Counted from the stretch's first letter, positions 1 to 60,764 are shown. The stretch is 60,764 nucleotides of DNA from an uncultured Clostridia bacterium (GCA_944386295.1 CALXAO010000013.1:1-60764); one strand, 5' to 3'. Notes: a model not told the origin generated them from the letters alone. Numbers and translations: made by a program.

Positions 1-452
1 AATTTATACGGTAGCATACCTCAAATCCTTTTTATGCTAACAAATACCTATAAACATTCATTGAAAATAATGGAAGCATACGGTGCAGATAAAGCGGAGG
101 ATTTTTGGGAAGAAAACCTTAACAACCAAATAATCGTTTTGTGTTGAGGGCAAAGGTATAAACTCTTTGCTACAGAAAATCAAGTCTGTAAAGCCTTCAT
201 TTTTAATGTTTATTCTGCCTTGACTCCGTAACACAACAAAGTTGAAAATCGAAAATTCAAATCTTTGTAAAACTATTGTAAGAGGGTATAGATACAATTT
301 TTAAGGTACCAAAAAGGTTCCCAACTTTACAAAATCACCTTATACGGAGATATATTGAGATACTTTATGCGAAAAACCTTTATTTTAAGCTGTTTTTTGG
401 GGTATAAACGTCTACGGGAAGTTATAGAGAGAGTTCTATCTATAAAATCAAT

Positions 453-493
453 AAAAAAGAGAGTTGAGGGAAATTTCTCTCAGCTCTCTTTTC
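453..493. terminator. Hairpin flanked by A and T runs; probable intrinsic terminator
   Basis: AAAAAAGAGAGTTGAG-GGAAATTTCT-CTCAGCTCTCTTTT; stem with one G-U pair. Confidence 0.6.
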
Positions 494-517
494 TACAAAT
501 TTTTTGACAAATTTTGC

Positions 518-546
518 TTGACAAATTCACTGTAATATGTTACAAT
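518..546 (+). promoter_or_regulatory. Sigma-A promoter of the AI-2E transporter gene
   Basis: TTGACA (518-523), 17 bp spacer, TGn-TACAAT (541-546). Confidence 0.75.
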
Positions 547-572
547 AAAAAAAAATAAAAGGAATAACATTT

Positions 573-1706
573 ATGGAAAAACGACCCCTAAAATTTCAGC
601 AGATGCTGCTTTTGGTAGTTGTCGGTGTACTGCTGTTTGCAGCGGTAAACCATCTAAGTTCCATTTTGGGCGTGCTCCGGTTTCTGCTTCAGATTGTGTC
701 TCCTCTGGTGGTGGGTGCTTGTTTGGCCTTTGTGCTCAATGTTCCTATGCATTTTTTTGAGCAATGCTTTATTAAGATCCGAACCCGGTTTAAACTGAAG
801 CCACGGGAACGGCTGGGTTCGGTTCTTAGTCTGATGTTGACTCTTATCTTGACATGTCTTTTGCTTTTCTTTATTGGCAATACAATTTTGCCTCATTTGG
901 TGGATTCGGTTATCAACATTATCAACACCGTCAATACCAATTATCCTAAATTTTTGGATTGGTTGGAAGAGCAGGGCATTCCTACTGATATGATCCGGGG
1001 GTGGATTGCTGAGATTGATCTGACCAAGATTCTCAATACCTTTAAGGATAACCTTCAAAATATTCTTCAGACTGCTTTTTCAGCTGCATCTGGTCTAATG
1101 AGTGCGCTGATTTCCGGGGTGACGGCTATCTTTTTTTCTATTTATGTTTTAGCTTCCAAGAAAAAATTGGGTAGTCAGTCTCGCCGTCTTCTGTATGCCT
1201 ATGTTAAAAAGGACTGGGCGGATAAGATTTGCGAAATTGCTTCCCTGTCTGCTAAAACCTTTTCCAAATTTATTTCCGGGCAGTGTTTGGAAGCGGTTAT
1301 TCTGGGTCTTTTGTTTTATATTACTATGTGTATTTTTCGGTTCCCTTACGCCGGAGTTATCAGTTTGCTCATTGGCACTACGGCGCTGATTCCCTACATT
1401 GGTGCCTTTATCGGCTGTATTCTGGGTGCGTTACTAATTGCTCTTATTGATCCTATGAAAGCTCTGTTTTTTGTGATTCTTTTCCTTGTGCTCCAGCAGT
1501 TGGAGGGACAATTGGTTTATCCTCGTGTGGTGGGAAATTCGGTGGGACTGCCGGCGATCTGGACCTTGGCTGCGGCTTTTGTAGGGGGCGCCTTGTTTGG
1601 TCTGGCGGGAATGCTTTTCTTTATTCCTCTTTGTTCAGTACTTTATTCCCTTTTGCGCCGGAACGTGCGCGATCGGGAAAAACAGCAGCAGGAAGTTGTG
1701 GAATAA
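573..1706 (+). CDS. AI-2E family transporter
   Basis: 377 aa, many TM helices; motifs LIPYIGAFIG, QQLEGQLVYPRVVGNSVGLP, GMLFFIP. Confidence 0.9.
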   Translation: MEKRPLKFQQMLLLVVVGVLLFAAVNHLSSILGVLRFLLQIVSPLVVGACLAFVLNVPMHFFEQCFIKIRTRFKLKPRERLGSVLSLMLTLILTCLLLFFIGNTILPHLVDSVINIINTVNTNYPKFLDWLEEQGIPTDMIRGWIAEIDLTKILNTFKDNLQNILQTAFSAASGLMSALISGVTAIFFSIYVLASKKKLGSQSRRLLYAYVKKDWADKICEIASLSAKTFSKFISGQCLEAVILGLLFYITMCIFRFPYAGVISLLIGTTALIPYIGAFIGCILGALLIALIDPMKALFFVILFLVLQQLEGQLVYPRVVGNSVGLPAIWTLAAAFVGGALFGLAGMLFFIPLCSVLYSLLRRNVRDREKQQQEVVE

Positions 1707-1735
1707 AATTATATAAATTGCCATTTTAAATTTAT

Positions 1736-1766
1736 AAGAAATCTAAAAAACTTTTTTAGATTTCTT
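1736..1766. repeat. Perfect palindrome, left target-site copy of the IS (terminator-like)
   Basis: AAGAAATCTAAAAAA-C-TTTTTTAGATTTCTT. Confidence 0.85.
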
Positions 1767-2868
1767 TAGTCTGTCGAAAAAGTCCAGTTTATACTGGGCT
1801 TTTTTGCATATGGTATAATAGAAGGAAGAATCGTAAAGCAAAGAGAAAGCCGTACACAAATGGAGCTTTTCAGTGTAGAAGAATTTGTACCGGAGGAGCA
1901 TTTACTGAGGAAAATAGACAGTGCGGTAGACTGAAGATTTATTCAAGAATAGATCCGGTGGTAATATTTAAAATGGCGCTGATACCGCATTTTTATGGAT
2001 TGCCGTCACTGAGAAGAACATACGTACAGGTGGTTTTGGAGTATTTGATGCGCCACTTTTTAAGCATAGATATACCGAAAAAACAATAGAAGAAATTATT
2101 TTATTGGATATTGAGTGAAATAATTTGTAGACGGAACACATATTAAAGCAAACGCCAATTTGAAGAAAGCCGTAAAAAGAGCAGTGTCGCAGGCAGCTAA
2201 AACCTGCAGGAAGCAGTTAATGGAAGAAATGAACGAGGAGTGGAACAGACCACGGCAAGAAACCTGAGGAAAAGGGAATTTCGGAATCTGCAAGCGATTC
2301 CGAAAGCAGAATATTTCATAAAGGCAAGCACAAGAAATGCTTTGCATATATAGCACAACAGGCTGTGATAAAAAAGGATATGTAATGGATGGACGGTACC
2401 TAATTGACAGACTTGCAGAAAAAAAATCCCGAGATAAAAGCAGTAACAAAACACCGTGGATAAGAAAGAGAATAATTGATGACGGGAGAATCCCCGAAGA
2501 ACGGCTTTTTCCCTCATTATGAATATGTTTACTGTGTTCCCAAGTACTGAGTTATGCTAAAGCGTAAAAGCTATGTTTGCAAAAGTTGTCCTTCGGGAAG
2601 CATATGCACCGAAACCCAAAAATTTTAGAAAACCATTACCAAGCAGATATGGTCGGCTTCCCTTGAAACGGTAGAGGACATCAGGCATACACCCGAGTAA
2701 AAGGCTTTGTACGAACGACGAAGAGAGACCTACGAAAGAAAGGTATGCAACGCGATATCCCTCATACCGAGGCTTATTCCAAAGAACAATTCAGTTTTAT
2801 GCATTTTTTGTCAAAATAAAAATTATTACCCTGAATTTTGCTTGAAATTCAGGGTACTCGACAAACTG
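1767..2868 (+). mobile_element. Decayed, internally deleted IS1182-family element (transposase pseudogene)
   Basis: Fragments MELFSVEEFVPEEHLLRKIDSAVD, IDPVVIFKMALIPHFYGLPSLRRT, VDGTHIKANANLKK, LYERRRET; terminal IRs AGTCTGTCGA / TCGACAAACT; many stops and frameshifts. Confidence 0.85.
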
Positions 2869-2897
2869 AGGAATCTAAAAAACTTTTTTAGATTCCT
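2869..2897. repeat. Perfect palindrome, right target-site copy of the IS
   Basis: AGGAATCTAAAAAA-C-TTTTTTAGATTCCT; near-direct repeat of 1737-1765. Confidence 0.85.
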
Positions 2898-3326
2898 TGT
2901 AATTGGATTCTTATTTTTTCGTTATCTATTCCTATTAGGAAACAGCCAAAAATGTTTTTTTCTTGCCTTCGGGCTTGCTTTAAACTACTGTTTTACCAGA
3001 GACAGAAGAATTTCAGGTACATCTTGTTTCTTTTTTTTGTCGCCTCGGGGAAAATATGTCATTATGGAAACTACCAGAATTTGAACCAACTTCAGCAAAA
3101 TTATTATGTTTAGGTAGATAGTTCGTTTTCCCATCTGAATGTTGCCCTATTAAACCAGGTTTTGCAGATATTTTTTTGAGCACGGAAAACTCTTGGTTTT
3201 GCCTAAAAGATGTTTCTTTTGATGTTTTGTTGAGTGGTTATATACTGTTTTCTTTTTTTGAATGCTTTTTATTGGAGTACTGCTGTTCCAAAAAAATTGT
3301 TTGTTAAATCACCTAACCGAAGGTAG

Positions 3327-3356
3327 AAAAATCACTCAACGAACTGTTGAGTGATT
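3327..3356 (-). terminator. Intrinsic terminator after dnaC-like gene
   Basis: AATCACTCAAC-GAACT-GTTGAGTGATT followed by a T run on the minus strand, just past the stop. Confidence 0.7.
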
Positions 3357-3364
3357 AAAAGAGA

Positions 3365-4345
3365 TTAAGATTTGCTACGTCGTTCTTTCTGGGCACGGCG
3401 GAGGTCGGCGGAAGGGAAGTTCAAATTCATATAACTATAATTAAGCCGGGAGTTGACTCGGGCCGAATAAGTTTCTTCTCGTTCTGACGGGGTTAAATTT
3501 GTAGAAATGACGGTTGGCTTTTTTTTCACAATCCGGGTATTGAGAATTTCATACAGCTTGGCTTCTACAAAGGAGCTGTAAAACTCGGTCCCCAGATCAT
3601 CTAAGATCAGTAGCTCTGCCTCCAGGTATTCCGACGGCGGAAGAGAGGGATCTCCGTTTCGAAAAGTGGCAGCTTCCAAATCAGCAATCATGGTCTGAAC
3701 CGGAGCGTAAAGGACAAAGACGCCCTGCCGAATGAGTCCACAGCCAATACAGATAGACAAAAAGGTTTTCCCGCAGCCTGGTGTTCCTGAAAAAAGAAGT
3801 GAAGGTGACGCAGACGAAAAAGTTCGAACGTATTTTTTGCTGAATTCCAGCAATTTGTTCATCTGCTCCCGGCTGGAACCTTCCGGGAACAGCGTAACGT
3901 CAAATTTCCGGAAAGTGCATTCTGCAAACAAGCCATCCATACCGGAAGCCCGCAGGTATTCCTCTGCCAGTGCGCGTTTGTAGCATTCGCACAAGACTCC
4001 GTCCAAGACGCCTTCGTCTTTGCACTTTTGGCAGTGGTATACCGGTTCCAAATAATCGGCTGGACGACCAAGTGCCATAAGCAGCTCTTTTTGTCTACTT
4101 TGCAATGCCAGCGATCGGTTCTTGACAGCTTCCAATAGCTCTTCGTCCGGGTGATCCTCTAAAATTACCCGGAACAACTCTCCATGTAGGGCCTGCAATT
4201 TCCGATCAATGTCCTGATATTCCGGAGCTGCTGCCCCAATTTCTCTGCGGCGGCGATCTTCTTCAATCCGATTTTGACTTTTGTATTCGGCAAATCGGCG
4301 GTTGACGGTGGCAATGCATTCTTTTTTATTCATGATATCCTCCAA
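3365..4345 (-). CDS. DnaC/DnaI-like helicase loader ATPase
   Basis: CxxC..CxC zinc motif, Walker A GTPGCGKT, Walker B LLILDDLG, ISTNL; directly follows a DnaD-domain gene. Confidence 0.85.
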   Translation of the reverse strand: MEDIMNKKECIATVNRRFAEYKSQNRIEEDRRRREIGAAAPEYQDIDRKLQALHGELFRVILEDHPDEELLEAVKNRSLALQSRQKELLMALGRPADYLEPVYHCQKCKDEGVLDGVLCECYKRALAEEYLRASGMDGLFAECTFRKFDVTLFPEGSSREQMNKLLEFSKKYVRTFSSASPSLLFSGTPGCGKTFLSICIGCGLIRQGVFVLYAPVQTMIADLEAATFRNGDPSLPPSEYLEAELLILDDLGTEFYSSFVEAKLYEILNTRIVKKKPTVISTNLTPSEREETYSARVNSRLNYSYMNLNFPSADLRRAQKERRSKS

Positions 4346-4346
4346 A

Positions 4347-5276
4347 TCAGGAGTTTAGTTCCTTTTCCAGGATCTGCCAGTCCCATTCCTGCGCTTGGCT
4401 TTGTTCTTCCTGGACTACTGGTTTCTTTTTTCCACGTCTTTTTTTCTGAGGAAGAGGCTCTGCGGCGGCTTCCTCCGGCGTTCGAAAACCTTTGTTATAC
4501 CAGGAGGAAAGGACGGTGTCCAGGTAGGGATAGGAATATTTTCCCGTTCCCTTAACTGTGGCTTCATAGGCGGCAAAAATCATGTCAGTATCAAAGCCGT
4601 ATTCTCCAGTCCATTTTTCAAAAAGTTTCCGTTCTTCTCCTGTTAAGGCCCGTCCGTTAATACCCAGTCGGGAGGCGACCCGGTTGGCGGCTTGTTTTTT
4701 CTGTATATCCGTCTGAATTCGGGCTTCTGCATCCTCTTAGGTTTTCACTCCCTCCTCCGACCAGAGAATCCCGGTTTTTTCTATCTGCTTTAGACTCATG
4801 TTGTTTTCAGTGCCGTATTGTAGAAGCATGAGCACAACCTCCGCTGGAAGACCGCACCAGTCCACTAAAGACAGCAATAGAGAGGAATCGCTAACATTAA
4901 GAGGTTTTTTTAGAATCATTTCAGCCTTTTCATAAAGGAATTTTAACTTCTCATCCTCCCTGAGCCGTTGAGAAATGCTATCGGGGGTGTATTTAATAAA
5001 ATCTGAAGTGGTTAGTTTGGGACGCTGAAGGGAATACCGTCCTGCTGTCCAATAGAGAACTCCTCGGCGGATCCAATACTGAAAGGCTTTTTCCAACCTG
5101 TCTTCGTCAGTTTGCAGGGCTTCGCAGAGTTCAGTCTTCAAAAAAGCGGCATTGGCGTGGCGGATTAGAAGTAAAAGAAGTTTCAGTTCTGTTTCCGGTG
5201 CGTCCAAATGCCGATCTACCAGTGCGCAGGGAACGGCAAAGGTGGCTGCCGATTCAAAAAGGATGGTATTTTCCAT
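4347..5276 (-). CDS. DnaD-domain replication protein with one in-frame TAA (4737-4739)
   Basis: ORFs 4737..5363 and 4347..4583 share a frame; read-through gives ...WSEEGVKT*EDAEARIQ... and a second DnaD domain (YLDTVLSSWYNKGFRT); ATG at 5276 overlaps the smpB stop. Confidence 0.8.
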
Positions 5277-5719
5277 CAGATATTTCCTTTCTGCCGCATC
5301 CGACGTTCGGCATCCCGTTTTGCAATGGAATCCCTCTTGTCGTATAATTTTTTGCCCTTGCACAGGCCCACTTCTACCTTTACTCGAGCATCTTTGAGAT
5401 AAACCGACAGGGGAATCAGAGAATAACCGTCTTGCTTAACCAATCCTAGTAATTTCATAATTTCTTTTTTGTGCATCAGCAGTATTCGGTCTCGAAGCGG
5501 ATCCCGGTTGAATATATTTCCCTTTTCATAAGGAGAAATATGCAGCCCGTGGATAAGAAGCTGTCCATCCTTGACTGAGCAATATGCATCTTTCAAGTTT
5601 AGGCGGCCCATCCGGACCGATTTGACCTCAGTGCCGGCCAAGGAAATGCCGGCTTCGTATTTTTCCTCCACAAAGTAATCGTGAAAGGCTTTTCTGTTTT
5701 GTGCCAGAATTTTTGGCAT
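5276..5719 (-). CDS. smpB: SsrA-binding protein SmpB
   Basis: [29 protein letters not shown]. Confidence 0.97.
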
Positions 5720-5735
5720 GGCCGCTTCCTTTCGT

Positions 5736-6893
5736 TTACTGCAATTTGCTCATAACATAATCGGCAAATTCTTGACAGGTGGCGCCGGTGTCCCGTCCAG
5801 TAATTTTAAACGCCTTTTCTTGGAACATGCATACATCCAACGCCTGTTCCAGACGGTTGGCTTCGGTCTGATATCCAATGTGGGAGAGCAGAAGCACGGA
5901 AGCTCGGAGCATGGAGCATGGATCAGCGTACTGTGCGCGTCCTTCAGTAACCATCCTGGGAGCGGAGCCGTGAATCGCTTCAAACATGGCGTATTTTTTG
6001 CCTAGGTTGGCGCTGCCCGCTGTTCCGACGCCGCCCTGGAATTCAGCGGCTTCGTCGGTAATAATGTCTCCGTACAGGTTAGGCAGAATAAAGACCTTGA
6101 AGTCGGTTCGGCGTTTGGGGTCAATAAGTTTTGCAGTCATAATGTCAATATACCACTCATTAACGGAAATTTCGGGGTAGTCTTTTGCAACATCCCGACA
6201 GATTTTCAGAAACTTTCCGTCAGTGGTTTTAATAATGTTGGCTTTAGTTACAACTTCCACTCGATCTTTACCGTTTTTTCGGGCGTAATCAAAGGCAATT
6301 CGAGCAATCCGTTCGCTGCCTTGAGTTGTGGTAACGGTGAAGTCAAAGGCAAGGTCATCTGATACATTCACACCCTTGCTTCCTACGGCATATCCTCCTT
6401 CTGTGTTTTCCCGGAAGAATGTCCAGTCGATACCCTGATCCGGGACTTTTACCGGGCGGACATTTGCAAATAAGTCCAAAGCCTTGCGCATGGCTACATT
6501 TGCGCTTTCCACGTTTGGCCATGGGTCTCCGGCGCATGGTGTGGTGGTGGGTCCTTTAAGAATTACGTGGCACTGCTTAAGTTCTTCCATTACATCGTCG
6601 GGAATAGCCTTGTTTGCTTTAACCCGATTTTCAATTGTCAGGCCGTTGATATCCCGAAATTCCACTTTGCCCGCAGCTACTGGACCGGCCAGAAGGTATT
6701 CCAGTACACGACGGGATTGAGCGGTAATAACCGGTCCGATGCCGTCTCCCCCGCAGACGCCAATAATAATTTTATTTAGGGCCGCATAATCAGTAAAATC
6801 CCCTTGAGCTTTCATCTGCTCCACCCGTTGGAGCTGTTCCCGCATTAGAGTCTCAAATTGTTTGCAGGCGGCTTGTAAATTGGTTTCATTCAT
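5736..6893 (-). CDS. Isocitrate/isopropylmalate dehydrogenase family, probably isocitrate dehydrogenase
   Basis: [35 protein letters not shown]; in operon with aconitase. Confidence 0.88.
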
Positions 6894-6897
6894 AGGA

Positions 6898-7302
6898 TTA
6901 CAGTCCTTTCCTTGTGTTTGTTAAAAAATATTTTTTCCAGAAGTGTAACGTTGTTCCGACGCCTAAACCTGCTGCCGGAAGCAGAAACAGTAAGCCAGGG
7001 TATGCAGGAAACAAGCAGAAAAACAGAATTCCTGCAGGAAATAGTAGCAAAGAAAATCCTCCGCTGATGCCGCAGAGAATCCGGCTTAGCCGTCGGCCCG
7101 CCGACAGCTTTACTGTAGCCAACCAAAGAATAAAATATAGTCCAAACTGGATGGTCAGCAGGGGAAAAAGTCCGAAAAGAAGTAATTCCAGCAGAGATAA
7201 AGACTGCTCGGTTGCAGCTAGGCCAATAAGACCAAATACGCCGTATCCAATCCAGCACATGGGACAAAGCCATCGAGCGGCAGCATTTAAAATCCGGTTC
7301 AC
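6898..7302 (-). CDS. Hypothetical membrane protein (about 4 TM)
   Basis: Hydrophobic 134 aa ORF; ATGA overlap with the aconitase stop; fills the gap to icd. Confidence 0.6.
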   Translation of the reverse strand: MNRILNAAARWLCPMCWIGYGVFGLIGLAATEQSLSLLELLLFGLFPLLTIQFGLYFILWLATVKLSAGRRLSRILCGISGGFSLLLFPAGILFFCLFPAYPGLLFLLPAAGLGVGTTLHFWKKYFLTNTRKGL

Positions 7303-9218
7303 TGTTCCCGGGTGGCGTTGAGCAGGCCTCCGGCCAAAAGCATTTTAATCTGTCGGTCGGAAAAGTTTGTTGCCAGGGAAAATTCAATTCCCTTGGTTTC
7401 GTTTCTCAATACCAAAGATTGTTTTTCCGTCAGCCGCTGGCGCAGTTCGGGCAAAGTTAAAGTGTCGCCTTGATCAATCTTGTCATAATCGGCTTCGTTT
7501 GCAAAAGTCAAGGGTAGAATTCCAGAATTAATCAGGTTTGCAGCGTGAATCCGAGCAAAGGATTTGGCGATAACCGCCTTAACTCCCAGATACAGGGGTA
7601 CCAGGGCTGCATGTTCCCTGCTGGATCCTTGACCGTAGTTTTGGCCGCCGATGACAAACCCTCCGCCCCATTCCTTTGCCCGAGCGGGAAATTCTTTATC
7701 GCAGACAGCAAAACAGAATTGGGACAGATAGGGAATATTGGATCGGAAAGGAAGAATTTTTGCACCTGCGGGCATAATATGGTCAGTAGTAATATTGTCT
7801 CCGACTTTTAACACTGCCCGAGCTTGCAATTCTTCCGGAAGGGCTGTGTTCAGGGGAAAGGGTTTGATGTTTGGCCCATAAACTACCGTTACATCTGTCC
7901 CGTCAGCCAGCGGGGGAATAATCATGTTGTCGTTCACGTCGAATTTTTTCGGCAGAGTTACCTTTATTTCTACATCCAAAGTCCGAGGATCAGTAAAGAC
8001 ACCAGAAAGGGCAGAGGCCACTGCTGTTTCCGGGCTGACTAAGTAAATTTGTCCGTCAGCGGTTCCGGAACGTCCCTCAAAGTTTCGATTAAATGTCCGC
8101 AGAGAAACGCCTTTGCTATTGGGGGCCTGTCCCATCCCAATACAAGGTCCGCAAGCGCATTCCAACACCCGGGCCCCGGCCGAAATAATATCGCTGAGGG
8201 CTCCGTTTTTAGCAAGCATGTCCAACACCTGCTTGGATCCGGGGGCAATAACCAGGGAAACGTCCGGGTGAACCGTTTTGCCCTGAAGAAGTTTTGCCAC
8301 TTTTAGCATATCTAACAGAGAAGAATTGGTGCAGGAGCCGATGCAGACCTGGTCAATTTTTTTTCCGGCCAAATCCGAAACAGGCTTAATGTTGTCAGGG
8401 CTGTGAGGACAGGCAGCCAGTGGTTCCAGTTGACTCAGGTCTAGATCAATGATACGATCGTATTCGGCGTCAGGATCAGCTTCCAGCGGAATAAATGCCG
8501 ATTCTCTGCCCTGGGCTGTCAAAAAAGCTGCCGTTACACTGTCAGCTGGGAAGACAGAAGTTGTTGCCCCCAGTTCCGCTCCCATGTTTGTGATAGTTGC
8601 CCGTTCGGGCACCGATAGAGAGGATATATCGCCTCCGTATTCAATAATGCAGCCTACACCGCCCTTGACCGACAAAATTTCAAGAACCTTGAGAATCACA
8701 TCCTTTGCGCTGACCATAGGACGCAGGCGTCCTTTTAAGTTGATCTTAATAACCCGGGGCATGGTCAGATAAAAGCCTCCCCCCCCCATGGCTACCGCTA
8801 CATCCAATCCGCCAGCGCCGATGGCCAACATACCAATGCCGCCGCCGGTGGGGGTGTGGGAATCGCTGCCAAGCAGTGTTTTCCCTGGGGCTCCAAAGCG
8901 CTCCAAATGTACCTGATGGCAGATTCCATTTCCAGGTCTGGAATAATACAACCCGTATTTTGCACAAGCAGTCCGGATAAACCGGTGGTCGTCAGCGTTT
9001 TCAAAACCGGTCTGCAGGGTGTTGTGATCGATATAGGCCACAGAACATTCGGTTCGTACCCGGGGAATACCAATAGCTTCAAACTGCAGATACGCCATGG
9101 TTCCTGTGGCGTCTTGGGTCAAAGTTTGGTCAATTCGGATGGAGATTTCTTCGCCTGCTTTCATTTCTCCGGAAAGCAGATGCTGTGAAATAATTTTTTG
9201 CGCAATGTTGTAACCCAT
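7299..9218 (-). CDS. Aconitate hydratase
   Basis: QDATGT, DHN, GSDSHT, IGSCTN, CGPCIG, TTDHI, GSSREHA; start taken at MGYNIAQK. Confidence 0.93.
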   Translation of the reverse strand: MGYNIAQKIISQHLLSGEMKAGEEISIRIDQTLTQDATGTMAYLQFEAIGIPRVRTECSVAYIDHNTLQTGFENADDHRFIRTACAKYGLYYSRPGNGICHQVHLERFGAPGKTLLGSDSHTPTGGGIGMLAIGAGGLDVAVAMGGGGFYLTMPRVIKINLKGRLRPMVSAKDVILKVLEILSVKGGVGCIIEYGGDISSLSVPERATITNMGAELGATTSVFPADSVTAAFLTAQGRESAFIPLEADPDAEYDRIIDLDLSQLEPLAACPHSPDNIKPVSDLAGKKIDQVCIGSCTNSSLLDMLKVAKLLQGKTVHPDVSLVIAPGSKQVLDMLAKNGALSDIISAGARVLECACGPCIGMGQAPNSKGVSLRTFNRNFEGRSGTADGQIYLVSPETAVASALSGVFTDPRTLDVEIKVTLPKKFDVNDNMIIPPLADGTDVTVVYGPNIKPFPLNTALPEELQARAVLKVGDNITTDHIMPAGAKILPFRSNIPYLSQFCFAVCDKEFPARAKEWGGGFVIGGQNYGQGSSREHAALVPLYLGVKAVIAKSFARIHAANLINSGILPLTFANEADYDKIDQGDTLTLPELRQRLTEKQSLVLRNETKGIEFSLATNFSDRQIKMLLAGGLLNATREQ

Positions 9219-9255
9219 GAAGCGTTCTCTTCCTTTTTTATTAAAATCAATATAT

Positions 9256-9284
9256 ATTATACTACATATTGAAAGATTTGTCAA
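9256..9284 (-). promoter_or_regulatory. Consensus sigma-A promoter of the aconitase operon
   Basis: TTGACA-17 bp-TATAAT on the minus strand. Confidence 0.85.
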
Positions 9285-9299
9285 GTCTACAAAAAAAAG

Positions 9300-9328
9300 T
9301 TGACAAGTCCAGAAAAGTATGATACAAT
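9300..9328 (+). promoter_or_regulatory. Divergent sigma-A promoter
   Basis: TTGACA-17 bp-TACAAT with extended TG. Confidence 0.75.
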
Positions 9329-10165
9329 GAAAAAAAGGCCGAAAAGGATGCGCTGTTTGTCTTTTTCCCCGTCTCTTTCCCGGAGATCCGGTGGGGATTG
9401 TCTCCTCTTTCCTGTGTAACTGTTGTTCCGGGTGCCCTGGATACCTTTGTCCAGTATTTAAATTCTTTGGAATTGCAGGTTCATCTGCTTACCAATTTGC
9501 TGATGACGATGGGCGCTGTTTCTACCCAAAAACGGGCAGATGATATCAACCCTGGCTCGAGATGAACCCGTCATAATGATTATTTTCCATGACGAGAATA
9601 CAGGAAATGAACTTCTTCCCCTGTTAAATTTTGTTTTATTTCGGCCTAAAATTGGGAGCAACTACGATTTTAAACGCGGAGGCGTTTCAATGCAACCCGG
9701 TGACTTTCTACGGTTAGGGCGCCTGTTTGAAAAACAATTATAATGATCAAATATTCCGTTCCTTTTTTCTGAAAGATTCTTTTCCGGAGCATCGTCCTTT
9801 GCGTTCCTGGAACGTTCTTCGGCTGAGGACGGCTCAAGGGGTATCCCTTAAATTATGCTATGCTGGCCAGTACGAAATTTCAGCCTCGGACCGAAGTTCC
9901 CATGTTGTTTTTTGGGAAGATCGCGAGCGGTATAATGATTGCACAAAGGTGGCCCAGTTTATGGTACATATGGATCAACAGGGCGTTTTTTTGCAGGTGA
10001 CCGGGCTAATTTTGGGTCACTATTTTACCGATCAATTCTCTGCAGATATGGGAAAATATCAAATTTTGGTAGTTCTGTGTGATGATTTTTGGCCATGAGG
10101 AAGGGCGTACAATCTTTCCGATTGGTTTTTTTCGTGGTAATGGATTCGGAATGCAATCAACTCGA
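9327..10165 (+). pseudogene. S66 LD-carboxypeptidase/MccF-like pseudogene
   Basis: Pieces across frames: RADDIN/TLARDE, GNELLPLLNF..RPKI, VFWED, QQGVFLQVTGLILGHY, DDF/GHEEGRTIFPIG; boundaries approximate. Confidence 0.7.
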
Positions 10166-10193
10166 TATAATGTTTGATAAAGGAGATACTCTG

Positions 10194-11783
10194 TTGAAGC
10201 GTGCTTTTTGTTTGCTGTTGACCTTATTTTTGCTCTGTGGCTGTACCCCCTCTGTTCCCGACCCTGATACGGATAACCCTTCCGTTCCTCCTTCTTCTTA
10301 TGAAATTGACCGGACGCAACGGCAGCTTTATCTGACGATCTGGTCCTGGCAAATTCCAACGGTAGCCTTGGCTGAGGAATATGCCCGCCGGGCGGCTGAG
10401 CTTGGTTTTACCGGAATTGATCTTTGCGTTCGTTGGGAAAAGATAGAACCGGCCCGGGGGCGGTTTGACTGGTTCTGGTTAGATAGCGTTACGGATGTTT
10501 TTCGACAAAAAGGCCTGTCTCTGTCATTGAGTCTGCTGCTTTGGACCGGAAGCTTATCCTGGGCGGATCAACTGGCCTTTCAGCAGACTTCTTTAGGGGA
10601 TGTGTTTGAATATGAGGGGAGAGGCGGCAGTCTGTGTTTGTGTGACCAGTCTAATTTGGATATTGTTAAAAATACTTTGCAGGCCTTTTCGATTCATTGC
10701 GCTTCATCTCTAGGGGACTCTCTTCAGCGGTGGGGTGTGCGGCTGAGCTGTTATGGGGAATTGGAATATTCTACTGGGGCCGATTTGGATTATTCTCCTC
10801 AGGCGATTTGTGCTTTTTTAGATTATGTACTGAAAACATACGGCAGTTATGAAGCATTTTCTCTTTTATACGGCCGAACAGAAACTACCCGTTCGGAGTT
10901 AGAGGCGCTGAAAGCAGAGAATTTTTCTACATTGTTCACTTATGACTGGAAGTGTTTTAAGCAGGCTGTTTTGACGGAATTTTCAGCTTTAGCTGCTGGT
11001 ATTTTTCACGCTGCTGCCCCGGGTGTGCCGGTGGCTGCTCAAATTGGAAGCTGGGCTGATCCTCTTTCTGCGCTATACGGCGGCATTCTGGATCCGGTAT
11101 CCTTCTTGAAGGAGAGTGGGGCGGATATTCTTCATGTGGCTGATGCCGACAGCCTGCCGGTAGAATTTCTCATCGACCTTGCTGTTTCTCTTGCTGGAAC
11201 CGGGGGAAGGGTAGCTTATGAAATTGATGGCGCATGGAAACTGGAAAACGGCAGCGCTGATTTTGCAACCCGGGCAAAAGCAGTGGGAGAAGCCGGGCTT
11301 TTTTCTCTAAACACTGCCAACTGGAGCTTAGAAGAATTGGATACTTATGGGCCGGAATTGCTGTCCCAATACCAATCACTGTTTTTTTGTGAACCTGCAC
11401 CGGTTAAGAATGTTTCTTCCACTGTTTTACTTGTGAATACCGCGGATTTCTCTTTGCGATCTGTCCCTGTTTCTCTGTTTAACCTTTTGTCGCAACCCTA
11501 CACTGGGTTGAAGGATGCTGGCGTTCAGGTTCGTTTTGTTACTGATCGGCAATTGTTGGCACACCCGGAGCTGTTAGAGGAAATTGAAACCCTGTGTCTG
11601 GGAAGTCTTTCCGAATGCCCTGTTTTGGATTCCGCTTTGGTGGAATTACTACTTTCTTCCGGGGTAACACTGACAGCCGACCGAGCGGGCTATGATGAGG
11701 TCTTTTTTAATCCCTATGGGATTCCTTTTCCAGAGGAAATACAGCAGAGTCTTCGGAAAGCAATTGTTTGTTACTTGGACTGA
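10194..11783 (+). CDS. Lipoprotein with a glycoside hydrolase-like TIM barrel (beta-galactosidase GH42 or GH14-like)
   Basis: RBS AAGGAG then TTG; lipobox LCGC; motif GFTGIDLCVRWEKIEPARGRFDWFWLD. Confidence 0.7.
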   Translation: MKRAFCLLLTLFLLCGCTPSVPDPDTDNPSVPPSSYEIDRTQRQLYLTIWSWQIPTVALAEEYARRAAELGFTGIDLCVRWEKIEPARGRFDWFWLDSVTDVFRQKGLSLSLSLLLWTGSLSWADQLAFQQTSLGDVFEYEGRGGSLCLCDQSNLDIVKNTLQAFSIHCASSLGDSLQRWGVRLSCYGELEYSTGADLDYSPQAICAFLDYVLKTYGSYEAFSLLYGRTETTRSELEALKAENFSTLFTYDWKCFKQAVLTEFSALAAGIFHAAAPGVPVAAQIGSWADPLSALYGGILDPVSFLKESGADILHVADADSLPVEFLIDLAVSLAGTGGRVAYEIDGAWKLENGSADFATRAKAVGEAGLFSLNTANWSLEELDTYGPELLSQYQSLFFCEPAPVKNVSSTVLLVNTADFSLRSVPVSLFNLLSQPYTGLKDAGVQVRFVTDRQLLAHPELLEEIETLCLGSLSECPVLDSALVELLLSSGVTLTADRAGYDEVFFNPYGIPFPEEIQQSLRKAIVCYLD

Positions 11784-12102
11784 ATTCCTGGCACAATGCT
11801 TCAGGTTTAATTCTCCGGACCCGGGAATACCGTTCTTCTGTAAGCCGGAGGAAATCGTCGTTGCCTTTTTCGGGACAGACTAAAAGAATTTCCGTGTCCG
11901 GACCGGTACATAGCCGGTCTGTGGTGCGGAGCAAATGGTTCACCAAAAGATCCGGGTCACTGCGTTCTTCCGGGAACAGCAGAATCCGGATTTTTTTGCA
12001 TTGTACGCTTTTTCGGGACACCAAGCAGCACAGTTGCCAAATAACTTCAAACAGCCCTACGACTGCTAGAAGGGCGATTAGGGTTCGCAGAACAGTTTCC
12101 AT
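11707..12102 (-). CDS. Hypothetical protein with N-terminal TM helix
   Basis: 131 aa, ATG with GAGG-like RBS; 77 bp convergent overlap with the preceding gene. Confidence 0.6.
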   Translation of the reverse strand: METVLRTLIALLAVVGLFEVIWQLCCLVSRKSVQCKKIRILLFPEERSDPDLLVNHLLRTTDRLCTGPDTEILLVCPEKGNDDFLRLTEERYSRVRRIKPEALCQEFSPSNKQLLSEDSAVFPLEKESHRD

Positions 12103-12231
12103 AAATAGATCCCTCGCTTTTGATTTTTAATTCTATTTCATGGTATGATTTTTTTTAAAATGTGTGAAGCTCGAAAAGTCGTATTTTGTTTAAAAACAGG
12201 CAAAAAACAGAAAAATTCGGTTTTTTTTAAT

Positions 12232-12247
12232 TGTTTCACGTGAAACA
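12232..12247. promoter_or_regulatory. parS centromere site
   Basis: Perfect consensus TGTTTCACGTGAAACA upstream of parA. Confidence 0.95.
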
Positions 12248-12262
12248 TGTCCGATTTCCCTC

Positions 12263-12291
12263 TTGCTTTTTTTTGTAAAGTATGATAAAAT
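12263..12291 (+). promoter_or_regulatory. Putative parAB-serS promoter
   Basis: TTGCTT-17 bp-TAAAAT with extended TG. Confidence 0.55.
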
Positions 12292-12321
12292 AAAAACACC
12301 GACGAATGAAAAGAGGTTTCT

Positions 12322-13122
12322 ATGGGGAAAATAATTGCCGTCGCCAATCAGAAAGGCGGCGTAGGAAAAACGACAACCGTGGTGAATTTGGCTGCTTGTT
12401 TAGCCGAAGTCGGACAGCGGGTTTTATTGGTAGATCTGGACCCCCAGGGGAACAGTACGAGTGGCGTAGGTATTCATAAGAAAAAAATTGCGATTTCAGT
12501 TTACGATGTAATGTTGGGCACAGCGGAAATCAAAGATGCAGTACTTTCTACTGGATTTGTTAATCTGTTTATTCTTCCTTCCAATATTAATCTGGCAGGC
12601 GCGGAGATTGAGCTGGTAGAAGAAGAAAAGCGGGAACAAAAGTTGAAATCTGCGTTGGTGCCTTTGAAGGATGATTTTGATTTTGTGCTGATTGACTGCC
12701 CCCCTTCTCTGGGATTGCTGACTATCAATGCTTTGACTGCTGCCCAAACGGTGCTGATTCCTATTCAGTGTGAATTTTATGCTTTGGAAGGGCTGTCCCA
12801 GTTGACGAATACAATTAAGCAAATCCGTCGGCTATACAATCCGTTGCTAAATATTGAGGGGATTTTGGTGACAATGTATGACGGCCGTTTGAATCTGACC
12901 ATGCAAGTTTTGGCCGAAGTGAAAAAATTTTTTGCGGACAAGCTGTTTCAAACCACAATCCCGCGGAATGTTCGGATTTCTGAGGCCCCCAGCCACGGGA
13001 TGCCAGTAAATTATTACGACAGATATGCTAAAGGTACGGAAGCCTATCGAACTTTGGCCGAAGAGCTTTTGGAACGGAATCATGTTTCACGTGAAACACT
13101 GATGAAAGGGGAGGAAAAATGA
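12322..13122 (+). CDS. parA: Chromosome partition ATPase ParA/Soj
   Basis: NQKGGVGKTT, DLDPQGN, IDCPPSLG, EAPSHG. Confidence 0.96.
   Translation: MGKIIAVANQKGGVGKTTTVVNLAACLAEVGQRVLLVDLDPQGNSTSGVGIHKKKIAISVYDVMLGTAEIKDAVLSTGFVNLFILPSNINLAGAEIELVEEEKREQKLKSALVPLKDDFDFVLIDCPPSLGLLTINALTAAQTVLIPIQCEFYALEGLSQLTNTIKQIRRLYNPLLNIEGILVTMYDGRLNLTMQVLAEVKKFFADKLFQTTIPRNVRISEAPSHGMPVNYYDRYAKGTEAYRTLAEELLERNHVSRETLMKGEEK
13083..13098. promoter_or_regulatory. Second parS site, inside the 3' end of parA
   Basis: TGTTTCACGTGAAACA (encodes HVSRET). Confidence 0.93.
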
Positions 13123-13988
13123 AAAAAGGATTGGGAAAGGGATTAGACGCCCTTCTTAGTGATAATTCCATTAGTACGGATGCATCCACAGGTATTCAGA
13201 CAGTTTCGATTTATTTAGTAGAGCCCAATCGGAAACAGCCCCGGAAATATTTTGATAAGGAAAGCCTTCAGGCTTTGGCCGAGTCCATTGCCGAAAACGG
13301 GTTGCTTCAGCCTCTGGTGGTTCGTCCTTTGGAAGATGGACGCTATCAAATTATTTCAGGAGAACGTCGGTGGCGGGCTTCCCGTATGGCGGGTTTGATA
13401 GAAATTCCAGTGGTTTTGCGGGAGGAAGATGACCGACGCACGTTGGAATTGGGTCTGATTGAAAATCTTCAAAGGGAAGATTTGAACGGGGTAGAAGAAG
13501 CAGAGGGATACCGGATTTTATCCGAAACTTATGGCCTTACACAAGAACAAATTTCTAAAAAGGTGGGAAAATCCCGGTCTGCAATCGCGAATGCTCTGCG
13601 GATTCTGGCGTTGCCGGAAAATGTTCTTCAAATGGTATTGGAGGGCAGGCTGTCTGCGGGGCATGCACGGACGTTGCTGCCGCTTTGCGATTCTTTTCCG
13701 GAGTCGGAGGTTATTCGTACTGCCCGGGCTGTAGCTGAAAAGAATCTATCGGTTCGGGAAACCGAAGCGCTAGTAAAATCCCTTCTTTCCAAAAAGGCCC
13801 GACGGCTGGTCCCCCGGCCTAAAAACCTTTATTTGGATACTGCGGCCCGGGATATTGGTGCCCGTTGGGGCCGAAAAGTAAAAATTACCGCTCCCAAGGG
13901 ACAGTCTAAGGGGCGGATTGAATTGGAATTTTACGGCGACGAGGATTTGAATGAATTAATTCAGCAGCTGTTACAAGAAGGAGAATAA
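13119..13988 (+). CDS. parB: Chromosome partition protein ParB/Spo0J
   Basis: KGLGKGLDALL, QPRK, GERRWRA, ENLQREDL, HTH. Confidence 0.96.
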   Translation: MKKGLGKGLDALLSDNSISTDASTGIQTVSIYLVEPNRKQPRKYFDKESLQALAESIAENGLLQPLVVRPLEDGRYQIISGERRWRASRMAGLIEIPVVLREEDDRRTLELGLIENLQREDLNGVEEAEGYRILSETYGLTQEQISKKVGKSRSAIANALRILALPENVLQMVLEGRLSAGHARTLLPLCDSFPESEVIRTARAVAEKNLSVRETEALVKSLLSKKARRLVPRPKNLYLDTAARDIGARWGRKVKITAPKGQSKGRIELEFYGDEDLNELIQQLLQEGE

Positions 13989-13990
13989 AA

Positions 13991-15280
13991 ATGCTGGACA
14001 TTAAATTTTTAAGGGAAAACCCGGAAGCGGTAAAAGAAAACATCCGCAAAAAATTCCAGGACCAAAAGCTAGTTCTTGTGGATGAGGTTATTGCCTTGGA
14101 TGAGCAGATCCGTCAGGTTAAGCAGGAAGCGGATGCACTACGGGCAATCCGAAACAAAGCTTCTAAAATGATTGGAGGCCTGATAGCCCAAGGGAAGCTT
14201 GAGGAGGCGGAGTCCGTCAAAACTGAAGTCACTCAAAATGGAGCCTGTATTGATGCTCTGAATGTCCGGCAGAAAGAGCTGGAAGAACAAATCCGCAGAA
14301 AAATGCTGGTTATTCCTAATATAATTGATTCATCTGTTCCTCTGGGAAAAGACGATAGCCAGAATGTAGAAGTACAGCGGTATGGCGAAGCGGTTGTTCC
14401 GGATTTTGACATTCCCTATCATACCGAAATTATGGATCGTTTTCAGGGCATAGATCTTGACAGTGCCCGGAAAGTGGCTGGCAACGGTTTTTATTATTTG
14501 ATGGGAGATATTGCACGGCTGCACTCTGCAGTGATTTCCTATGCCCGAGATTTTATGATTAATCGAGGGTTTACCTATTGCGTTCCTCCCTTTATGATTC
14601 GTAGCGAGGTTGTAACAGGTGTGATGAGTTTTGCGGAAATGGAAGCCATGATGTACAAAATTGAAGGTGAGGATTTATACCTTATTGGGACCAGCGAACA
14701 TTCCATGATTGGAAAATTCATCGATACGATTCTTCCCGAAACTTCCCTGCCCCAGACTCTCACCAGTTATTCTCCTTGCTTCCGTAAGGAAAAAGGTGCT
14801 CATGGGCTTGAAGAGCGGGGGGTGTACCGGATTCATCAGTTTGAAAAACAGGAAATGATTGTTCTTTGTAAGCCGGAGGACAGCATGATCTGGTTTGACC
14901 GGCTATGGCAGAATACTGTGGACTTGTTCCGGAGTTTGGATATTCCGGTACGGACATTGGAGTGCTGTTCCGGTGACTTGGCCGACCTGAAAGTAAAATC
15001 TGTGGACGTGGAGGCTTGGTCCCCCCGGCAGCAAAAATATTTTGAGGTGGGGTCTTGCTCCAATTTAGGTGATGCCCAGGCCCGCCGTTTGAAAATTCGG
15101 GTTCAGGCTGAGGACGGCAGCAAATATCTGGTCCATACACTGAACAATACTGTTGTTGCTCCGCCCCGGATGCTAATTGCTTTCTTAGAAAACAATTTGC
15201 AGGCAGACGGTTCGGTTTGTATTCCCCAGACGCTTCGTCCCTATATGGGCGGCAAAGAACGGCTAGTTCCGAAGCGCTGA
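13991..15280 (+). CDS. serS: Seryl-tRNA synthetase
   Basis: MLDIK, GTSE, FRKEKG, RIHQFEKQE, EVGSCSN, HTLN. Confidence 0.96.
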   Translation: MLDIKFLRENPEAVKENIRKKFQDQKLVLVDEVIALDEQIRQVKQEADALRAIRNKASKMIGGLIAQGKLEEAESVKTEVTQNGACIDALNVRQKELEEQIRRKMLVIPNIIDSSVPLGKDDSQNVEVQRYGEAVVPDFDIPYHTEIMDRFQGIDLDSARKVAGNGFYYLMGDIARLHSAVISYARDFMINRGFTYCVPPFMIRSEVVTGVMSFAEMEAMMYKIEGEDLYLIGTSEHSMIGKFIDTILPETSLPQTLTSYSPCFRKEKGAHGLEERGVYRIHQFEKQEMIVLCKPEDSMIWFDRLWQNTVDLFRSLDIPVRTLECCSGDLADLKVKSVDVEAWSPRQQKYFEVGSCSNLGDAQARRLKIRVQAEDGSKYLVHTLNNTVVAPPRMLIAFLENNLQADGSVCIPQTLRPYMGGKERLVPKR

Positions 15281-15281
15281 G

Positions 15282-15749
15282 ATGAGAAAAGTCAAACGGG
15301 AAATTTCAAACTTTGCGGATATTCTAGACCTGCTTCGGAATCTGGATACCTTGCGTTTGGGAATTTCAGATCAGCCCTACCCCTATGTTGTTCCTGTTTC
15401 TTTTGGTTTTGAGGTTCGAGACGGCCTGTTGCGGTTTTATTTTCATGGTGCCAAAGAAGGAAAAAAAGCTGAGCTTTTGGCGGAAAATCCAAGAGTTTGC
15501 GCTGAGGCAGACCGATGCTATCGGTTTAAAAATACTGATCGTGCTGTTACCTGTCTGTATGAAAGTGTTATTGCGTTTGGAACCTGTCGTATTTTGACCG
15601 GTTACGAAGCCCGACATGGCCTAGAACAAATTCTGAAGCATTGCGGCTATAGCGACCTGGAAATTGATCCTGCTGTGCTGCCAGCAACTGCCATATGGGA
15701 AATTACCGTGGAATCAGTTACTGGTAAATGCAGAGATAAACATAACTAA
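15282..15749 (+). CDS. Pyridoxamine 5'-phosphate oxidase-like FMN-binding protein (NimA-like)
   Basis: PYVVPVSFG, YFHGAKEGKK, YESVIAFG, TGK. Confidence 0.85.
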   Translation: MRKVKREISNFADILDLLRNLDTLRLGISDQPYPYVVPVSFGFEVRDGLLRFYFHGAKEGKKAELLAENPRVCAEADRCYRFKNTDRAVTCLYESVIAFGTCRILTGYEARHGLEQILKHCGYSDLEIDPAVLPATAIWEITVESVTGKCRDKHN

Positions 15750-15750
15750 A

Positions 15751-15782
15751 AAACGACAGGAAGAAAATTCTTCCTGTCGTTT
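15751..15782 (+). terminator. Perfect hairpin; terminator and IS target
   Basis: AAACGACAGGAAGAA-AA-TTCTTCCTGTCGTTT abutting the IS end. Confidence 0.8.
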
Positions 15783-16647
15783 CAGTCTGTCGAACCCTAA
15801 ATTTCAAGCGAGATTCAGGGTAATAATTTTTATTTTGATAAAAAATGGATAAAACTGAATTAAAGCACCGTATAGGTGAGCTCTTTTCCTCCTATGCAGT
15901 ACGCATGACAGGGAATGGAATTGTTCTTTGGAATAAGCCTCGGTATGGAGCTCTTTTCGTCGTTCGTACAAAGCCGTTTCAAGGGAATCCGACCATATCT
16001 GCTTGGTAACGGTTTTCTCAAATTTTTGGGTTTCGGTGCATATGCTTCTCGAAGGACAACTTTTGTAAACATAGCTTTTACCCTTTACATAACTTAGTAC
16101 TTGGTAACATAGTAAACATATTCATAAGGAGGGAAAAAGCCTTTCTTCGGGGATTCTCCCGTTATCAATTATTCTCTTTCTTATCCACGCACTGCTTTTA
16201 TCTCGGGATTTTTTTCTGCAAGTCTGTCAATCAGGTACCGTCACATCCATTACATATCCTTTTTTATCATAGCCTGTTGTGCTGTATATGCAAAGCATTT
16301 CTTGTGCTCGCCTTTATGAAATATTCTTCGGGATCGCTTGCAGATTCCGAAGTTCCCTTTTCCTCAGGTTTCTTGCCGTGGTCGTTTCGCTCTTCGTTAA
16401 TTTCTTCTACTGTTCTTTTCAGTGACGGCAATCCATACAAATGCGGTATCAGCACCATTTTAAATATTACCACCGGATTTATGCTGGATAAATCTTTTAC
16501 CATTTATATATGACCGAAGTCTACCGCACTGTCTATTTTCCTCAGTAAATGTTAAATTCTTCTATACTGAAAAACTCCATTTGTGTGCAGCGTATACCAT
16601 ATATATGCAAAAAAGTCCAGTTTATACTGGACTTTTTCGACAGACGG
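15783..16647 (-). mobile_element. Second, shorter decayed IS1182-family copy (inverted)
   Basis: Reverse-complement similarity to 1767-2868; INPVVIFKMVLIPHLYGLPSLKRT; ends CAGTCTGTCGA / TCGACAGAC. Confidence 0.85.
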
Positions 16648-16657
16648 AAATGGCAAG

Positions 16658-19375
16658 TTATTCGTCTTTGCCGCAGCACTTTTTGTACTTTTTACCACTG
16701 CCACATGGACAGGGATCATTGCGTCCTACTTTCCGGTCTTTTGTGATCGGGAGGTTCTTTTCCCCGCCGGCCGATAAGTTTTCAATTTGAGGCCGAGCCA
16801 CCTGCTGTCGCTGAATAGTTTCTGGGCGAACAACCCGGGCTAGTATCACAGTTCGGACCGTGGTTTCCTTAATCTGTTGAATCATATCCTCAAACATTTC
16901 GAAGCTTTCGTATTTGTATTCAATCAGTGGATCCCGGTTGGAATAGGCTCGTAGAGAAATTCCCTGTCGCAGGTCATCCATGGCGTCGATATGGTCCATC
17001 CAGAACCGATCTACCGTCCGCAGTAAAAAGTTTCGTTCGATTTCCCGCATCATTTTCGGTGTATTTTCGGTTTCGGAGCGAAGATAAGCTGCCTGACCGG
17101 CTTCTTTAAGTTTTGCTTTCATTTCCTCTTTTGAGAGCAGTTTATCTCCAAAAATAGCCTCATCTTTTGCATAAAACACATTGGCAAATTGCTGTTGTAG
17201 CCCGTTCCTATCCCAAGTATTTTCTTCTCCCGCGCAGTAGTGGTCTACTTGGGTATCTACCGTGTCGGAGAGCATCTTTAGCAGGTATTCCCGTAGATCC
17301 TCTCCCTGGAGAACTCTGTCTCTTTCCTTATAAATCAAAATCCGTTGCTGGTTAATAACGTCATCGTATTCCAGTACTTTTTTCCGACGGGCAAAATTAA
17401 TGCCCTCTACTTTTTTCTGGGCGTTTTCGATGGTTTTGGACAAAATTCCGGCATTAATGGGCTCATCGTCAGGCAAAGATGCCATTAAAGAAAGGTTAGA
17501 CAATCGCTCTCCGCCGAACAGGCGAAGTAATTCATCTTCCAGCGATAGGCAAAAACAGGTTTCTCCTGGGTCTCCCTGCCTTCCTGCCCTGCCTCGAAGT
17601 TGGTTGTCAATCCGGCGGCTTTCATGCCGCTCTGTTCCCAGGATAAACAGGCCGCCCGCGGCTCGTACGTCTTCTGCTTCCTGCGTTACCTGTTCTCGGA
17701 ACTTGTCATAAAGCTCTCGGTATCTGGTCCGAGCTGCTAGCACTTCCGCGTCGGTTGTTTCCGTTAGTGCGGATGCCTGAACAAGAAGTCCGTGTTCCAT
17801 TCCTTCCTTTTCCAGCTGATGCTTTGCCAAAAACTCTGCGTTTCCGCCTAAAATAATATCAGTTCCACGGCCCGCCATGTTTGTGGCGATAGTTACTGCA
17901 CCCTTTCGTCCAGCCTGAGCAATAATAGAAGCTTCTTTTTCGTGGTATTTCGCATTCAGTACATTGTGAGGAATGCCATTTCGTTTAAGAACCCCGGACA
18001 AAAGTTCGGATTTTTCAATAGTCACGGTACCAATTAGTACCGGTTGGCCCTTTTCGTAACATTCCTTCACCTGCCGAAGTACAGCTTCAAACTTTGCCTT
18101 TTCCGATTTGTAGACCCGGTCGTTATGATCTTTTCGGATGTTGGGCTTATTGGTGGGAATTTCTACCACATCCAAATTATAAATTTGGCGAAATTCATCT
18201 TCCTCGGTGGCAGCAGTACCGGTCATCCCAGCCAGTTTTTCGTAAATCCGGAAATAATTCTGGAAGGTAATGGTGGCCAGGGTTTTAGACTCGTTTTCTA
18301 CCTTCACTCCTTCCTTTGCCTCTATTGCTTGATGTAGGCCATTGGAATAACGGCGACCAAACATCATTCGTCCGGTGAATTCATCCACAATAATGACTTC
18401 TCCGTCTTTGACGACATAGTCCACATCTCGTTGCATGGTGCCGTGAGCTTTCAGGGCTTGGTTAATGTAGTGTTGCAACTGGGCGTTTTCCAGGTCAGCC
18501 AGATTTTCTACGCCAAATGTCTTCTCAGCTTTTTCAATACCTCGGGCAGTAAGGGTAGCGGTTTTGTTTTTTTCTTCGGCAATGTAATCTGCGTCCACGT
18601 TGTCGTAGCTTTCCTTGGAATCCATTTCTTTGATTTTCATGCAGGTAAGCCGACGGACAAAGTCGTTTGCTTTTTGATACATGTCGTCAGAGGTATCTCC
18701 TTGACCAGAGATAATCAGAGGAGTACGGGCCTCATCAATAAGAATGGAGTCCACCTCGTCCACAATTGCATAGGCATGGCCCCGTTGGACTTTCTGTTCC
18801 TGATAAATTACCATGTTGTCCCGGAGATAATCAAAGCCAAACTCGTTGTTTGTCCCGTAGGTAATGTCAGCCGCATAAGCTTTTCGCCGTTCTTCCCCAG
18901 TTCTTCCGTGGACAATCAGTCCCACTTCCAGCCCGAGAAACGCGTGAATTTTTCCCATCCACTCACTATCCCGGCGGGCCAGATAGTCGTTGACTGTAAC
19001 AATATGCACTCCTTTGCCCGACAAAGCGTTCAGGTAAGCGGGCAGCACGGCCACCAGGGTTTTTCCTTCACCGGTGCGCATTTCAGAAATACGGCCCTGA
19101 TGAAGAATAATTCCGCCGATGATCTGACACCGAAACGGCCGCATTCCCAGTACACGGTCGGCGGCTTCCCGTACGGTGGCAAATGCTTCCGGGAGCAGAG
19201 AATCCAGACTTTCTCCTTTCGCGTACCGTTCTTTAAACCAGGCGGTTTTTGCCTGTAGTTCCTCGTCACTTAATTGATGGTATTCTTCCTCCCAAGCTTC
19301 TATTTTTTTTACGGTAGGTTCAATTTTTTTCAGCTCCCGCTGACTATAAGATGCAAAAAAGTTAAAAAGCCCCAT
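16658..19375 (-). CDS. secA: Preprotein translocase SecA
   Basis: [36 protein letters not shown] motif [13 protein letters not shown]. Confidence 0.98.
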
Positions 19376-19602
19376 GGCAGCCTCCCTTGGGTATTATGAA
19401 TTTTCTTACATTATAACATAATTTTTAAAAATAATCTATAGCTTTTCTAAATTGACGCCGAAATGTCACATTTATATAGTAATATAAAAAAAGAAAACTT
19501 CTGTAGGTTTTGCGACAAAGAAAAATACTTTGATTTTATTTCCCGAATTCGTTTCATTTGTTTTCGGAAGATTCCGGAAAAAAGTTGCTTTTTCCGGTGG
19601 AA

Positions 19603-19672
19603 TTGTCCACTGTATCTGTGGAAAACTCTGTGTAAACCGTGGAAAACTTCCGAAATGACCGACTTTTCCACA
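19603..19672. promoter_or_regulatory. Cluster of five DnaA-box-like 9-mers
   Basis: TTGTCCACT, TGTGGAAAA, TGTGTAAAC, CGTGGAAAA, TTTTCCACA; AT-rich DNA adjacent. Confidence 0.65.
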
Positions 19673-19750
19673 GTTAAAAACTTTTTTATCAAAGTTCATT
19701 AAAAATTTAGTATTTCCCAAACGCTAAAGAAAAAAAGGAATAAATCCGTC

Positions 19751-21217
19751 ATGAAAATCTCCCAATTCAAAAAAATGTTCCAGAACCACCAGATTTTGGT
19801 GGGCGGAAACGCTCCCGACGGACTGGAAATTACCTCCCTGTGCTGTGATTCCCGGGATGCAATTCCAGGCAGCTTGTTTTTCTGTAAGGGGGCCAAGTTT
19901 CGTTTTGATTATCTGCAAAGGGCCGCGCAGGCCGGTGCCTGCGCCTATGTGTCAGAGGTGGATTATGGGCTTTTGCCCACGCTACTGGTTTCAGATATCC
20001 GAGCGGCCATGCCCCTGGCTGGAAAGGCGTTTGCTGGGGCACCTGATGAGAAGTTTCCCCTAATCGGAATTACCGGAACCAAGGGAAAAACCACCTGTGC
20101 CTATTTTCTACAGAGTATTTTGTCCCGCAAGTACGGTTTTCGGGTGGGGTTGATTTCTACAAACGAAGCCCTTTCCCTTGGACAGCGGCTGAAAAAATCT
20201 GGTACAACTCCCGAACCTTTGGAACTATACAGTCTGCTGGAACGCTTTGCTTCCGACCGAGTGGGGGCTGCGATAATGGAAGTGTCCTCCCAGGGGCTAC
20301 AGTACCGCCGGGTAGAGCATATTGATTTTGCAGTGGGTGTGTTTTTGAACCTATCCCCTGACCATATCAGCCCTACTGAGCATAAGGATTTTGAGGAATA
20401 TAAAGCCGCTAAACAAAAAATGCTGACGCTGTGCCGCGCTGGGGTAGTGAATCTGGATGACCCCTACAGCGGAGAAATTCTCCGATCGGCTACCTGCCGG
20501 CAGATACAGACGGTGTCCCTGATCGGTCCCGCCGACTGGACAGCCCGGGATATTCGGGGAACTCGCCAGGGTGTTTCCTTCCGAATCAATGGTCCAGGAT
20601 GTTCTTTTCCGGTGCATTTGTCGGCCGCTGGGGATTTCAATGTGTCTAACGCCCTTTGCGCTGCAGCTGCAGCTGCGGCGGTTGGGGGGACTCCGGAACA
20701 GATTCAGGAGGGACTGGAAGCTTCTGTAATTCCTGGCCGAATGGAGCAGTTTTCGGTGGCAGGAAGGCAGATTATTGTGGATTACGCTCACAACCGACTG
20801 AGCTTTGAAAAGATTTTCGAGTATACGTCCCAGTATTTCTCAGGGGTTTTCTGCACCGTTTTATTTGGTTGTCCTGGCAACAAGGCACCCGGCAGACGAA
20901 AAGACTTGCCTGAGGTAGCAGCTGCAAATGCTGATTTGATTATTCTGACTGACGATGACCCGGCGGATGAGGAACCTGAGGCTATTTTTCGGGAATGCGC
21001 AGCTGTGCTTGCTCTGTCTGATGTCCCTTATCGGATTATTCCCGATCGGCGGGAGGCTATTCTTGCTGCCATAGAAGCCACTCCGCCGGGCGGACTTGTG
21101 TTACTGTTGGGCAAAGGCCATGAGACTACCCAAATTGTTCGAGGCCGAGCTATAGAATACGGCGGTGATCGGAAATGCGCTCTGGGGGCTGTTGCTACTG
21201 TCTCCGTGGAATCATAA
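19751..21217 (+). CDS. murE: UDP-N-acetylmuramoyl-tripeptide synthetase
   Basis: DSR, GITGTKGKTT, TTP, MEVSS, DYAHN, GKGHE. Confidence 0.92.
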   Translation: MKISQFKKMFQNHQILVGGNAPDGLEITSLCCDSRDAIPGSLFFCKGAKFRFDYLQRAAQAGACAYVSEVDYGLLPTLLVSDIRAAMPLAGKAFAGAPDEKFPLIGITGTKGKTTCAYFLQSILSRKYGFRVGLISTNEALSLGQRLKKSGTTPEPLELYSLLERFASDRVGAAIMEVSSQGLQYRRVEHIDFAVGVFLNLSPDHISPTEHKDFEEYKAAKQKMLTLCRAGVVNLDDPYSGEILRSATCRQIQTVSLIGPADWTARDIRGTRQGVSFRINGPGCSFPVHLSAAGDFNVSNALCAAAAAAAVGGTPEQIQEGLEASVIPGRMEQFSVAGRQIIVDYAHNRLSFEKIFEYTSQYFSGVFCTVLFGCPGNKAPGRRKDLPEVAAANADLIILTDDDPADEEPEAIFRECAAVLALSDVPYRIIPDRREAILAAIEATPPGGLVLLLGKGHETTQIVRGRAIEYGGDRKCALGAVATVSVES

Positions 21218-21236
21218 TAGAAAGGATGTTATATAT

Positions 21237-21785
21237 ATGAAATTTCCCCATGTTTCCTTTCAGCCACTCCGGCGGCTGATTCATCCTGCATTTTTATATG
21301 ATACTTCCGATGACTCCCGGAAATGGCTGTGGCTTATTTGCCCATCCTTGTGCTTTGGTATTTTCTTTTTACATGCCGGGCTGGATCGGTTTCGAGTAGG
21401 TCTTTCGGGAGGACTGGGGGTCTTTTTCTGTGGATTGACCGGTTTGGTGGTGGGTGCGGCAGTGGCTCTGGTATTTGCGTTTTTGGCCTGGCTTTGCTGT
21501 CGGATATGCCGTCAGAAGCGGGCATTGTTGCGGCTGGTTTCTCCAGCCTGCGGAGTATTTCAGATTCCGCTGTTGTTACAAGTTTGTTCCCTATTGTTTG
21601 GCTTGCCCTTTGCTGTCCCTGCCGTATCGGCTTTTGGGCTGACGGCGCTGTTGTGGGCGCTGATTTTGATGATTGGTATGCTTCACGATTTGTTTGACCG
21701 TAAGCTGTGGCTTTCCTTGCCCTGTGTAACCCTGGCGGGGATTGTCCTGCTCAGTTCTTTGCAGCTGATTGTATTGTTTCGGTAG
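21237..21785 (+). CDS. Hypothetical 5-TM membrane protein (Yip1-like topology)
   Basis: RBS AAAGGA then ATG at 21237; five hydrophobic segments. Confidence 0.6.
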   Translation: MKFPHVSFQPLRRLIHPAFLYDTSDDSRKWLWLICPSLCFGIFFLHAGLDRFRVGLSGGLGVFFCGLTGLVVGAAVALVFAFLAWLCCRICRQKRALLRLVSPACGVFQIPLLLQVCSLLFGLPFAVPAVSAFGLTALLWALILMIGMLHDLFDRKLWLSLPCVTLAGIVLLSSLQLIVLFR

Positions 21786-21800
21786 AAAGAGGCCTGTTTT

Positions 21801-22211
21801 ATGAAATTTGATCGTTATATTTTAATTGGGATTCTATGTCTTTTGCCCTATGTCTGTGTGGGAGCATTTTTGACGGCCCCTTCCTTAGTCAACGTTTTTT
21901 CCTGGGTGTTTTTATCCCTTGCAGTGACGGCGGCCGATGTGGTTTGCTTTGATATGCTTTTGGCCAATCGCCGGAAAAACTGGTGTCTTCTTTTGCCTTT
22001 TACAGTATTGTTTCTTTATGCTCAGATTGTATTCCGGTGGAATGTTTTAATTCCCTTTTTTGTGACCGGGCAGTTTGCCTTGGGGATTTACACCACTACT
22101 GAAAGGGCCGAAACCCTGGGAAAATTGAAAGCGGCAAAACCTCTGTTGGTGGCCGGGGTTGTTGGGGTCCTAATGACTTGTGTTGTGATTTTGACGGGGG
22201 TGGGGGCGTGA
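21801..22211 (+). CDS. Hypothetical membrane protein
   Basis: 136 aa, 4-5 TM segments, AGAGG RBS. Confidence 0.65.
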   Translation: MKFDRYILIGILCLLPYVCVGAFLTAPSLVNVFSWVFLSLAVTAADVVCFDMLLANRRKNWCLLLPFTVLFLYAQIVFRWNVLIPFFVTGQFALGIYTTTERAETLGKLKAAKPLLVAGVVGVLMTCVVILTGVGA

Positions 22212-23383
22212 GAAAAGTTTGGACCGGTTCTTTACTCTTTCTCCTGACAGTGCTTTTTTTGTCTTTGATCGTGTCGGCCGACCCGGAACTTTGCTTTTGC
22301 GGTCGGGAATATTATGCGGTTACAGGCGATGGGCACAGCCAGTACGACTGTCGGGGTTGCGGCCAAAATTACCGATTCTGCAAATGCCATACCTGTTGGT
22401 GCGGAAAATCTCTGACGGTGCAGTCTGGAGAGAACGGGGAAATTCTTTCTATGATTTGCGATGGGTGCGGTCTTCCCGGAAGTAAATGTACTTGTGCGGA
22501 TCGGGAATATTATCATGCACTGCTAATGCTGGATCGGAATATCTGCGGTCCTGACCTTCCCAAAACCGGAGGGCTGCTTCTTCTGGCGGCAGCGATTTTG
22601 CCAGCCGGTCTGTTTTTTCTTTTGTTTTTACTGTTTCATCAGCGAAACGAATCTTTTGATGCTCAGGTCCGCGATATTGGACGTCTGAAGGTTGCCTTTA
22701 ATCAAATTGAGAAGCAAGAAGATGCTTTGTCCCGGTATCGGGTGGCGAAAAAGGCAGAGGAGCATAAGCGTCGGGATTTGGATGGTTCGCCTACGCCTAC
22801 TGATTGGAAAGAATGGAAGGCGCTTTGCTTTAAAAAGGATTCTCTTCTTCCGAGTGTGTTGAACGAGGAAACCTTCCGGGCCCGAACAGAGCAATTGCTT
22901 CAGGACTGTCTGACTGACAGCCGCCTTGCGCTATCCGGCGAACCCGATCTACCGGTAGATCTATGGTCTCAGTCCGGCACCTTTTCTCCGGAACGTCTTT
23001 CTTTGGGGGCTGCTACTCCGGCCGGAACTCTGCTGCGTTGGCCGGGGGCCTCATCGGAGGTTTGCCTATACCAAATAGCAGCTGCTTTATGTGGTCCGGA
23101 TACCTGCCGATTAGCTTACGGAACTGGGCGCACCGGGTTTTCCGGTGCTGTGTTTGAGCCATCGTTTAAGCTGCTGAAGAAAAAAGAGGACTGGCAGGCA
23201 CAAACAGCCGAATGTGAACACGCGTTGGCAGTCCTTGTTCCTGGAGGGGATCCGGAGCTTTTGAGTAAGCTTCCTCTCTGTTCCGGTGAATTTCCTGAGG
23301 AACCTGGTTTGCCTCCGGTGACGGAAAAGTACGCACCTGCCATTCTTCGTTTTGCACCTAGCGGAAAGGAGGGGGACCTATGA
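22208..23383 (+). CDS. Hypothetical protein: signal peptide, tandem Cys-rich repeats, LPKTG plus TM, cytoplasmic domain
   Basis: GTG overlapping the upstream TGA; architecture read from the translation. Confidence 0.7.
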   Translation: MRKVWTGSLLFLLTVLFLSLIVSADPELCFCGREYYAVTGDGHSQYDCRGCGQNYRFCKCHTCWCGKSLTVQSGENGEILSMICDGCGLPGSKCTCADREYYHALLMLDRNICGPDLPKTGGLLLLAAAILPAGLFFLLFLLFHQRNESFDAQVRDIGRLKVAFNQIEKQEDALSRYRVAKKAEEHKRRDLDGSPTPTDWKEWKALCFKKDSLLPSVLNEETFRARTEQLLQDCLTDSRLALSGEPDLPVDLWSQSGTFSPERLSLGAATPAGTLLRWPGASSEVCLYQIAAALCGPDTCRLAYGTGRTGFSGAVFEPSFKLLKKKEDWQAQTAECEHALAVLVPGGDPELLSKLPLCSGEFPEEPGLPPVTEKYAPAILRFAPSGKEGDL

Positions 23384-24264
23384 GATATCTGTTTTCTACC
23401 CGGGAGCTTGTGGCGTTTTTATCTCGTTCTGAAACACCTTGTTCCCCCCATTCTCTCTTTGAACCCCTATCCCGGTTGCCCTTGTCAGAACCATTAACGC
23501 CGCCTTTGACCGAAGAAAACGGTTTGACAGCTGAGGGCCGGTTGCTGGAGCGGTTTTTGCTGGACCCCGATCGGGTATTCTTGTTGGGGCGGCAGGCAGC
23601 GGCTGATGGAACGATTTATGCCTTACGCAAAGAGGGGTTGTTCTGCTTGTATACCTATCTGCGCAGACAGGATTTTCATGTATTTTTTCTGTATCTGGAT
23701 GTGAAGCGATTGGCAGATGCCCTTCCTGGCCTTTTATATAGTTTTTATACCCCCGATCTGTATGTATCCACCTCCCTGGCCTGTATGCTTACCTTGCCAG
23801 AATACGCGGCTTTGCAGCTCTGTTGCATGGTTTTGAATTTGCGGCCCACACCTTTGTCGGCTTTGGAGCCCATTACCTTAGATCAATTACGGGGAGAAAA
23901 TCTGTCTCTGTATCTGTCGAATTTCCTTGAGGAAGCTGGCCGCCGAGAAGGTGCCGCAAGGGTTTGCGAGCTGCAGGCTGGCCCGGCATTGGAAACTGCG
24001 TTAACCGGATTGCTGGAAAAAGGACTGCTTCTTCCTCTGGCCGGAGACAGTCATCAGATTTCTTATCTGCCTTCGCCTTTGTTTATCGACTGGCTCGATC
24101 AGGGGCTGACTCTGGATACCGTTTACTGCCGGGAATCTGTGTCTGGTCGGGAACGTCTTTTTGCACTGCGCCGCCCGGGCATTACACAGATTGCTCCTGA
24201 TGGAGAAAGCGTGACTCTTTGTTCGGTTTCCGCCCCTGACTGGGAAAAAATTTTATCGGAATAA
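23380..24264 (+). CDS. Hypothetical soluble protein
   Basis: 294 aa; GGAGGGGG RBS; ATGA coupling. Confidence 0.7.
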   Translation: MRYLFSTRELVAFLSRSETPCSPHSLFEPLSRLPLSEPLTPPLTEENGLTAEGRLLERFLLDPDRVFLLGRQAAADGTIYALRKEGLFCLYTYLRRQDFHVFFLYLDVKRLADALPGLLYSFYTPDLYVSTSLACMLTLPEYAALQLCCMVLNLRPTPLSALEPITLDQLRGENLSLYLSNFLEEAGRREGAARVCELQAGPALETALTGLLEKGLLLPLAGDSHQISYLPSPLFIDWLDQGLTLDTVYCRESVSGRERLFALRRPGITQIAPDGESVTLCSVSAPDWEKILSE

Positions 24265-24291
24265 CAACCGTTATGTTTGGAGGACTTGATT

Positions 24292-24579
24292 ATGAAAGAA
24301 AAATTTAAGGAACTGTCCCAATGGCTGACTGCGGCACGGGAGATGCTGCGGCAATTGCCCAAGATTTTCAAAAAAAAGACTCCGGTGCCGGAAAAGCAAA
24401 GCAAAGGTACCGTGGCGGCGCTGATATTTGCTGCTGTCGGGATTCTGTTTTCCTTGGTATCAGTTGCAGCGTTGGTATTTTGTAAGCTGCGGAACTGGAG
24501 GAACCGCTGCCCGGAAGAGTCTTTGCCGGGCTACGAGACTGATCCGGACGCTGATGAATATGAGGATACTGAGGAATAA
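24292..24579 (+). CDS. Hypothetical single-TM protein with acidic tail
   Basis: GGAGG RBS before MKEKF; one TM segment. Confidence 0.55.
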   Translation: MKEKFKELSQWLTAAREMLRQLPKIFKKKTPVPEKQSKGTVAALIFAAVGILFSLVSVAALVFCKLRNWRNRCPEESLPGYETDPDADEYEDTEE

Positions 24580-24625
24580 AAAGCATTGGCCGGCCAGAGA
24601 CCCCCCCTGGTCGGCCAATTGTTTT
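24578..24625. terminator. Bidirectional terminator between convergent operons
   Basis: ATTGGCCGGCCAG ... CTGGTCGGCCAAT with A and T tails. Confidence 0.75.
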
Positions 24626-26261
24626 ATTCTGTTTTTCGCAAACGAAAGCGTTGAATTTTACCCGAGTCTGTTTTAGGAAGTACCGGAACATATTCAATTA
24701 TCCGGGGATATTTGTAGGAGGCAGTGGATTCCTTAACAAATTTTTGCAGTTGGCGTGTTAAATTCCGGGTACCTTCATAGCCTGGCTGTAAAACGACGGT
24801 GGCCTTGATGGCAAAGCCTCGTTCGGCGTCAGGTATGCCGGTAACGGCGCATTCAAAAACTGCTGGGTGCTGTATCAGCACATTTTCTACCTCAAAGGGA
24901 CTAATTCTGTATCCGCAGGATTTAATAACATCATCGGTCCGACCTACATACCAGATGTAACCATCTTTGTCCTGATAAGCAAGGTCCCGGGTATGATACA
25001 TGCCATTTTTCCAAATTTCCTCTGTAGCTTCTGGATCTTTATCATAATGATCCATCAGTCCAAAATTTCCTGCCGGATTTGGCAAAATAACGATTTCTCC
25101 TGTCTCACCTTGGGGGACTGGTTGACCTTCTTCGTCCACAATCTGAACCCTGTAAAGGGGTGAGGGTTTTCCCATAGATCCTTCTCTGGATTTTTCTCCC
25201 TGGAAATTTCCAATAATCAGGGTTGTTTCAGTTTGACCATAGCCTTCTTTGATTTCCAGTCCCGTGTGCTCCTGAAATTTTCGAAAAATGTCCGGATTAA
25301 GAGCTTCTCCGGCGGTAGAAACCGAGTGAAGGGTGGAAAAATTATAGTTTTTAAGGCCACTTTTTACCAAAAACCGGTAAAATGTCGGTGGCGCACAAAA
25401 AGAACATACCTTGTAGTTTGCTGCTACTTCCAGCAGATCTCCAGGGTTAAAGTTAATGTAATCGTACACCAACACCGCACTTCCGCAGAGCCACTGGCCG
25501 TAAATTTTTCCCCAGGAGGCCTTCGCCCAACCGGTGTCTGCGACGCTGAGGTGAACTCCGTTATTTTCTGTATTTTGCCAGTATTTTGCAGTGGGGATGT
25601 GTCCCAGAGGATAGCCGTAATTGTGAACGACTGCTTTGGGATATCCGGTGGTTCCGGAGGTAAAATACATTATCATTGGGTCGGTACTAGGAATGACCTT
25701 GCGGGAAAATTTATCGGATTCCTTCTCCATGCCGGTATCCAGACGCAAAAATCCGGGACAATCCTGCCGCACGGTAAATTTCTGTTCCAAACCGCATTTT
25801 GCAGAGGCTGCCGTAACAGCTCCGGTCACCTCTGAGTCCTCCGTGCAGACAATGGCTTTGATTGAAGCCGACTGAATCCGATAAATCAGGTCTTCTTCAC
25901 GGAGCATATAAGACGCCGGAATAGCAACAGCACCTATGCGGTGCAAGGCAAGAAGCGTATACCAATATTCAAAATGCCGTCGGAGAAGAAGGAGGACCCG
26001 ATCACCTCGACGGATTCCCTGTTTTGTCAGATAGTTGGCTGCCTGTGCTGATGCCTTGCTCATATAAAGGAAGGAAAAAATCTCTTCCCGTCCCTTGTGA
26101 TCTCGCCAGATAAGCGCCGTTTTGTCTGGTTCCTGCTGGGCAATTACATCCACTACGTCATTTGCAAAATTAAAATATTTCGGTACATGAAGGGAAAAAG
26201 ATCGGATACAGCCCTTTTCGTCCAGTTCTTCGCTGCAATAGTTTAAATAAAGAGGTTTCAT
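24624..26261 (-). CDS. AMP-forming short/medium-chain acyl-CoA synthetase
   Basis: YFTSGTTGYPK, EGYGQTE, GRTDDVIKS, PKTDSGKI. Confidence 0.9.
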   Translation of the reverse strand: MKPLYLNYCSEELDEKGCIRSFSLHVPKYFNFANDVVDVIAQQEPDKTALIWRDHKGREEIFSFLYMSKASAQAANYLTKQGIRRGDRVLLLLRRHFEYWYTLLALHRIGAVAIPASYMLREEDLIYRIQSASIKAIVCTEDSEVTGAVTAASAKCGLEQKFTVRQDCPGFLRLDTGMEKESDKFSRKVIPSTDPMIMYFTSGTTGYPKAVVHNYGYPLGHIPTAKYWQNTENNGVHLSVADTGWAKASWGKIYGQWLCGSAVLVYDYINFNPGDLLEVAANYKVCSFCAPPTFYRFLVKSGLKNYNFSTLHSVSTAGEALNPDIFRKFQEHTGLEIKEGYGQTETTLIIGNFQGEKSREGSMGKPSPLYRVQIVDEEGQPVPQGETGEIVILPNPAGNFGLMDHYDKDPEATEEIWKNGMYHTRDLAYQDKDGYIWYVGRTDDVIKSCGYRISPFEVENVLIQHPAVFECAVTGIPDAERGFAIKATVVLQPGYEGTRNLTRQLQKFVKESTASYKYPRIIEYVPVLPKTDSGKIQRFRLRKTE

Positions 26262-27055
26262 TAAGCTTCCCCGTTTTCCGTGAAAATTCCGATTTTACGG
26301 AACCTCTGATATCGTTCTTCCAGCATTTGTCCAATGGGTTTGGACAGCAGCTCTGACAAATCCTGCAAATACCGGTTTTTTATTTGCTCACACATTTGGG
26401 GAAACCGGTCAAATGTCTCGGGAAATACTGCTTCTGCTACACCGAAGCGGAGCATATCCTCTGCCGTAATGTGCAGACAATCTGCTGCCTGCTCTACTTT
26501 GGCGGAATCCTTCCAAAGAATACTGGCGCATCCCTCGGGGGAAATTACAGAATATACTGCATTTTCCAACATATAAACCCGATCTGCCACGCCCAAGGCT
26601 AAAGCCCCTCCGCTCCCCCCTTCGCCGATAACGGTCGTGAGTATTGGTACTGTCAAACCTGCCATTTCCAGCAAATTTTCCGCAATGGCCAATCCCTGTC
26701 CCCGTTCTTCTGCATCAGCGCCGCAAAAGGCTCCTAGGGTGTCTACGAAGCAAAGCACCGGCCGACCAAATTTTTCGGCTTGTTTCATCAGTCGCAGGGC
26801 CTTTCGGTAGCCTTCCGGTTTGGGACAACCAAAGTTTCGAGCCAGTCGATCCTGTAAATCCTGCCCTTTTTCAATAGCCAAAAAGGTAACTGGAAGCCGC
26901 TCCAAATATCCAATTCCTCCCAGAATAGCTCCGTCCTCTCCATACCTCCGGTCTCCGTGTAGGAAAACCTGCTCGGTAAACAAGCTGTCAATATAGGCTC
27001 GGCCTGTGGGACGTCCGGTGGTTCGGGCAATTCGGAGTTTTTCGTAGGCGGTCAT
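26261..27055 (-). CDS. accA: Acetyl-CoA carboxylase carboxyltransferase alpha
   Basis: LHGDR, PEGYRKA, AEERGQ, GEGGSGGA, SVISPEGCA. Confidence 0.92.
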   Translation of the reverse strand: MTAYEKLRIARTTGRPTGRAYIDSLFTEQVFLHGDRRYGEDGAILGGIGYLERLPVTFLAIEKGQDLQDRLARNFGCPKPEGYRKALRLMKQAEKFGRPVLCFVDTLGAFCGADAEERGQGLAIAENLLEMAGLTVPILTTVIGEGGSGGALALGVADRVYMLENAVYSVISPEGCASILWKDSAKVEQAADCLHITAEDMLRFGVAEAVFPETFDRFPQMCEQIKNRYLQDLSELLSKPIGQMLEERYQRFRKIGIFTENGEA

Positions 27056-27876
27056 ATTCTCACCTCTCTGTTGTGCATTCGAAGCAGCAAAGCTATGGTC
27101 TCTTTTAGCTTGCTTCGGGAAACAATTTCATCCACAAAGCCATGCTGAAGCAAAAATTCCGACCGCTGAAAATCTTTTGGCAGATTGCTTCCGGTGGTTT
27201 GTTCCACTACCCTCCGTCCGGCAAAGCCGACCAAGGCGCCCGGTTCCGCTAAAATAATGTCGCCCTGCATGGCAAAACTTGCCGTTACGCCTCCGGTGGT
27301 AGGGTCTGTAAGCACTGTCAGATATAAATTCCCCGCATCGCTGTGTCTCCGTACCGCTGCGCTGACCTTAGCCATTTGCATTAGGGACACAATTCCTTCC
27401 TGCATTCGAGCACCCCCCGAGGCGGTAAACCCAAGGACCGGCAGCTGATGTTCCAGCGCGTATTCAAAGGCCCGGGTAATTTTTTCACCCACTACCGATC
27501 CCATACTTGCCATAATAAAATCTGGCTCCATGGCAAAAATTACACAGGGGTTTCCCTTAATTTTTGCTGTGCCGCAAACCACTGCGTCTTTTTCTCCGGT
27601 GGTATTTTCTGCTTCCCAGAGTTTTTGTGCATAGTTTGGAAATTGCAAAAAGTCCTGGCTGCTCAGATTCGGGCTGATTTCCTGAAAGGTTTTTTCGTCC
27701 GCAATCCATTGAATTCTCCGTCTTCCTCCAAATCGAAGATATTTTCCGCAGGAAGAGCAAAGATAGTCGTTTTTCCGTGCGACCTTGGCTGGAATTTCTG
27801 TTTTGCAGGATTTGCAGATTAAAGGTGCTTCGTCCTTTCCGGACAGCTTAGACAGCAGGTTAGTCAGAAACTTCAT
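27052..27876 (-). CDS. accD: Acetyl-CoA carboxylase carboxyltransferase beta
   Basis: C4 zinc finger, SMGSVVGE, SGGARMQEG, DPTTGGV, GFAGRRV. Confidence 0.92.
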   Translation of the reverse strand: MKFLTNLLSKLSGKDEAPLICKSCKTEIPAKVARKNDYLCSSCGKYLRFGGRRRIQWIADEKTFQEISPNLSSQDFLQFPNYAQKLWEAENTTGEKDAVVCGTAKIKGNPCVIFAMEPDFIMASMGSVVGEKITRAFEYALEHQLPVLGFTASGGARMQEGIVSLMQMAKVSAAVRRHSDAGNLYLTVLTDPTTGGVTASFAMQGDIILAEPGALVGFAGRRVVEQTTGSNLPKDFQRSEFLLQHGFVDEIVSRSKLKETIALLLRMHNREVRI

Positions 27877-28304
27877 TCTGCAGCCTCCTTTTGCTCCGGT
27901 ACTAGCGCAAAGGAAAATTCTGCCTTAACACAAAGGGCGCCGTTAACTTTCCCCTTTGCTGAAGCAAAATAAAACTGACCCATGGTCCGTTCAATACGGC
28001 ATTCGGTTTCAAATACATCTCCTATCGTTACCGGACGCTTAAAGCGTACTTTGTCCAAGCCGGTAAAGAAAGGCAGGGTTTTTCCTGTGGTCTGCCCCAA
28101 CAGTACACAGGCGGATTGTGCCATAATTTCGCATAAAATAACCCCTGGAACCACTGGACGGCCAGGAAAATGTCCTTTAAGGAACCATTCTTCTCCGGTA
28201 ATGGTCTTTTTGCCGTGGGCAATTTCGTCTATTACCTCAGCCTCATCAATAAGAAGCATATTATCCCGGTGAGGAAGGATTTTTTTGATTTCTTCCTGAT
28301 TCAT
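27873..28304 (-). CDS. fabZ: 3-hydroxyacyl-ACP dehydratase
   Basis: LPHR, GHFPG.PVVPGV, E.MAQ; start MNQEEI. Confidence 0.92.
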   Translation of the reverse strand: MNQEEIKKILPHRDNMLLIDEAEVIDEIAHGKKTITGEEWFLKGHFPGRPVVPGVILCEIMAQSACVLLGQTTGKTLPFFTGLDKVRFKRPVTIGDVFETECRIERTMGQFYFASAKGKVNGALCVKAEFSFALVPEQKEAAE

Positions 28305-28314
28305 AGCTTTCTCC

Positions 28315-29541
28315 TTACAGTGTCCGGAAAGCAATGCAGGTGTCATGACCTCCAAAGCCCAGAGAGGTGGAAATGGCTCCCCGAATTTCCGTGTAAACCG
28401 CCTTAAGCGGGGTGTAATTCAGGTCGCATTCCTCATCCGGTTCTAACAAGTTAATGGTGGGGGGAACAACTCCTTTTTTCAGAGTAAACAAACACGCGAT
28501 GGCCTCTGCTGCTCCGGCCGCACCCAGCATATGTCCGGTCATGGACTTAGTAGAGCTGATATGCAATCGGTATGCATCCTGTCCAAAAGCTCTCTTAAAA
28601 GCAGTGGTTTCGGTGATATCGTTGAGATGCGTTCCTGTACCGTGAGCATTTACGTAAAGGGTTTCCGCTGGTACATCTCCCATGTTCTGCATTGCCTGGC
28701 GAATAGCCCGGATGGTACAGGTTGCTTCCGGATCAGGTGCGGTAATGTGATGTGCATCGCAGGCAGCACCGTAACCGCACACTTCTGCGTAAATTTTTGC
28801 ACCCCGGGCCTTTGCGTGTTCATATTCTTCCAGAATCAGAGTTGCTGCGCCTTCCCCGATAACAAATCCGCCCCGGCGTTTGTCAAAGGGTAAGGAGGCT
28901 GCGTTTTTGTCTTCTGCTGCGGACAATGCCATACAGTTGCCGAACCCGGCTACCGTCAAGGGAACAATGGCGGCTTCCGATCCTCCGCAGATAATGGCCT
29001 TAGCATATCCGTGGCAAATGGCACGATAGGCTTCACCGATGGCAGTAGTGCCGGTAGCGCAAGCGGTAGACAGTGCTAGGGAAGAGCCTTTGGCATGAAA
29101 CCGGATGGCAATATTTCCTGCTGCAATATTCATAATCATTTTCGGTACAAATTGAGGTGAAACATAGTTTGCACCATTTTCCAGATTTGCTTGATCTTCC
29201 TTACAAAGTGTCTGAATTCCCCCAATGCCGGTTCCGTAATAAACGCCTAGGTCTTCGTCAGCAATCTGTCCCTCCAGGCCGCTGTCATTCATTGCTTCCT
29301 GGGAAGCTATCAGCGCGTACTGTACAAAGGGGTCTGTTTTCCGGGCCGCTGCCTTGCCCAGCAACGTTGCTACATCCAGGCCCTTGACCTCTGCGCCCAT
29401 TTTAAACCGTGATTCGCTTATATCAAAGCGGGAAATAGTGTCAATTCCGTTTACACCTGCTTCCAGGGCAGCCCAGTATTCCGGAACATTATTTCCGATA
29501 GGGGTTACCGCCCCAATGCCGGTTACTACAACTCGATTCAT
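28315..29541 (-). CDS. fabF: Beta-ketoacyl-ACP synthase II
   Basis: TACA, HGTGT, KSMTGHMLGAAG, GFGG. Confidence 0.93.
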   Translation of the reverse strand: MNRVVVTGIGAVTPIGNNVPEYWAALEAGVNGIDTISRFDISESRFKMGAEVKGLDVATLLGKAAARKTDPFVQYALIASQEAMNDSGLEGQIADEDLGVYYGTGIGGIQTLCKEDQANLENGANYVSPQFVPKMIMNIAAGNIAIRFHAKGSSLALSTACATGTTAIGEAYRAICHGYAKAIICGGSEAAIVPLTVAGFGNCMALSAAEDKNAASLPFDKRRGGFVIGEGAATLILEEYEHAKARGAKIYAEVCGYGAACDAHHITAPDPEATCTIRAIRQAMQNMGDVPAETLYVNAHGTGTHLNDITETTAFKRAFGQDAYRLHISSTKSMTGHMLGAAGAAEAIACLFTLKKGVVPPTINLLEPDEECDLNYTPLKAVYTEIRGAISTSLGFGGHDTCIAFRTL

Positions 29542-29552
29542 GCTGTTTCCTC

Positions 29553-30275
29553 CTACATTGCAATTCCGCCATCAATGCGGATTACTTCTCCGGTAATATA
29601 ATTGGCATTTTCCGACGCCAAAAATGCTACAAGCCGGGCGACTTCCCATGCTTCTCCCATTCTCCGCAAGGGAATGTTCTTAGCAATGACGTCAGCATCA
29701 AATCCGGCGGTCATGTCTGTACGGATAAAGCCGGGTGCAATAGCGTTGCAGGTAATGCCTCGGGAGGCTAGTTCTTTGGCTATGGACTTTGTGAGTCCTA
29801 TGATTCCTGCTTTTGAGGCCGAATAGTTTGTCTGACCGGCGTTTCCCATTAGTCCCGATACGGAACTGACATTCACAATTTTTCCCTGCTTTTTCCGGAG
29901 AAAGACCGGATAAAGCAATTTAATCATATGAAAGGCGCCTTTCAAATTTACATCTACCACTGCGTCAAAATCCTCCGGAGACATGGCCAGAACTAATTTA
30001 TCCCGGGTAATTCCGGCATTGTTAACCAAAATGTCCACCGTACCAAAGTCGGCTAATACCTGCTTGACAGTCTTTTCGCACTGGGTATAATCGGCGACAT
30101 CGCATACATATGCTTTGGCGTTCGTTCCCAACGCTTCCAGCGTTTCCTTGGCGCGTTCCGGCTCGCCTACATATAAAAAGGCAACGCTGGCCCCTTGTGC
30201 GGCAAAAGTTTCACAGATTGACCGTCCAATGCCCTGACTTCCACCTGTGACCAATACGGTTTTTCCTTCAAACAT
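29553..30275 (-). CDS. fabG: 3-oxoacyl-ACP reductase
   Basis: TGGSQGIG, NNAGITRD, YSASK. Confidence 0.93.
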   Translation of the reverse strand: MFEGKTVLVTGGSQGIGRSICETFAAQGASVAFLYVGEPERAKETLEALGTNAKAYVCDVADYTQCEKTVKQVLADFGTVDILVNNAGITRDKLVLAMSPEDFDAVVDVNLKGAFHMIKLLYPVFLRKKQGKIVNVSSVSGLMGNAGQTNYSASKAGIIGLTKSIAKELASRGITCNAIAPGFIRTDMTAGFDADVIAKNIPLRRMGEAWEVARLVAFLASENANYITGEVIRIDGGIAM

Positions 30276-31188
30276 GGCTTAAAACCTCCTGTCCAATCGC
30301 CGCTGCTTCTTCTGCTGTTTCCACAGCATAAATCAAAGCATCGGGCAGGGTTTTCTGAATTAATTTTTTCAGCGTGGTACCTACGCCGGTTTCAATAAAG
30401 ATGTCAAAGCCCTCTTTTGCTAACCGGCGAATTGTATTTTCCCACTGAACCGGATGGTTCATCTGCCGGGTCAAAAGGCTTGCGATGTCTTCCGTATAGG
30501 GTTGCGCTGTGCAGTTGGAATAGACTGGAATTTCCGGCATGCGCAGATTTTTTTGCTGTAAAAAAGTACCGAAAGCTTCCGCTGCGTCATTCATATAGGG
30601 GGAATGAAATGCACCGCTAACCGCCAAAGGCACAGCGCGACCTCCGGCTTGACGTACTGCGACAGAAAACGCTTCCAAAGAGTCTTTGGCTCCCGATACT
30701 ACCAATTGGCCCGGACAGTTATAATTCACCGGATAAACCCGGTCAAATTGCTGGGCCAACGTTTCCACCGCAGCATTTTCCATTTTTACCACTGCTACCA
30801 TTCCAGTGTCGGCTTGTCGGTTGGCTTCTCCCATGAGCTGCCCCCTACGACAGACGATGGAAAAGCCTTCTTCTAGGGAAAAGGCTCCACCAAAGGCTAG
30901 GGCCGCTATTTCTCCTAAGGAAAATCCGGCCAGAGCTTGAGGTACGATTCCCTCCTCTTCCAGAGCTATTGCTGCTGCTAAATCAGCTAAATACAGGCAA
31001 GGCTGAGTATTTTCGGTTTGTTTTAGTTCTTCCTGCGTTCCCCGTAAACATTGCTCTGTGGTTCCCGGACGAATCCGGTCAGCCGCAGCAAACAGGTCTG
31101 CAACACGGTCATATCGTTCAATCAGGTCCTGGGCCATTCCAGGATGCTGAGCCCCTTGACCGGAAAAAACAAAAGCTATTTTACCCAT
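30268..31188 (-). CDS. fabD: Malonyl-CoA:ACP transacylase
   Basis: GQGAQ, GFSLGE, AFHS. Confidence 0.93.
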   Translation of the reverse strand: MGKIAFVFSGQGAQHPGMAQDLIERYDRVADLFAAADRIRPGTTEQCLRGTQEELKQTENTQPCLYLADLAAAIALEEEGIVPQALAGFSLGEIAALAFGGAFSLEEGFSIVCRRGQLMGEANRQADTGMVAVVKMENAAVETLAQQFDRVYPVNYNCPGQLVVSGAKDSLEAFSVAVRQAGGRAVPLAVSGAFHSPYMNDAAEAFGTFLQQKNLRMPEIPVYSNCTAQPYTEDIASLLTRQMNHPVQWENTIRRLAKEGFDIFIETGVGTTLKKLIQKTLPDALIYAVETAEEAAAIGQEVLSHV

Positions 31189-32126
31189 AGGGATGCTCCT
31201 TTCAGCAATATTTCTGCTTCTTCTGTTACCTGACGAATAATTTCTGCTGCCGGCATCTCTTCCCGAACCAGACCGGAAATCTGTCCGGCCAGAAGACAGC
31301 CATTTTTTACATCGCCCTCTATAGCTGCCCGCCGCAACGATCCTACGCCAAGTTCAGCGATATCTTCCGCTGTGGTTTCGGGTAAATATTCGGTTTTTAA
31401 AAAATTACGGGTAAAGGTATTTTTAATACAACGGCAGGTATTTCCGCCAAACCGGCGGCCGGTAGTCACGGTGGAAATGTCGCCTGCCTTCAGCACTGCC
31501 TGCTTGTATGCGGGATGAACGCTGCATTCACAGGCGACTAAAAACCGGGTTCCCATTTGAACCCCCTGGGCTCCCAGCATCATGGCGGCCGCCATGCCTC
31601 TACCGTCTGCAATACCGCCTGCGGCTAAAACAGGAATAGACACCGCATCACAAACTTGAGGGACAATTGCCATTGTCGTCAGTTCTCCAATATGGCCGCC
31701 GGACTCCTGCCCCTCAGCAATCACCGCCGCAGCTCCCGCATCCTGAGCCATCTTAGCCATAGCGACTGAGGCGACAACCGGAATGACAGTAATGCCTGCT
31801 TCCAGCCATTGGGGCATGTATTGGGTGGGGCGCCCTGCGCCGGTAGTTACAACCGCCACTTTTTCCTCTGCTACGAGTGCGGCAACTTCTGCGACATGCG
31901 GACTCATGAGCATAATATTTACACCAAAAGGCTTATCGGTCAGATTTCGAGCCGTCCGGATCTGCTCCCGCAGATAGTTTTTATCAGCGTTCATGGCTGA
32001 AATAATTCCTAGGCCGCCTCCTTCCGAGACGGCCGCCGCCAATTTTCCATCCGAAATCCAGGCCATACCGCCTTGGAAGATCGGATACCGGATGCCCAGT
32101 AAATCACAAATTTGGGAAGAAATCAT
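31176..32126 (-). CDS. fabK: Enoyl-ACP reductase FabK
   Basis: QGGMAW, ESGGH, AAGGI, QMGTRF; in fab operon. Confidence 0.9.
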   Translation of the reverse strand: MISSQICDLLGIRYPIFQGGMAWISDGKLAAAVSEGGGLGIISAMNADKNYLREQIRTARNLTDKPFGVNIMLMSPHVAEVAALVAEEKVAVVTTGAGRPTQYMPQWLEAGITVIPVVASVAMAKMAQDAGAAAVIAEGQESGGHIGELTTMAIVPQVCDAVSIPVLAAGGIADGRGMAAAMMLGAQGVQMGTRFLVACECSVHPAYKQAVLKAGDISTVTTGRRFGGNTCRCIKNTFTRNFLKTEYLPETTAEDIAELGVGSLRRAAIEGDVKNGCLLAGQISGLVREEMPAAEIIRQVTEEAEILLKGASLWVK

Positions 32127-32133
32127 ACGTTTT

Positions 32134-32355
32134 TCACGCTTTCAGTGCATCAAGCTTCGCAACGATGTCCCCAACTGTTTTTAACGATCCATCCATTTCC
32201 AACTTGACGCCAAACTCATTTTCCAGATTCAGTACCAATTCGGCAATATCCAAAGAGTCAATTCCCAGGTCGCTCAATGCCGTTTCGGTTGTGATTTCAG
32301 AGGCCTCCATATCGGAAATTTCAGAAATCATTTCTGCAACTTTTTCCAGTGTCAT
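32134..32355 (-). CDS. acpP: Acyl carrier protein
   Basis: Acidic 73 aa; LGIDSLD phosphopantetheine site. Confidence 0.93.
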   Translation of the reverse strand: MTLEKVAEMISEISDMEASEITTETALSDLGIDSLDIAELVLNLENEFGVKLEMDGSLKTVGDIVAKLDALKA

Positions 32356-32404
32356 AATAAAAAATCCTCCTGCTATTTTGGTAAAATTTTGGTATTCATT
32401 CTTT

Positions 32405-32433
32405 TAGTGTACCTCTTTTGGAAAAAGGTTACA
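32405..32433 (-). promoter_or_regulatory. Putative ECF-sigma promoter upstream of acpP
   Basis: TGTAACC-16 bp-ACACTA on the minus strand; AAC core typical of ECF -35 elements. Confidence 0.5.
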
Positions 32434-32528
32434 CCGAATTTGAAAAAAATTTTAATCTTATCGGGTATTCATTCAAAGAAATGACACGAATATCGACTAT
32501 TATATAATTTAAAGAAGGGAGTGTGCGG

Positions 32529-33044
32529 ATGAAAGAGTTTGAAGAAATTTATAGGGAGAACTATTCTTTTATTTACGGCTTTCTCCGCAAGCTTTGCGGA
32601 AATCGGGAATTGGCAGAGGAACTGTCGGGGGAAACCTTTTATCAGGCTTTCCGGTCTTTTCGGAAATTCCGAGGCGAAAGCAAAGTATCTACTTGGCTGA
32701 CGGCTATCGCAAAACATGTGTATTATCACTATTTAAAATCGCACCGTCTTTCTTTGGATACCATCAGCTTAGATACCGTCGAAGATGTTTTGGCTGGGAA
32801 TTCTCTGCCGACCGCAGGGCCAGAGATCGGATTGCTTCAGGAGGAACAGCGGCAGGCGCTGCGGCGGACGCTTCGAAAACTTCCCGACAAATACCGGGAT
32901 GTAGTACTCCTGCGGATCTATGCCGATCTTCCCTTTGCAGAGGTGGCGGCTGCTCTGAAAATTAGTGAAAATTCTGCAAAAGTAATTTATTGTCGGGCAA
33001 AAAAAATGTTATCGGAGGAATTGAAGCATGAATTTGACTTGTGA
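32529..33044 (+). CDS. ECF RNA polymerase sigma factor
   Basis: Region 2 AEEL..ETF, TWLTAIA; region 4 LPDKYR..EVA..L. Confidence 0.92.
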   Translation: MKEFEEIYRENYSFIYGFLRKLCGNRELAEELSGETFYQAFRSFRKFRGESKVSTWLTAIAKHVYYHYLKSHRLSLDTISLDTVEDVLAGNSLPTAGPEIGLLQEEQRQALRRTLRKLPDKYRDVVLLRIYADLPFAEVAAALKISENSAKVIYCRAKKMLSEELKHEFDL

Positions 33045-33351
33045 TACTGTGATGGATCTGTTTCCTTTATATTATGACGGCCTAGCCAGCCAGTCCAGTC
33101 GGGAGGCCATTCGCCGCCATCTTCGGACATGTCCTTCTTGCCGGGAGTTTGTTCACCGGTATCGGGAAACTGCTAGTCATCCGGCCCCCTGTGGGTCGGA
33201 GTCTCTTCCTGATTTTGACCAGGGGTACCGGAATTTGGCTGACCGTTTGAAACGGCGGCATATCATTAAGACCTCCGCCTTTTCCTTTGTCTTAGCTGTC
33301 TGTCTGGCTACTTTGGCCGCCAGTTTTTTTCTTAAACGAAACGGACGGTAA
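33028..33351 (+). CDS. zf-HC2 (ZAS) anti-sigma factor, single TM
   Basis: CDTVMDLFPLY.D, HLRTCPSC; C-terminal TM with almost no extracellular domain. Confidence 0.88.
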   Translation: MNLTCDTVMDLFPLYYDGLASQSSREAIRRHLRTCPSCREFVHRYRETASHPAPCGSESLPDFDQGYRNLADRLKRRHIIKTSAFSFVLAVCLATLAASFFLKRNGR

Positions 33352-33362
33352 AAAGAAATGTT

Positions 33363-33406
33363 CCTCTCGGCGTACCCTCCGCAAGGAAGGTACGCCGAGG
33401 GGCTTT
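33363..33406 (+). terminator. Terminator after the sigma/anti-sigma pair
   Basis: CCTCTCGGCGTACC ... GGTACGCCGAGGGG-CTTT. Confidence 0.75.
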
Positions 33407-33443
33407 GTATCTCAATTTAATAATAATTTTGTTAATGATCGGG

Positions 33444-33581
33444 TTATGCCGTTTTGCTTTTGGTTTGCTCTAAACGCTTTTGGAAGGCTTCTTCCCTTTC
33501 CTCGAGCAAAAGTCCTCGGATAACACCGATGCCGTTGTAGTGGATGCCGATGATTTGGTATCGTTGACCATCAAGGTATTT
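33444..33581 (-). pseudogene. C-terminal fragment of a TnpX-like large serine recombinase (DUF4368-type tail)
   Basis: Translates KYLDGQRYQIIGIHYNGIGVIRGLLLEEREEAFQKRLEQTKSKTA*. Confidence 0.65.
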
Positions 33582-34239
33582 TAGTGCGTGTAGGATGACA
33601 TTGTGCTTTTTATAAACAATGGTTTATCATCCGTATTTGCTACCATAGAACATACAACAAAGCTAATTTCATCAATGAAATTCGCTTCTATAAATGCTCC
33701 GTCAAGAATACCTACCGTCCTCAAGGAGCAGGTGCCTATGCTGACAATATTTTTCAGCTTAAACAAAGCAAGCTCCTCATCAATTTCTGTTTTCCTGTAA
33801 ATATATACGGGATCTCCACTTCTTCAAGATATGCGAGATAGCGTTCGTCCACCTGCTCGGTCAGCACTTCAATAATCTGTGCATTGTCGTAACCGGAGGC
33901 TTTGTTGGGATCTGCGATACAGTTAGACTTCCAACTGAGCTTGCCATGAAAATCAAACCAACCGCATACAATCCGGAAAGATTATCTATCATAAAATCCA
34001 TTTTAAGCCCATTTCGTGTTTAACAAGTTTGTATGCCGACAAGTCGGGATAATCTGTGTCGCAAAAACTCCCCTGCATAGAGTAACACGACCGCAGATAT
34101 ACTCATCGGCTTTATAATCTCTGTTGAGCTGATAATATGCTTCTACGGCTTTGGCATTTTCGGGATGTGAAAGGAAATCTCCCGTAACCTTGCTGTCAAT
34201 AGAGGTAGTCATGTGACAAATAATATACGGTTTGTTCAT
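33581..34239 (-). pseudogene. RibD C-terminal/DHFR-like reductase pseudogene
   Basis: MNKPYIICHMTTSIDSKVTG, ICGRVT, GAFIEANFIDEISFVV; frameshifted. Confidence 0.75.
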
Positions 34240-34658
34240 TTTGTGCTATCTTCATTTTCATCATCCAAACGAAGAAGATTGCTTGTATAAGGTCTTACAC
34301 CGGAGAGAACTTCATCATAGAAATTCTGTTTGTAGTCAATAAAGTCGATGCAAGCTTCAATTTCCTTAATGCTCTCGCGCAGGGCCACTTGTTTTTCGGC
34401 AAGCATTTCTTTTCTGCGAGGAATTGAAGATTTGCCTTCAAGGCAAAGTTTTGTATATTCTTGCATTTCGGCAATACTCATTCCGCACTTTTTCAGACAA
34501 GAAAGACCTTCGAGCCATTTGAGATCGCGCTCGTCAAAAATGCGACGGTTGTTTGCATCGCGTTTAACATTAGGGACAAGTCCTTCGTTGCAATAAAATT
34601 TCAGCGTTTGATATGTCATATCAAGTTTTCGGCAGACCTGCATCATGGTATATATCAT
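34236..34658 (-). CDS. MerR family transcriptional regulator
   Basis: TLKFYCNEGL, RDANNRRIF, CLKKCGMSIAEM. Confidence 0.92.
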   Translation of the reverse strand: MIYTMMQVCRKLDMTYQTLKFYCNEGLVPNVKRDANNRRIFDERDLKWLEGLSCLKKCGMSIAEMQEYTKLCLEGKSSIPRRKEMLAEKQVALRESIKEIEACIDFIDYKQNFYDEVLSGVRPYTSNLLRLDDENEDSTK

Positions 34659-34717
34659 GCTGTTACCTTCCTTTTTGTATCTTCACAAAAAATTTATAAT
34701 TATTTTTGAAAAACCTA

Positions 34718-34748
34718 TTGACCGATAGTTACAACCGTAATGTATAAT
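34718..34748 (+). promoter_or_regulatory. MerR-type promoter with 19 bp spacer
   Basis: TTGACC-19 bp (containing dyad TTAC-AACC-GTAA)-TATAAT, divergent from merR. Confidence 0.7.
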
Positions 34749-34859
34749 CAGTTGTATCAAGCGGTTGTATGCTTAAAGTATATCACAACTGGGAGCAAAA
34801 AGCAATATTATTTTTTGAATTTATCAGCAACAAATGCTGAAAGAAAGAGAGGTTTTTCT

Positions 34860-35744
34860 ATAAACTATGTAACTCTTTCAAACGGTGTCAAAATGCCGCA
34901 GCTGGGCTATGGCGTGTATCAAGTGTCCAAAGATGAGTGTGAGAGGTGCGTGCTTGATGCACTCAAAGTCGGCTATCGGCACATCGACACGGCGCAGAGC
35001 TATTTTAACGAGGATGAAGTCGGCTCTGCCATTGAAAAGTCGGGCATTCCCCGTGAGGAGATCTTTCTCACAACAAAGGTATGGATCGAACATTACAGCT
35101 ATGAAAAAACAAAGACATCGGTATATGAGTCTATGCGTAAGCTGAAAACGGATTATATTGACCTCGTTCTTCTGCATCAGCCTTTTGCCGATGTTTACGG
35201 TGCATGGCGTGCATTGGAGGAGTTGTATGACGAGGGCAAGCTCCGTGCCATCGGTATCTCCAACTTCTATCCCGACAGAATGGTGGACATCTGCTCCTTT
35301 GCCCGTATCAAGCCTATGGTCAATCAAGTCGAAACGCATCCTCACAATCAGCAGATCGAAGCACAGAAGTGGATGGAGAAATACGGTGTGCAGATCGAAG
35401 CGTGGGCGCCGTTTGGCGAAGGCAAGGGCGGTTTGTTTGCCGAGCCTACTATAGAGAAAATCGGAAAGAAATACGGTAAGACCGTTGCACAGATCATTTT
35501 GCGTTGGGAGCTTCAGCGCGGTATCGTTGTTATTCCAAAGTCTGTTCATATCGAGCGTATGCGGGAAAATTTCAATGTGTTTGATTTTGAACTAACCGCC
35601 GAGGATATGGAAATTATGGGGAACCTTGACAAAAAGCAATCTTCCTTCTTCTCACATACCGAGCCTGCTGTGGTGGAATGGTTTGCAAAAATGGTTGAAG
35701 AACGCAAGAAAAACAACGACTACACAAAGGAGGAAAAGAAGTGA
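34860..35744 (+). CDS. Aldo/keto reductase; expected start codon reads ATA
   Basis: LSNGVKMPQLGYG, DTAQSY, TTK, LLHQP, IPKS; AGAGG RBS precedes ATA at 34860. Confidence 0.85.
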   Translation: MNYVTLSNGVKMPQLGYGVYQVSKDECERCVLDALKVGYRHIDTAQSYFNEDEVGSAIEKSGIPREEIFLTTKVWIEHYSYEKTKTSVYESMRKLKTDYIDLVLLHQPFADVYGAWRALEELYDEGKLRAIGISNFYPDRMVDICSFARIKPMVNQVETHPHNQQIEAQKWMEKYGVQIEAWAPFGEGKGGLFAEPTIEKIGKKYGKTVAQIILRWELQRGIVVIPKSVHIERMRENFNVFDFELTAEDMEIMGNLDKKQSSFFSHTEPAVVEWFAKMVEERKKNNDYTKEEKK

Positions 35745-36985
35745 TGATGAAAAAAGTTATATCAATCCTTTTAGCGGTGCTTATGCTGTTTGCTCTCGTT
35801 TCATGCGGCAAAGACGAAACCCCCGATGCAGGCACAACACCTAACGACAGTATTCCCGGACAAAAGCCCGATGATGATCGTCCCGAAACTCCCGACAGTA
35901 AAACGCTTGTTGTCTATTTTTCCATGCCAGATAATGTGGATAACAGTTCGGTCGTTATAAATGGCGAAATTCTCGGCAACACGCAATATATGGCGTATGT
36001 TATTCAAGAGAATACGGGAGCAAATATTTTCCGCATTGTTCCCGAATCACCCTATCCCACCGACCATGACGAGTTGGTTGACCTTGCCAAGGACGAGCAG
36101 AACGACAATGCCCGACCGAAGTTTGTGGGCGAGATCGAAAACTTTATAGAGTATGATACGGTCTTTGTCGGCTACCCAAATTGGTGGACTGATATGCCGA
36201 TGATCCTTTACACATTCTTTGATACCTACGATTTTTCGGGCAAGACCATTATTCCGTTCAATACACACGGCGGAAGCGGATTTTCAAGCACGATTGCTAC
36301 AATTAAGAGTTTAGAGCCGAATGCCAAGGTCAAGGACGGCAAATCCATTTCCCGCAATGTGATCGCGGATGCCGAACAGGAGATTATTGATTGGATAAAA
36401 TCTCTCGGTTTTGAAAAACCTGCAACGCCTCCCGAAAGCGACGATAATGAAACCAATCTCCCCGACACAGAAACAACAACTCCTCCCGATACCGAAAAAG
36501 AGGGCAAAACCTTGGTCGTGTATTATTCTGCAACCGGCAACACCGAGCGCGTGGCGGGATATATTGCAAACGCAACGGGCGGTACGCTCTTTGAACTTGT
36601 CCCCGTCAATCCGTACACTTCTGCCGACCTAAATTGGACAGTTGCAGGCAGCCGTGTCAACTTGGAGCATGACGATGTTTCTCTTCGTAATATTGAGCTT
36701 GTAAACACCGTACCCGAAAATTGGGAGGAATACGATATTGTTTATATCGGTTATCCGATTTGGTGGGCTATCGCCGCATGGCCTGTTGACAACTTCGTCA
36801 AGACCAATGATTTTACGGGCAAAACGGTCATTCCGTTCTGTACTGCCGTAAGTTCCGGACTTGGACAAAGCGGTGAATTGCTTGCCCAAATGGCAGGCGA
36901 GGGTGATTGGCTTGTCGGCAAGCGTTTTTCTTCGGGTGTAGGAGAAAACGAGGTTGTCGAATGGGTCAATAGCCTTACAGAGTAA
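35744..36985 (+). CDS. Lipoprotein with two tandem flavodoxin domains
   Basis: Lipobox LVSC; two copies of LVVY.S..GNT, GYP.WW and GKT.IPF.T. Confidence 0.85.
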   Translation: MMKKVISILLAVLMLFALVSCGKDETPDAGTTPNDSIPGQKPDDDRPETPDSKTLVVYFSMPDNVDNSSVVINGEILGNTQYMAYVIQENTGANIFRIVPESPYPTDHDELVDLAKDEQNDNARPKFVGEIENFIEYDTVFVGYPNWWTDMPMILYTFFDTYDFSGKTIIPFNTHGGSGFSSTIATIKSLEPNAKVKDGKSISRNVIADAEQEIIDWIKSLGFEKPATPPESDDNETNLPDTETTTPPDTEKEGKTLVVYYSATGNTERVAGYIANATGGTLFELVPVNPYTSADLNWTVAGSRVNLEHDDVSLRNIELVNTVPENWEEYDIVYIGYPIWWAIAAWPVDNFVKTNDFTGKTVIPFCTAVSSGLGQSGELLAQMAGEGDWLVGKRFSSGVGENEVVEWVNSLTE

Positions 36986-36989
36986 CGGT

Positions 36990-37994
36990 ATGAAAAAATT
37001 TATTTTAATTATAACAATATTACTTTTATTCGCATTGTCTTTCAGTGCTTGTACGCCCACGAATCCAAACAACACCGAAGATACAAATGATAAAAAAACG
37101 GCACAACCGAGAGTAGCGCACAAGACGGTACACAAGGTGGACACAAACACCTGACAGCACCCCGGCCGATAAGAATGATAATATGATACATTTTCCAATC
37201 GCACTTGTTGCAATTCCCGAAACATATTACGGCGAAGCCGAGCAGAAAGTCTCTTTGCAGGATCTCTATTATGATACCTATGAGCAAAAAGACACGGAAA
37301 CCTCAAAAATACGCTGTCGTCTATCTGCCATATGGTTATGACGAGGCAAAGGAATATCCTGTTTTTTTCCTTATGCACGGCGGTTGGTGCAATGAATATA
37401 CTCACCTCGGTAGCGTAGATAACCCGCACGGTATGAAGCATATCCTTAATCACGGCATACAAAACGGTGAAATTCAGCCGATGATTGTGGTTTGTCCGAC
37501 CTACAACAATACAAGCTCCAAGGATAGCGGGAATTACAGTCTTGCTTTGCGGTTGACCGACAATTACCATAACAAGCTTGAAAATGATTTAATTCCCGAC
37601 GTTGACGGCAAGTACGTACCCATAGCCGACAGAGATTACCGAGCCTTTTGCGGCTTTTCGAGGGGTTCTATGATAACATGGAGCACCTTTGAACATTCCC
37701 TTGAATACTTCCGCTATTTTATGCCTTCAAGCGGCGGCCCCGTACTCTCCGCAAGTACCTATGCCGATATCATCAAAAATGTGGGCTATGATTGGGCCGA
37801 TTTCTTTATTTTTGCCGCTTCGGGAACTTCTGATTTTTTCTATTCGGGATTTAAGCGCGGCATTGACACAATGAAAGCCAACGGCGACATGTTCCGATAT
37901 GCAGATAATAAATCTCTATTACCTTGAGTCCGACGGCGACCATTCGGGCTATTACGCCATGCTGTATTTCTACATTGGTCTGTGTTGGATATGA
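36990..37994 (+). pseudogene. Lipoprotein esterase (alpha/beta hydrolase) pseudogene
   Basis: Lipobox FSAC; VYLPYGY, LMHGG, GFSRG; stop and frameshifts. Confidence 0.7.
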
Positions 37995-38003
37995 GATTGA
38001 GTT

Positions 38004-38681
38004 ATGAAAGCTAAACGAATTGTTAAAATCATTATTGATCTACTCATGTATCTGCTGTTTATTGCTCTTATGCAAAAGCATTTATGGTCGGACGGGATGC
38101 ATGAGTGGATCGGTGTAACTTTATTTGAACTGTTTATTCTACATAATATCCTCAATTACCGTTGGTACATATCCTTGTTCCGAGGAAAATATAACGCATA
38201 CCGCACGATACTTACCATTGTCAATATTGCACTTCTCGCCGCTATGCTCGGCTGCATTGTCAGCTCGCTTTTGATTTCGGGAAAGGTTTTCGTTTTCCTT
38301 AATCTCGGCGGTGCAAGGTTTGGCAGAACGCTTCATCTTGTCGCAACGGCGTGGGCGTTTGTGTTGATGAGCATACACCTCGGCTTGCATTTTGCGCCAT
38401 TTGCAAATAATCTATGCAAATGGGGACTGCATCCATGGGTGTGTCGTATGATCGTGATTATAATGGCGGCATACGGTATCTATATCTTTGCCGAGCGTGC
38501 ATTTTACGAGGAACTGTTTTATTTAACCGAATACAAATTTTTTGACACTACAAAGAGTGCGGCGATTTATTTTTATGAAATGCTGGCCATGTCCGCGTCC
38601 TTTGTTGCTCTTGCTCATTACGGCAAGAAGCTCATGCAAATGAAGAAGAAACGAGGTAACGCCGAATATGACCGATCATAA
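38004..38681 (+). CDS. DUF4405-type membrane protein (cytochrome b-like His pairs)
   Basis: HEWIG...HNILN, H.....W....SIHLGLH. Confidence 0.75.
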   Translation: MKAKRIVKIIIDLLMYLLFIALMQKHLWSDGMHEWIGVTLFELFILHNILNYRWYISLFRGKYNAYRTILTIVNIALLAAMLGCIVSSLLISGKVFVFLNLGGARFGRTLHLVATAWAFVLMSIHLGLHFAPFANNLCKWGLHPWVCRMIVIIMAAYGIYIFAERAFYEELFYLTEYKFFDTTKSAAIYFYEMLAMSASFVALAHYGKKLMQMKKKRGNAEYDRS

Positions 38682-39600
38682 CGACGATGACAGTACGCAA
38701 GGAACAACCGAGAACTCCACCGAGAAGACTACTTCGGACACGAAAATCCCCCTACCGAAACCGACAAGGTGGATGACACTATCCCCCGATAATGAAACCA
38801 CAACGCCCGGCGACGACATTCCCTCCGCTAATTTTACTGCACCTACTCCCGATGAAAGATAGATGATCTATTTTTGGGAGGATGATAAAATTCCGTGTTG
38901 GCGCGGAAATCTCAATAGCAATGATCCCGCAGATTTTTTGACCTCACATCTTGACCTATCCCGCCGAGGGTGAGATCAAAGGTGCGGTCTTAATCTACCC
39001 CCGGCGGTGCATTTTAGTTTATTTAGAGTATGTACCCGGAGAGATATAGCATGCCGAAAGACTCTCGGCTCTCGATTATCAATGCTTTATCGTAAGCTAC
39101 CGATTAAGTTCCTATTTCCAAGCAGAAAGAGCACTTGACCTTGTCCGTGCCGTGTATATCCGTTATCATGGCAAAGGAATACGGCATCAACGAAAATGAT
39201 ATTGCTGTAGTCGGCTTCTCGGCGGGCAGTATCCTCTGCGGAGAATTTTTGCTGAAAAATGACGGCGCACAGCTACCGAGCGATCTCGACAATGATTATA
39301 TCAGTGACAGTATTGATTATGTTTTGGCAGAAGCAAGTGCTATCGGGCATATTTACTCGTTTTACGGCAGACTTTCGTATCGAACAACGAATGTGGATAC
39401 GCTGAAAGCGGGAGAGCTGTCGCCGACATTCTATGCGTTTGGTACGCACAATCCTTTTTACAATCAATTCATGCAAAGCGCCGATACTTACCGTGAAGCG
39501 GGCGTTACCGTAGAAGAACACATTTTTGAAAGACAGCCCCATGGCTTCGGCCCCGGCAATCAAAATTTAAATTGGATTCCTCACAGATATATTCAAAAAC
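38668..39600 (+). pseudogene. Alpha/beta hydrolase pseudogene
   Basis: GAVLIYPGGAF*, VVGFSAG, PHGFG; several stops. Confidence 0.7.
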
Positions 39601-39614
39601 AATTAGAAAGAACA

Positions 39615-40233
39615 ATGAAACGAATGTCTTTCGCTATTCTCGCCCTCGTCCTTTGTGTAGCTTGTTTGCTTGTATTTTCCACTTGAGGCAAAGATGACAG
39701 TGATGGTGCGGTCGATAATGACCTTGAAGAACCCGTAACCGGCGATCCCGATATTTTGGTCGCAATTTCTCTTGGTCGGAAAACACATAGCAGGTCGCAC
39801 GTGAATCTCCGACGAGACGGGCGATGAAATATTCCGTATTACCCCCGAAGTGGCATACACCAACGAGGATGTATTTGACCGTGCCAAGAATGAGATTGAC
39901 AACAGTGTTCTTCCTCCGCTTTCCTCTCATATCGAAGCGGATATTATGGCAGAATACGATATGATCTTTGTCTGCTTCCTGATTTGGTGATATGATTTTC
40001 TCACGCCTGTTTGGTCTTTCCTTGAAGAATACGACTTGTCGGGCAAAACGGTCATTCCGTTCTTTCCACACAACGGCAGATCATCGGGCCCAAGTAGTGT
40101 TTCCGCCATTGCCGAGCTTTGCCCGAACTCCAAGGTGCTGACCGATAACTATTTTACATATTCGGGCAACAATGTTGAAAACGCTGAAAGCACGGTGGAT
40201 GAAGGGCTTACTGAGCTTGGTTATATGAAATAA
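39615..40233 (+). pseudogene. Lipoprotein flavodoxin pseudogene
   Basis: Lipobox Cys codon reads TGA (39684); IW*YD; YDLSGKTVIPF. Confidence 0.7.
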
Positions 40234-40249
40234 TCATTTTAAGGAGAAC

Positions 40250-40792
40250 ATGAACATGAAAAAGGTACTTATTCTTTCAGGCAGCCCTCGCAAGGGCGGA
40301 AACTCTGATCTGCTTTGCGACGAGTTTGCAAAAGGAGCAAAGGAAGCAGGCTGTGATGTAACAAAAATTAATATCGCAGAAAAAAAAGTAAATTACTGCC
40401 TTGCTTGCTACTATTGCCGTGAGCATAACGGTGCGTGTGTACACAAGGACGATATGGCGGAAATCTTGCAGGCTATGATTGACGCCGATGTGCTTGTGCT
40501 TGCAACTCCCGTTTATTTCTATGCCATTGATGCACAGCTTAAAGCCGTAATCGACAGAACGGTTGCCCGTTGGACCCAAGTCCACGACAAGGAATTCTAC
40601 TACATTATGACTGCCGCAGATGAAGAAAAAACATCTATGACCTCAACACTTGCTTCCTTGCGCGGATATGCTAATTGTGTCAAGGGTGCAGTTGAAAAGG
40701 GTGTTGTATTCGGTACGGGCGTTTACAAAAAGGGCGAGATCATTCGTACACCCGCTATGCAAAAGGCTTATGAACTCGGTAAAAAAGTTTAA
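40250..40792 (+). CDS. NADPH-dependent FMN reductase / iron-sulfur flavoprotein family
   Basis: GSPRKGGNS, CLACYYC...C...DD, ATPVYF. Confidence 0.88.
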   Translation: MNMKKVLILSGSPRKGGNSDLLCDEFAKGAKEAGCDVTKINIAEKKVNYCLACYYCREHNGACVHKDDMAEILQAMIDADVLVLATPVYFYAIDAQLKAVIDRTVARWTQVHDKEFYYIMTAADEEKTSMTSTLASLRGYANCVKGAVEKGVVFGTGVYKKGEIIRTPAMQKAYELGKKV

Positions 40793-40799
40793 TCCGCAG

Positions 40800-41800
40800 A
40801 GTATGCAGCTTTGCTTCTCGCTGTTTGTATTCTCCTTATCGTCGGCTGTTCGGCTACGTCCGATATACCGACACGCTGTTTTTACCGAGCAACAATAATA
40901 CGCTATTGCCCCCTGCGGGCAGTGAAGTTGCAGTGCCGCCTATTCAAAAATGAAACGACCAATCCGCCTATAGAAAATACTGATTATGAGCCGTTTACAA
41001 AGGATACGCCGATCAACGAAGTAATAAGTGATCCCGCTTTCAGAGAATACGGATGGTTGATCTTTCCCGCAGATAGCGGATATTACAGCCGCAATACACT
41101 TGAAGATCTGCGTCTTACTTGGTATAACCACATTAATGTGCAGACCACCATGGGATATTTTCAATGACTTAAAAGACCGTGCTGCAAACGGCGAGCAGGT
41201 ATTTTTTGACATTTATTCCGGCGAGAAAAAAGCCGCTGATGCCGAAAAGGAAGATACGGGATTTTTCTTTTCGTTCCCTTTGCCGTCGCTTGTGCGGGCG
41301 GGCGGCTGAACGTATGTCGGTGCTATGCACGACAGTTTCCCCATGCACTTGCGCTCTCTCAAAAGGGATATAACGCATTTGCCATTATCTATCGTCCCTG
41401 CACACAAACTGTATACGAGGAGTTTGCTCGTGCGCTTTTATTCATCTTTGCTCATATCGAGGAACTGAAAGTTGATGCCGAGGGCTATTCTTGTTGGGCG
41501 GTAGTGCAGGCGGCAGAATGGTCGCAATACTTTCTTCCTACGGTGAGGCAGCCTTTTGCGGTGGGGATCATTCAGTACACAGAACACAGCAATTATAACC
41601 GAAACGGCGAGCCTGCGACCTTTGTTGTTGGCGAGAACGACGGCATTGCAAGTGCGTCGGGCATGAAACACCGTATTGGCAACCTTGCCGCTGTGGGCGT
41701 GAAAACCGAATATTACAGCTACAAAGGATTTGGATACGGCTTCGGTCTTGGTGTCGGAACGGTAGCCGAAGGTTGGTTTGACCTTGCCGTGAAGTTTTGA
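40800..41800 (+). pseudogene. Alpha/beta hydrolase pseudogene
   Basis: Pieces YVGAMHDSFPHAL, GYNAF, GFGLGVGTVAEGW in shifting frames. Confidence 0.65.
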
Positions 41801-41880
41801 TTGAAGAAGGCATCATTATTGGTTTTTATTTTCACAGCCAAAAAAAAACACCATGGCAGACTTTAATCTGTCATGGCGTT

Positions 41881-41939
41881 TAAACTGTCAAAGAACCATC
41901 ATTTACGCAAAGAGGAAACGATGGTTCTTTGACAGTCTG
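41881..41939. mobile_element. MITE-like inverted repeat with IS1182-like ends
   Basis: ACTGTCAAAGAACCATC ... GATGGTTCTTTGACAGT, a 17 bp perfect IR; hairpins on both sides. Confidence 0.6.
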
Positions 41940-41968
41940 ATTCCGAGGAATTTTCCCCCGGGATTTTT

Positions 41969-42958
41969 TCAGGCTTTTTCTAAAAAGGTTAAAATCTGAT
42001 CTAAATATGGCTGGAGAACCGCTGCGGGACTGGCGTAAATTTCATGTTTTGATCCAAGTACCAGGATCAACTGGCCCTTCGGTACAGCAGCAATCCATTT
42101 CTGTTGTTCCTGAGAGCGAACAAAGGTATCTTCTTCCGCCTGAAAGAGCAGTACCGGAGCTGTTACCTGCCGGCAGGAGGCAGGGTTTAGCAGCACAGAG
42201 GTAATTTTCAGAGATTCTAGCAGCCAGCGATAGGAGGGATTTGCATTTTGGAGCTGCGGCTGGGCTATGCGCTTACGGTGGTAGTATAAAAAGCGTTCTC
42301 GACAGGTGTCAGGAGAGGCTTCAAAGGTTTCTTTTTCCGGAAAATATCCGCCTAGACCGGCAAAAATAGCTTTTTTCCCCTTTCCCATTCGGCATGCGCA
42401 GGCTGCAATCAACCGGGCCGCTGTTCTGGGGTATCCCTGAGTTTTGGCAGCAATCATAGGCGCGGTCAATACTGCCTTTTGAAACAGGTCCGGGGTCGTC
42501 TGTAAGATCCGGGCGCCGATAGCCCCACCCATGGAATGGGCATAAAGATAACGGGGCAAAGCCGGGTCCACCGGAATGACCACATTCCGGACAAAGTCAA
42601 CAAAGTCAATCACATAATCTTCAAACCGTTCCACGTGGGTCAGCCATAACTCGGGTACCTGCCGTACCGACCTGCCATGGCCTCGGTGGTCAAGGGCAAA
42701 TACATGGTATCCTGCCTGCAGAAAATACCAGGCCATTTCCCGAAACTTTTCGGCCGACTCTACAAAGCCGTGGGAAATAACAATGATTCCCTTTGGCTTT
42801 GGAGAAAGGTATGCTTCATAAGCCAACGTTTCATTTCGGGGTGTTTGATATTTCCGTCCGGGCAGGCGGCAGGCGGCCAAGCCTGGTTCTGCTTCCTGTT
42901 CCATCCGGTCAAAAAAACGGTTGTCTTCAAATACAGAAATTTTCATCGGACGGTTCAT
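41969..42958 (-). CDS. Lysophospholipase-like alpha/beta hydrolase
   Basis: HGFVE, DHRGHGRS, AHSMGG, KHE. Confidence 0.88.
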   Translation of the reverse strand: MNRPMKISVFEDNRFFDRMEQEAEPGLAACRLPGRKYQTPRNETLAYEAYLSPKPKGIIVISHGFVESAEKFREMAWYFLQAGYHVFALDHRGHGRSVRQVPELWLTHVERFEDYVIDFVDFVRNVVIPVDPALPRYLYAHSMGGAIGARILQTTPDLFQKAVLTAPMIAAKTQGYPRTAARLIAACACRMGKGKKAIFAGLGGYFPEKETFEASPDTCRERFLYYHRKRIAQPQLQNANPSYRWLLESLKITSVLLNPASCRQVTAPVLLFQAEEDTFVRSQEQQKWIAAVPKGQLILVLGSKHEIYASPAAVLQPYLDQILTFLEKA

Positions 42959-42967
42959 CCTTTCATA

Positions 42968-43765
42968 TTATCTTCCTGCGCCGAAAAGCACGCAGAAAAC
43001 GAAAAGCATGCCTGCCAGCAAGGGCTGATGCAGCAGATAAATCCACAACGAATGCCTGCCCAAAACGCAGATCGGTCTGGCCCAGCGATAGGGTCGGTCT
43101 GAGAGCAGGGAACGGCGGTCGCTATAAAGGGTTTTTCCCAGAAAAGCGCCTACAAGCACAATTCCGACAGTGGGAAATATAGGAAACCAGTCGGCGCCGT
43201 AGGATAGGGTGCCTAGAGCAATGCGCCAGACTGTATCCCAGGTCAGAACAACACAGACGGGAGCTTCGTTCCATTGGATTCCAATTCCCACGGCTACAAT
43301 CAGTAGACCTGCGGCCAAATACACCCAACGGTTGTCCCGGAGTTTTGACAGAATGGCGTACAGCAAAAAAGCAATGGTCATGCTGTGAAGAATTCCAAAT
43401 ACAATTAAAACATCCAAATCCGCCAGCAGGGTAATCATTCCAGTGACTGCCGTGATGCAAATGGCACCAAGCGCAGTTCGGCCAGCCTTTCGGAAAATCG
43501 AATGGCTCAGAGTACAGCCGATTCCGGCTAGCAGAAGAAACAAAGTGGCAAATACATTGTGACCGATCTGTCGGAGTGTGGAGTGAAAAAACCAGTTGCC
43601 AAACTGGAACAAAGCTCCTGGAATGCTGCTTCCGTTATTGGTTAGAAGCCGGGGGAACCCGTCAGGCAGTAAGGTACAGTCAAAGCAAAAGTGATCAAAG
43701 CACATGGCCAGCAGGGCAAGGCCTCGGAGAAAGTCCAGTTCAAAAATCCTTTTTTTCTCGGGCAC
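42968..43765 (-). CDS. DUF1624 / HGSNAT-like acyltransferase membrane protein
   Basis: RIFELDFLRG, FGILH, DWFPIFP, GRHSLWIYLLHQP. Confidence 0.85.
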   Translation of the reverse strand: MPEKKRIFELDFLRGLALLAMCFDHFCFDCTLLPDGFPRLLTNNGSSIPGALFQFGNWFFHSTLRQIGHNVFATLFLLLAGIGCTLSHSIFRKAGRTALGAICITAVTGMITLLADLDVLIVFGILHSMTIAFLLYAILSKLRDNRWVYLAAGLLIVAVGIGIQWNEAPVCVVLTWDTVWRIALGTLSYGADWFPIFPTVGIVLVGAFLGKTLYSDRRSLLSDRPYRWARPICVLGRHSLWIYLLHQPLLAGMLFVFCVLFGAGR

Positions 43766-43768
43766 GGT

Positions 43769-44764
43769 TTATTTCTCCTCTTTTAAATGCTTTCGGGCGG
43801 CATCCGTAACACATCGTCCACGGGGAGTACGATTAAGAAAGCCCAGTTGCATTAAATATGGCTCGTAAACATCCTCAATGGTAACGGCTTCTTCTCCTAC
43901 CATAGCCGCTAGGGTATCCAGTCCCACCGGACCCCCATCAAACTGTGTTAAGATAGCGGTTAGCATCCGTCGGTCCAATCCGTCCAGCCCCAAACGATCG
44001 ATTTCCAGGCGGCAGAGAGCTTCATCAGCAATGGCATCCGTAATTACTCCGTTTTCGATAACCTGGGCAAAGTCCCGGACCCGTTTTAACAGCCGATTGG
44101 CAATCCGAGGAGTTCCCCGGGATCTGGATGCGATTTCCCGCGCTCCGGAAGACGTGACCTGAATGTTCAGAATTCCTGCAGAACGCTTTACAATCCGAGT
44201 CAGTTCTTCGGTGGTATACAACTCCAACCGCAGCAGTACCCCAAACCGGTCTCGGAATGGGGACGCCAGTTGTCCGGATCGTGTAGTAGCGCCGATGAGA
44301 GTAAACCGGGGAAGATCAAACCGGATCGACCGAGCCGAGGGTCCCTTACCTAAAATAATGTCAAATTCGTAGTCCTCCATGGCTGGGTAGAGAACCTCTT
44401 CTACTGTCCGGGACAAACGGTGAATTTCGTCAATAAACAAAATATCCCCCGGCTGCAGGTTGGTCAGCAGGGCCACAATATCACCTGCCTTTTCCAAAGC
44501 GGGGCCAGAGGTGATACGGATGGAGACTCCCATTTCCGCTGCAATGATGTTGGCTAGGGTTGTTTTCCCCAGACCGGGAGGGCCGTAAAGCAATACATGG
44601 TCCAAAGCTTCGTCCCGTTTCCGGGCTGCTTCAATAAAAATTCGCATGTTTTCTTTGGCTTTTTCCTGACCGATGTATTCTTCCAGTCGAGAAGGACGCA
44701 GATTTTCGGCCTCATCTTCCTGATCCAGGGTACGGGCCGACAAAAGTCTTTCGTCAAATTCCAA
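43769..44764 (-). CDS. ruvB: Holliday junction helicase RuvB
   Basis: [26 protein letters not shown]. Confidence 0.97.
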
Positions 44765-44779
44765 CCGAAATCCCTCCTT

Positions 44780-45376
44780 TTATTTCAGTGTGCCCGACAG
44801 TTGCCGCAGAGCCTGTCGAATCATATCTTCCGGGTTGTCGGCAGAGCATTTTGCTACAGCTGCCCTGGCCTCTGTCCGACTGTAGCCCAGGGCCAGCAGG
44901 GCGTTAATGGCATCCTCTTCCGTTTCTGCCAGAATGGAAGGGCGGGGGCCGCTTCCTTCGTCTGCCGAAAATCCGGTTTTGGCTAATTTGTCTTTCAGTT
45001 CCAAGCATATGCGCTGGGCCAACTTTGGCCCTACACCGGGAACCTTTGTAATCTGCCGATGGTCTCCAGCCAAAACGGCGCTTACAAGGGTGTCGGGCAA
45101 TAAGGTAGACAAAATGGCTAAAGCCACTTTTGGGCCTACGCCGCTGATAGAAATCAACTGTAAAAACAGCGTTTTTTCCTTTTCATCCCAAAAACCGTAC
45201 AGGGTCAGAGCATCTTCTTTAACATGCAGATAAGTGTAAAGTCGGATTCTGTTCTGTCCCGACAGTTCTCGGTAGGTATTCAAAGTAATATTGCAGGCAT
45301 ATCCTACCCCACCGCAGTCAATTACTGCCAGATCTGGGGTCAAATGTCCTAAAATTCCATCCAAAGAATAATACAT
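44780..45376 (-). CDS. ruvA: Holliday junction protein RuvA
   Basis: GVGY, LYGF, SGVGPK, PGVGPK, ALLALGY. Confidence 0.96.
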   Translation of the reverse strand: MYYSLDGILGHLTPDLAVIDCGGVGYACNITLNTYRELSGQNRIRLYTYLHVKEDALTLYGFWDEKEKTLFLQLISISGVGPKVALAILSTLLPDTLVSAVLAGDHRQITKVPGVGPKLAQRICLELKDKLAKTGFSADEGSGPRPSILAETEEDAINALLALGYSRTEARAAVAKCSADNPEDMIRQALRQLSGTLK

Positions 45377-45387
45377 AAAATGTCCTC

Positions 45388-45888
45388 CTACTGTCTCTGC
45401 CGGACCGTTAGATTTGAAATACCCATGGAATGGGCACAGCAGACTGCCAGTGCCAATGCATCAGCCGCATCGTCGGGGCGGGGAATCTTTTCCAGTCCCA
45501 GCAGCATACGGGTCATTTCCATGACCTGCCGCTTTTCGGCCCGTCCATAACCAGTAACCGCTTGTTTGACCTGAAGAGGCGTAAACTCATAGCATGGAAT
45601 CCTCGCTTTGCAGGCCGCAAGAAGAATTACACCCCGTCCCTGCGCCACCTGAATGCCTGTGGTAATATTGTATTTAAAAAATAGCTCTTCCACTGAAATT
45701 ACATCGGGTCTTGTTTCGGCCAGCAAAATCGAAAGCTGGTCATAAATCAACTCTAACCGCCGTTCAAAAGGGATTTTGGCCGGTGTTGTAATTGCGCCGC
45801 ACCGAGGGTCAAAAAATCGGTTTCCTTCATATCGGACGACACCCCAGCCCACAGTGCCAAACCCCGGATCTACGCCAAAAATAATCAT
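45388..45888 (-). CDS. ruvC: Holliday junction resolvase RuvC
   Basis: GVDPG, EELFF, VKQAVTGYG, DDAADA. Confidence 0.96.
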   Translation of the reverse strand: MIIFGVDPGFGTVGWGVVRYEGNRFFDPRCGAITTPAKIPFERRLELIYDQLSILLAETRPDVISVEELFFKYNITTGIQVAQGRGVILLAACKARIPCYEFTPLQVKQAVTGYGRAEKRQVMEMTRMLLGLEKIPRPDDAADALALAVCCAHSMGISNLTVRQRQ

Positions 45889-45901
45889 GTACGCTCCTTT
45901 A

Positions 45902-47251
45902 TTATAGCAGATTCCCGGTGGAATTACAAGCCGCCTCCAGGGGAATGTAGGGGAGAGTTACGTCGGTGATATTCGCACCCTCACTGGTCAGGCTCCGCCG
46001 CAATCCAGCCGCAGCAAACTGGGAAAAAAAGTCGGAAATAGCATGGTCAACGGTTTCCTCGTCATATTCGTCAAAAGTGGCTAGGCAGTAGTTGCGAATC
46101 TGCACCGGTTCCATCCGGTGTCGAGCTGCGTAATAAAGAATAAAATCGGTCAGTATCGCTCCCTCCGGATCGACAAACAAGGTTTCTGGCAAAGCCGAGA
46201 GCCCTTCGTCTGTCAGCTTGCGTTGTCGCAGCAGGGCGGTAATGAGGGTACGGGGCAACGAGGCACAGATATTATAGTGACAGACCGATTCCTCCAGAGG
46301 ACTTTCTCCCAAAGCTGCGGAAGTCAGGCTTTCCCATCCAATCCGAAGTCCTTCCCGGCCAAAGCTTGCCTTCCGGGCCCGAGCCAATGCTTCGGTTTCC
46401 GGTACAGTGTCAAAGACCTTCAGTACGGAGGCCGGCTTCCCAGCGAGGATCAAAGCCTGCTCTGCGGCCAGAAATGCCAAAATGGCTTCAGGGCGGCAAG
46501 GCAATGCCATGCAGAGTCCTTCTTGTCCCGAGGCTTGTAGGCGGGTAGAAAGAGCCTGCGTCTGGAGTTCAAAGAGACCGGACAGATAAAGTTCTGGCCG
46601 ATTCTTGCCGTAATAGGGGATCCGGATATCTCCTAGAGATTTGCGAAAAAACAACTCCGTGCTTTGATTGGTGTCTGTAACAAAGCATTCTTCGGGATAT
46701 GTCTGTACCCGGAAGGCAATTTCTTTTCCTTTCCGAAATAGGCCGCACATTCCCCGGTATACCCCTTCGGAAACACCCTCGCCCCAACCTGGGTTGGCTA
46801 CCGCCACGGTACATCCGGCGGAAGCCTTGGCGCAGAATTCTGCAATATCAGCTTCTATGCAGGGATAGGCGGTCATACTGGTGGGCAGAAGCAGCAGATC
46901 TGTCTTATCATTACCGGTATCAGATATGGCCACGGTTTTTCCCTTCCATTCAAATCGGCTTTTTTGGCTTAAGGAGCCATTTCGAAAATAAACGTTACCC
47001 ATCTGATTCAGTGAGGTAACAATAATTACCGAATGGGTTTCGGTATATTCGCAAAGCCGGTCAGCGGCCCGATCGGTCCGGTCAATAAAGCTTTTTTGAG
47101 AAAACAATGCGCCGCAGGTGGTTCCGGTCAGGGCAAAGGCGGGAAACAGGTAAAGTTCCGCCGGGTGAGCATTCATAAAAGCAATCATTCGGTCGGCGTT
47201 TTTCTCCGGGCAACCGGGAAGGACCGGCAGAACGCAGGCAAGCAGATTCAT
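45902..47251 (-). CDS. Degenerate glutamine-dependent NAD synthetase (NadE)-like protein, catalytic motifs lost
   Basis: Colinear remnants FPAFALTGTTCGALF, ANPGWGEG, LFELQTQALSTRL, LTSAALG, SLPRTL, LTDFILYY. Confidence 0.7.
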   Translation of the reverse strand: MNLLACVLPVLPGCPEKNADRMIAFMNAHPAELYLFPAFALTGTTCGALFSQKSFIDRTDRAADRLCEYTETHSVIIVTSLNQMGNVYFRNGSLSQKSRFEWKGKTVAISDTGNDKTDLLLLPTSMTAYPCIEADIAEFCAKASAGCTVAVANPGWGEGVSEGVYRGMCGLFRKGKEIAFRVQTYPEECFVTDTNQSTELFFRKSLGDIRIPYYGKNRPELYLSGLFELQTQALSTRLQASGQEGLCMALPCRPEAILAFLAAEQALILAGKPASVLKVFDTVPETEALARARKASFGREGLRIGWESLTSAALGESPLEESVCHYNICASLPRTLITALLRQRKLTDEGLSALPETLFVDPEGAILTDFILYYAARHRMEPVQIRNYCLATFDEYDEETVDHAISDFFSQFAAAGLRRSLTSEGANITDVTLPYIPLEAACNSTGNLL

Positions 47252-47734
47252 TTAAACGTCTTCCTTTCTCACAGAGCAAACTGCATAAGCGGCAATTCCT
47301 TTTTCTTCTCCAGTAAAGCCTAGCCCTTCCTCTGTTTTTCCCTTTACGTTTACCCGTTGAGGAGAAATTCCAGCGGCAGCAGCAAGCCGACAAACCATTT
47401 CCTTTGCATAGGGAAAAATCTTGGGACGTTGCATGACCAATGTGACATCAATATTCTGAGGAACAAAGCCTTTTTGCCGTAAAAAAGCAGCAGTGTCAGC
47501 TAATAGATCCAGACTGTCGGCTCCTTTCCATTGCGGGTCAGTGTCGGGATATCGGCGGCCAATATCTCCTTCTGCCGCTGCTCCCAGAAGAGCATCAATC
47601 ACTGCGTGAACCAGTGCGTCTCCGTCGGAATGACCTTCTGGTCCCCAGTCAAAGGGAATCTGAACCCCTCCTAGAATGCAGGGACGGCCTAGCACCATTC
47701 GATGTACATCATATCCAAAGCCAAACAGTGTCAT
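47252..47734 (-). CDS. ispF: MEcPP synthase IspF
   Basis: GYDVH, HSDGD, DIG, KGKTEEGLG; ATG at 47734 overlaps the trmB stop. Confidence 0.95.
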   Translation of the reverse strand: MTLFGFGYDVHRMVLGRPCILGGVQIPFDWGPEGHSDGDALVHAVIDALLGAAAEGDIGRRYPDTDPQWKGADSLDLLADTAAFLRQKGFVPQNIDVTLVMQRPKIFPYAKEMVCRLAAAAGISPQRVNVKGKTEEGLGFTGEEKGIAAYAVCSVRKEDV

Positions 47735-48417
47735 TTTCGTTCTCCTTTCGGCCGGGCCTTCACATGACAAATGGGTATTCCTTGTCTGGAAAACCGTTCT
47801 TCGTATTCGGTGTGGTAGGGATTTGCAATAATACTGCTGTGCAGGTCCCGCGTCAAATCCCATAGCTCCCAGCCGTCAGCTGCCAGCTCTTCCAAAGAAA
47901 AATTAAACAAGGAAACGTTATCGGTTTTTAACTCCAGCCAGCCTTCCGGTCGAAGAATTGTCCGATATCGATGTAAAAAAAACCGGTGAGTCAACCGCCG
48001 TTCAGCGTCCCTGTTTCGGGGCCAAGGGTCGGAAAAATTTAGATAGAGAACTTCTGCTGCCGCTTGGGGACAAAGAGCCGGGTGATCCACTGTTTCAAAA
48101 ATCGGCTGGCCTTTTTCCTTTCCCATATACCGGCGTTCCTTGCTCCCGGTCAGATCCCAGGCGTCTCCCAACAAGAATTTCAGGTTATTTAATCCGGCTG
48201 CTTGGGCCTTTTCAGCGGCCATGACAATTACGTCGGCTACCTTTTCTACACCCACAAATTGGCAGTTGGGAAAATCTGCTGCCATGGCCGACAAAAACGT
48301 ACCCTTACCGCATCCAATTTCTATTTGCAAATGTTCTGTCGGTTCCACCCAGGAAATCATCCAAGGGGCTACCTTTTCCAACCGAAGTTGGGTGTTTTTT
48401 TTCTTTCTTGCTCTCAT
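47731..48417 (-). CDS. trmB: tRNA (guanine-N7) methyltransferase
   Basis: EIGCGKG, NFSDPWP, RRLT, KTDN, TEYE. Confidence 0.95.
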   Translation of the reverse strand: MRARKKKNTQLRLEKVAPWMISWVEPTEHLQIEIGCGKGTFLSAMAADFPNCQFVGVEKVADVIVMAAEKAQAAGLNNLKFLLGDAWDLTGSKERRYMGKEKGQPIFETVDHPALCPQAAAEVLYLNFSDPWPRNRDAERRLTHRFFLHRYRTILRPEGWLELKTDNVSLFNFSLEELAADGWELWDLTRDLHSSIIANPYHTEYEERFSRQGIPICHVKARPKGERK

Positions 48418-50303
48418 GGCTTTTCCTCCTGAGAATGATGTTGTCCCAGCCAGATCAGGAGCACCGTTACATCTGCAGGGGAAACACCAGAAATTCGGCT
48501 TGCCTGGCCCACCGAAGCCGGACGAAGTTTATTTAGCTTTTGCTGGGCTTCAATCCGCAGACCTTGTACTGTAGTGTAATCCAGATCGGCAGGCAGTTTT
48601 TTATATTCTAGTTTTCGAAACTGTTCGGCTTGCCGCAGCTGTCGCTGAATATATCCTGCATATTTAAGGGAAATTTCTACCTGTTCTGTAACCGCTGCCG
48701 GGAGAAAAGGACGGTCTTTGTCCACTTCCGCGAGCAGCGCGTAATCCAATTCCGGACGGCGGAGCAGGTCGGCCAGAGAAATACCAGAAGCTGCCGGCGC
48801 AGAATTCCTGCTGGCCAGCAGATTGGAAACCTGTTCCGGGGAAAACCATGTATGCTCTGTCCGTTGGATTTCGGTTTCCACTTGCCGGTATTTTTCTCGA
48901 AATCGGGCATAGCGTTCTTCGGAAATCAATCCGATTTCATAACCCAAAGGAGTCAGCCGGGCATCTGCGTTGTCCTGCCGCAGGAGAAGCCGGTATTCCG
49001 AACGGGAGGTCATCATCCGGTAAGGTTCCCGGGTCCCCTTGGTTACCAGATCATCAATTAGTGTCCCGATGTAGGAGGAACTCCGGTCCAGGGTTACCTG
49101 TTGTTTTCCTCTGCAGCGGTGGGCAGCATTAATGCCGGCAATTAATCCCTGGGCAGCGGCTTCTTCATAACCTGAGGTTCCGTTAAACTGTCCGGCGCCA
49201 TACAGCCCTGGAAATTCCCGGAATTCCAATGTGGGCAGTAGCTGCAGCGGGTCAGCGCAGTCGTATTCAATGGCGTAGGCAGTGCGCATGATCCGGGCAT
49301 GGGAAAAACCAGGTAGGGTCCGCAGCATTTTTTCCTGGACCTCTTCCGGCAGAGAAGAAGAAAAACCCTGCAAATACATTTCATCGGTAGTTTCTCCCAT
49401 GGGTTCCAGGAACAGTTGGTGCCGGGGCTTATCAGCAAAGCGTACCACTTTGTCTTCAATAGACGGACAGTACCGAGGACCGATGCCTTCAATTTTTCCG
49501 GAATACAGAGGGGATCGGTGCAGATTTTCCCGAATAACCCGATGGGTTTCCTCGTTTGTATAAACCAAATAACATTCCCTGGTATTCGGTCCAAGATCCC
49601 TGCCTTCGTTTTCAAAGGAAAAAGGGACTACCGGGGTGTCTCCATATTGAGGTTCCAGCTGGGACAGATCTACCGAGGTTCGGAGAATCCGAGGAGGTGT
49701 TCCGGTTTTAAAACGCATTAACTCTAGTCCCAAAGCTCGGAGCCGTTCCGTAAGCAGGGTAGCAGGGAACATTCCATCCGGTCCGCTGGGGTAGGTCTCA
49801 TCCCCTACAATAATCCGGCCTTGCAAATAGGTTCCGCAGGCTAAGATTACACTCTTAGCTCTGTGTACTGCACCCAGTCGGGTGACAATTTCCCAGCCAA
49901 TTTTGGTTTTACGTAAATCTACAATTTCCGCCTGCCGCAGGCTCAGGTTTGGGGTGGTTTCGGCGGTGTGCTTCATAATGTCTTGATATTTTCGGCGGTC
50001 GGCCTGAATTCGCAGGGAATGAACCGCTGGCCCCTTGCCTCGGTTCAACATTCGGCTTTGTAAAAACACCCGGTCGGCCACTTTTCCCATCTCACCTCCC
50101 AGGGCGTCAATTTCTCGGACCAAATGGCCCTTGGCGGTACCTCCAATGGAGGGATTGCAGGGCATATTGCCTACCGCGTCTAAATTAATGGTAAACAAAA
50201 CGGTCTGACAACCCAACCGGGCAGCCGCAAATGCCGCTTCCAAGCCTGCGTGTCCGGCCCCAACAACGGCGATATCCCAGGTTGCTGCACTATATTCGGT
50301 CAA
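48414..50303 (-). CDS. mnmG: tRNA modification enzyme MnmG (GidA)
   Basis: GAGHAG, CNPSIGG, GPRYCPSIEDK, GTSGYEEA; TTG start after AGGAGG. Confidence 0.96.
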   Translation of the reverse strand: MTEYSAATWDIAVVGAGHAGLEAAFAAARLGCQTVLFTINLDAVGNMPCNPSIGGTAKGHLVREIDALGGEMGKVADRVFLQSRMLNRGKGPAVHSLRIQADRRKYQDIMKHTAETTPNLSLRQAEIVDLRKTKIGWEIVTRLGAVHRAKSVILACGTYLQGRIIVGDETYPSGPDGMFPATLLTERLRALGLELMRFKTGTPPRILRTSVDLSQLEPQYGDTPVVPFSFENEGRDLGPNTRECYLVYTNEETHRVIRENLHRSPLYSGKIEGIGPRYCPSIEDKVVRFADKPRHQLFLEPMGETTDEMYLQGFSSSLPEEVQEKMLRTLPGFSHARIMRTAYAIEYDCADPLQLLPTLEFREFPGLYGAGQFNGTSGYEEAAAQGLIAGINAAHRCRGKQQVTLDRSSSYIGTLIDDLVTKGTREPYRMMTSRSEYRLLLRQDNADARLTPLGYEIGLISEERYARFREKYRQVETEIQRTEHTWFSPEQVSNLLASRNSAPAASGISLADLLRRPELDYALLAEVDKDRPFLPAAVTEQVEISLKYAGYIQRQLRQAEQFRKLEYKKLPADLDYTTVQGLRIEAQQKLNKLRPASVGQASRISGVSPADVTVLLIWLGQHHSQEEKP

Positions 50304-50316
50304 AATCCGTCTCCTC

Positions 50317-51669
50317 CTATTTTCCCACACAAAAGCGGGAAAAAATATCCGTCACAATCTGCTCCGATACCGTTTTTCCAGTCAATTCCCCAATGGCCGC
50401 TAGGGCATCTTCCCCATCGGCCAGCAGTACGTCTGGTGTCATTCTCTGATTTTTTACTGCCCGGGTCAGCGCTTCTTCTGCTCGGCATAAACATTGGTAA
50501 TGTCGTAAATCGCAGAGTAGTTCCCCATTTTCTGTAGGCTTATCCAACAAAAGTCGGGCTGGCAGACTGGCCAGCTGATCAAATCCGTCTCCTGTGATTG
50601 CGCTAACAGTTACTATGGCATTCGCACCGGGAAATTCTTTTGTTTGCCGGAAGATGCCTAAGTCTGATTTGTTCAGCAGTACAATTTTTTTCGCGCCTGA
50701 CGGCAGAGCAGCAAACTCCGCTGCTTCTTCTGGAGTTGTCGCTGCGGCTCCGTCACAGACCCACAAAATCAACTCTGCTCGAGCCAGAGCTGCCCGGGTC
50801 CGATCTACGCCTAACTGTTCTACGTGGTCATCGGTTTGGTGCAAGCCTGCCGTGTCTGTCAGACATAGCTTTAGTCCACTTAGAGTTATCGTTTCTTCCA
50901 CCGTATCCCGGGTGGTTCCTGGGATATCAGTTACAATGCTCCGCTCGTAGCCTATCAGGCGATTCATGACGCTGGATTTTCCGGCGTTAGGTCTTCCTGC
51001 AATAACAGTGGCTATTCCATCCCGAATTTTCCGGCCATCGGAATAGGATGCAAGCAACTTCCGAATTCGACTGAGACAGTCTTCCAGCCGGAGGCTTAGT
51101 TCTTCTGGGGGAATTTCTCCGATTTCATCGTCTGGGTAATCCACATAGGCCAGCAGGGGAGAAATCAGTTCCAGCAGCGCAGTGTTGATTTCTTCTAGTC
51201 TTGCCGACAACTGACCTTTCATTTGAGCTAAGGCGGCATCCGCCGCCCGTTGGCTATCTGCGGCAATTAAATCAGCCACTCCTTCGGCTTCGGTCAGATC
51301 CAATTTTCCATTCAAAAAGGCTTGCTTCGTAAATTCCCCCCGTTCTGCCTGCCGTGCTCCGCAAGCAATCAACCGGCACAGGGCCTGCTGGAGTAAAAAC
51401 GGATTTCCGTGACAGGAAATTTCCACCGTGTCCTCTCCGGTATAGCTGTGAGGCGCCCGGAAAGACGCCACGATTACGCGGTCCAATTCCCGGTCACCAT
51501 CCATAAGCGCGCCGTAGGCCAAAGCTCTGGGGCAGTCTTCCGCCAACGCTCCGGAAAAAAAATGCAACGCTTTTTTGGCCACCAGGAAGGCTTCCGGCCC
51601 CGACAGGCGCAGCACACCGATTGCGGATGGGGCAAAGGGGGTTGCCAGAGCCACGATGGTATGATTCAT
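50317..51669 (-). CDS. mnmE: tRNA modification GTPase MnmE (TrmE)
   Basis: GRPNAGKS, GTTRD, DTAG, NKSD, FCVGK. Confidence 0.96.
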   Translation of the reverse strand: MNHTIVALATPFAPSAIGVLRLSGPEAFLVAKKALHFFSGALAEDCPRALAYGALMDGDRELDRVIVASFRAPHSYTGEDTVEISCHGNPFLLQQALCRLIACGARQAERGEFTKQAFLNGKLDLTEAEGVADLIAADSQRAADAALAQMKGQLSARLEEINTALLELISPLLAYVDYPDDEIGEIPPEELSLRLEDCLSRIRKLLASYSDGRKIRDGIATVIAGRPNAGKSSVMNRLIGYERSIVTDIPGTTRDTVEETITLSGLKLCLTDTAGLHQTDDHVEQLGVDRTRAALARAELILWVCDGAAATTPEEAAEFAALPSGAKKIVLLNKSDLGIFRQTKEFPGANAIVTVSAITGDGFDQLASLPARLLLDKPTENGELLCDLRHYQCLCRAEEALTRAVKNQRMTPDVLLADGEDALAAIGELTGKTVSEQIVTDIFSRFCVGK

Positions 51670-51723
51670 AGGGTGTTTCCTTTCTGCAAAAATGCCGCCC
51701 GGATTTGCCCGGACGGCTGACTG

Positions 51724-52602
51724 TCATTTCATATTGAAAGGGGTTCCGCCGGAAACCGGGGTCGTGGTGGATTTTGCGCCGGAAAGCTTTTCCCCCGGCA
51801 GCCGGGTGATTTCCCCGGCAAAGGGTTTGCTATCCGTTGTCTCTTCCGTTTTTCTTGGAGGACGGCGGTCACGGTTTCCATCCCGGTAGGATGGCTTTTT
51901 CCCACCGTTCCGATTTCCTCCCGGTCGTCTGTTTCCTTCGGACGGGCGGGAGCCGTCTCTGGGTTTGCGGGGCGGCATGGGGGCTTCCGTTCCGGTGTAG
52001 GAAACCACTACCCGACGGTTGGGATCTTCTCCAATGGAATGGGTACTAATGTCCTTTATGTCTACTAAGGCAGAATGAATAATCCGCCGCTGAAAGGAGG
52101 TCATTGGCTGCAAAGTTACTCGACGGTGCTGCCGCAGTACCTGGGCTGCGGTCTTTGCGGCCAAAGCTTCTAACCGTTCCTTGGTCCGTTCTTTGTAATC
52201 GTTTACATTAAAGGAAATTTTATAGTACTCGCCGCATTCCTTACTTACTACCAGGGACAACAGCAGCTGAAGCGCATCAACGCCCTCTCCCCGACTGCGC
52301 TGGAGTACATTTGCGCCCTCGCCGGTTACCTGTATTGCAATATTTTTTTCTTCGTCTACTGTAATATTCAGTTCGTAATCGGTAATTTTCATCCGGGAAA
52401 ATAAGCCTACCAGATATTCCCGGGCACAGCCTGCAGGATTCGCGGTATAGGTTACTTTAATTACCGCCATTTTCGCGCCAATGCCCAAAAATCCCTTCGA
52501 TGGCATTTCCACGACCTCATGGGAAAACTCATCGTGTCCCAATTCCTGTTGGGCCAGTTCCAGAGCCTCCTCCAATGTTTTGGCCGTATATAATTTTTCC
52601 AT
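51724..52602 (-). CDS. jag: RNA-binding protein Jag/EloR
   Basis: Jag_N KGFLGIG, KH-like region, R3H RRIIH. Confidence 0.9.
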   Translation of the reverse strand: MEKLYTAKTLEEALELAQQELGHDEFSHEVVEMPSKGFLGIGAKMAVIKVTYTANPAGCAREYLVGLFSRMKITDYELNITVDEEKNIAIQVTGEGANVLQRSRGEGVDALQLLLSLVVSKECGEYYKISFNVNDYKERTKERLEALAAKTAAQVLRQHRRVTLQPMTSFQRRIIHSALVDIKDISTHSIGEDPNRRVVVSYTGTEAPMPPRKPRDGSRPSEGNRRPGGNRNGGKKPSYRDGNRDRRPPRKTEETTDSKPFAGEITRLPGEKLSGAKSTTTPVSGGTPFNMK

Positions 52603-52617
52603 GATTCTGTTCCTTTC

Positions 52618-53655
52618 TTATTCCTGTTCCTTATCCGGATTTTCTGTTTCTGGTTCCTTCCTGCTTTGTTCATGTTCTTCCGGAGACAGGCCCAGCCGTT
52701 CCATTTTTTGAATTTGATTGTAATTCAATTTTTTCGGCTCTTTTTTCCGTGCTTCTCTCCGGGCTACCGCCGGATCTACCGGCGCTTTAATAAAGCGGGG
52801 CAACAGCGCAGCCTGCAGCATGGAAAGCAGGTTGCTGGCAATCCAGTAGAGAGCAACGCCGAAGAACATGGAAAATCCGATCCACAGGGAAAATAAGGGC
52901 ATGATAACCATCATGGTATTCATACTCTTCTGCGTGGGATCGTTTTTGTCGGCATTGGGAGGGCGGTTGATCCTCATGGTAATGAAGGAGGTCAAAAAAG
53001 AAGTCAGACAGCAGAGAATCGGTACGATGACCGACCAACTGGTCAACTCCGGGTCCAGTCCCAGATTAATGCCAAAAAAGTCAATGTTGATGCCCTGGAA
53101 TCCCTCCGGCAGTAAACCGCTTACCTTGTCCCAGTTCTGATTAATGGCGTCGGCAACAATCAATTCTTTGGTCTGGGCGATTTTTAGTGTGTTTTCTGCA
53201 GAAACGTCCTGTAGCATTCCGGTAATGGATTCGACTCCGGCGTTTTTTAGTGTGTTTACTACTTCCTCTAATTGATTGGGCGTTACGTCACATAAATAGG
53301 TTAACGGCCGGCGGACAGCATTCCACATTCCGAAAATCAGCGGCAACTGAATCAACTGAGGCAGACAGCCGGCAAAAGGGCTGTAGTTTTCTTTTGTGTA
53401 CAGTTCCTGCAATTCCTGTTGGTAGCGGGGATCCCGGTTATTGTTACCGTATTTTTCGGCCAGAGCTTTCATTTTGGGCTGGAAGGCCTGCATTCTCAGA
53501 CGGTTCCGCTCATTTTTAATCCCCGCGGGCAGCATCAGTACCTTAGCGACAACGGCAAACAGAATAATTGCCACCCCATAATTACTCGTCAGCAGATACA
53601 GCAACCGCAGTACCCAGGCAATGGGTACATAAATAATGTCTAACAAATTGTTCAT
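52618..53655 (-). CDS. yidC: Membrane protein insertase YidC
   Basis: NYGVAII, GCLP.LIQLP, ALYWIASN. Confidence 0.93.
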   Translation of the reverse strand: MNNLLDIIYVPIAWVLRLLYLLTSNYGVAIILFAVVAKVLMLPAGIKNERNRLRMQAFQPKMKALAEKYGNNNRDPRYQQELQELYTKENYSPFAGCLPQLIQLPLIFGMWNAVRRPLTYLCDVTPNQLEEVVNTLKNAGVESITGMLQDVSAENTLKIAQTKELIVADAINQNWDKVSGLLPEGFQGINIDFFGINLGLDPELTSWSVIVPILCCLTSFLTSFITMRINRPPNADKNDPTQKSMNTMMVIMPLFSLWIGFSMFFGVALYWIASNLLSMLQAALLPRFIKAPVDPAVARREARKKEPKKLNYNQIQKMERLGLSPEEHEQSRKEPETENPDKEQE

Positions 53656-53674
53656 TTTTTACTCGTTTCTCCTC

Positions 53675-53938
53675 TTACCGGCGGTTTTGTCCGGTCTGGG
53701 ACATTTTGGCGCTTTTCAATTCTTGCTCCGGCACCGGGTCAAACCCTCCTTTTGAAAAAGGATTGCACCGAAGGATCCGCCATGCCGCAAGTCTTCCGCC
53801 TTTCCACAGCCCGTAGGTCTCAATGGCCTGCAGGGCATATTCAGAACAGGTGGGGACATATTTGCAGCAGGAGGGGGTGTAAGGGGAAACAGTCCTCTGG
53901 TAAAACCGGATGAGCGCCAACGCCGTCCGCTTCAGCAT
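53675..53938 (-). CDS. yidD: Membrane protein insertion efficiency factor YidD
   Basis: CKYVPTCSEY, RILRCNPF..GG.DPVP. Confidence 0.93.
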   Translation of the reverse strand: MLKRTALALIRFYQRTVSPYTPSCCKYVPTCSEYALQAIETYGLWKGGRLAAWRILRCNPFSKGGFDPVPEQELKSAKMSQTGQNRR

Positions 53939-54273
53939 AAAAGCAGCCCCTCTTTTTTCAGTGCGGCAAGCAATTCCTGCTGTATCACATTCATCGACAC
54001 GCAAGAAGTCCTTGTCCGTGCCACAAGGATCAAGTCATAACCCTTTGCGATTTGATTTTGGCTCAGCCGATAGGCCTCCCGCAAAACCCGGCGGGCCCGA
54101 TTGCGCTGAACAGCGATTCCAATGGTTTTGGAAGCCGTAATCCCGATCCGGTTACGGTCCAAGCCGTTCCGACGATAATAAACCACGAAAAGAGGCTTCA
54201 CGATGCTCTTTCCGCTGCGATACAGACGACGGAACATCCGATCCTTGCAAATCGTTTCCACTCCGTGTCTCAT
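53932..54273 (-). CDS. rnpA: Ribonuclease P protein
   Basis: RIGIT.SK, AVQRNRARR. Confidence 0.94.
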   Translation of the reverse strand: MRHGVETICKDRMFRRLYRSGKSIVKPLFVVYYRRNGLDRNRIGITASKTIGIAVQRNRARRVLREAYRLSQNQIAKGYDLILVARTRTSCVSMNVIQQELLAALKKEGLLLC

Positions 54274-54407
54274 CAGTGGGTCAACTGCTTTCTTCCTTTT
54301 GCGCGTCTTCTTGCCAGGACTTTTCGTCCGTTGGAGGTCTTCATTCTTTTACGGAAGCCGTGTTCCATGCTGCGCTGCCGCTTTTTCGGCTGGTAGGTGC
54401 GAACCAT
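54273..54407 (-). CDS. rpmH: 50S ribosomal protein L34 (not in the ORF track)
   Basis: [44 protein letters not shown]; GGAGGG RBS. Confidence 0.97.
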
Positions 54408-54474
54408 CTTTCATCACCCTCCTTTCGGTCTTTTCCGGAAAAATGGGCAGAATACGCCCCTCCGGCATTTTATT

Positions 54475-54503
54475 ATTATATAACAAAATCTGGGGCTTGT
54501 CAA
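54475..54503 (-). promoter_or_regulatory. Consensus sigma-A promoter of the rpmH operon
   Basis: TTGACA-17 bp-TATAAT. Confidence 0.85.
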
Positions 54504-54605
54504 GCACCAAACAGCACTTTTTTAAGAAACGAACTTAAACTTTTTGAAAAATCCGCCGCGTTCTTTGCAAAATGTTAAGATTTGGAAACAATATCCCAAT
54601 ATTTC

Positions 54606-54634
54606 TTGACAGCTTGCATTCAATGTGATATATT
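54606..54634 (+). promoter_or_regulatory. Putative promoter of the RHS gene
   Basis: TTGACA-17 bp-TATATT with extended TG. Confidence 0.6.
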
Positions 54635-54826
54635 TATCTTATAAGTGAATAAAAATCCTGTGCATATCGACTAAAGGCATTTTAAAATATATTTGAAAGT
54701 GCAATTTTCCCTTCTAAATTTTCAGCTGTTTCATGTTTTTTAATGGGGCAGAAAAATGTTAATACAGAGAAAGCGGTCAGTTAAGCGCGAAAGTGATGTT
54801 AAATAAAAAAGCAGAAGGGGTTCGTA

Positions 54827-57800
54827 ATGAAAATTTCGAGGGTTGTAAAAGGATTTGCGTTTTGTTTGGCTTTGTCCTTGGCCGTACAGGTGATGCCCTC
54901 TGCGGCGGTGCGGATATTTGCATCGGAGGCCGCCGTCCGGCCGGCGAAAACAGAGGTTTCTGCTGTTTCGGATTCCGAGGTGGCTTCTTCCGGAACCGCG
55001 GAGGATACAGCGGAACCTGTGGTGCAGTTTGAACTGACCGAGGAACGGACCGCTGCGGGCAAAGTGTTCCGTGTAAGCGACGGGTCCCGGCTGGCGGTTG
55101 CCTACGCTACGCCGGTACATTATGAACAGGACGGCCAATGGCTGGAGATTGACAATACCCCTGCAGTTTGAAGCGGCCGGCTCCAACGGCGATTTTGCCG
55201 GATATGTCAACGGGGGAAATTCCTTCCAAGCCAGATTCGCCGCCGTTTCGGATGCTTCCGGCCGTCTGTTCCGGGTTTCGGAAGGTGGGTATTCGGTACA
55301 GTGGTCTCTTCCCGGAGCTTCCGTGACTGAGCTTCAGCTGGAAGGGGAACAGCACCGTCCTGCGGTGTTTGCGGCGTTGGAGCCTTTGCAGCAGCAGGGA
55401 GTGAAACTGTCCCAGGTGAATGCCTCACGTCTGGTGACCCATCCGGAACGGCTGACCGATCAGGTCTGCTATTCTGGCCTGAAGCCCGGGGTTGACCTGC
55501 GTTACACTCTGTTGCCCAATGGGGTTAAGGAAGAAATTGTTCTTTCCGCTCCCCAGGCGTCCTATGTCTTTACCTTTCGTTTGGAAGCGGCGGGGTTGAC
55601 GGCCCGAAGCCTCTCCGACGGAAGTATTTTGTTCTGTGATAGTAAGGATGAGGAAGTCTTTTTTATTCCTGCTCCCTATATGACCGATGCCGGGGGAAAT
55701 GTTTCCCGCGCGGTGGAATACCGCTTGTCTCCTTTGTCCGGCGGCCAATGGGATTTAACGGTAGAAGCAGATTCCAGCTGGATGGAAACCGCCATCTTTC
55801 CGGTGGTTATTGACCCCAGTATTGTAACGTCCAATGTGCGGCAGTATGCGACTGGAGAGGGCATCAATCCTTTTTATGCCAATGTGGGGAAGGGCCCGTC
55901 TTCGTATTACGAATTGTATACGGTTTTTCCCACACTGCCGGCGCTGCCTGCGTCCGCCCGGGTCATTTCTGCCACAGTGCAGTATCCCCAGGACCCTGCG
56001 GGAGGAGATTCCTTCCGGATTTATGCCTATGAGGTGCTTTCCTCCTGGCAGCTATACAATTTCTCTCCGCCGTCAGTCAGTTCTTCCCCGGTGGCTTATG
56101 TGAATACCGCGGGAAATAACGGCGGTCTGCTGTCTATGGATGTGACGGCCCTGATTCAGAAATGGTATACGCAGCAGAATTTTGGGATCAAGCTGCGGGC
56201 CTCCGATTTGAATCGGACCGACAGTGTGCTTCTGGCTGCACCCTCATTGCTGCTGTCCTTCCGGGATACCGCCGGACTGGAACCGTATTATACATATTCT
56301 TCCATGGAGACGGGCGATGTGGGATTGTACGTGTCCCATGCCTCCGGTGCGTTGACCGGCGTTTACAGTGACTTTGTTTCAGAGCAGCCGATTTTTCCGG
56401 TGTCCTTCAGCCATGTTTACGGGATGGATCGGTGGGCATCGGAACTGCTGGCGGTAGACTATCCCGACCTGTATGCCGGCCGGGGCTGGAAACTTTCTTT
56501 TCAGCAGACCGTTCGGTGGCATGTTTCTTGGGATCGGTATATCTATACCGATGCCGACGGTACCGTTCATTACTTCGGCGGGAATACCGGGAATTCTGTG
56601 TATTACGACGAGGATGGACTGGGGATTACCCTGACCCTGACTTCCGATTCGGAAGGGGATAAAATTCTTCTGACCTGGTCGGACGGGTCCCGGAAGGTGT
56701 TCCGGATTCACAGCAATGAGGTTGCTTATCTGCTACGGGAGGAAACCGAAACCGGGCAGTCTGTCCGTTATGTATACGATTCCGGCGGAACCCGGGTGGT
56801 TTCTGTTCTTGGCCCGAATTACAGCGCTTCTTCCGGAACTCGGGTAAATTTTTCCTACGACAGCAGCGGGTACCTTACTTCCGCCGCCTGTTCCTACCAG
56901 GGAACCGTGCAGCTGACCCTGTATTATACTTATACAAACGGGCGGCTGACTTCTGTGCAGAAGGTGTACGCGCCGGGCGTTTCGGATACGACCGCGTTTA
57001 CCTATTCCGTGGGAGATGAAACCGTTCCGGAGAATCTGGCGACGGTAACCGACGAAACCTCCGGGCTCCGTCTGAGCGTGGTCTGTGATCTGCGGAATCG
57101 AGTGCTGCGGATGCAGGAGATCTCAGTGGATGGTTTTGCCCAGACAGCAGGCCGTCAGGTGGGCTTTTCTTATCCCGGCGAGGGAATGACTGTGGTCCGG
57201 ACCGCCGGAGGGGACGACGTGTGGGGAAACAGCGATGACCGATATCTGCGTTACGGCCTGGACAATGCCGGCCGGACAAAGACAGTTACGTTGACCGACG
57301 GAGCAAACAATGTCTATTCCTCTTCCAACTATTCCTATTATGGGGAAGGCTCCAACGTGGTGTCCTATACCCAAGCCGACAATAGCCTGACCGGCGTGTC
57401 AACAGCGGGGATGAACCGGTTTTATGCTGGGCAAGCAGGCCTGCCCTTGGGATCCGCGTCTCCCAATGCGCTGGAAAATTCCAGCTTCGAGGGGAGTCTG
57501 TCCGGTTGGGAACCTGTCGGGACGGGCGTGAGCCGTTCTACCGAGCAGGCCCTCTTTGGCAGCTCGTCTCTTAAAATTACCGATGGAAAAGCATATCAAT
57601 ACTATTGGATTGATTATAACGGTGACGATGCTTTTAATACCACCACGGTATGTGTGTCCGGCTGGGCCAAGGCTTCTCAGGCCTACGGTCCGGATACTCC
57701 GGCAAAATTTTGCCTGCGGATTACGATGGACTCTTACGGCGAAAATGAGTCGTCTTCCTTTGTAACATTTACAAACACCTTGGAAGTTCCTTTTGTATGG

Positions 57801-60668
57801 ACCTGTTCGGAATGGCAGTATGTTTCTGCAACTCTTTGCTGGGATACCGGAAGCGGAGATTATAAATTTGATGACAGCATTTCAATTCGGGTAGACTGTA
57901 TTTATGAGGGAAATGCGGCGGTGGCGTATTTTGACGGCATTACTGTCACGCCATCTACCGGAGAGACGGCGGAATACAATGCGGCCGGACACATGAGCTA
58001 TTCCACCTCCACCTTTGGCGGGGACTCGTTCCTGACTTACGATTCCTACGGAAATGTTACAGTCCAAAGCGACCGGCGGGGGACCGCTAGCTATACCTAC
58101 GGGGATAGCAGCGCTCCCCACCGGCTGACAAAGTCGGTCACACCCTCCGGTTTGCAGACAGAATACCAGTATGAAGGGGTCTGGGGCGCGGTAAGCAGGG
58201 AGACGGTCTGTGAGGCGGGAATGAGCTCCTCGGAGTATTTTTCGTTCCAATATGACAACGGCGGGTTCCTGATTTATTCCGATCACTGCGGCAGTGATTC
58301 AACAACCTATATTTACAGCGGGACCCTTCTGACGGCCTGTCGCTTGGCGGGAGTTTCGGAGACCGAGTATTCCTATGACGCCCGGCACCGCTTGACCGAG
58401 GTGCGGACGGGAACTGTCGGTCAGGCCTCCAAGCCCTCCCGGGTGTGGTATACCTACGATACATCCGGTCGTCTTGCCACGGTGAATACGCCCCAATCCT
58501 CGTTTTCCTTCCTGTATGACGGGTTCGGGAACACCGCGGAGGTAAAGGCGGGAAGCACGGTGCTTGCCTCCTATACCTACCGTCCAAATAACGGCCGGCT
58601 GCTGTCCATGACTTACGGAAACGGGGACTCCCGTCAGTACGGGTATGACAGCCTGGGGAATGTAAACGCGGTGACCTACAACGGCGCGGCGGCGCCCCGG
58701 TATACCTGGGCTTGGGACGGAAACGGAAAGCCGGTAACAGTGACGGACCACGAAAGAGGGCGGGTAAAGAATTACAGCTATGACGGCTGGGGCCGTCTGA
58801 CCGGCTATCACCAGAAGACAACCGCGGGAGCCACCCTGTGGTCCGCGAATATTACCTATGACGGCTACAGCCGGGTCAGCTCCCGGAGCTGGAACCTTGG
58901 GCGGGCTTTGAATTATACTTATACCTATAACGCCCAGGATTGGCTGACCTGTATGACGCTTCCCATCGCGAACAGCTCCGTGGAATACAGCTACAATTAT
59001 GACGGGACAGTCAATAGGGTTTCCTATATAATAAACGACGGGTTTCCTATTCAGAAGAATTATTCCTACTGTACCGATGCCAACGGACAGAAGCGGATTT
59101 CTACGGAAGACGGCGGCTTGTCGTGGGATATTCATTCGTATCAGTACGACAGTTGCGGGAATCTGTGTTTTTATGACTATACCCTGTACGAATACGATGC
59201 TCTGAATCAGCTGACAGCGGTAACCAATGAGTATGGGGATCCGTATCAGACATATACCTATGATGCGTCGGGCAACATTCTGACCCGAACCGAATATGAC
59301 TGGTCCGGAACCCCCACGGAGACCAAAACCTGGCAGTATCGGGATTCTCCTTTAGGGAAACAGTTTGTAGGTTTTTCTGATTCCTACTCGAATCAATGGT
59401 CCTACGACGCCATCGGAAACCTGTTGATGTCCTGTGATGAAAACGGCATTGTGACGTCTTACGAATGGGACGGGCGACAGATGACCGCGATGCGCGGGGA
59501 CAGCGGAGACCGGCAGTCGACGTTTTCCTACGATGAGAACGGTCTCCGGACCCGGCGGACCTGGCAGGAAAACAGCAACAGCAGTATTTATATCCACGAT
59601 TATATTTATGACAGCGGCCTGCTGCTGAAGGAAACGGTAACCGAAATGGACGAGTACGGGAACGTGCTCAGTGTTCCTGCGGTAATGTATTACTATTACG
59701 ATGCTGCCGGCTCCCCTCTTGGCCTGAACTTTAACGGGACGGACTATCTGTACGACATTACGTTAATTGGCGGCATTGTGGGAATCTATACCCCCGACGG
59801 CACCCAGGTCGTCTATTATAGCTATGACGAATGGGGGTATCCCACCGGCCGGACAGAGTCCGACCTTGCCAGATACAACAGCCTGCGGTACCGCGGGTAT
59901 GTGTACGACGAGGAGACGGGATTCTATCTAACAGGTACAAGATACTACGATCCGGAAATTGGTAGATTTATCAATGCTGACGGAGAAATATCGGATGTAG
60001 GCGGAAATATTTTAGGATATAACCTTTTTGCATACTGTTTCAATAACCCTGTTAATATGGACGATCCAACAGGACAATGGCCAAAGTGGTTAACAGGTGC
60101 ATTAAATGTAGTTAGCGGTGTTGCACAAATGGCCGCGGGTGCTGCTTTAGGTGCTTTTACAAGTTGGACTGGCGTTGGAGCTGTAGCAGCAGGATTTTTG
60201 ATTGTTAACGGTGCGGCTACAGCTACACAAGGGATAGGACAAATAGTCAACGATGTCACTAAAACCAATGTGTTGAGAGAAGATAACATTGTTAGGACAG
60301 CCGTTAAAGATGTAGGACGTGCAATAGGAGGAGATACTGGAGCCAAGATAGCTGGCGGTGCATATGATGTTGCCGTAGTTGTAGCAAACCTATATGCCGG
60401 AAAGGTTGGATTGCAACAAACAGGATTGGCACCAATAAAAGTTAATATTAACAAGGTCTTAAATAATCCAATGGATGAATTTGTCACTTGTGGACCCGCA
60501 CCGGGTGTTATAAGTGATTACTGTCGTTCAATTCCTCTAAATGGTTATGGAAAAATTTATGCAACTCAATTGCCAAATGGCTTTTATCAGTTGGCTAATG
60601 GGCATCATCGAGTAGCTGCATTAAGAAGTCTAGGCAAAGAAACAATAAAGATTTTCTTAACCAAATAA
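54827..60668 (+). CDS. WapA-like RHS/YD-repeat polymorphic toxin with ParB/Srx-fold tip; +1 frameshift at 55158-55161
   Basis: Sec signal; PVHYEQDGQWLEIDNT joined to LQFE; GVKEEIVL, FPVVIDPS; YD repeats; RYRGYVYD, RYYDP, PVNMDDPTG; GHHR tip. Confidence 0.9.
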
Positions 60669-60683
60669 AGGAGGAATAACAAA

Positions 60684-60764
60684 ATGAGTAATATTATTTG
60701 CTTTGAAATAGTTAATATTAACAGTTTGGGAATAACAGTAAAAAGCGGGAAAACAGATATTAAA
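60684..60764 (+). CDS. Probable cognate immunity protein (5' part, truncated by the window edge)
   Basis: AAGGAGG RBS, ATG 15 bp after the toxin stop, AT-rich like the tip; MSNIICFEIVNINSLGITVKSGKTDIK... Confidence 0.65.
   Translation, partial: MSNIICFEIVNINSLGITVKSGKTDIK

Follow-up and report, generated by a model that had tools for sequence, protein, structure and literature searches.

A type II fatty-acid synthesis operon of chicken-gut Clostridia without accB, accC and fabH, and its possible sources of malonyl-CoA and starter units

Judged by its gene content, the operon described here, from a lineage of chicken-gut Clostridia, is functional in type II fatty-acid synthesis. Compared to the canonical clostridial and streptococcal cluster, fabH-acpP-fabK-fabD-fabG-fabF-accB-fabZ-accC-accD-accA, it harbors the same gene families in the same order, but fabH, accB and accC are missing from both the operon and the genome, and an acyl-CoA synthetase gene (ACS) is coupled to the stop codon of accA. 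With neither the ATP-using half of acetyl-CoA carboxylase (ACC) nor FabH, malonyl-CoA formation and chain start probably proceed by unusual routes. Here we establish the gene content, recurrence, conservation and phylogeny of the accBC-less operons. We propose that accB and accC were lost while AccDA was fed from an oxaloacetate decarboxylase (Oad) cluster, and that an older supply of starter units by ACS replaced fabH; as a whole, this explanation has in our view about an even chance of being correct.

Organization of the operon

The window is a stretch of 60,764 nucleotides of contig C13 from the genome under study (G000), a draft of 200 contigs that is 93.3% complete. The features are as follows, in window positions.

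acpP, 32134..32355, minus strand: acyl carrier protein (ACP), 73 aa; PF00550 47 bits; NCBIfam ACP models 60 bits, under their cut-offs
fabK, 31176..32126, minus strand: FMN enoyl-ACP reductase, 316 aa; TIGR03151 433 bits (cut-off 453)
fabD, 30268..31188, minus strand: malonyl-CoA:ACP transacylase, 306 aa; TIGR00128 258.5 bits (cut-off 260.9); PF00698
fabG, 29553..30275, minus strand: 3-oxoacyl-ACP reductase, 240 aa; TIGR01830 305 bits, above the cut-off of 298
fabF, 28315..29541, minus strand: KAS II, 408 aa; TIGR03150 529 bits, above the cut-off of 494
fabZ, 27873..28304, minus strand: 3-hydroxyacyl-ACP dehydratase, 143 aa with the ATG at 28304 as start; NF000582 112.7 bits (cut-off 113)
accD, 27052..27876, minus strand: carboxyltransferase beta with Cys4 zinc ribbon, 274 aa; TIGR00515 324 bits, above the cut-off of 317
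accA, 26261..27055, minus strand: carboxyltransferase alpha, 264 aa; TIGR00513 324 bits, above the cut-off of 319; PF03255 349 bits
ACS, 24624..26261, minus strand: AMP-forming acyl-CoA synthetase, MacS/MbcS-like, fab-linked, 545 aa; PF00501 and PF13193; NF047394 (MbcS) 454 bits (cut-off 850)
Intergenic region, 32356..32522, no strand: AT-rich, 167 bp, separating acpP from the divergent sigma gene
ECF sigma factor (173 aa) and zf-HC2 anti-sigma factor (107 aa), 32523..33351, plus strand: divergent neighbours; TIGR02937 94.5 bits; PF13490

The genes were identified with NCBIfam and Pfam profiles, which confirmed the order acpP-fabK-fabD-fabG-fabF-fabZ-accD-accA-ACS given in an earlier note on this DNA. 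The 10 bp gap, the ATGA overlap and the coupling of ACS to the accA stop that it reported are present in the sequence: 10 nt containing GGAG separate the fabF stop TAA from the fabZ ATG, the ATGA overlap lies at the fabZ/accD junction, and accA and ACS overlap by TAATG. These seamless junctions leave no space for accB or accC within the operon. Upstream of acpP there is no fabH, as the divergent ECF sigma gene is only 167 bp away; in G023 the order is ECF sigma, fabH, acpP, with fabH at the place that matches this gap. A divergent ECF sigma gene adjoins the G023 operon too. A promoter-like match in the 167-bp region was no better than those in shuffled sequences. The fabK product is 75% identical to its counterparts in G023, G140 and G251, and the full canonical order is found in the relatives G058, G062, G078, G111 and G238. 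Aconitase and isocitrate dehydrogenase are also encoded in the window.

Absence of accB, accC and fabH from the genome

Searches of the whole G000 assembly gave zero matches to fabH (TIGR00747) and to the KASIII C-domain (PF08541), and the single match to ketoacyl-synt (PF00109) was the operon FabF, the sole condensing enzyme found in the assembly. For accC, the best match in the assembly reached 72 bits against a cut-off of 626 and represented weak ATP-grasp similarity in CarB-sized frames. No AccB-type biotin carrier (BCCP) was found in G000; the assembly encodes one biotinyl domain, that of the sole carrier, which reaches 55.5 bits with TIGR00531 (cut-off 115). The earlier note had counted all three genes as missing from the operon, and neither the profiles nor a tblastn search of G000 with the FabH, AccB and AccC of a relative detected them, or a relic of them, elsewhere in the genome; birA, which it had listed for a search, is present.

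The draft state of G000 might suggest an assembly artefact, with accB, accC and fabH in the approximately 7% of the genome that is unassembled or with the contig mis-joined, and two other apparent absences proved to be contig-end effects (G187; G107/G108). However, the junctions have no spare room and are bridged by independent contigs from other chicken-gut metagenomes, X2 spanning 24300-30084 with 0 differences and X3 spanning 27557-30806 and 30807-32700. Moreover, neither the closed genome G254 nor G042 (100% complete) yielded a fabH match, and an identical order without accBC recurs, again with no biotin carboxylase found in the genome, in G023, G140, G229 and G251, three of which are 97-99% complete (G140 99%, in 9 contigs; G229 97%; G251 98%). 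Thus, the absence of accB, accC and fabH is not an assembly gap, and an artefact, already largely refuted together with the tblastn result, is extremely improbable.

Separate losses of accBC and fabH

In a sample of 251 genomes of the same order, accD was found in 121 and a biotin carboxylase in 121. Five of the 121 accD-bearing genomes (G000, G023, G140, G229 and G251) contain no biotin carboxylase at all, and fabF-fabZ-accD-accA is gapless in each of them; the architecture described from one genome in the earlier note is therefore recurrent. G187, a candidate sixth member, was rejected, as an accC remnant lies at its contig end. In a concatenated six-protein tree the five operons form one clade (SH-aLRT 87; 100 for the inner four) with path lengths of 0.7-1.0 changes per site, indicating that AccDA was kept long after the loss of accBC. 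The ancestor of this small clade would have lost accB and accC cleanly while keeping AccD and AccA unaltered. In two of the five genomes fabH is retained, and in two no ACS is linked to the operon: G023 has both genes, and G140 has neither but carries unlinked ACS paralogs. The loss of accBC and the loss of fabH are separate events of different age.

The linkage of ACS to the operon proved to be conserved: the gene immediately follows accA in 19 genomes sampled from the order and also in G014. In these 20 operons, which cover at least 10 GTDB families, ACS is coupled to accA and tracks the operon tree. A single branch (SH-aLRT 99) divides the 20 fab-linked copies from 20 unlinked paralogs, and seven positions are specific to the linked copies. 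MacS-like paralogs were present in 36 of 41 relatives, some of which have no type II fatty-acid synthesis (FASII). On this phylogeny, ACS is a separate, older feature and a distinct fab-linked orthogroup of MacS/MbcS-like synthetases. We suggest that a MacS/MbcS-like gene joined the operon end in the ancestor of the accBC-less clade and its larger, accBC-keeping sister clade, and that fabH was lost repeatedly thereafter. Among the 19 order-sample genomes with linked ACS, fabH was found in one (G023) and had no match in 18, including G254, a figure that reflects only about three independent losses since the operons are related; linked ACS was present in 1 of 12 fabH-bearing operons examined. 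These counts favor one half of the proposal in the earlier note that ACS bypasses FabH or ACC, namely the bypass of FabH. The other half fails, because accB/accC are retained in 16 of the 19 ACS-linked operons and no ACS is linked to two of the five accBC-less ones.

A candidate carboxyl donor for AccDA

Compared to heteromeric AccABCD, AccD with its zinc ribbon and AccA are present, whereas AccC and an AccB-type BCCP, with N-terminal domain and thumb, were not found in the 93%-complete assembly. The AccD/AccA motifs were rightly described as intact in the earlier note, as all conserved residues are kept: AccD has 60 invariant positions across 29 sequences, including C21, C24, C40, C43 and both GG motifs, and AccA has 45. 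Set against 24 accBC-bearing relatives, the five accBC-less genomes show a single group-specific change in AccD, whereas AccA shows none.

While accDA lies on C13, a BCCP-oadB-oadA cluster is located on contig C125 of G000. OadA scores 765.6 bits on NF008985 (cut-off 718) and OadB 507 bits on TIGR01109; the carrier, which is MmdC-like, reaches 125 bits, under the cut-off of 200, and a gamma-like ORF gives a weak match (28 bits; cut-off 36). A 467-aa 12S-like protein is also encoded in this cluster. In all five accBC-less genomes a single small BCCP is encoded, adjacent to oadB and oadA in every case. The carrier is a free-standing protein of 128 aa without the AccB N-terminal domain and the thumb of about 8 residues, and no AccB-like change was found in the carriers of the accBC-less genomes. 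Mutations of thumb residues are reported to disrupt E. coli BCCP function, and the human ACC2 BCCP domain likewise to have no thumb (PMC11926652). Compared to the Na+-translocating OadGAB and Mmd complexes, the membrane beta subunit, the alpha carboxyltransferase and the carrier are present here, with the small gamma-like ORF weak; the carrier stands apart instead of forming a tail on OadA, and AccDA is proposed as an extra user of the Oad carboxybiotin. OadB occurs in 181 of the 251 genomes, and in 14/14, 14/14 and 12/13 genomes of the three families concerned; it is so widespread that the presence of Oad is a necessary condition only and the link is non-specific.

As no biotin carboxylase was found and the sole biotin carrier is the Oad BCCP, AccDA most likely draws on this carrier, and the likeliest role of the two, to judge from gene content, is that of an ATP-free oxaloacetate:acetyl-CoA transcarboxylase. 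AccDA would take carboxybiotin from the thumb-less BCCP, itself loaded either from oxaloacetate by OadA or by a backward-running OadB pump. Overall, the reaction would be oxaloacetate + acetyl-CoA -> pyruvate + malonyl-CoA, and a free carrier shuttling between OadA/OadB and AccDA would provide malonyl-CoA without ATP cost. Points against this proposal are the unlikeness of the carrier to AccB, the non-specific link to Oad, the location of accDA and the Oad genes on different contigs, and the supply of oxaloacetate, an ATP-type PEPCK having been found in just one of the five genomes. Of the options raised in the earlier note, an AccDA transcarboxylase fits best. Modeled docking of the BCCP domain to AccD+AccA gave an ipSAE of 0.56 (best of 3 controls, 0.29), classed as weak support, although the pass may only reflect likeness to the BCCP-carboxyltransferase complexes that have already been solved. 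Of 157 solved complexes used for calibration, 116 passed the same threshold, 18 of them with values of 0.60 or less; of 215 mismatches 2 passed, both in that lower range. Contact agreement in the runs was at least 100% and partner pLDDT at least 87.

The same net reaction is reported for an Entamoeba histolytica enzyme, an ATP-free oxaloacetate:acetyl-CoA transcarboxylase with an orthologue in Mastigamoeba. The Entamoeba transcarboxylase is one fused chain, whereas here the proposed partners, AccDA on the acyl-CoA side, OadA on the oxaloacetate side and the carrier, are separate proteins from two loci, and a sodium pump would use the same carrier. The parts of such a transcarboxylase are present, with biotin carboxylase not found, and are neither fused nor co-encoded. 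The Propionibacterium methylmalonyl-CoA carboxytransferase (12S/5S/1.3S, EC 2.1.3.1) likewise works without biotin carboxylase and with a thumb-less carrier, and is also reported to perform the oxaloacetate/acetyl-CoA reaction (PMC8085960); its acyl-CoA subunit is of the 12S type, in contrast to AccD/AccA here.

Two other readings of AccDA were considered. In one, the OadB pump, reversed on the sodium gradient, makes carboxybiotin and replaces biotin carboxylase for the carboxylation of both pyruvate and acetyl-CoA. Such reversed pumps reportedly carboxylate both substrates in vitro (Dimroth and Hilpert, in 1984). This reading would agree with the aconitase and isocitrate dehydrogenase of the window, which need oxaloacetate-derived citrate, and with the lack of any biotin carboxylase match in the five accBC-less genomes and of an ATP-type PEPCK match in four of them, including G000 (one was found in the fifth); even so, we consider it unlikely. 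In the other, AccDA is biotin-independent like MdcD/MdcE and decarboxylates malonyl-CoA or malonyl-ACP to an acetyl primer, malonyl units coming from elsewhere, e.g., from malonate activated by ACS. A primer-forming decarboxylase would be useful where fabH is missing, and distant homology is detectable (AccD, TIGR03133, 64 bits; AccA, TIGR03134, 28 bits), but these scores are well under the Mdc cut-offs (278 and 237) while those for AccD and AccA exceed their own. The near-absence of group-specific changes gives no sign of changed function, two of the five accBC-less genomes retain fabH and two have no linked ACS, and MbcS, the best NCBIfam match of ACS, is described as inactive on short dicarboxylic acids (PMC10026030). 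Biotin-independent malonyl decarboxylation, another option of the earlier note, is thus disfavored and seems most improbable.

Chain initiation without FabH

ACS aligns with PDB 3ETC at 604 bits over residues 20-543, and the core adenylate-forming (ANL) motifs lie in the alignment. The title of that entry is only 'AMP-binding protein'; we take it to be Methanosarcina acetivorans MacS, a 2-methylbutyrate-preferring synthetase. ACS belongs to the same family as this protein and S. aureus MbcS, its 454 bits on the MbcS model falling below the equivalog cut-off. MbcS is reported to prime FASII by activating 2-methylbutyrate and isobutyrate taken from outside (PMC10026030). ACS probably supplies starter acyl units. 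It would activate short, probably branched, gut acids; FabF would then feed these into elongation, as acyl-CoA or after they have been loaded directly onto ACP. The products of MbcS are used by FabH, in contrast to the situation in G000, where FabH is absent and the ACS copy belongs to a fab-operon-specific orthogroup.

Synthesis free of KAS III is reported for MadA/YiiD, a malonyl-ACP decarboxylase that allows FabH-independent initiation (PMC8666670), for P. putida FabB (PMC10869286) and for E. faecalis FakAB (PMC11586512); the abstracts of these papers mention no operon synthetase. The YiiD_C decarboxylase domain (MadA/YiiD) was found in none of five fabH-less genomes, the E. coli control being positive. 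PlsX was found in all five fabH-less genomes tested and DegV/FakB-like genes in four, including G000, and these genes could supply acyl-ACP primers instead of ACS. It is accordingly conceivable, if rather doubtful, that ACS is not the starter enzyme, and that chains begin with decarboxylation of malonyl-ACP by FabF or with acyl-ACP made by fatty-acid kinase and PlsX from imported acids. The acyl-CoA would then serve other uses, such as branched amino-acid salvage, the operon position being a regulatory convenience. G140, with neither fabH nor linked ACS, speaks for this, as do the MacS-like paralogs common in genomes without FASII and the dependence of known MbcS primers on FabH. In addition, E. 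faecalis reportedly uses FakAB to elongate short and medium acids from outside (PMC11586512) and continues synthesis in part after fabH deletion (PMC13372179), and P. putida FabB can initiate synthesis (PMC10869286). Against it, the fab-linked copies of ACS make up an orthogroup of their own, their translational coupling to accA has been maintained in 20 operons, and linked ACS and fabH are nearly mutually exclusive.

Taken together, this chicken-gut Clostridia bacterium and a few of its relatives have kept their fatty-acid operon while losing the ATP-using half of ACC, and some have also lost the usual starter enzyme. A bolder version, which we regard as unlikely, is that the sodium-pumping decarboxylase doubles as the carboxyl donor of fatty-acid synthesis and that the fab-linked enzyme acts as a short-chain acyl-ACP synthetase in place of FabH. 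If this were true, direct loading of gut short-chain acids onto ACP would be the starter mechanism that replaces FabH across this group of operons.

Organization and surroundings of the fab operon

The analysis confirms that the fab operon in the window is a conserved and recurring form of the clostridial one, with two separable changes. Family scans identified nine genes, in the order acpP, fabK, fabD, fabG, fabF, fabZ, accD, accA and a gene for an AMP-forming acyl-CoA synthetase (ACS) of 545 amino acids. AccD, AccA, FabG and FabF scored above the NCBIfam equivalog cut-offs, FabK, FabD and FabZ slightly under them, and AcpP somewhat under. The junctions in the sequence are as the earlier note described them: the fabF stop is followed by 10 nt with a GGAG motif and then by the fabZ ATG at 28304, fabZ and accD overlap in ATGA, and the ACS gene is coupled to accA through TAATG. 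The operon and its neighbors of interest are as follows.

32355-24624, minus strand: fab operon, acpP to ACS
32523-33351, plus strand: ECF sigma gene with a zf-HC2 anti-sigma gene, divergent from the operon
21165-24264, plus strand: four consecutive ORFs 3' of murE (206, 136, 401 and 294 aa), convergent with the ACS gene
55098-60668, plus strand: 1856-aa ORF with RHS repeats (PF05593), reaching almost to the end of the window

The ECF sigma/anti-sigma pair begins beyond 167 bp 5' of acpP, and the fab operon of genome G023, a relative, likewise has a divergent ECF sigma gene (L015:1592-2128, minus strand); this sigma factor could be a regulator of the fab operon. The four ORFs next to murE gave no Pfam match, nor did NCBIfam yield one for the 401- and 294-aa ORFs, the two of them scanned there. 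The surroundings in the window are those of a core chromosome (jag, yidC, mnmE/G, parAB, serS, secA, ruvABC and murE). Chicken-gut metagenomes contain near-identical DNA (10 runs have half or more of the sampled words), and every critical junction is bridged by contigs of other studies.

Promoter and terminator scans of the window performed no better than shuffles (9 versus a mean of 10.0, and 17 versus 12.4, respectively), and no Rfam match was found within it. The RNA run X19 covered a small share of the stretch, with only short contigs at fabD, at fabK/acpP and 3' of the ACS gene, which show neither co-transcription nor silence of the operon.

Absence of accB, accC and fabH from the genome

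The window is contig C13 of a draft assembly with 200 contigs, 2.39 Mb and a completeness of 93.3%. Across this assembly, neither a fabH match nor a KAS III C-domain was found, and the only ketoacyl-synthase match was the FabF of the operon. The search for accC returned only ATP-grasp matches of at most 72 bits in CarB-sized frames, and tblastn with FabH of G023 and with AccB and AccC of genome G001 detected no relic. The genome-wide search proposed in the earlier note, which had seen the three genes missing from the operon, thus found none of them elsewhere; it did find birA and a single biotinyl domain. The observation stands, and an assembly artefact does not account for it.

Recurrence across the order

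Our sample of the order comprised 251 genomes from 30 GTDB families, in which accD and biotin carboxylase were each found in 121 genomes and fabH in 101. Six genomes carried accD with no biotin carboxylase match. One of these, G187 (60% complete), was rejected as ordinary, because a remnant of accC lies at the end of one of its contigs. The remaining five are the genome of the window, G023, G140 (99% complete, 9 contigs), G229 (97%) and G251 (98%), and all five share a gapless fabF-fabZ-accD-accA arrangement. The accBC-less architecture recurs in four further genomes: the operon of G251 has exactly the order of the window, that of G023 has an extra fabH upstream, and those of G140 and G229 have no ACS gene after accA.

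In a tree of concatenated FabK, FabD, FabG, FabF, AccD and AccA from 15 operons (IQ-TREE, LG+G4, quick search), the five accBC-less operons formed one clade (SH-aLRT 87; inner four, 100), and its sister (98) consisted of accBC-bearing, ACS-linked operons without fabH. The simplest history of the accBC-less clade is a single loss of accB and accC. As the clades cut across GTDB families, transfer or patchy loss must have contributed.

In metagenomes, the gene directly 5' of accD was accC in 47 of 80 AccD relatives, fabZ in 7 (a gene order at the level of contigs, not of whole genomes), fabD in 2 and fabF in 1; 9 had no gene within 400 bp upstream and 14 lay at a contig end. Four metagenome contigs (L107, L114, L130 and L141) read fabZ-accD-accA-fabH, with fabG-fabF also upstream in L107 and L141; they have no accC before accD and, where the contig includes fabF, no accB, and their fabH occupies the place of the ACS gene in the window. 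The accBC- and fabH-less operon with ACS was not found described in the open-access literature searched. In addition, 130 of the 251 genomes gave no accD match, including G007, G036 and G037, each 100% complete, and fatty-acid synthesis seems to be missing entirely from much of the order.

Proposed source of carboxybiotin for AccDA

AccD and AccA of the five accBC-less genomes were compared with 24 from accBC-bearing relatives. Invariant positions number 60 in AccD, where they include all four cysteines of the zinc ribbon and the two GG motifs, and 45 in AccA. Only one position is specific to the accBC-less group in AccD (Y46 versus H), and none in AccA. The AccD and AccA of the window are 55-67% identical to those of accBC-less relatives, which matches the level of the other fab proteins. 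From these alignments, AccDA gives no sign of decay or new function.

The sole carrier in the genome is a 128-aa MmdC-like BCCP on another contig (C125), in a cluster with a 467-aa 12S-like carboxyltransferase, an OadG-like ORF, OadB (TIGR01109, 507 bits) and OadA (NF008985, 766 bits; cut-off 718). Each accBC-less genome has one small BCCP, always adjoining oadB and oadA; in accBC-bearing relatives, AccB accompanies the Oad carrier, which makes two in all. By elimination, the Oad carrier is most likely the one used by AccDA. The 12S-like gene heads the cluster (L010:2391-3794; mmdA model 346 bits, cut-off 999) and recurs in G023, G001 and G251, but in G140 and G229 the carrier has no such neighbor.

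In the proposed route, OadA would charge the Oad carrier from oxaloacetate and AccDA would then use the carboxybiotin, as in one option of the earlier note, which had AccDA acting as a transcarboxylase with a carrier charged by another enzyme. We give this transcarboxylase reading an even chance or slightly more. The Propionibacterium transcarboxylase is described as performing the oxaloacetate/acetyl-CoA reaction proposed (PMC8085960). Counting against this route, the Oad carrier lacks the N-terminal domain and the thumb of AccB, and a comparison of the Oad carriers of accBC-less genomes revealed no AccB-like change. Thumb mutations are reported to disrupt the E. coli BCCP, although the human ACC2 BCCP domain is described as likewise lacking a thumb (PMC11926652).

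Co-occurrence with Oad was dropped as evidence for a transcarboxylase, as OadB is too widespread (181 of 251 genomes); its presence is a necessary condition only. An ATP-free supply of oxaloacetate through PEPCK was also rejected: the ATP-type enzyme (PF01293) was matched in only one of the five accBC-less genomes, and not in that of the window. That result leaves room for a variant, which we regard as unlikely, with OadB running backwards on the sodium gradient to charge the carrier. In-vitro reversal of sodium-pump decarboxylases was reportedly achieved by Dimroth and Hilpert in 1984. The window encodes aconitase and isocitrate dehydrogenase (5736-9284, minus strand), yet neither biotin carboxylase nor ATP-type PEPCK was found in the genome.

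Docking of AccD, AccA and residues 55-128 of the BCCP, with a separate alignment for each, gave an ipSAE of 0.56 against 0.29 for the best control, graded 'weak support' by the tool; agreement between runs was at least 100% of contacts, with partner pLDDT of at least 87. Among the calibration cases, 116 of 157 solved complexes and 2 of 215 mismatches passed the mark; those passing it with a score of 0.60 or less were only 18 of the solved complexes, but both of the mismatches. As carrier-carboxyltransferase complexes have been solved, the modeled score may reflect mere likeness to them.

The linked ACS and the absence of fabH

The ACS aligns to PDB 3ETC (residues 20-543, 604 bits) with the core ANL motifs present; this entry, titled only 'AMP-binding protein', we take to be Methanosarcina MacS. 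The best NCBIfam match of the ACS is S. aureus MbcS (454 bits, cut-off 850). Among the 121 accD-bearing genomes, 23 gave no fabH match, and in 18 of these the ACS gene directly follows accA. The exceptions are listed below.

fabH-less genomes in which no ACS gene was seen after accA
G140: no linked ACS
G232: two fabF paralogs after accA
G184: truncated contig
G107 and G108: contig ends inside accA

Linked ACS genes occur in 19 genomes of the sample, 18 of them without fabH, including the closed G254 and the 100%-complete G042; only G023 has both. A twentieth, in G014 from the sample of relatives, also comes with no fabH match. By comparison, ACS was present in 1 of the 12 fabH-bearing operons with downstream DNA fetched, a count that leaves out the other 86 fabH-bearing genomes and makes no call for G200. 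The linkage is conserved. In G232 (L052), the usual place of fabF is empty and the two paralogs after accA are 54% and 41% identical to FabF of the window; this arrangement may offer a different means of dispensing with FabH.

MacS-like paralogs were found in 36 of 41 relatives, including genomes without FASII. A related-loci search of genome contigs with the ACS returned only the G023 record and one other locus, a Desulfovibrio match at 26%. The 20 linked ACS and 20 unlinked paralogs split at a single branch (SH-aLRT 99), and the linked copies mirror the operon tree, which implies a single gain of the ACS and about three losses of fabH among the lineages bearing it. The association of ACS with the absence of fabH is thus genuine, although few independent events underlie it. 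Seven positions are specific to linked ACS and do not tell CoA from ACP as acceptor. The unlinked paralogs of G035, G012, G001, G026, G140 and G229 (L070, L071, L072, L074, L076 and L078) lie in open frames of 772-799 aa, extended at the N terminus by about 240 residues.

How, then, would chains start? No YiiD_C malonyl-ACP decarboxylase was found in five fabH-less genomes. MbcS is reported to feed external 2-methylbutyrate and isobutyrate into FASII, its acyl-CoA product being used by FabH (PMC10026030), whereas the ACS product would have to reach the pathway via FabF or be loaded directly onto ACP. The ACS has about an even chance of supplying the starter units. FabF self-priming remains as an alternative, as does acyl-ACP derived through Fak and PlsX, for which E. 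faecalis is described as a precedent (PMC11586512, PMC13372179); PlsX was found in all five fabH-less genomes tested and DegV/FakB-like genes in four, including that of the window.

Implications

In bacterial fatty-acid synthesis, acetyl-CoA carboxylase is regarded as the committed step and FabH as the initiating one, and each is a target for antibiotics. Transcarboxylase-type malonyl-CoA synthesis and MbcS-type primer supply are already known, and the operon represents no new category. We consider the transcarboxylase slightly favored; taken jointly with starter supply by the ACS, as stated, it is evenly balanced, since the two readings share most of their support. As the genome of G254 (fabH-less, ACS-linked) is closed, a cultured strain may exist. 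Metabolic models based on 'ACC present or absent' will misjudge such organisms. A pathway kept without the ATP-dependent carboxylase half points to energy-saving transcarboxylation in strict anaerobes, and the absence of FabH points to a starter route tying membrane lipids to gut short-chain acids.
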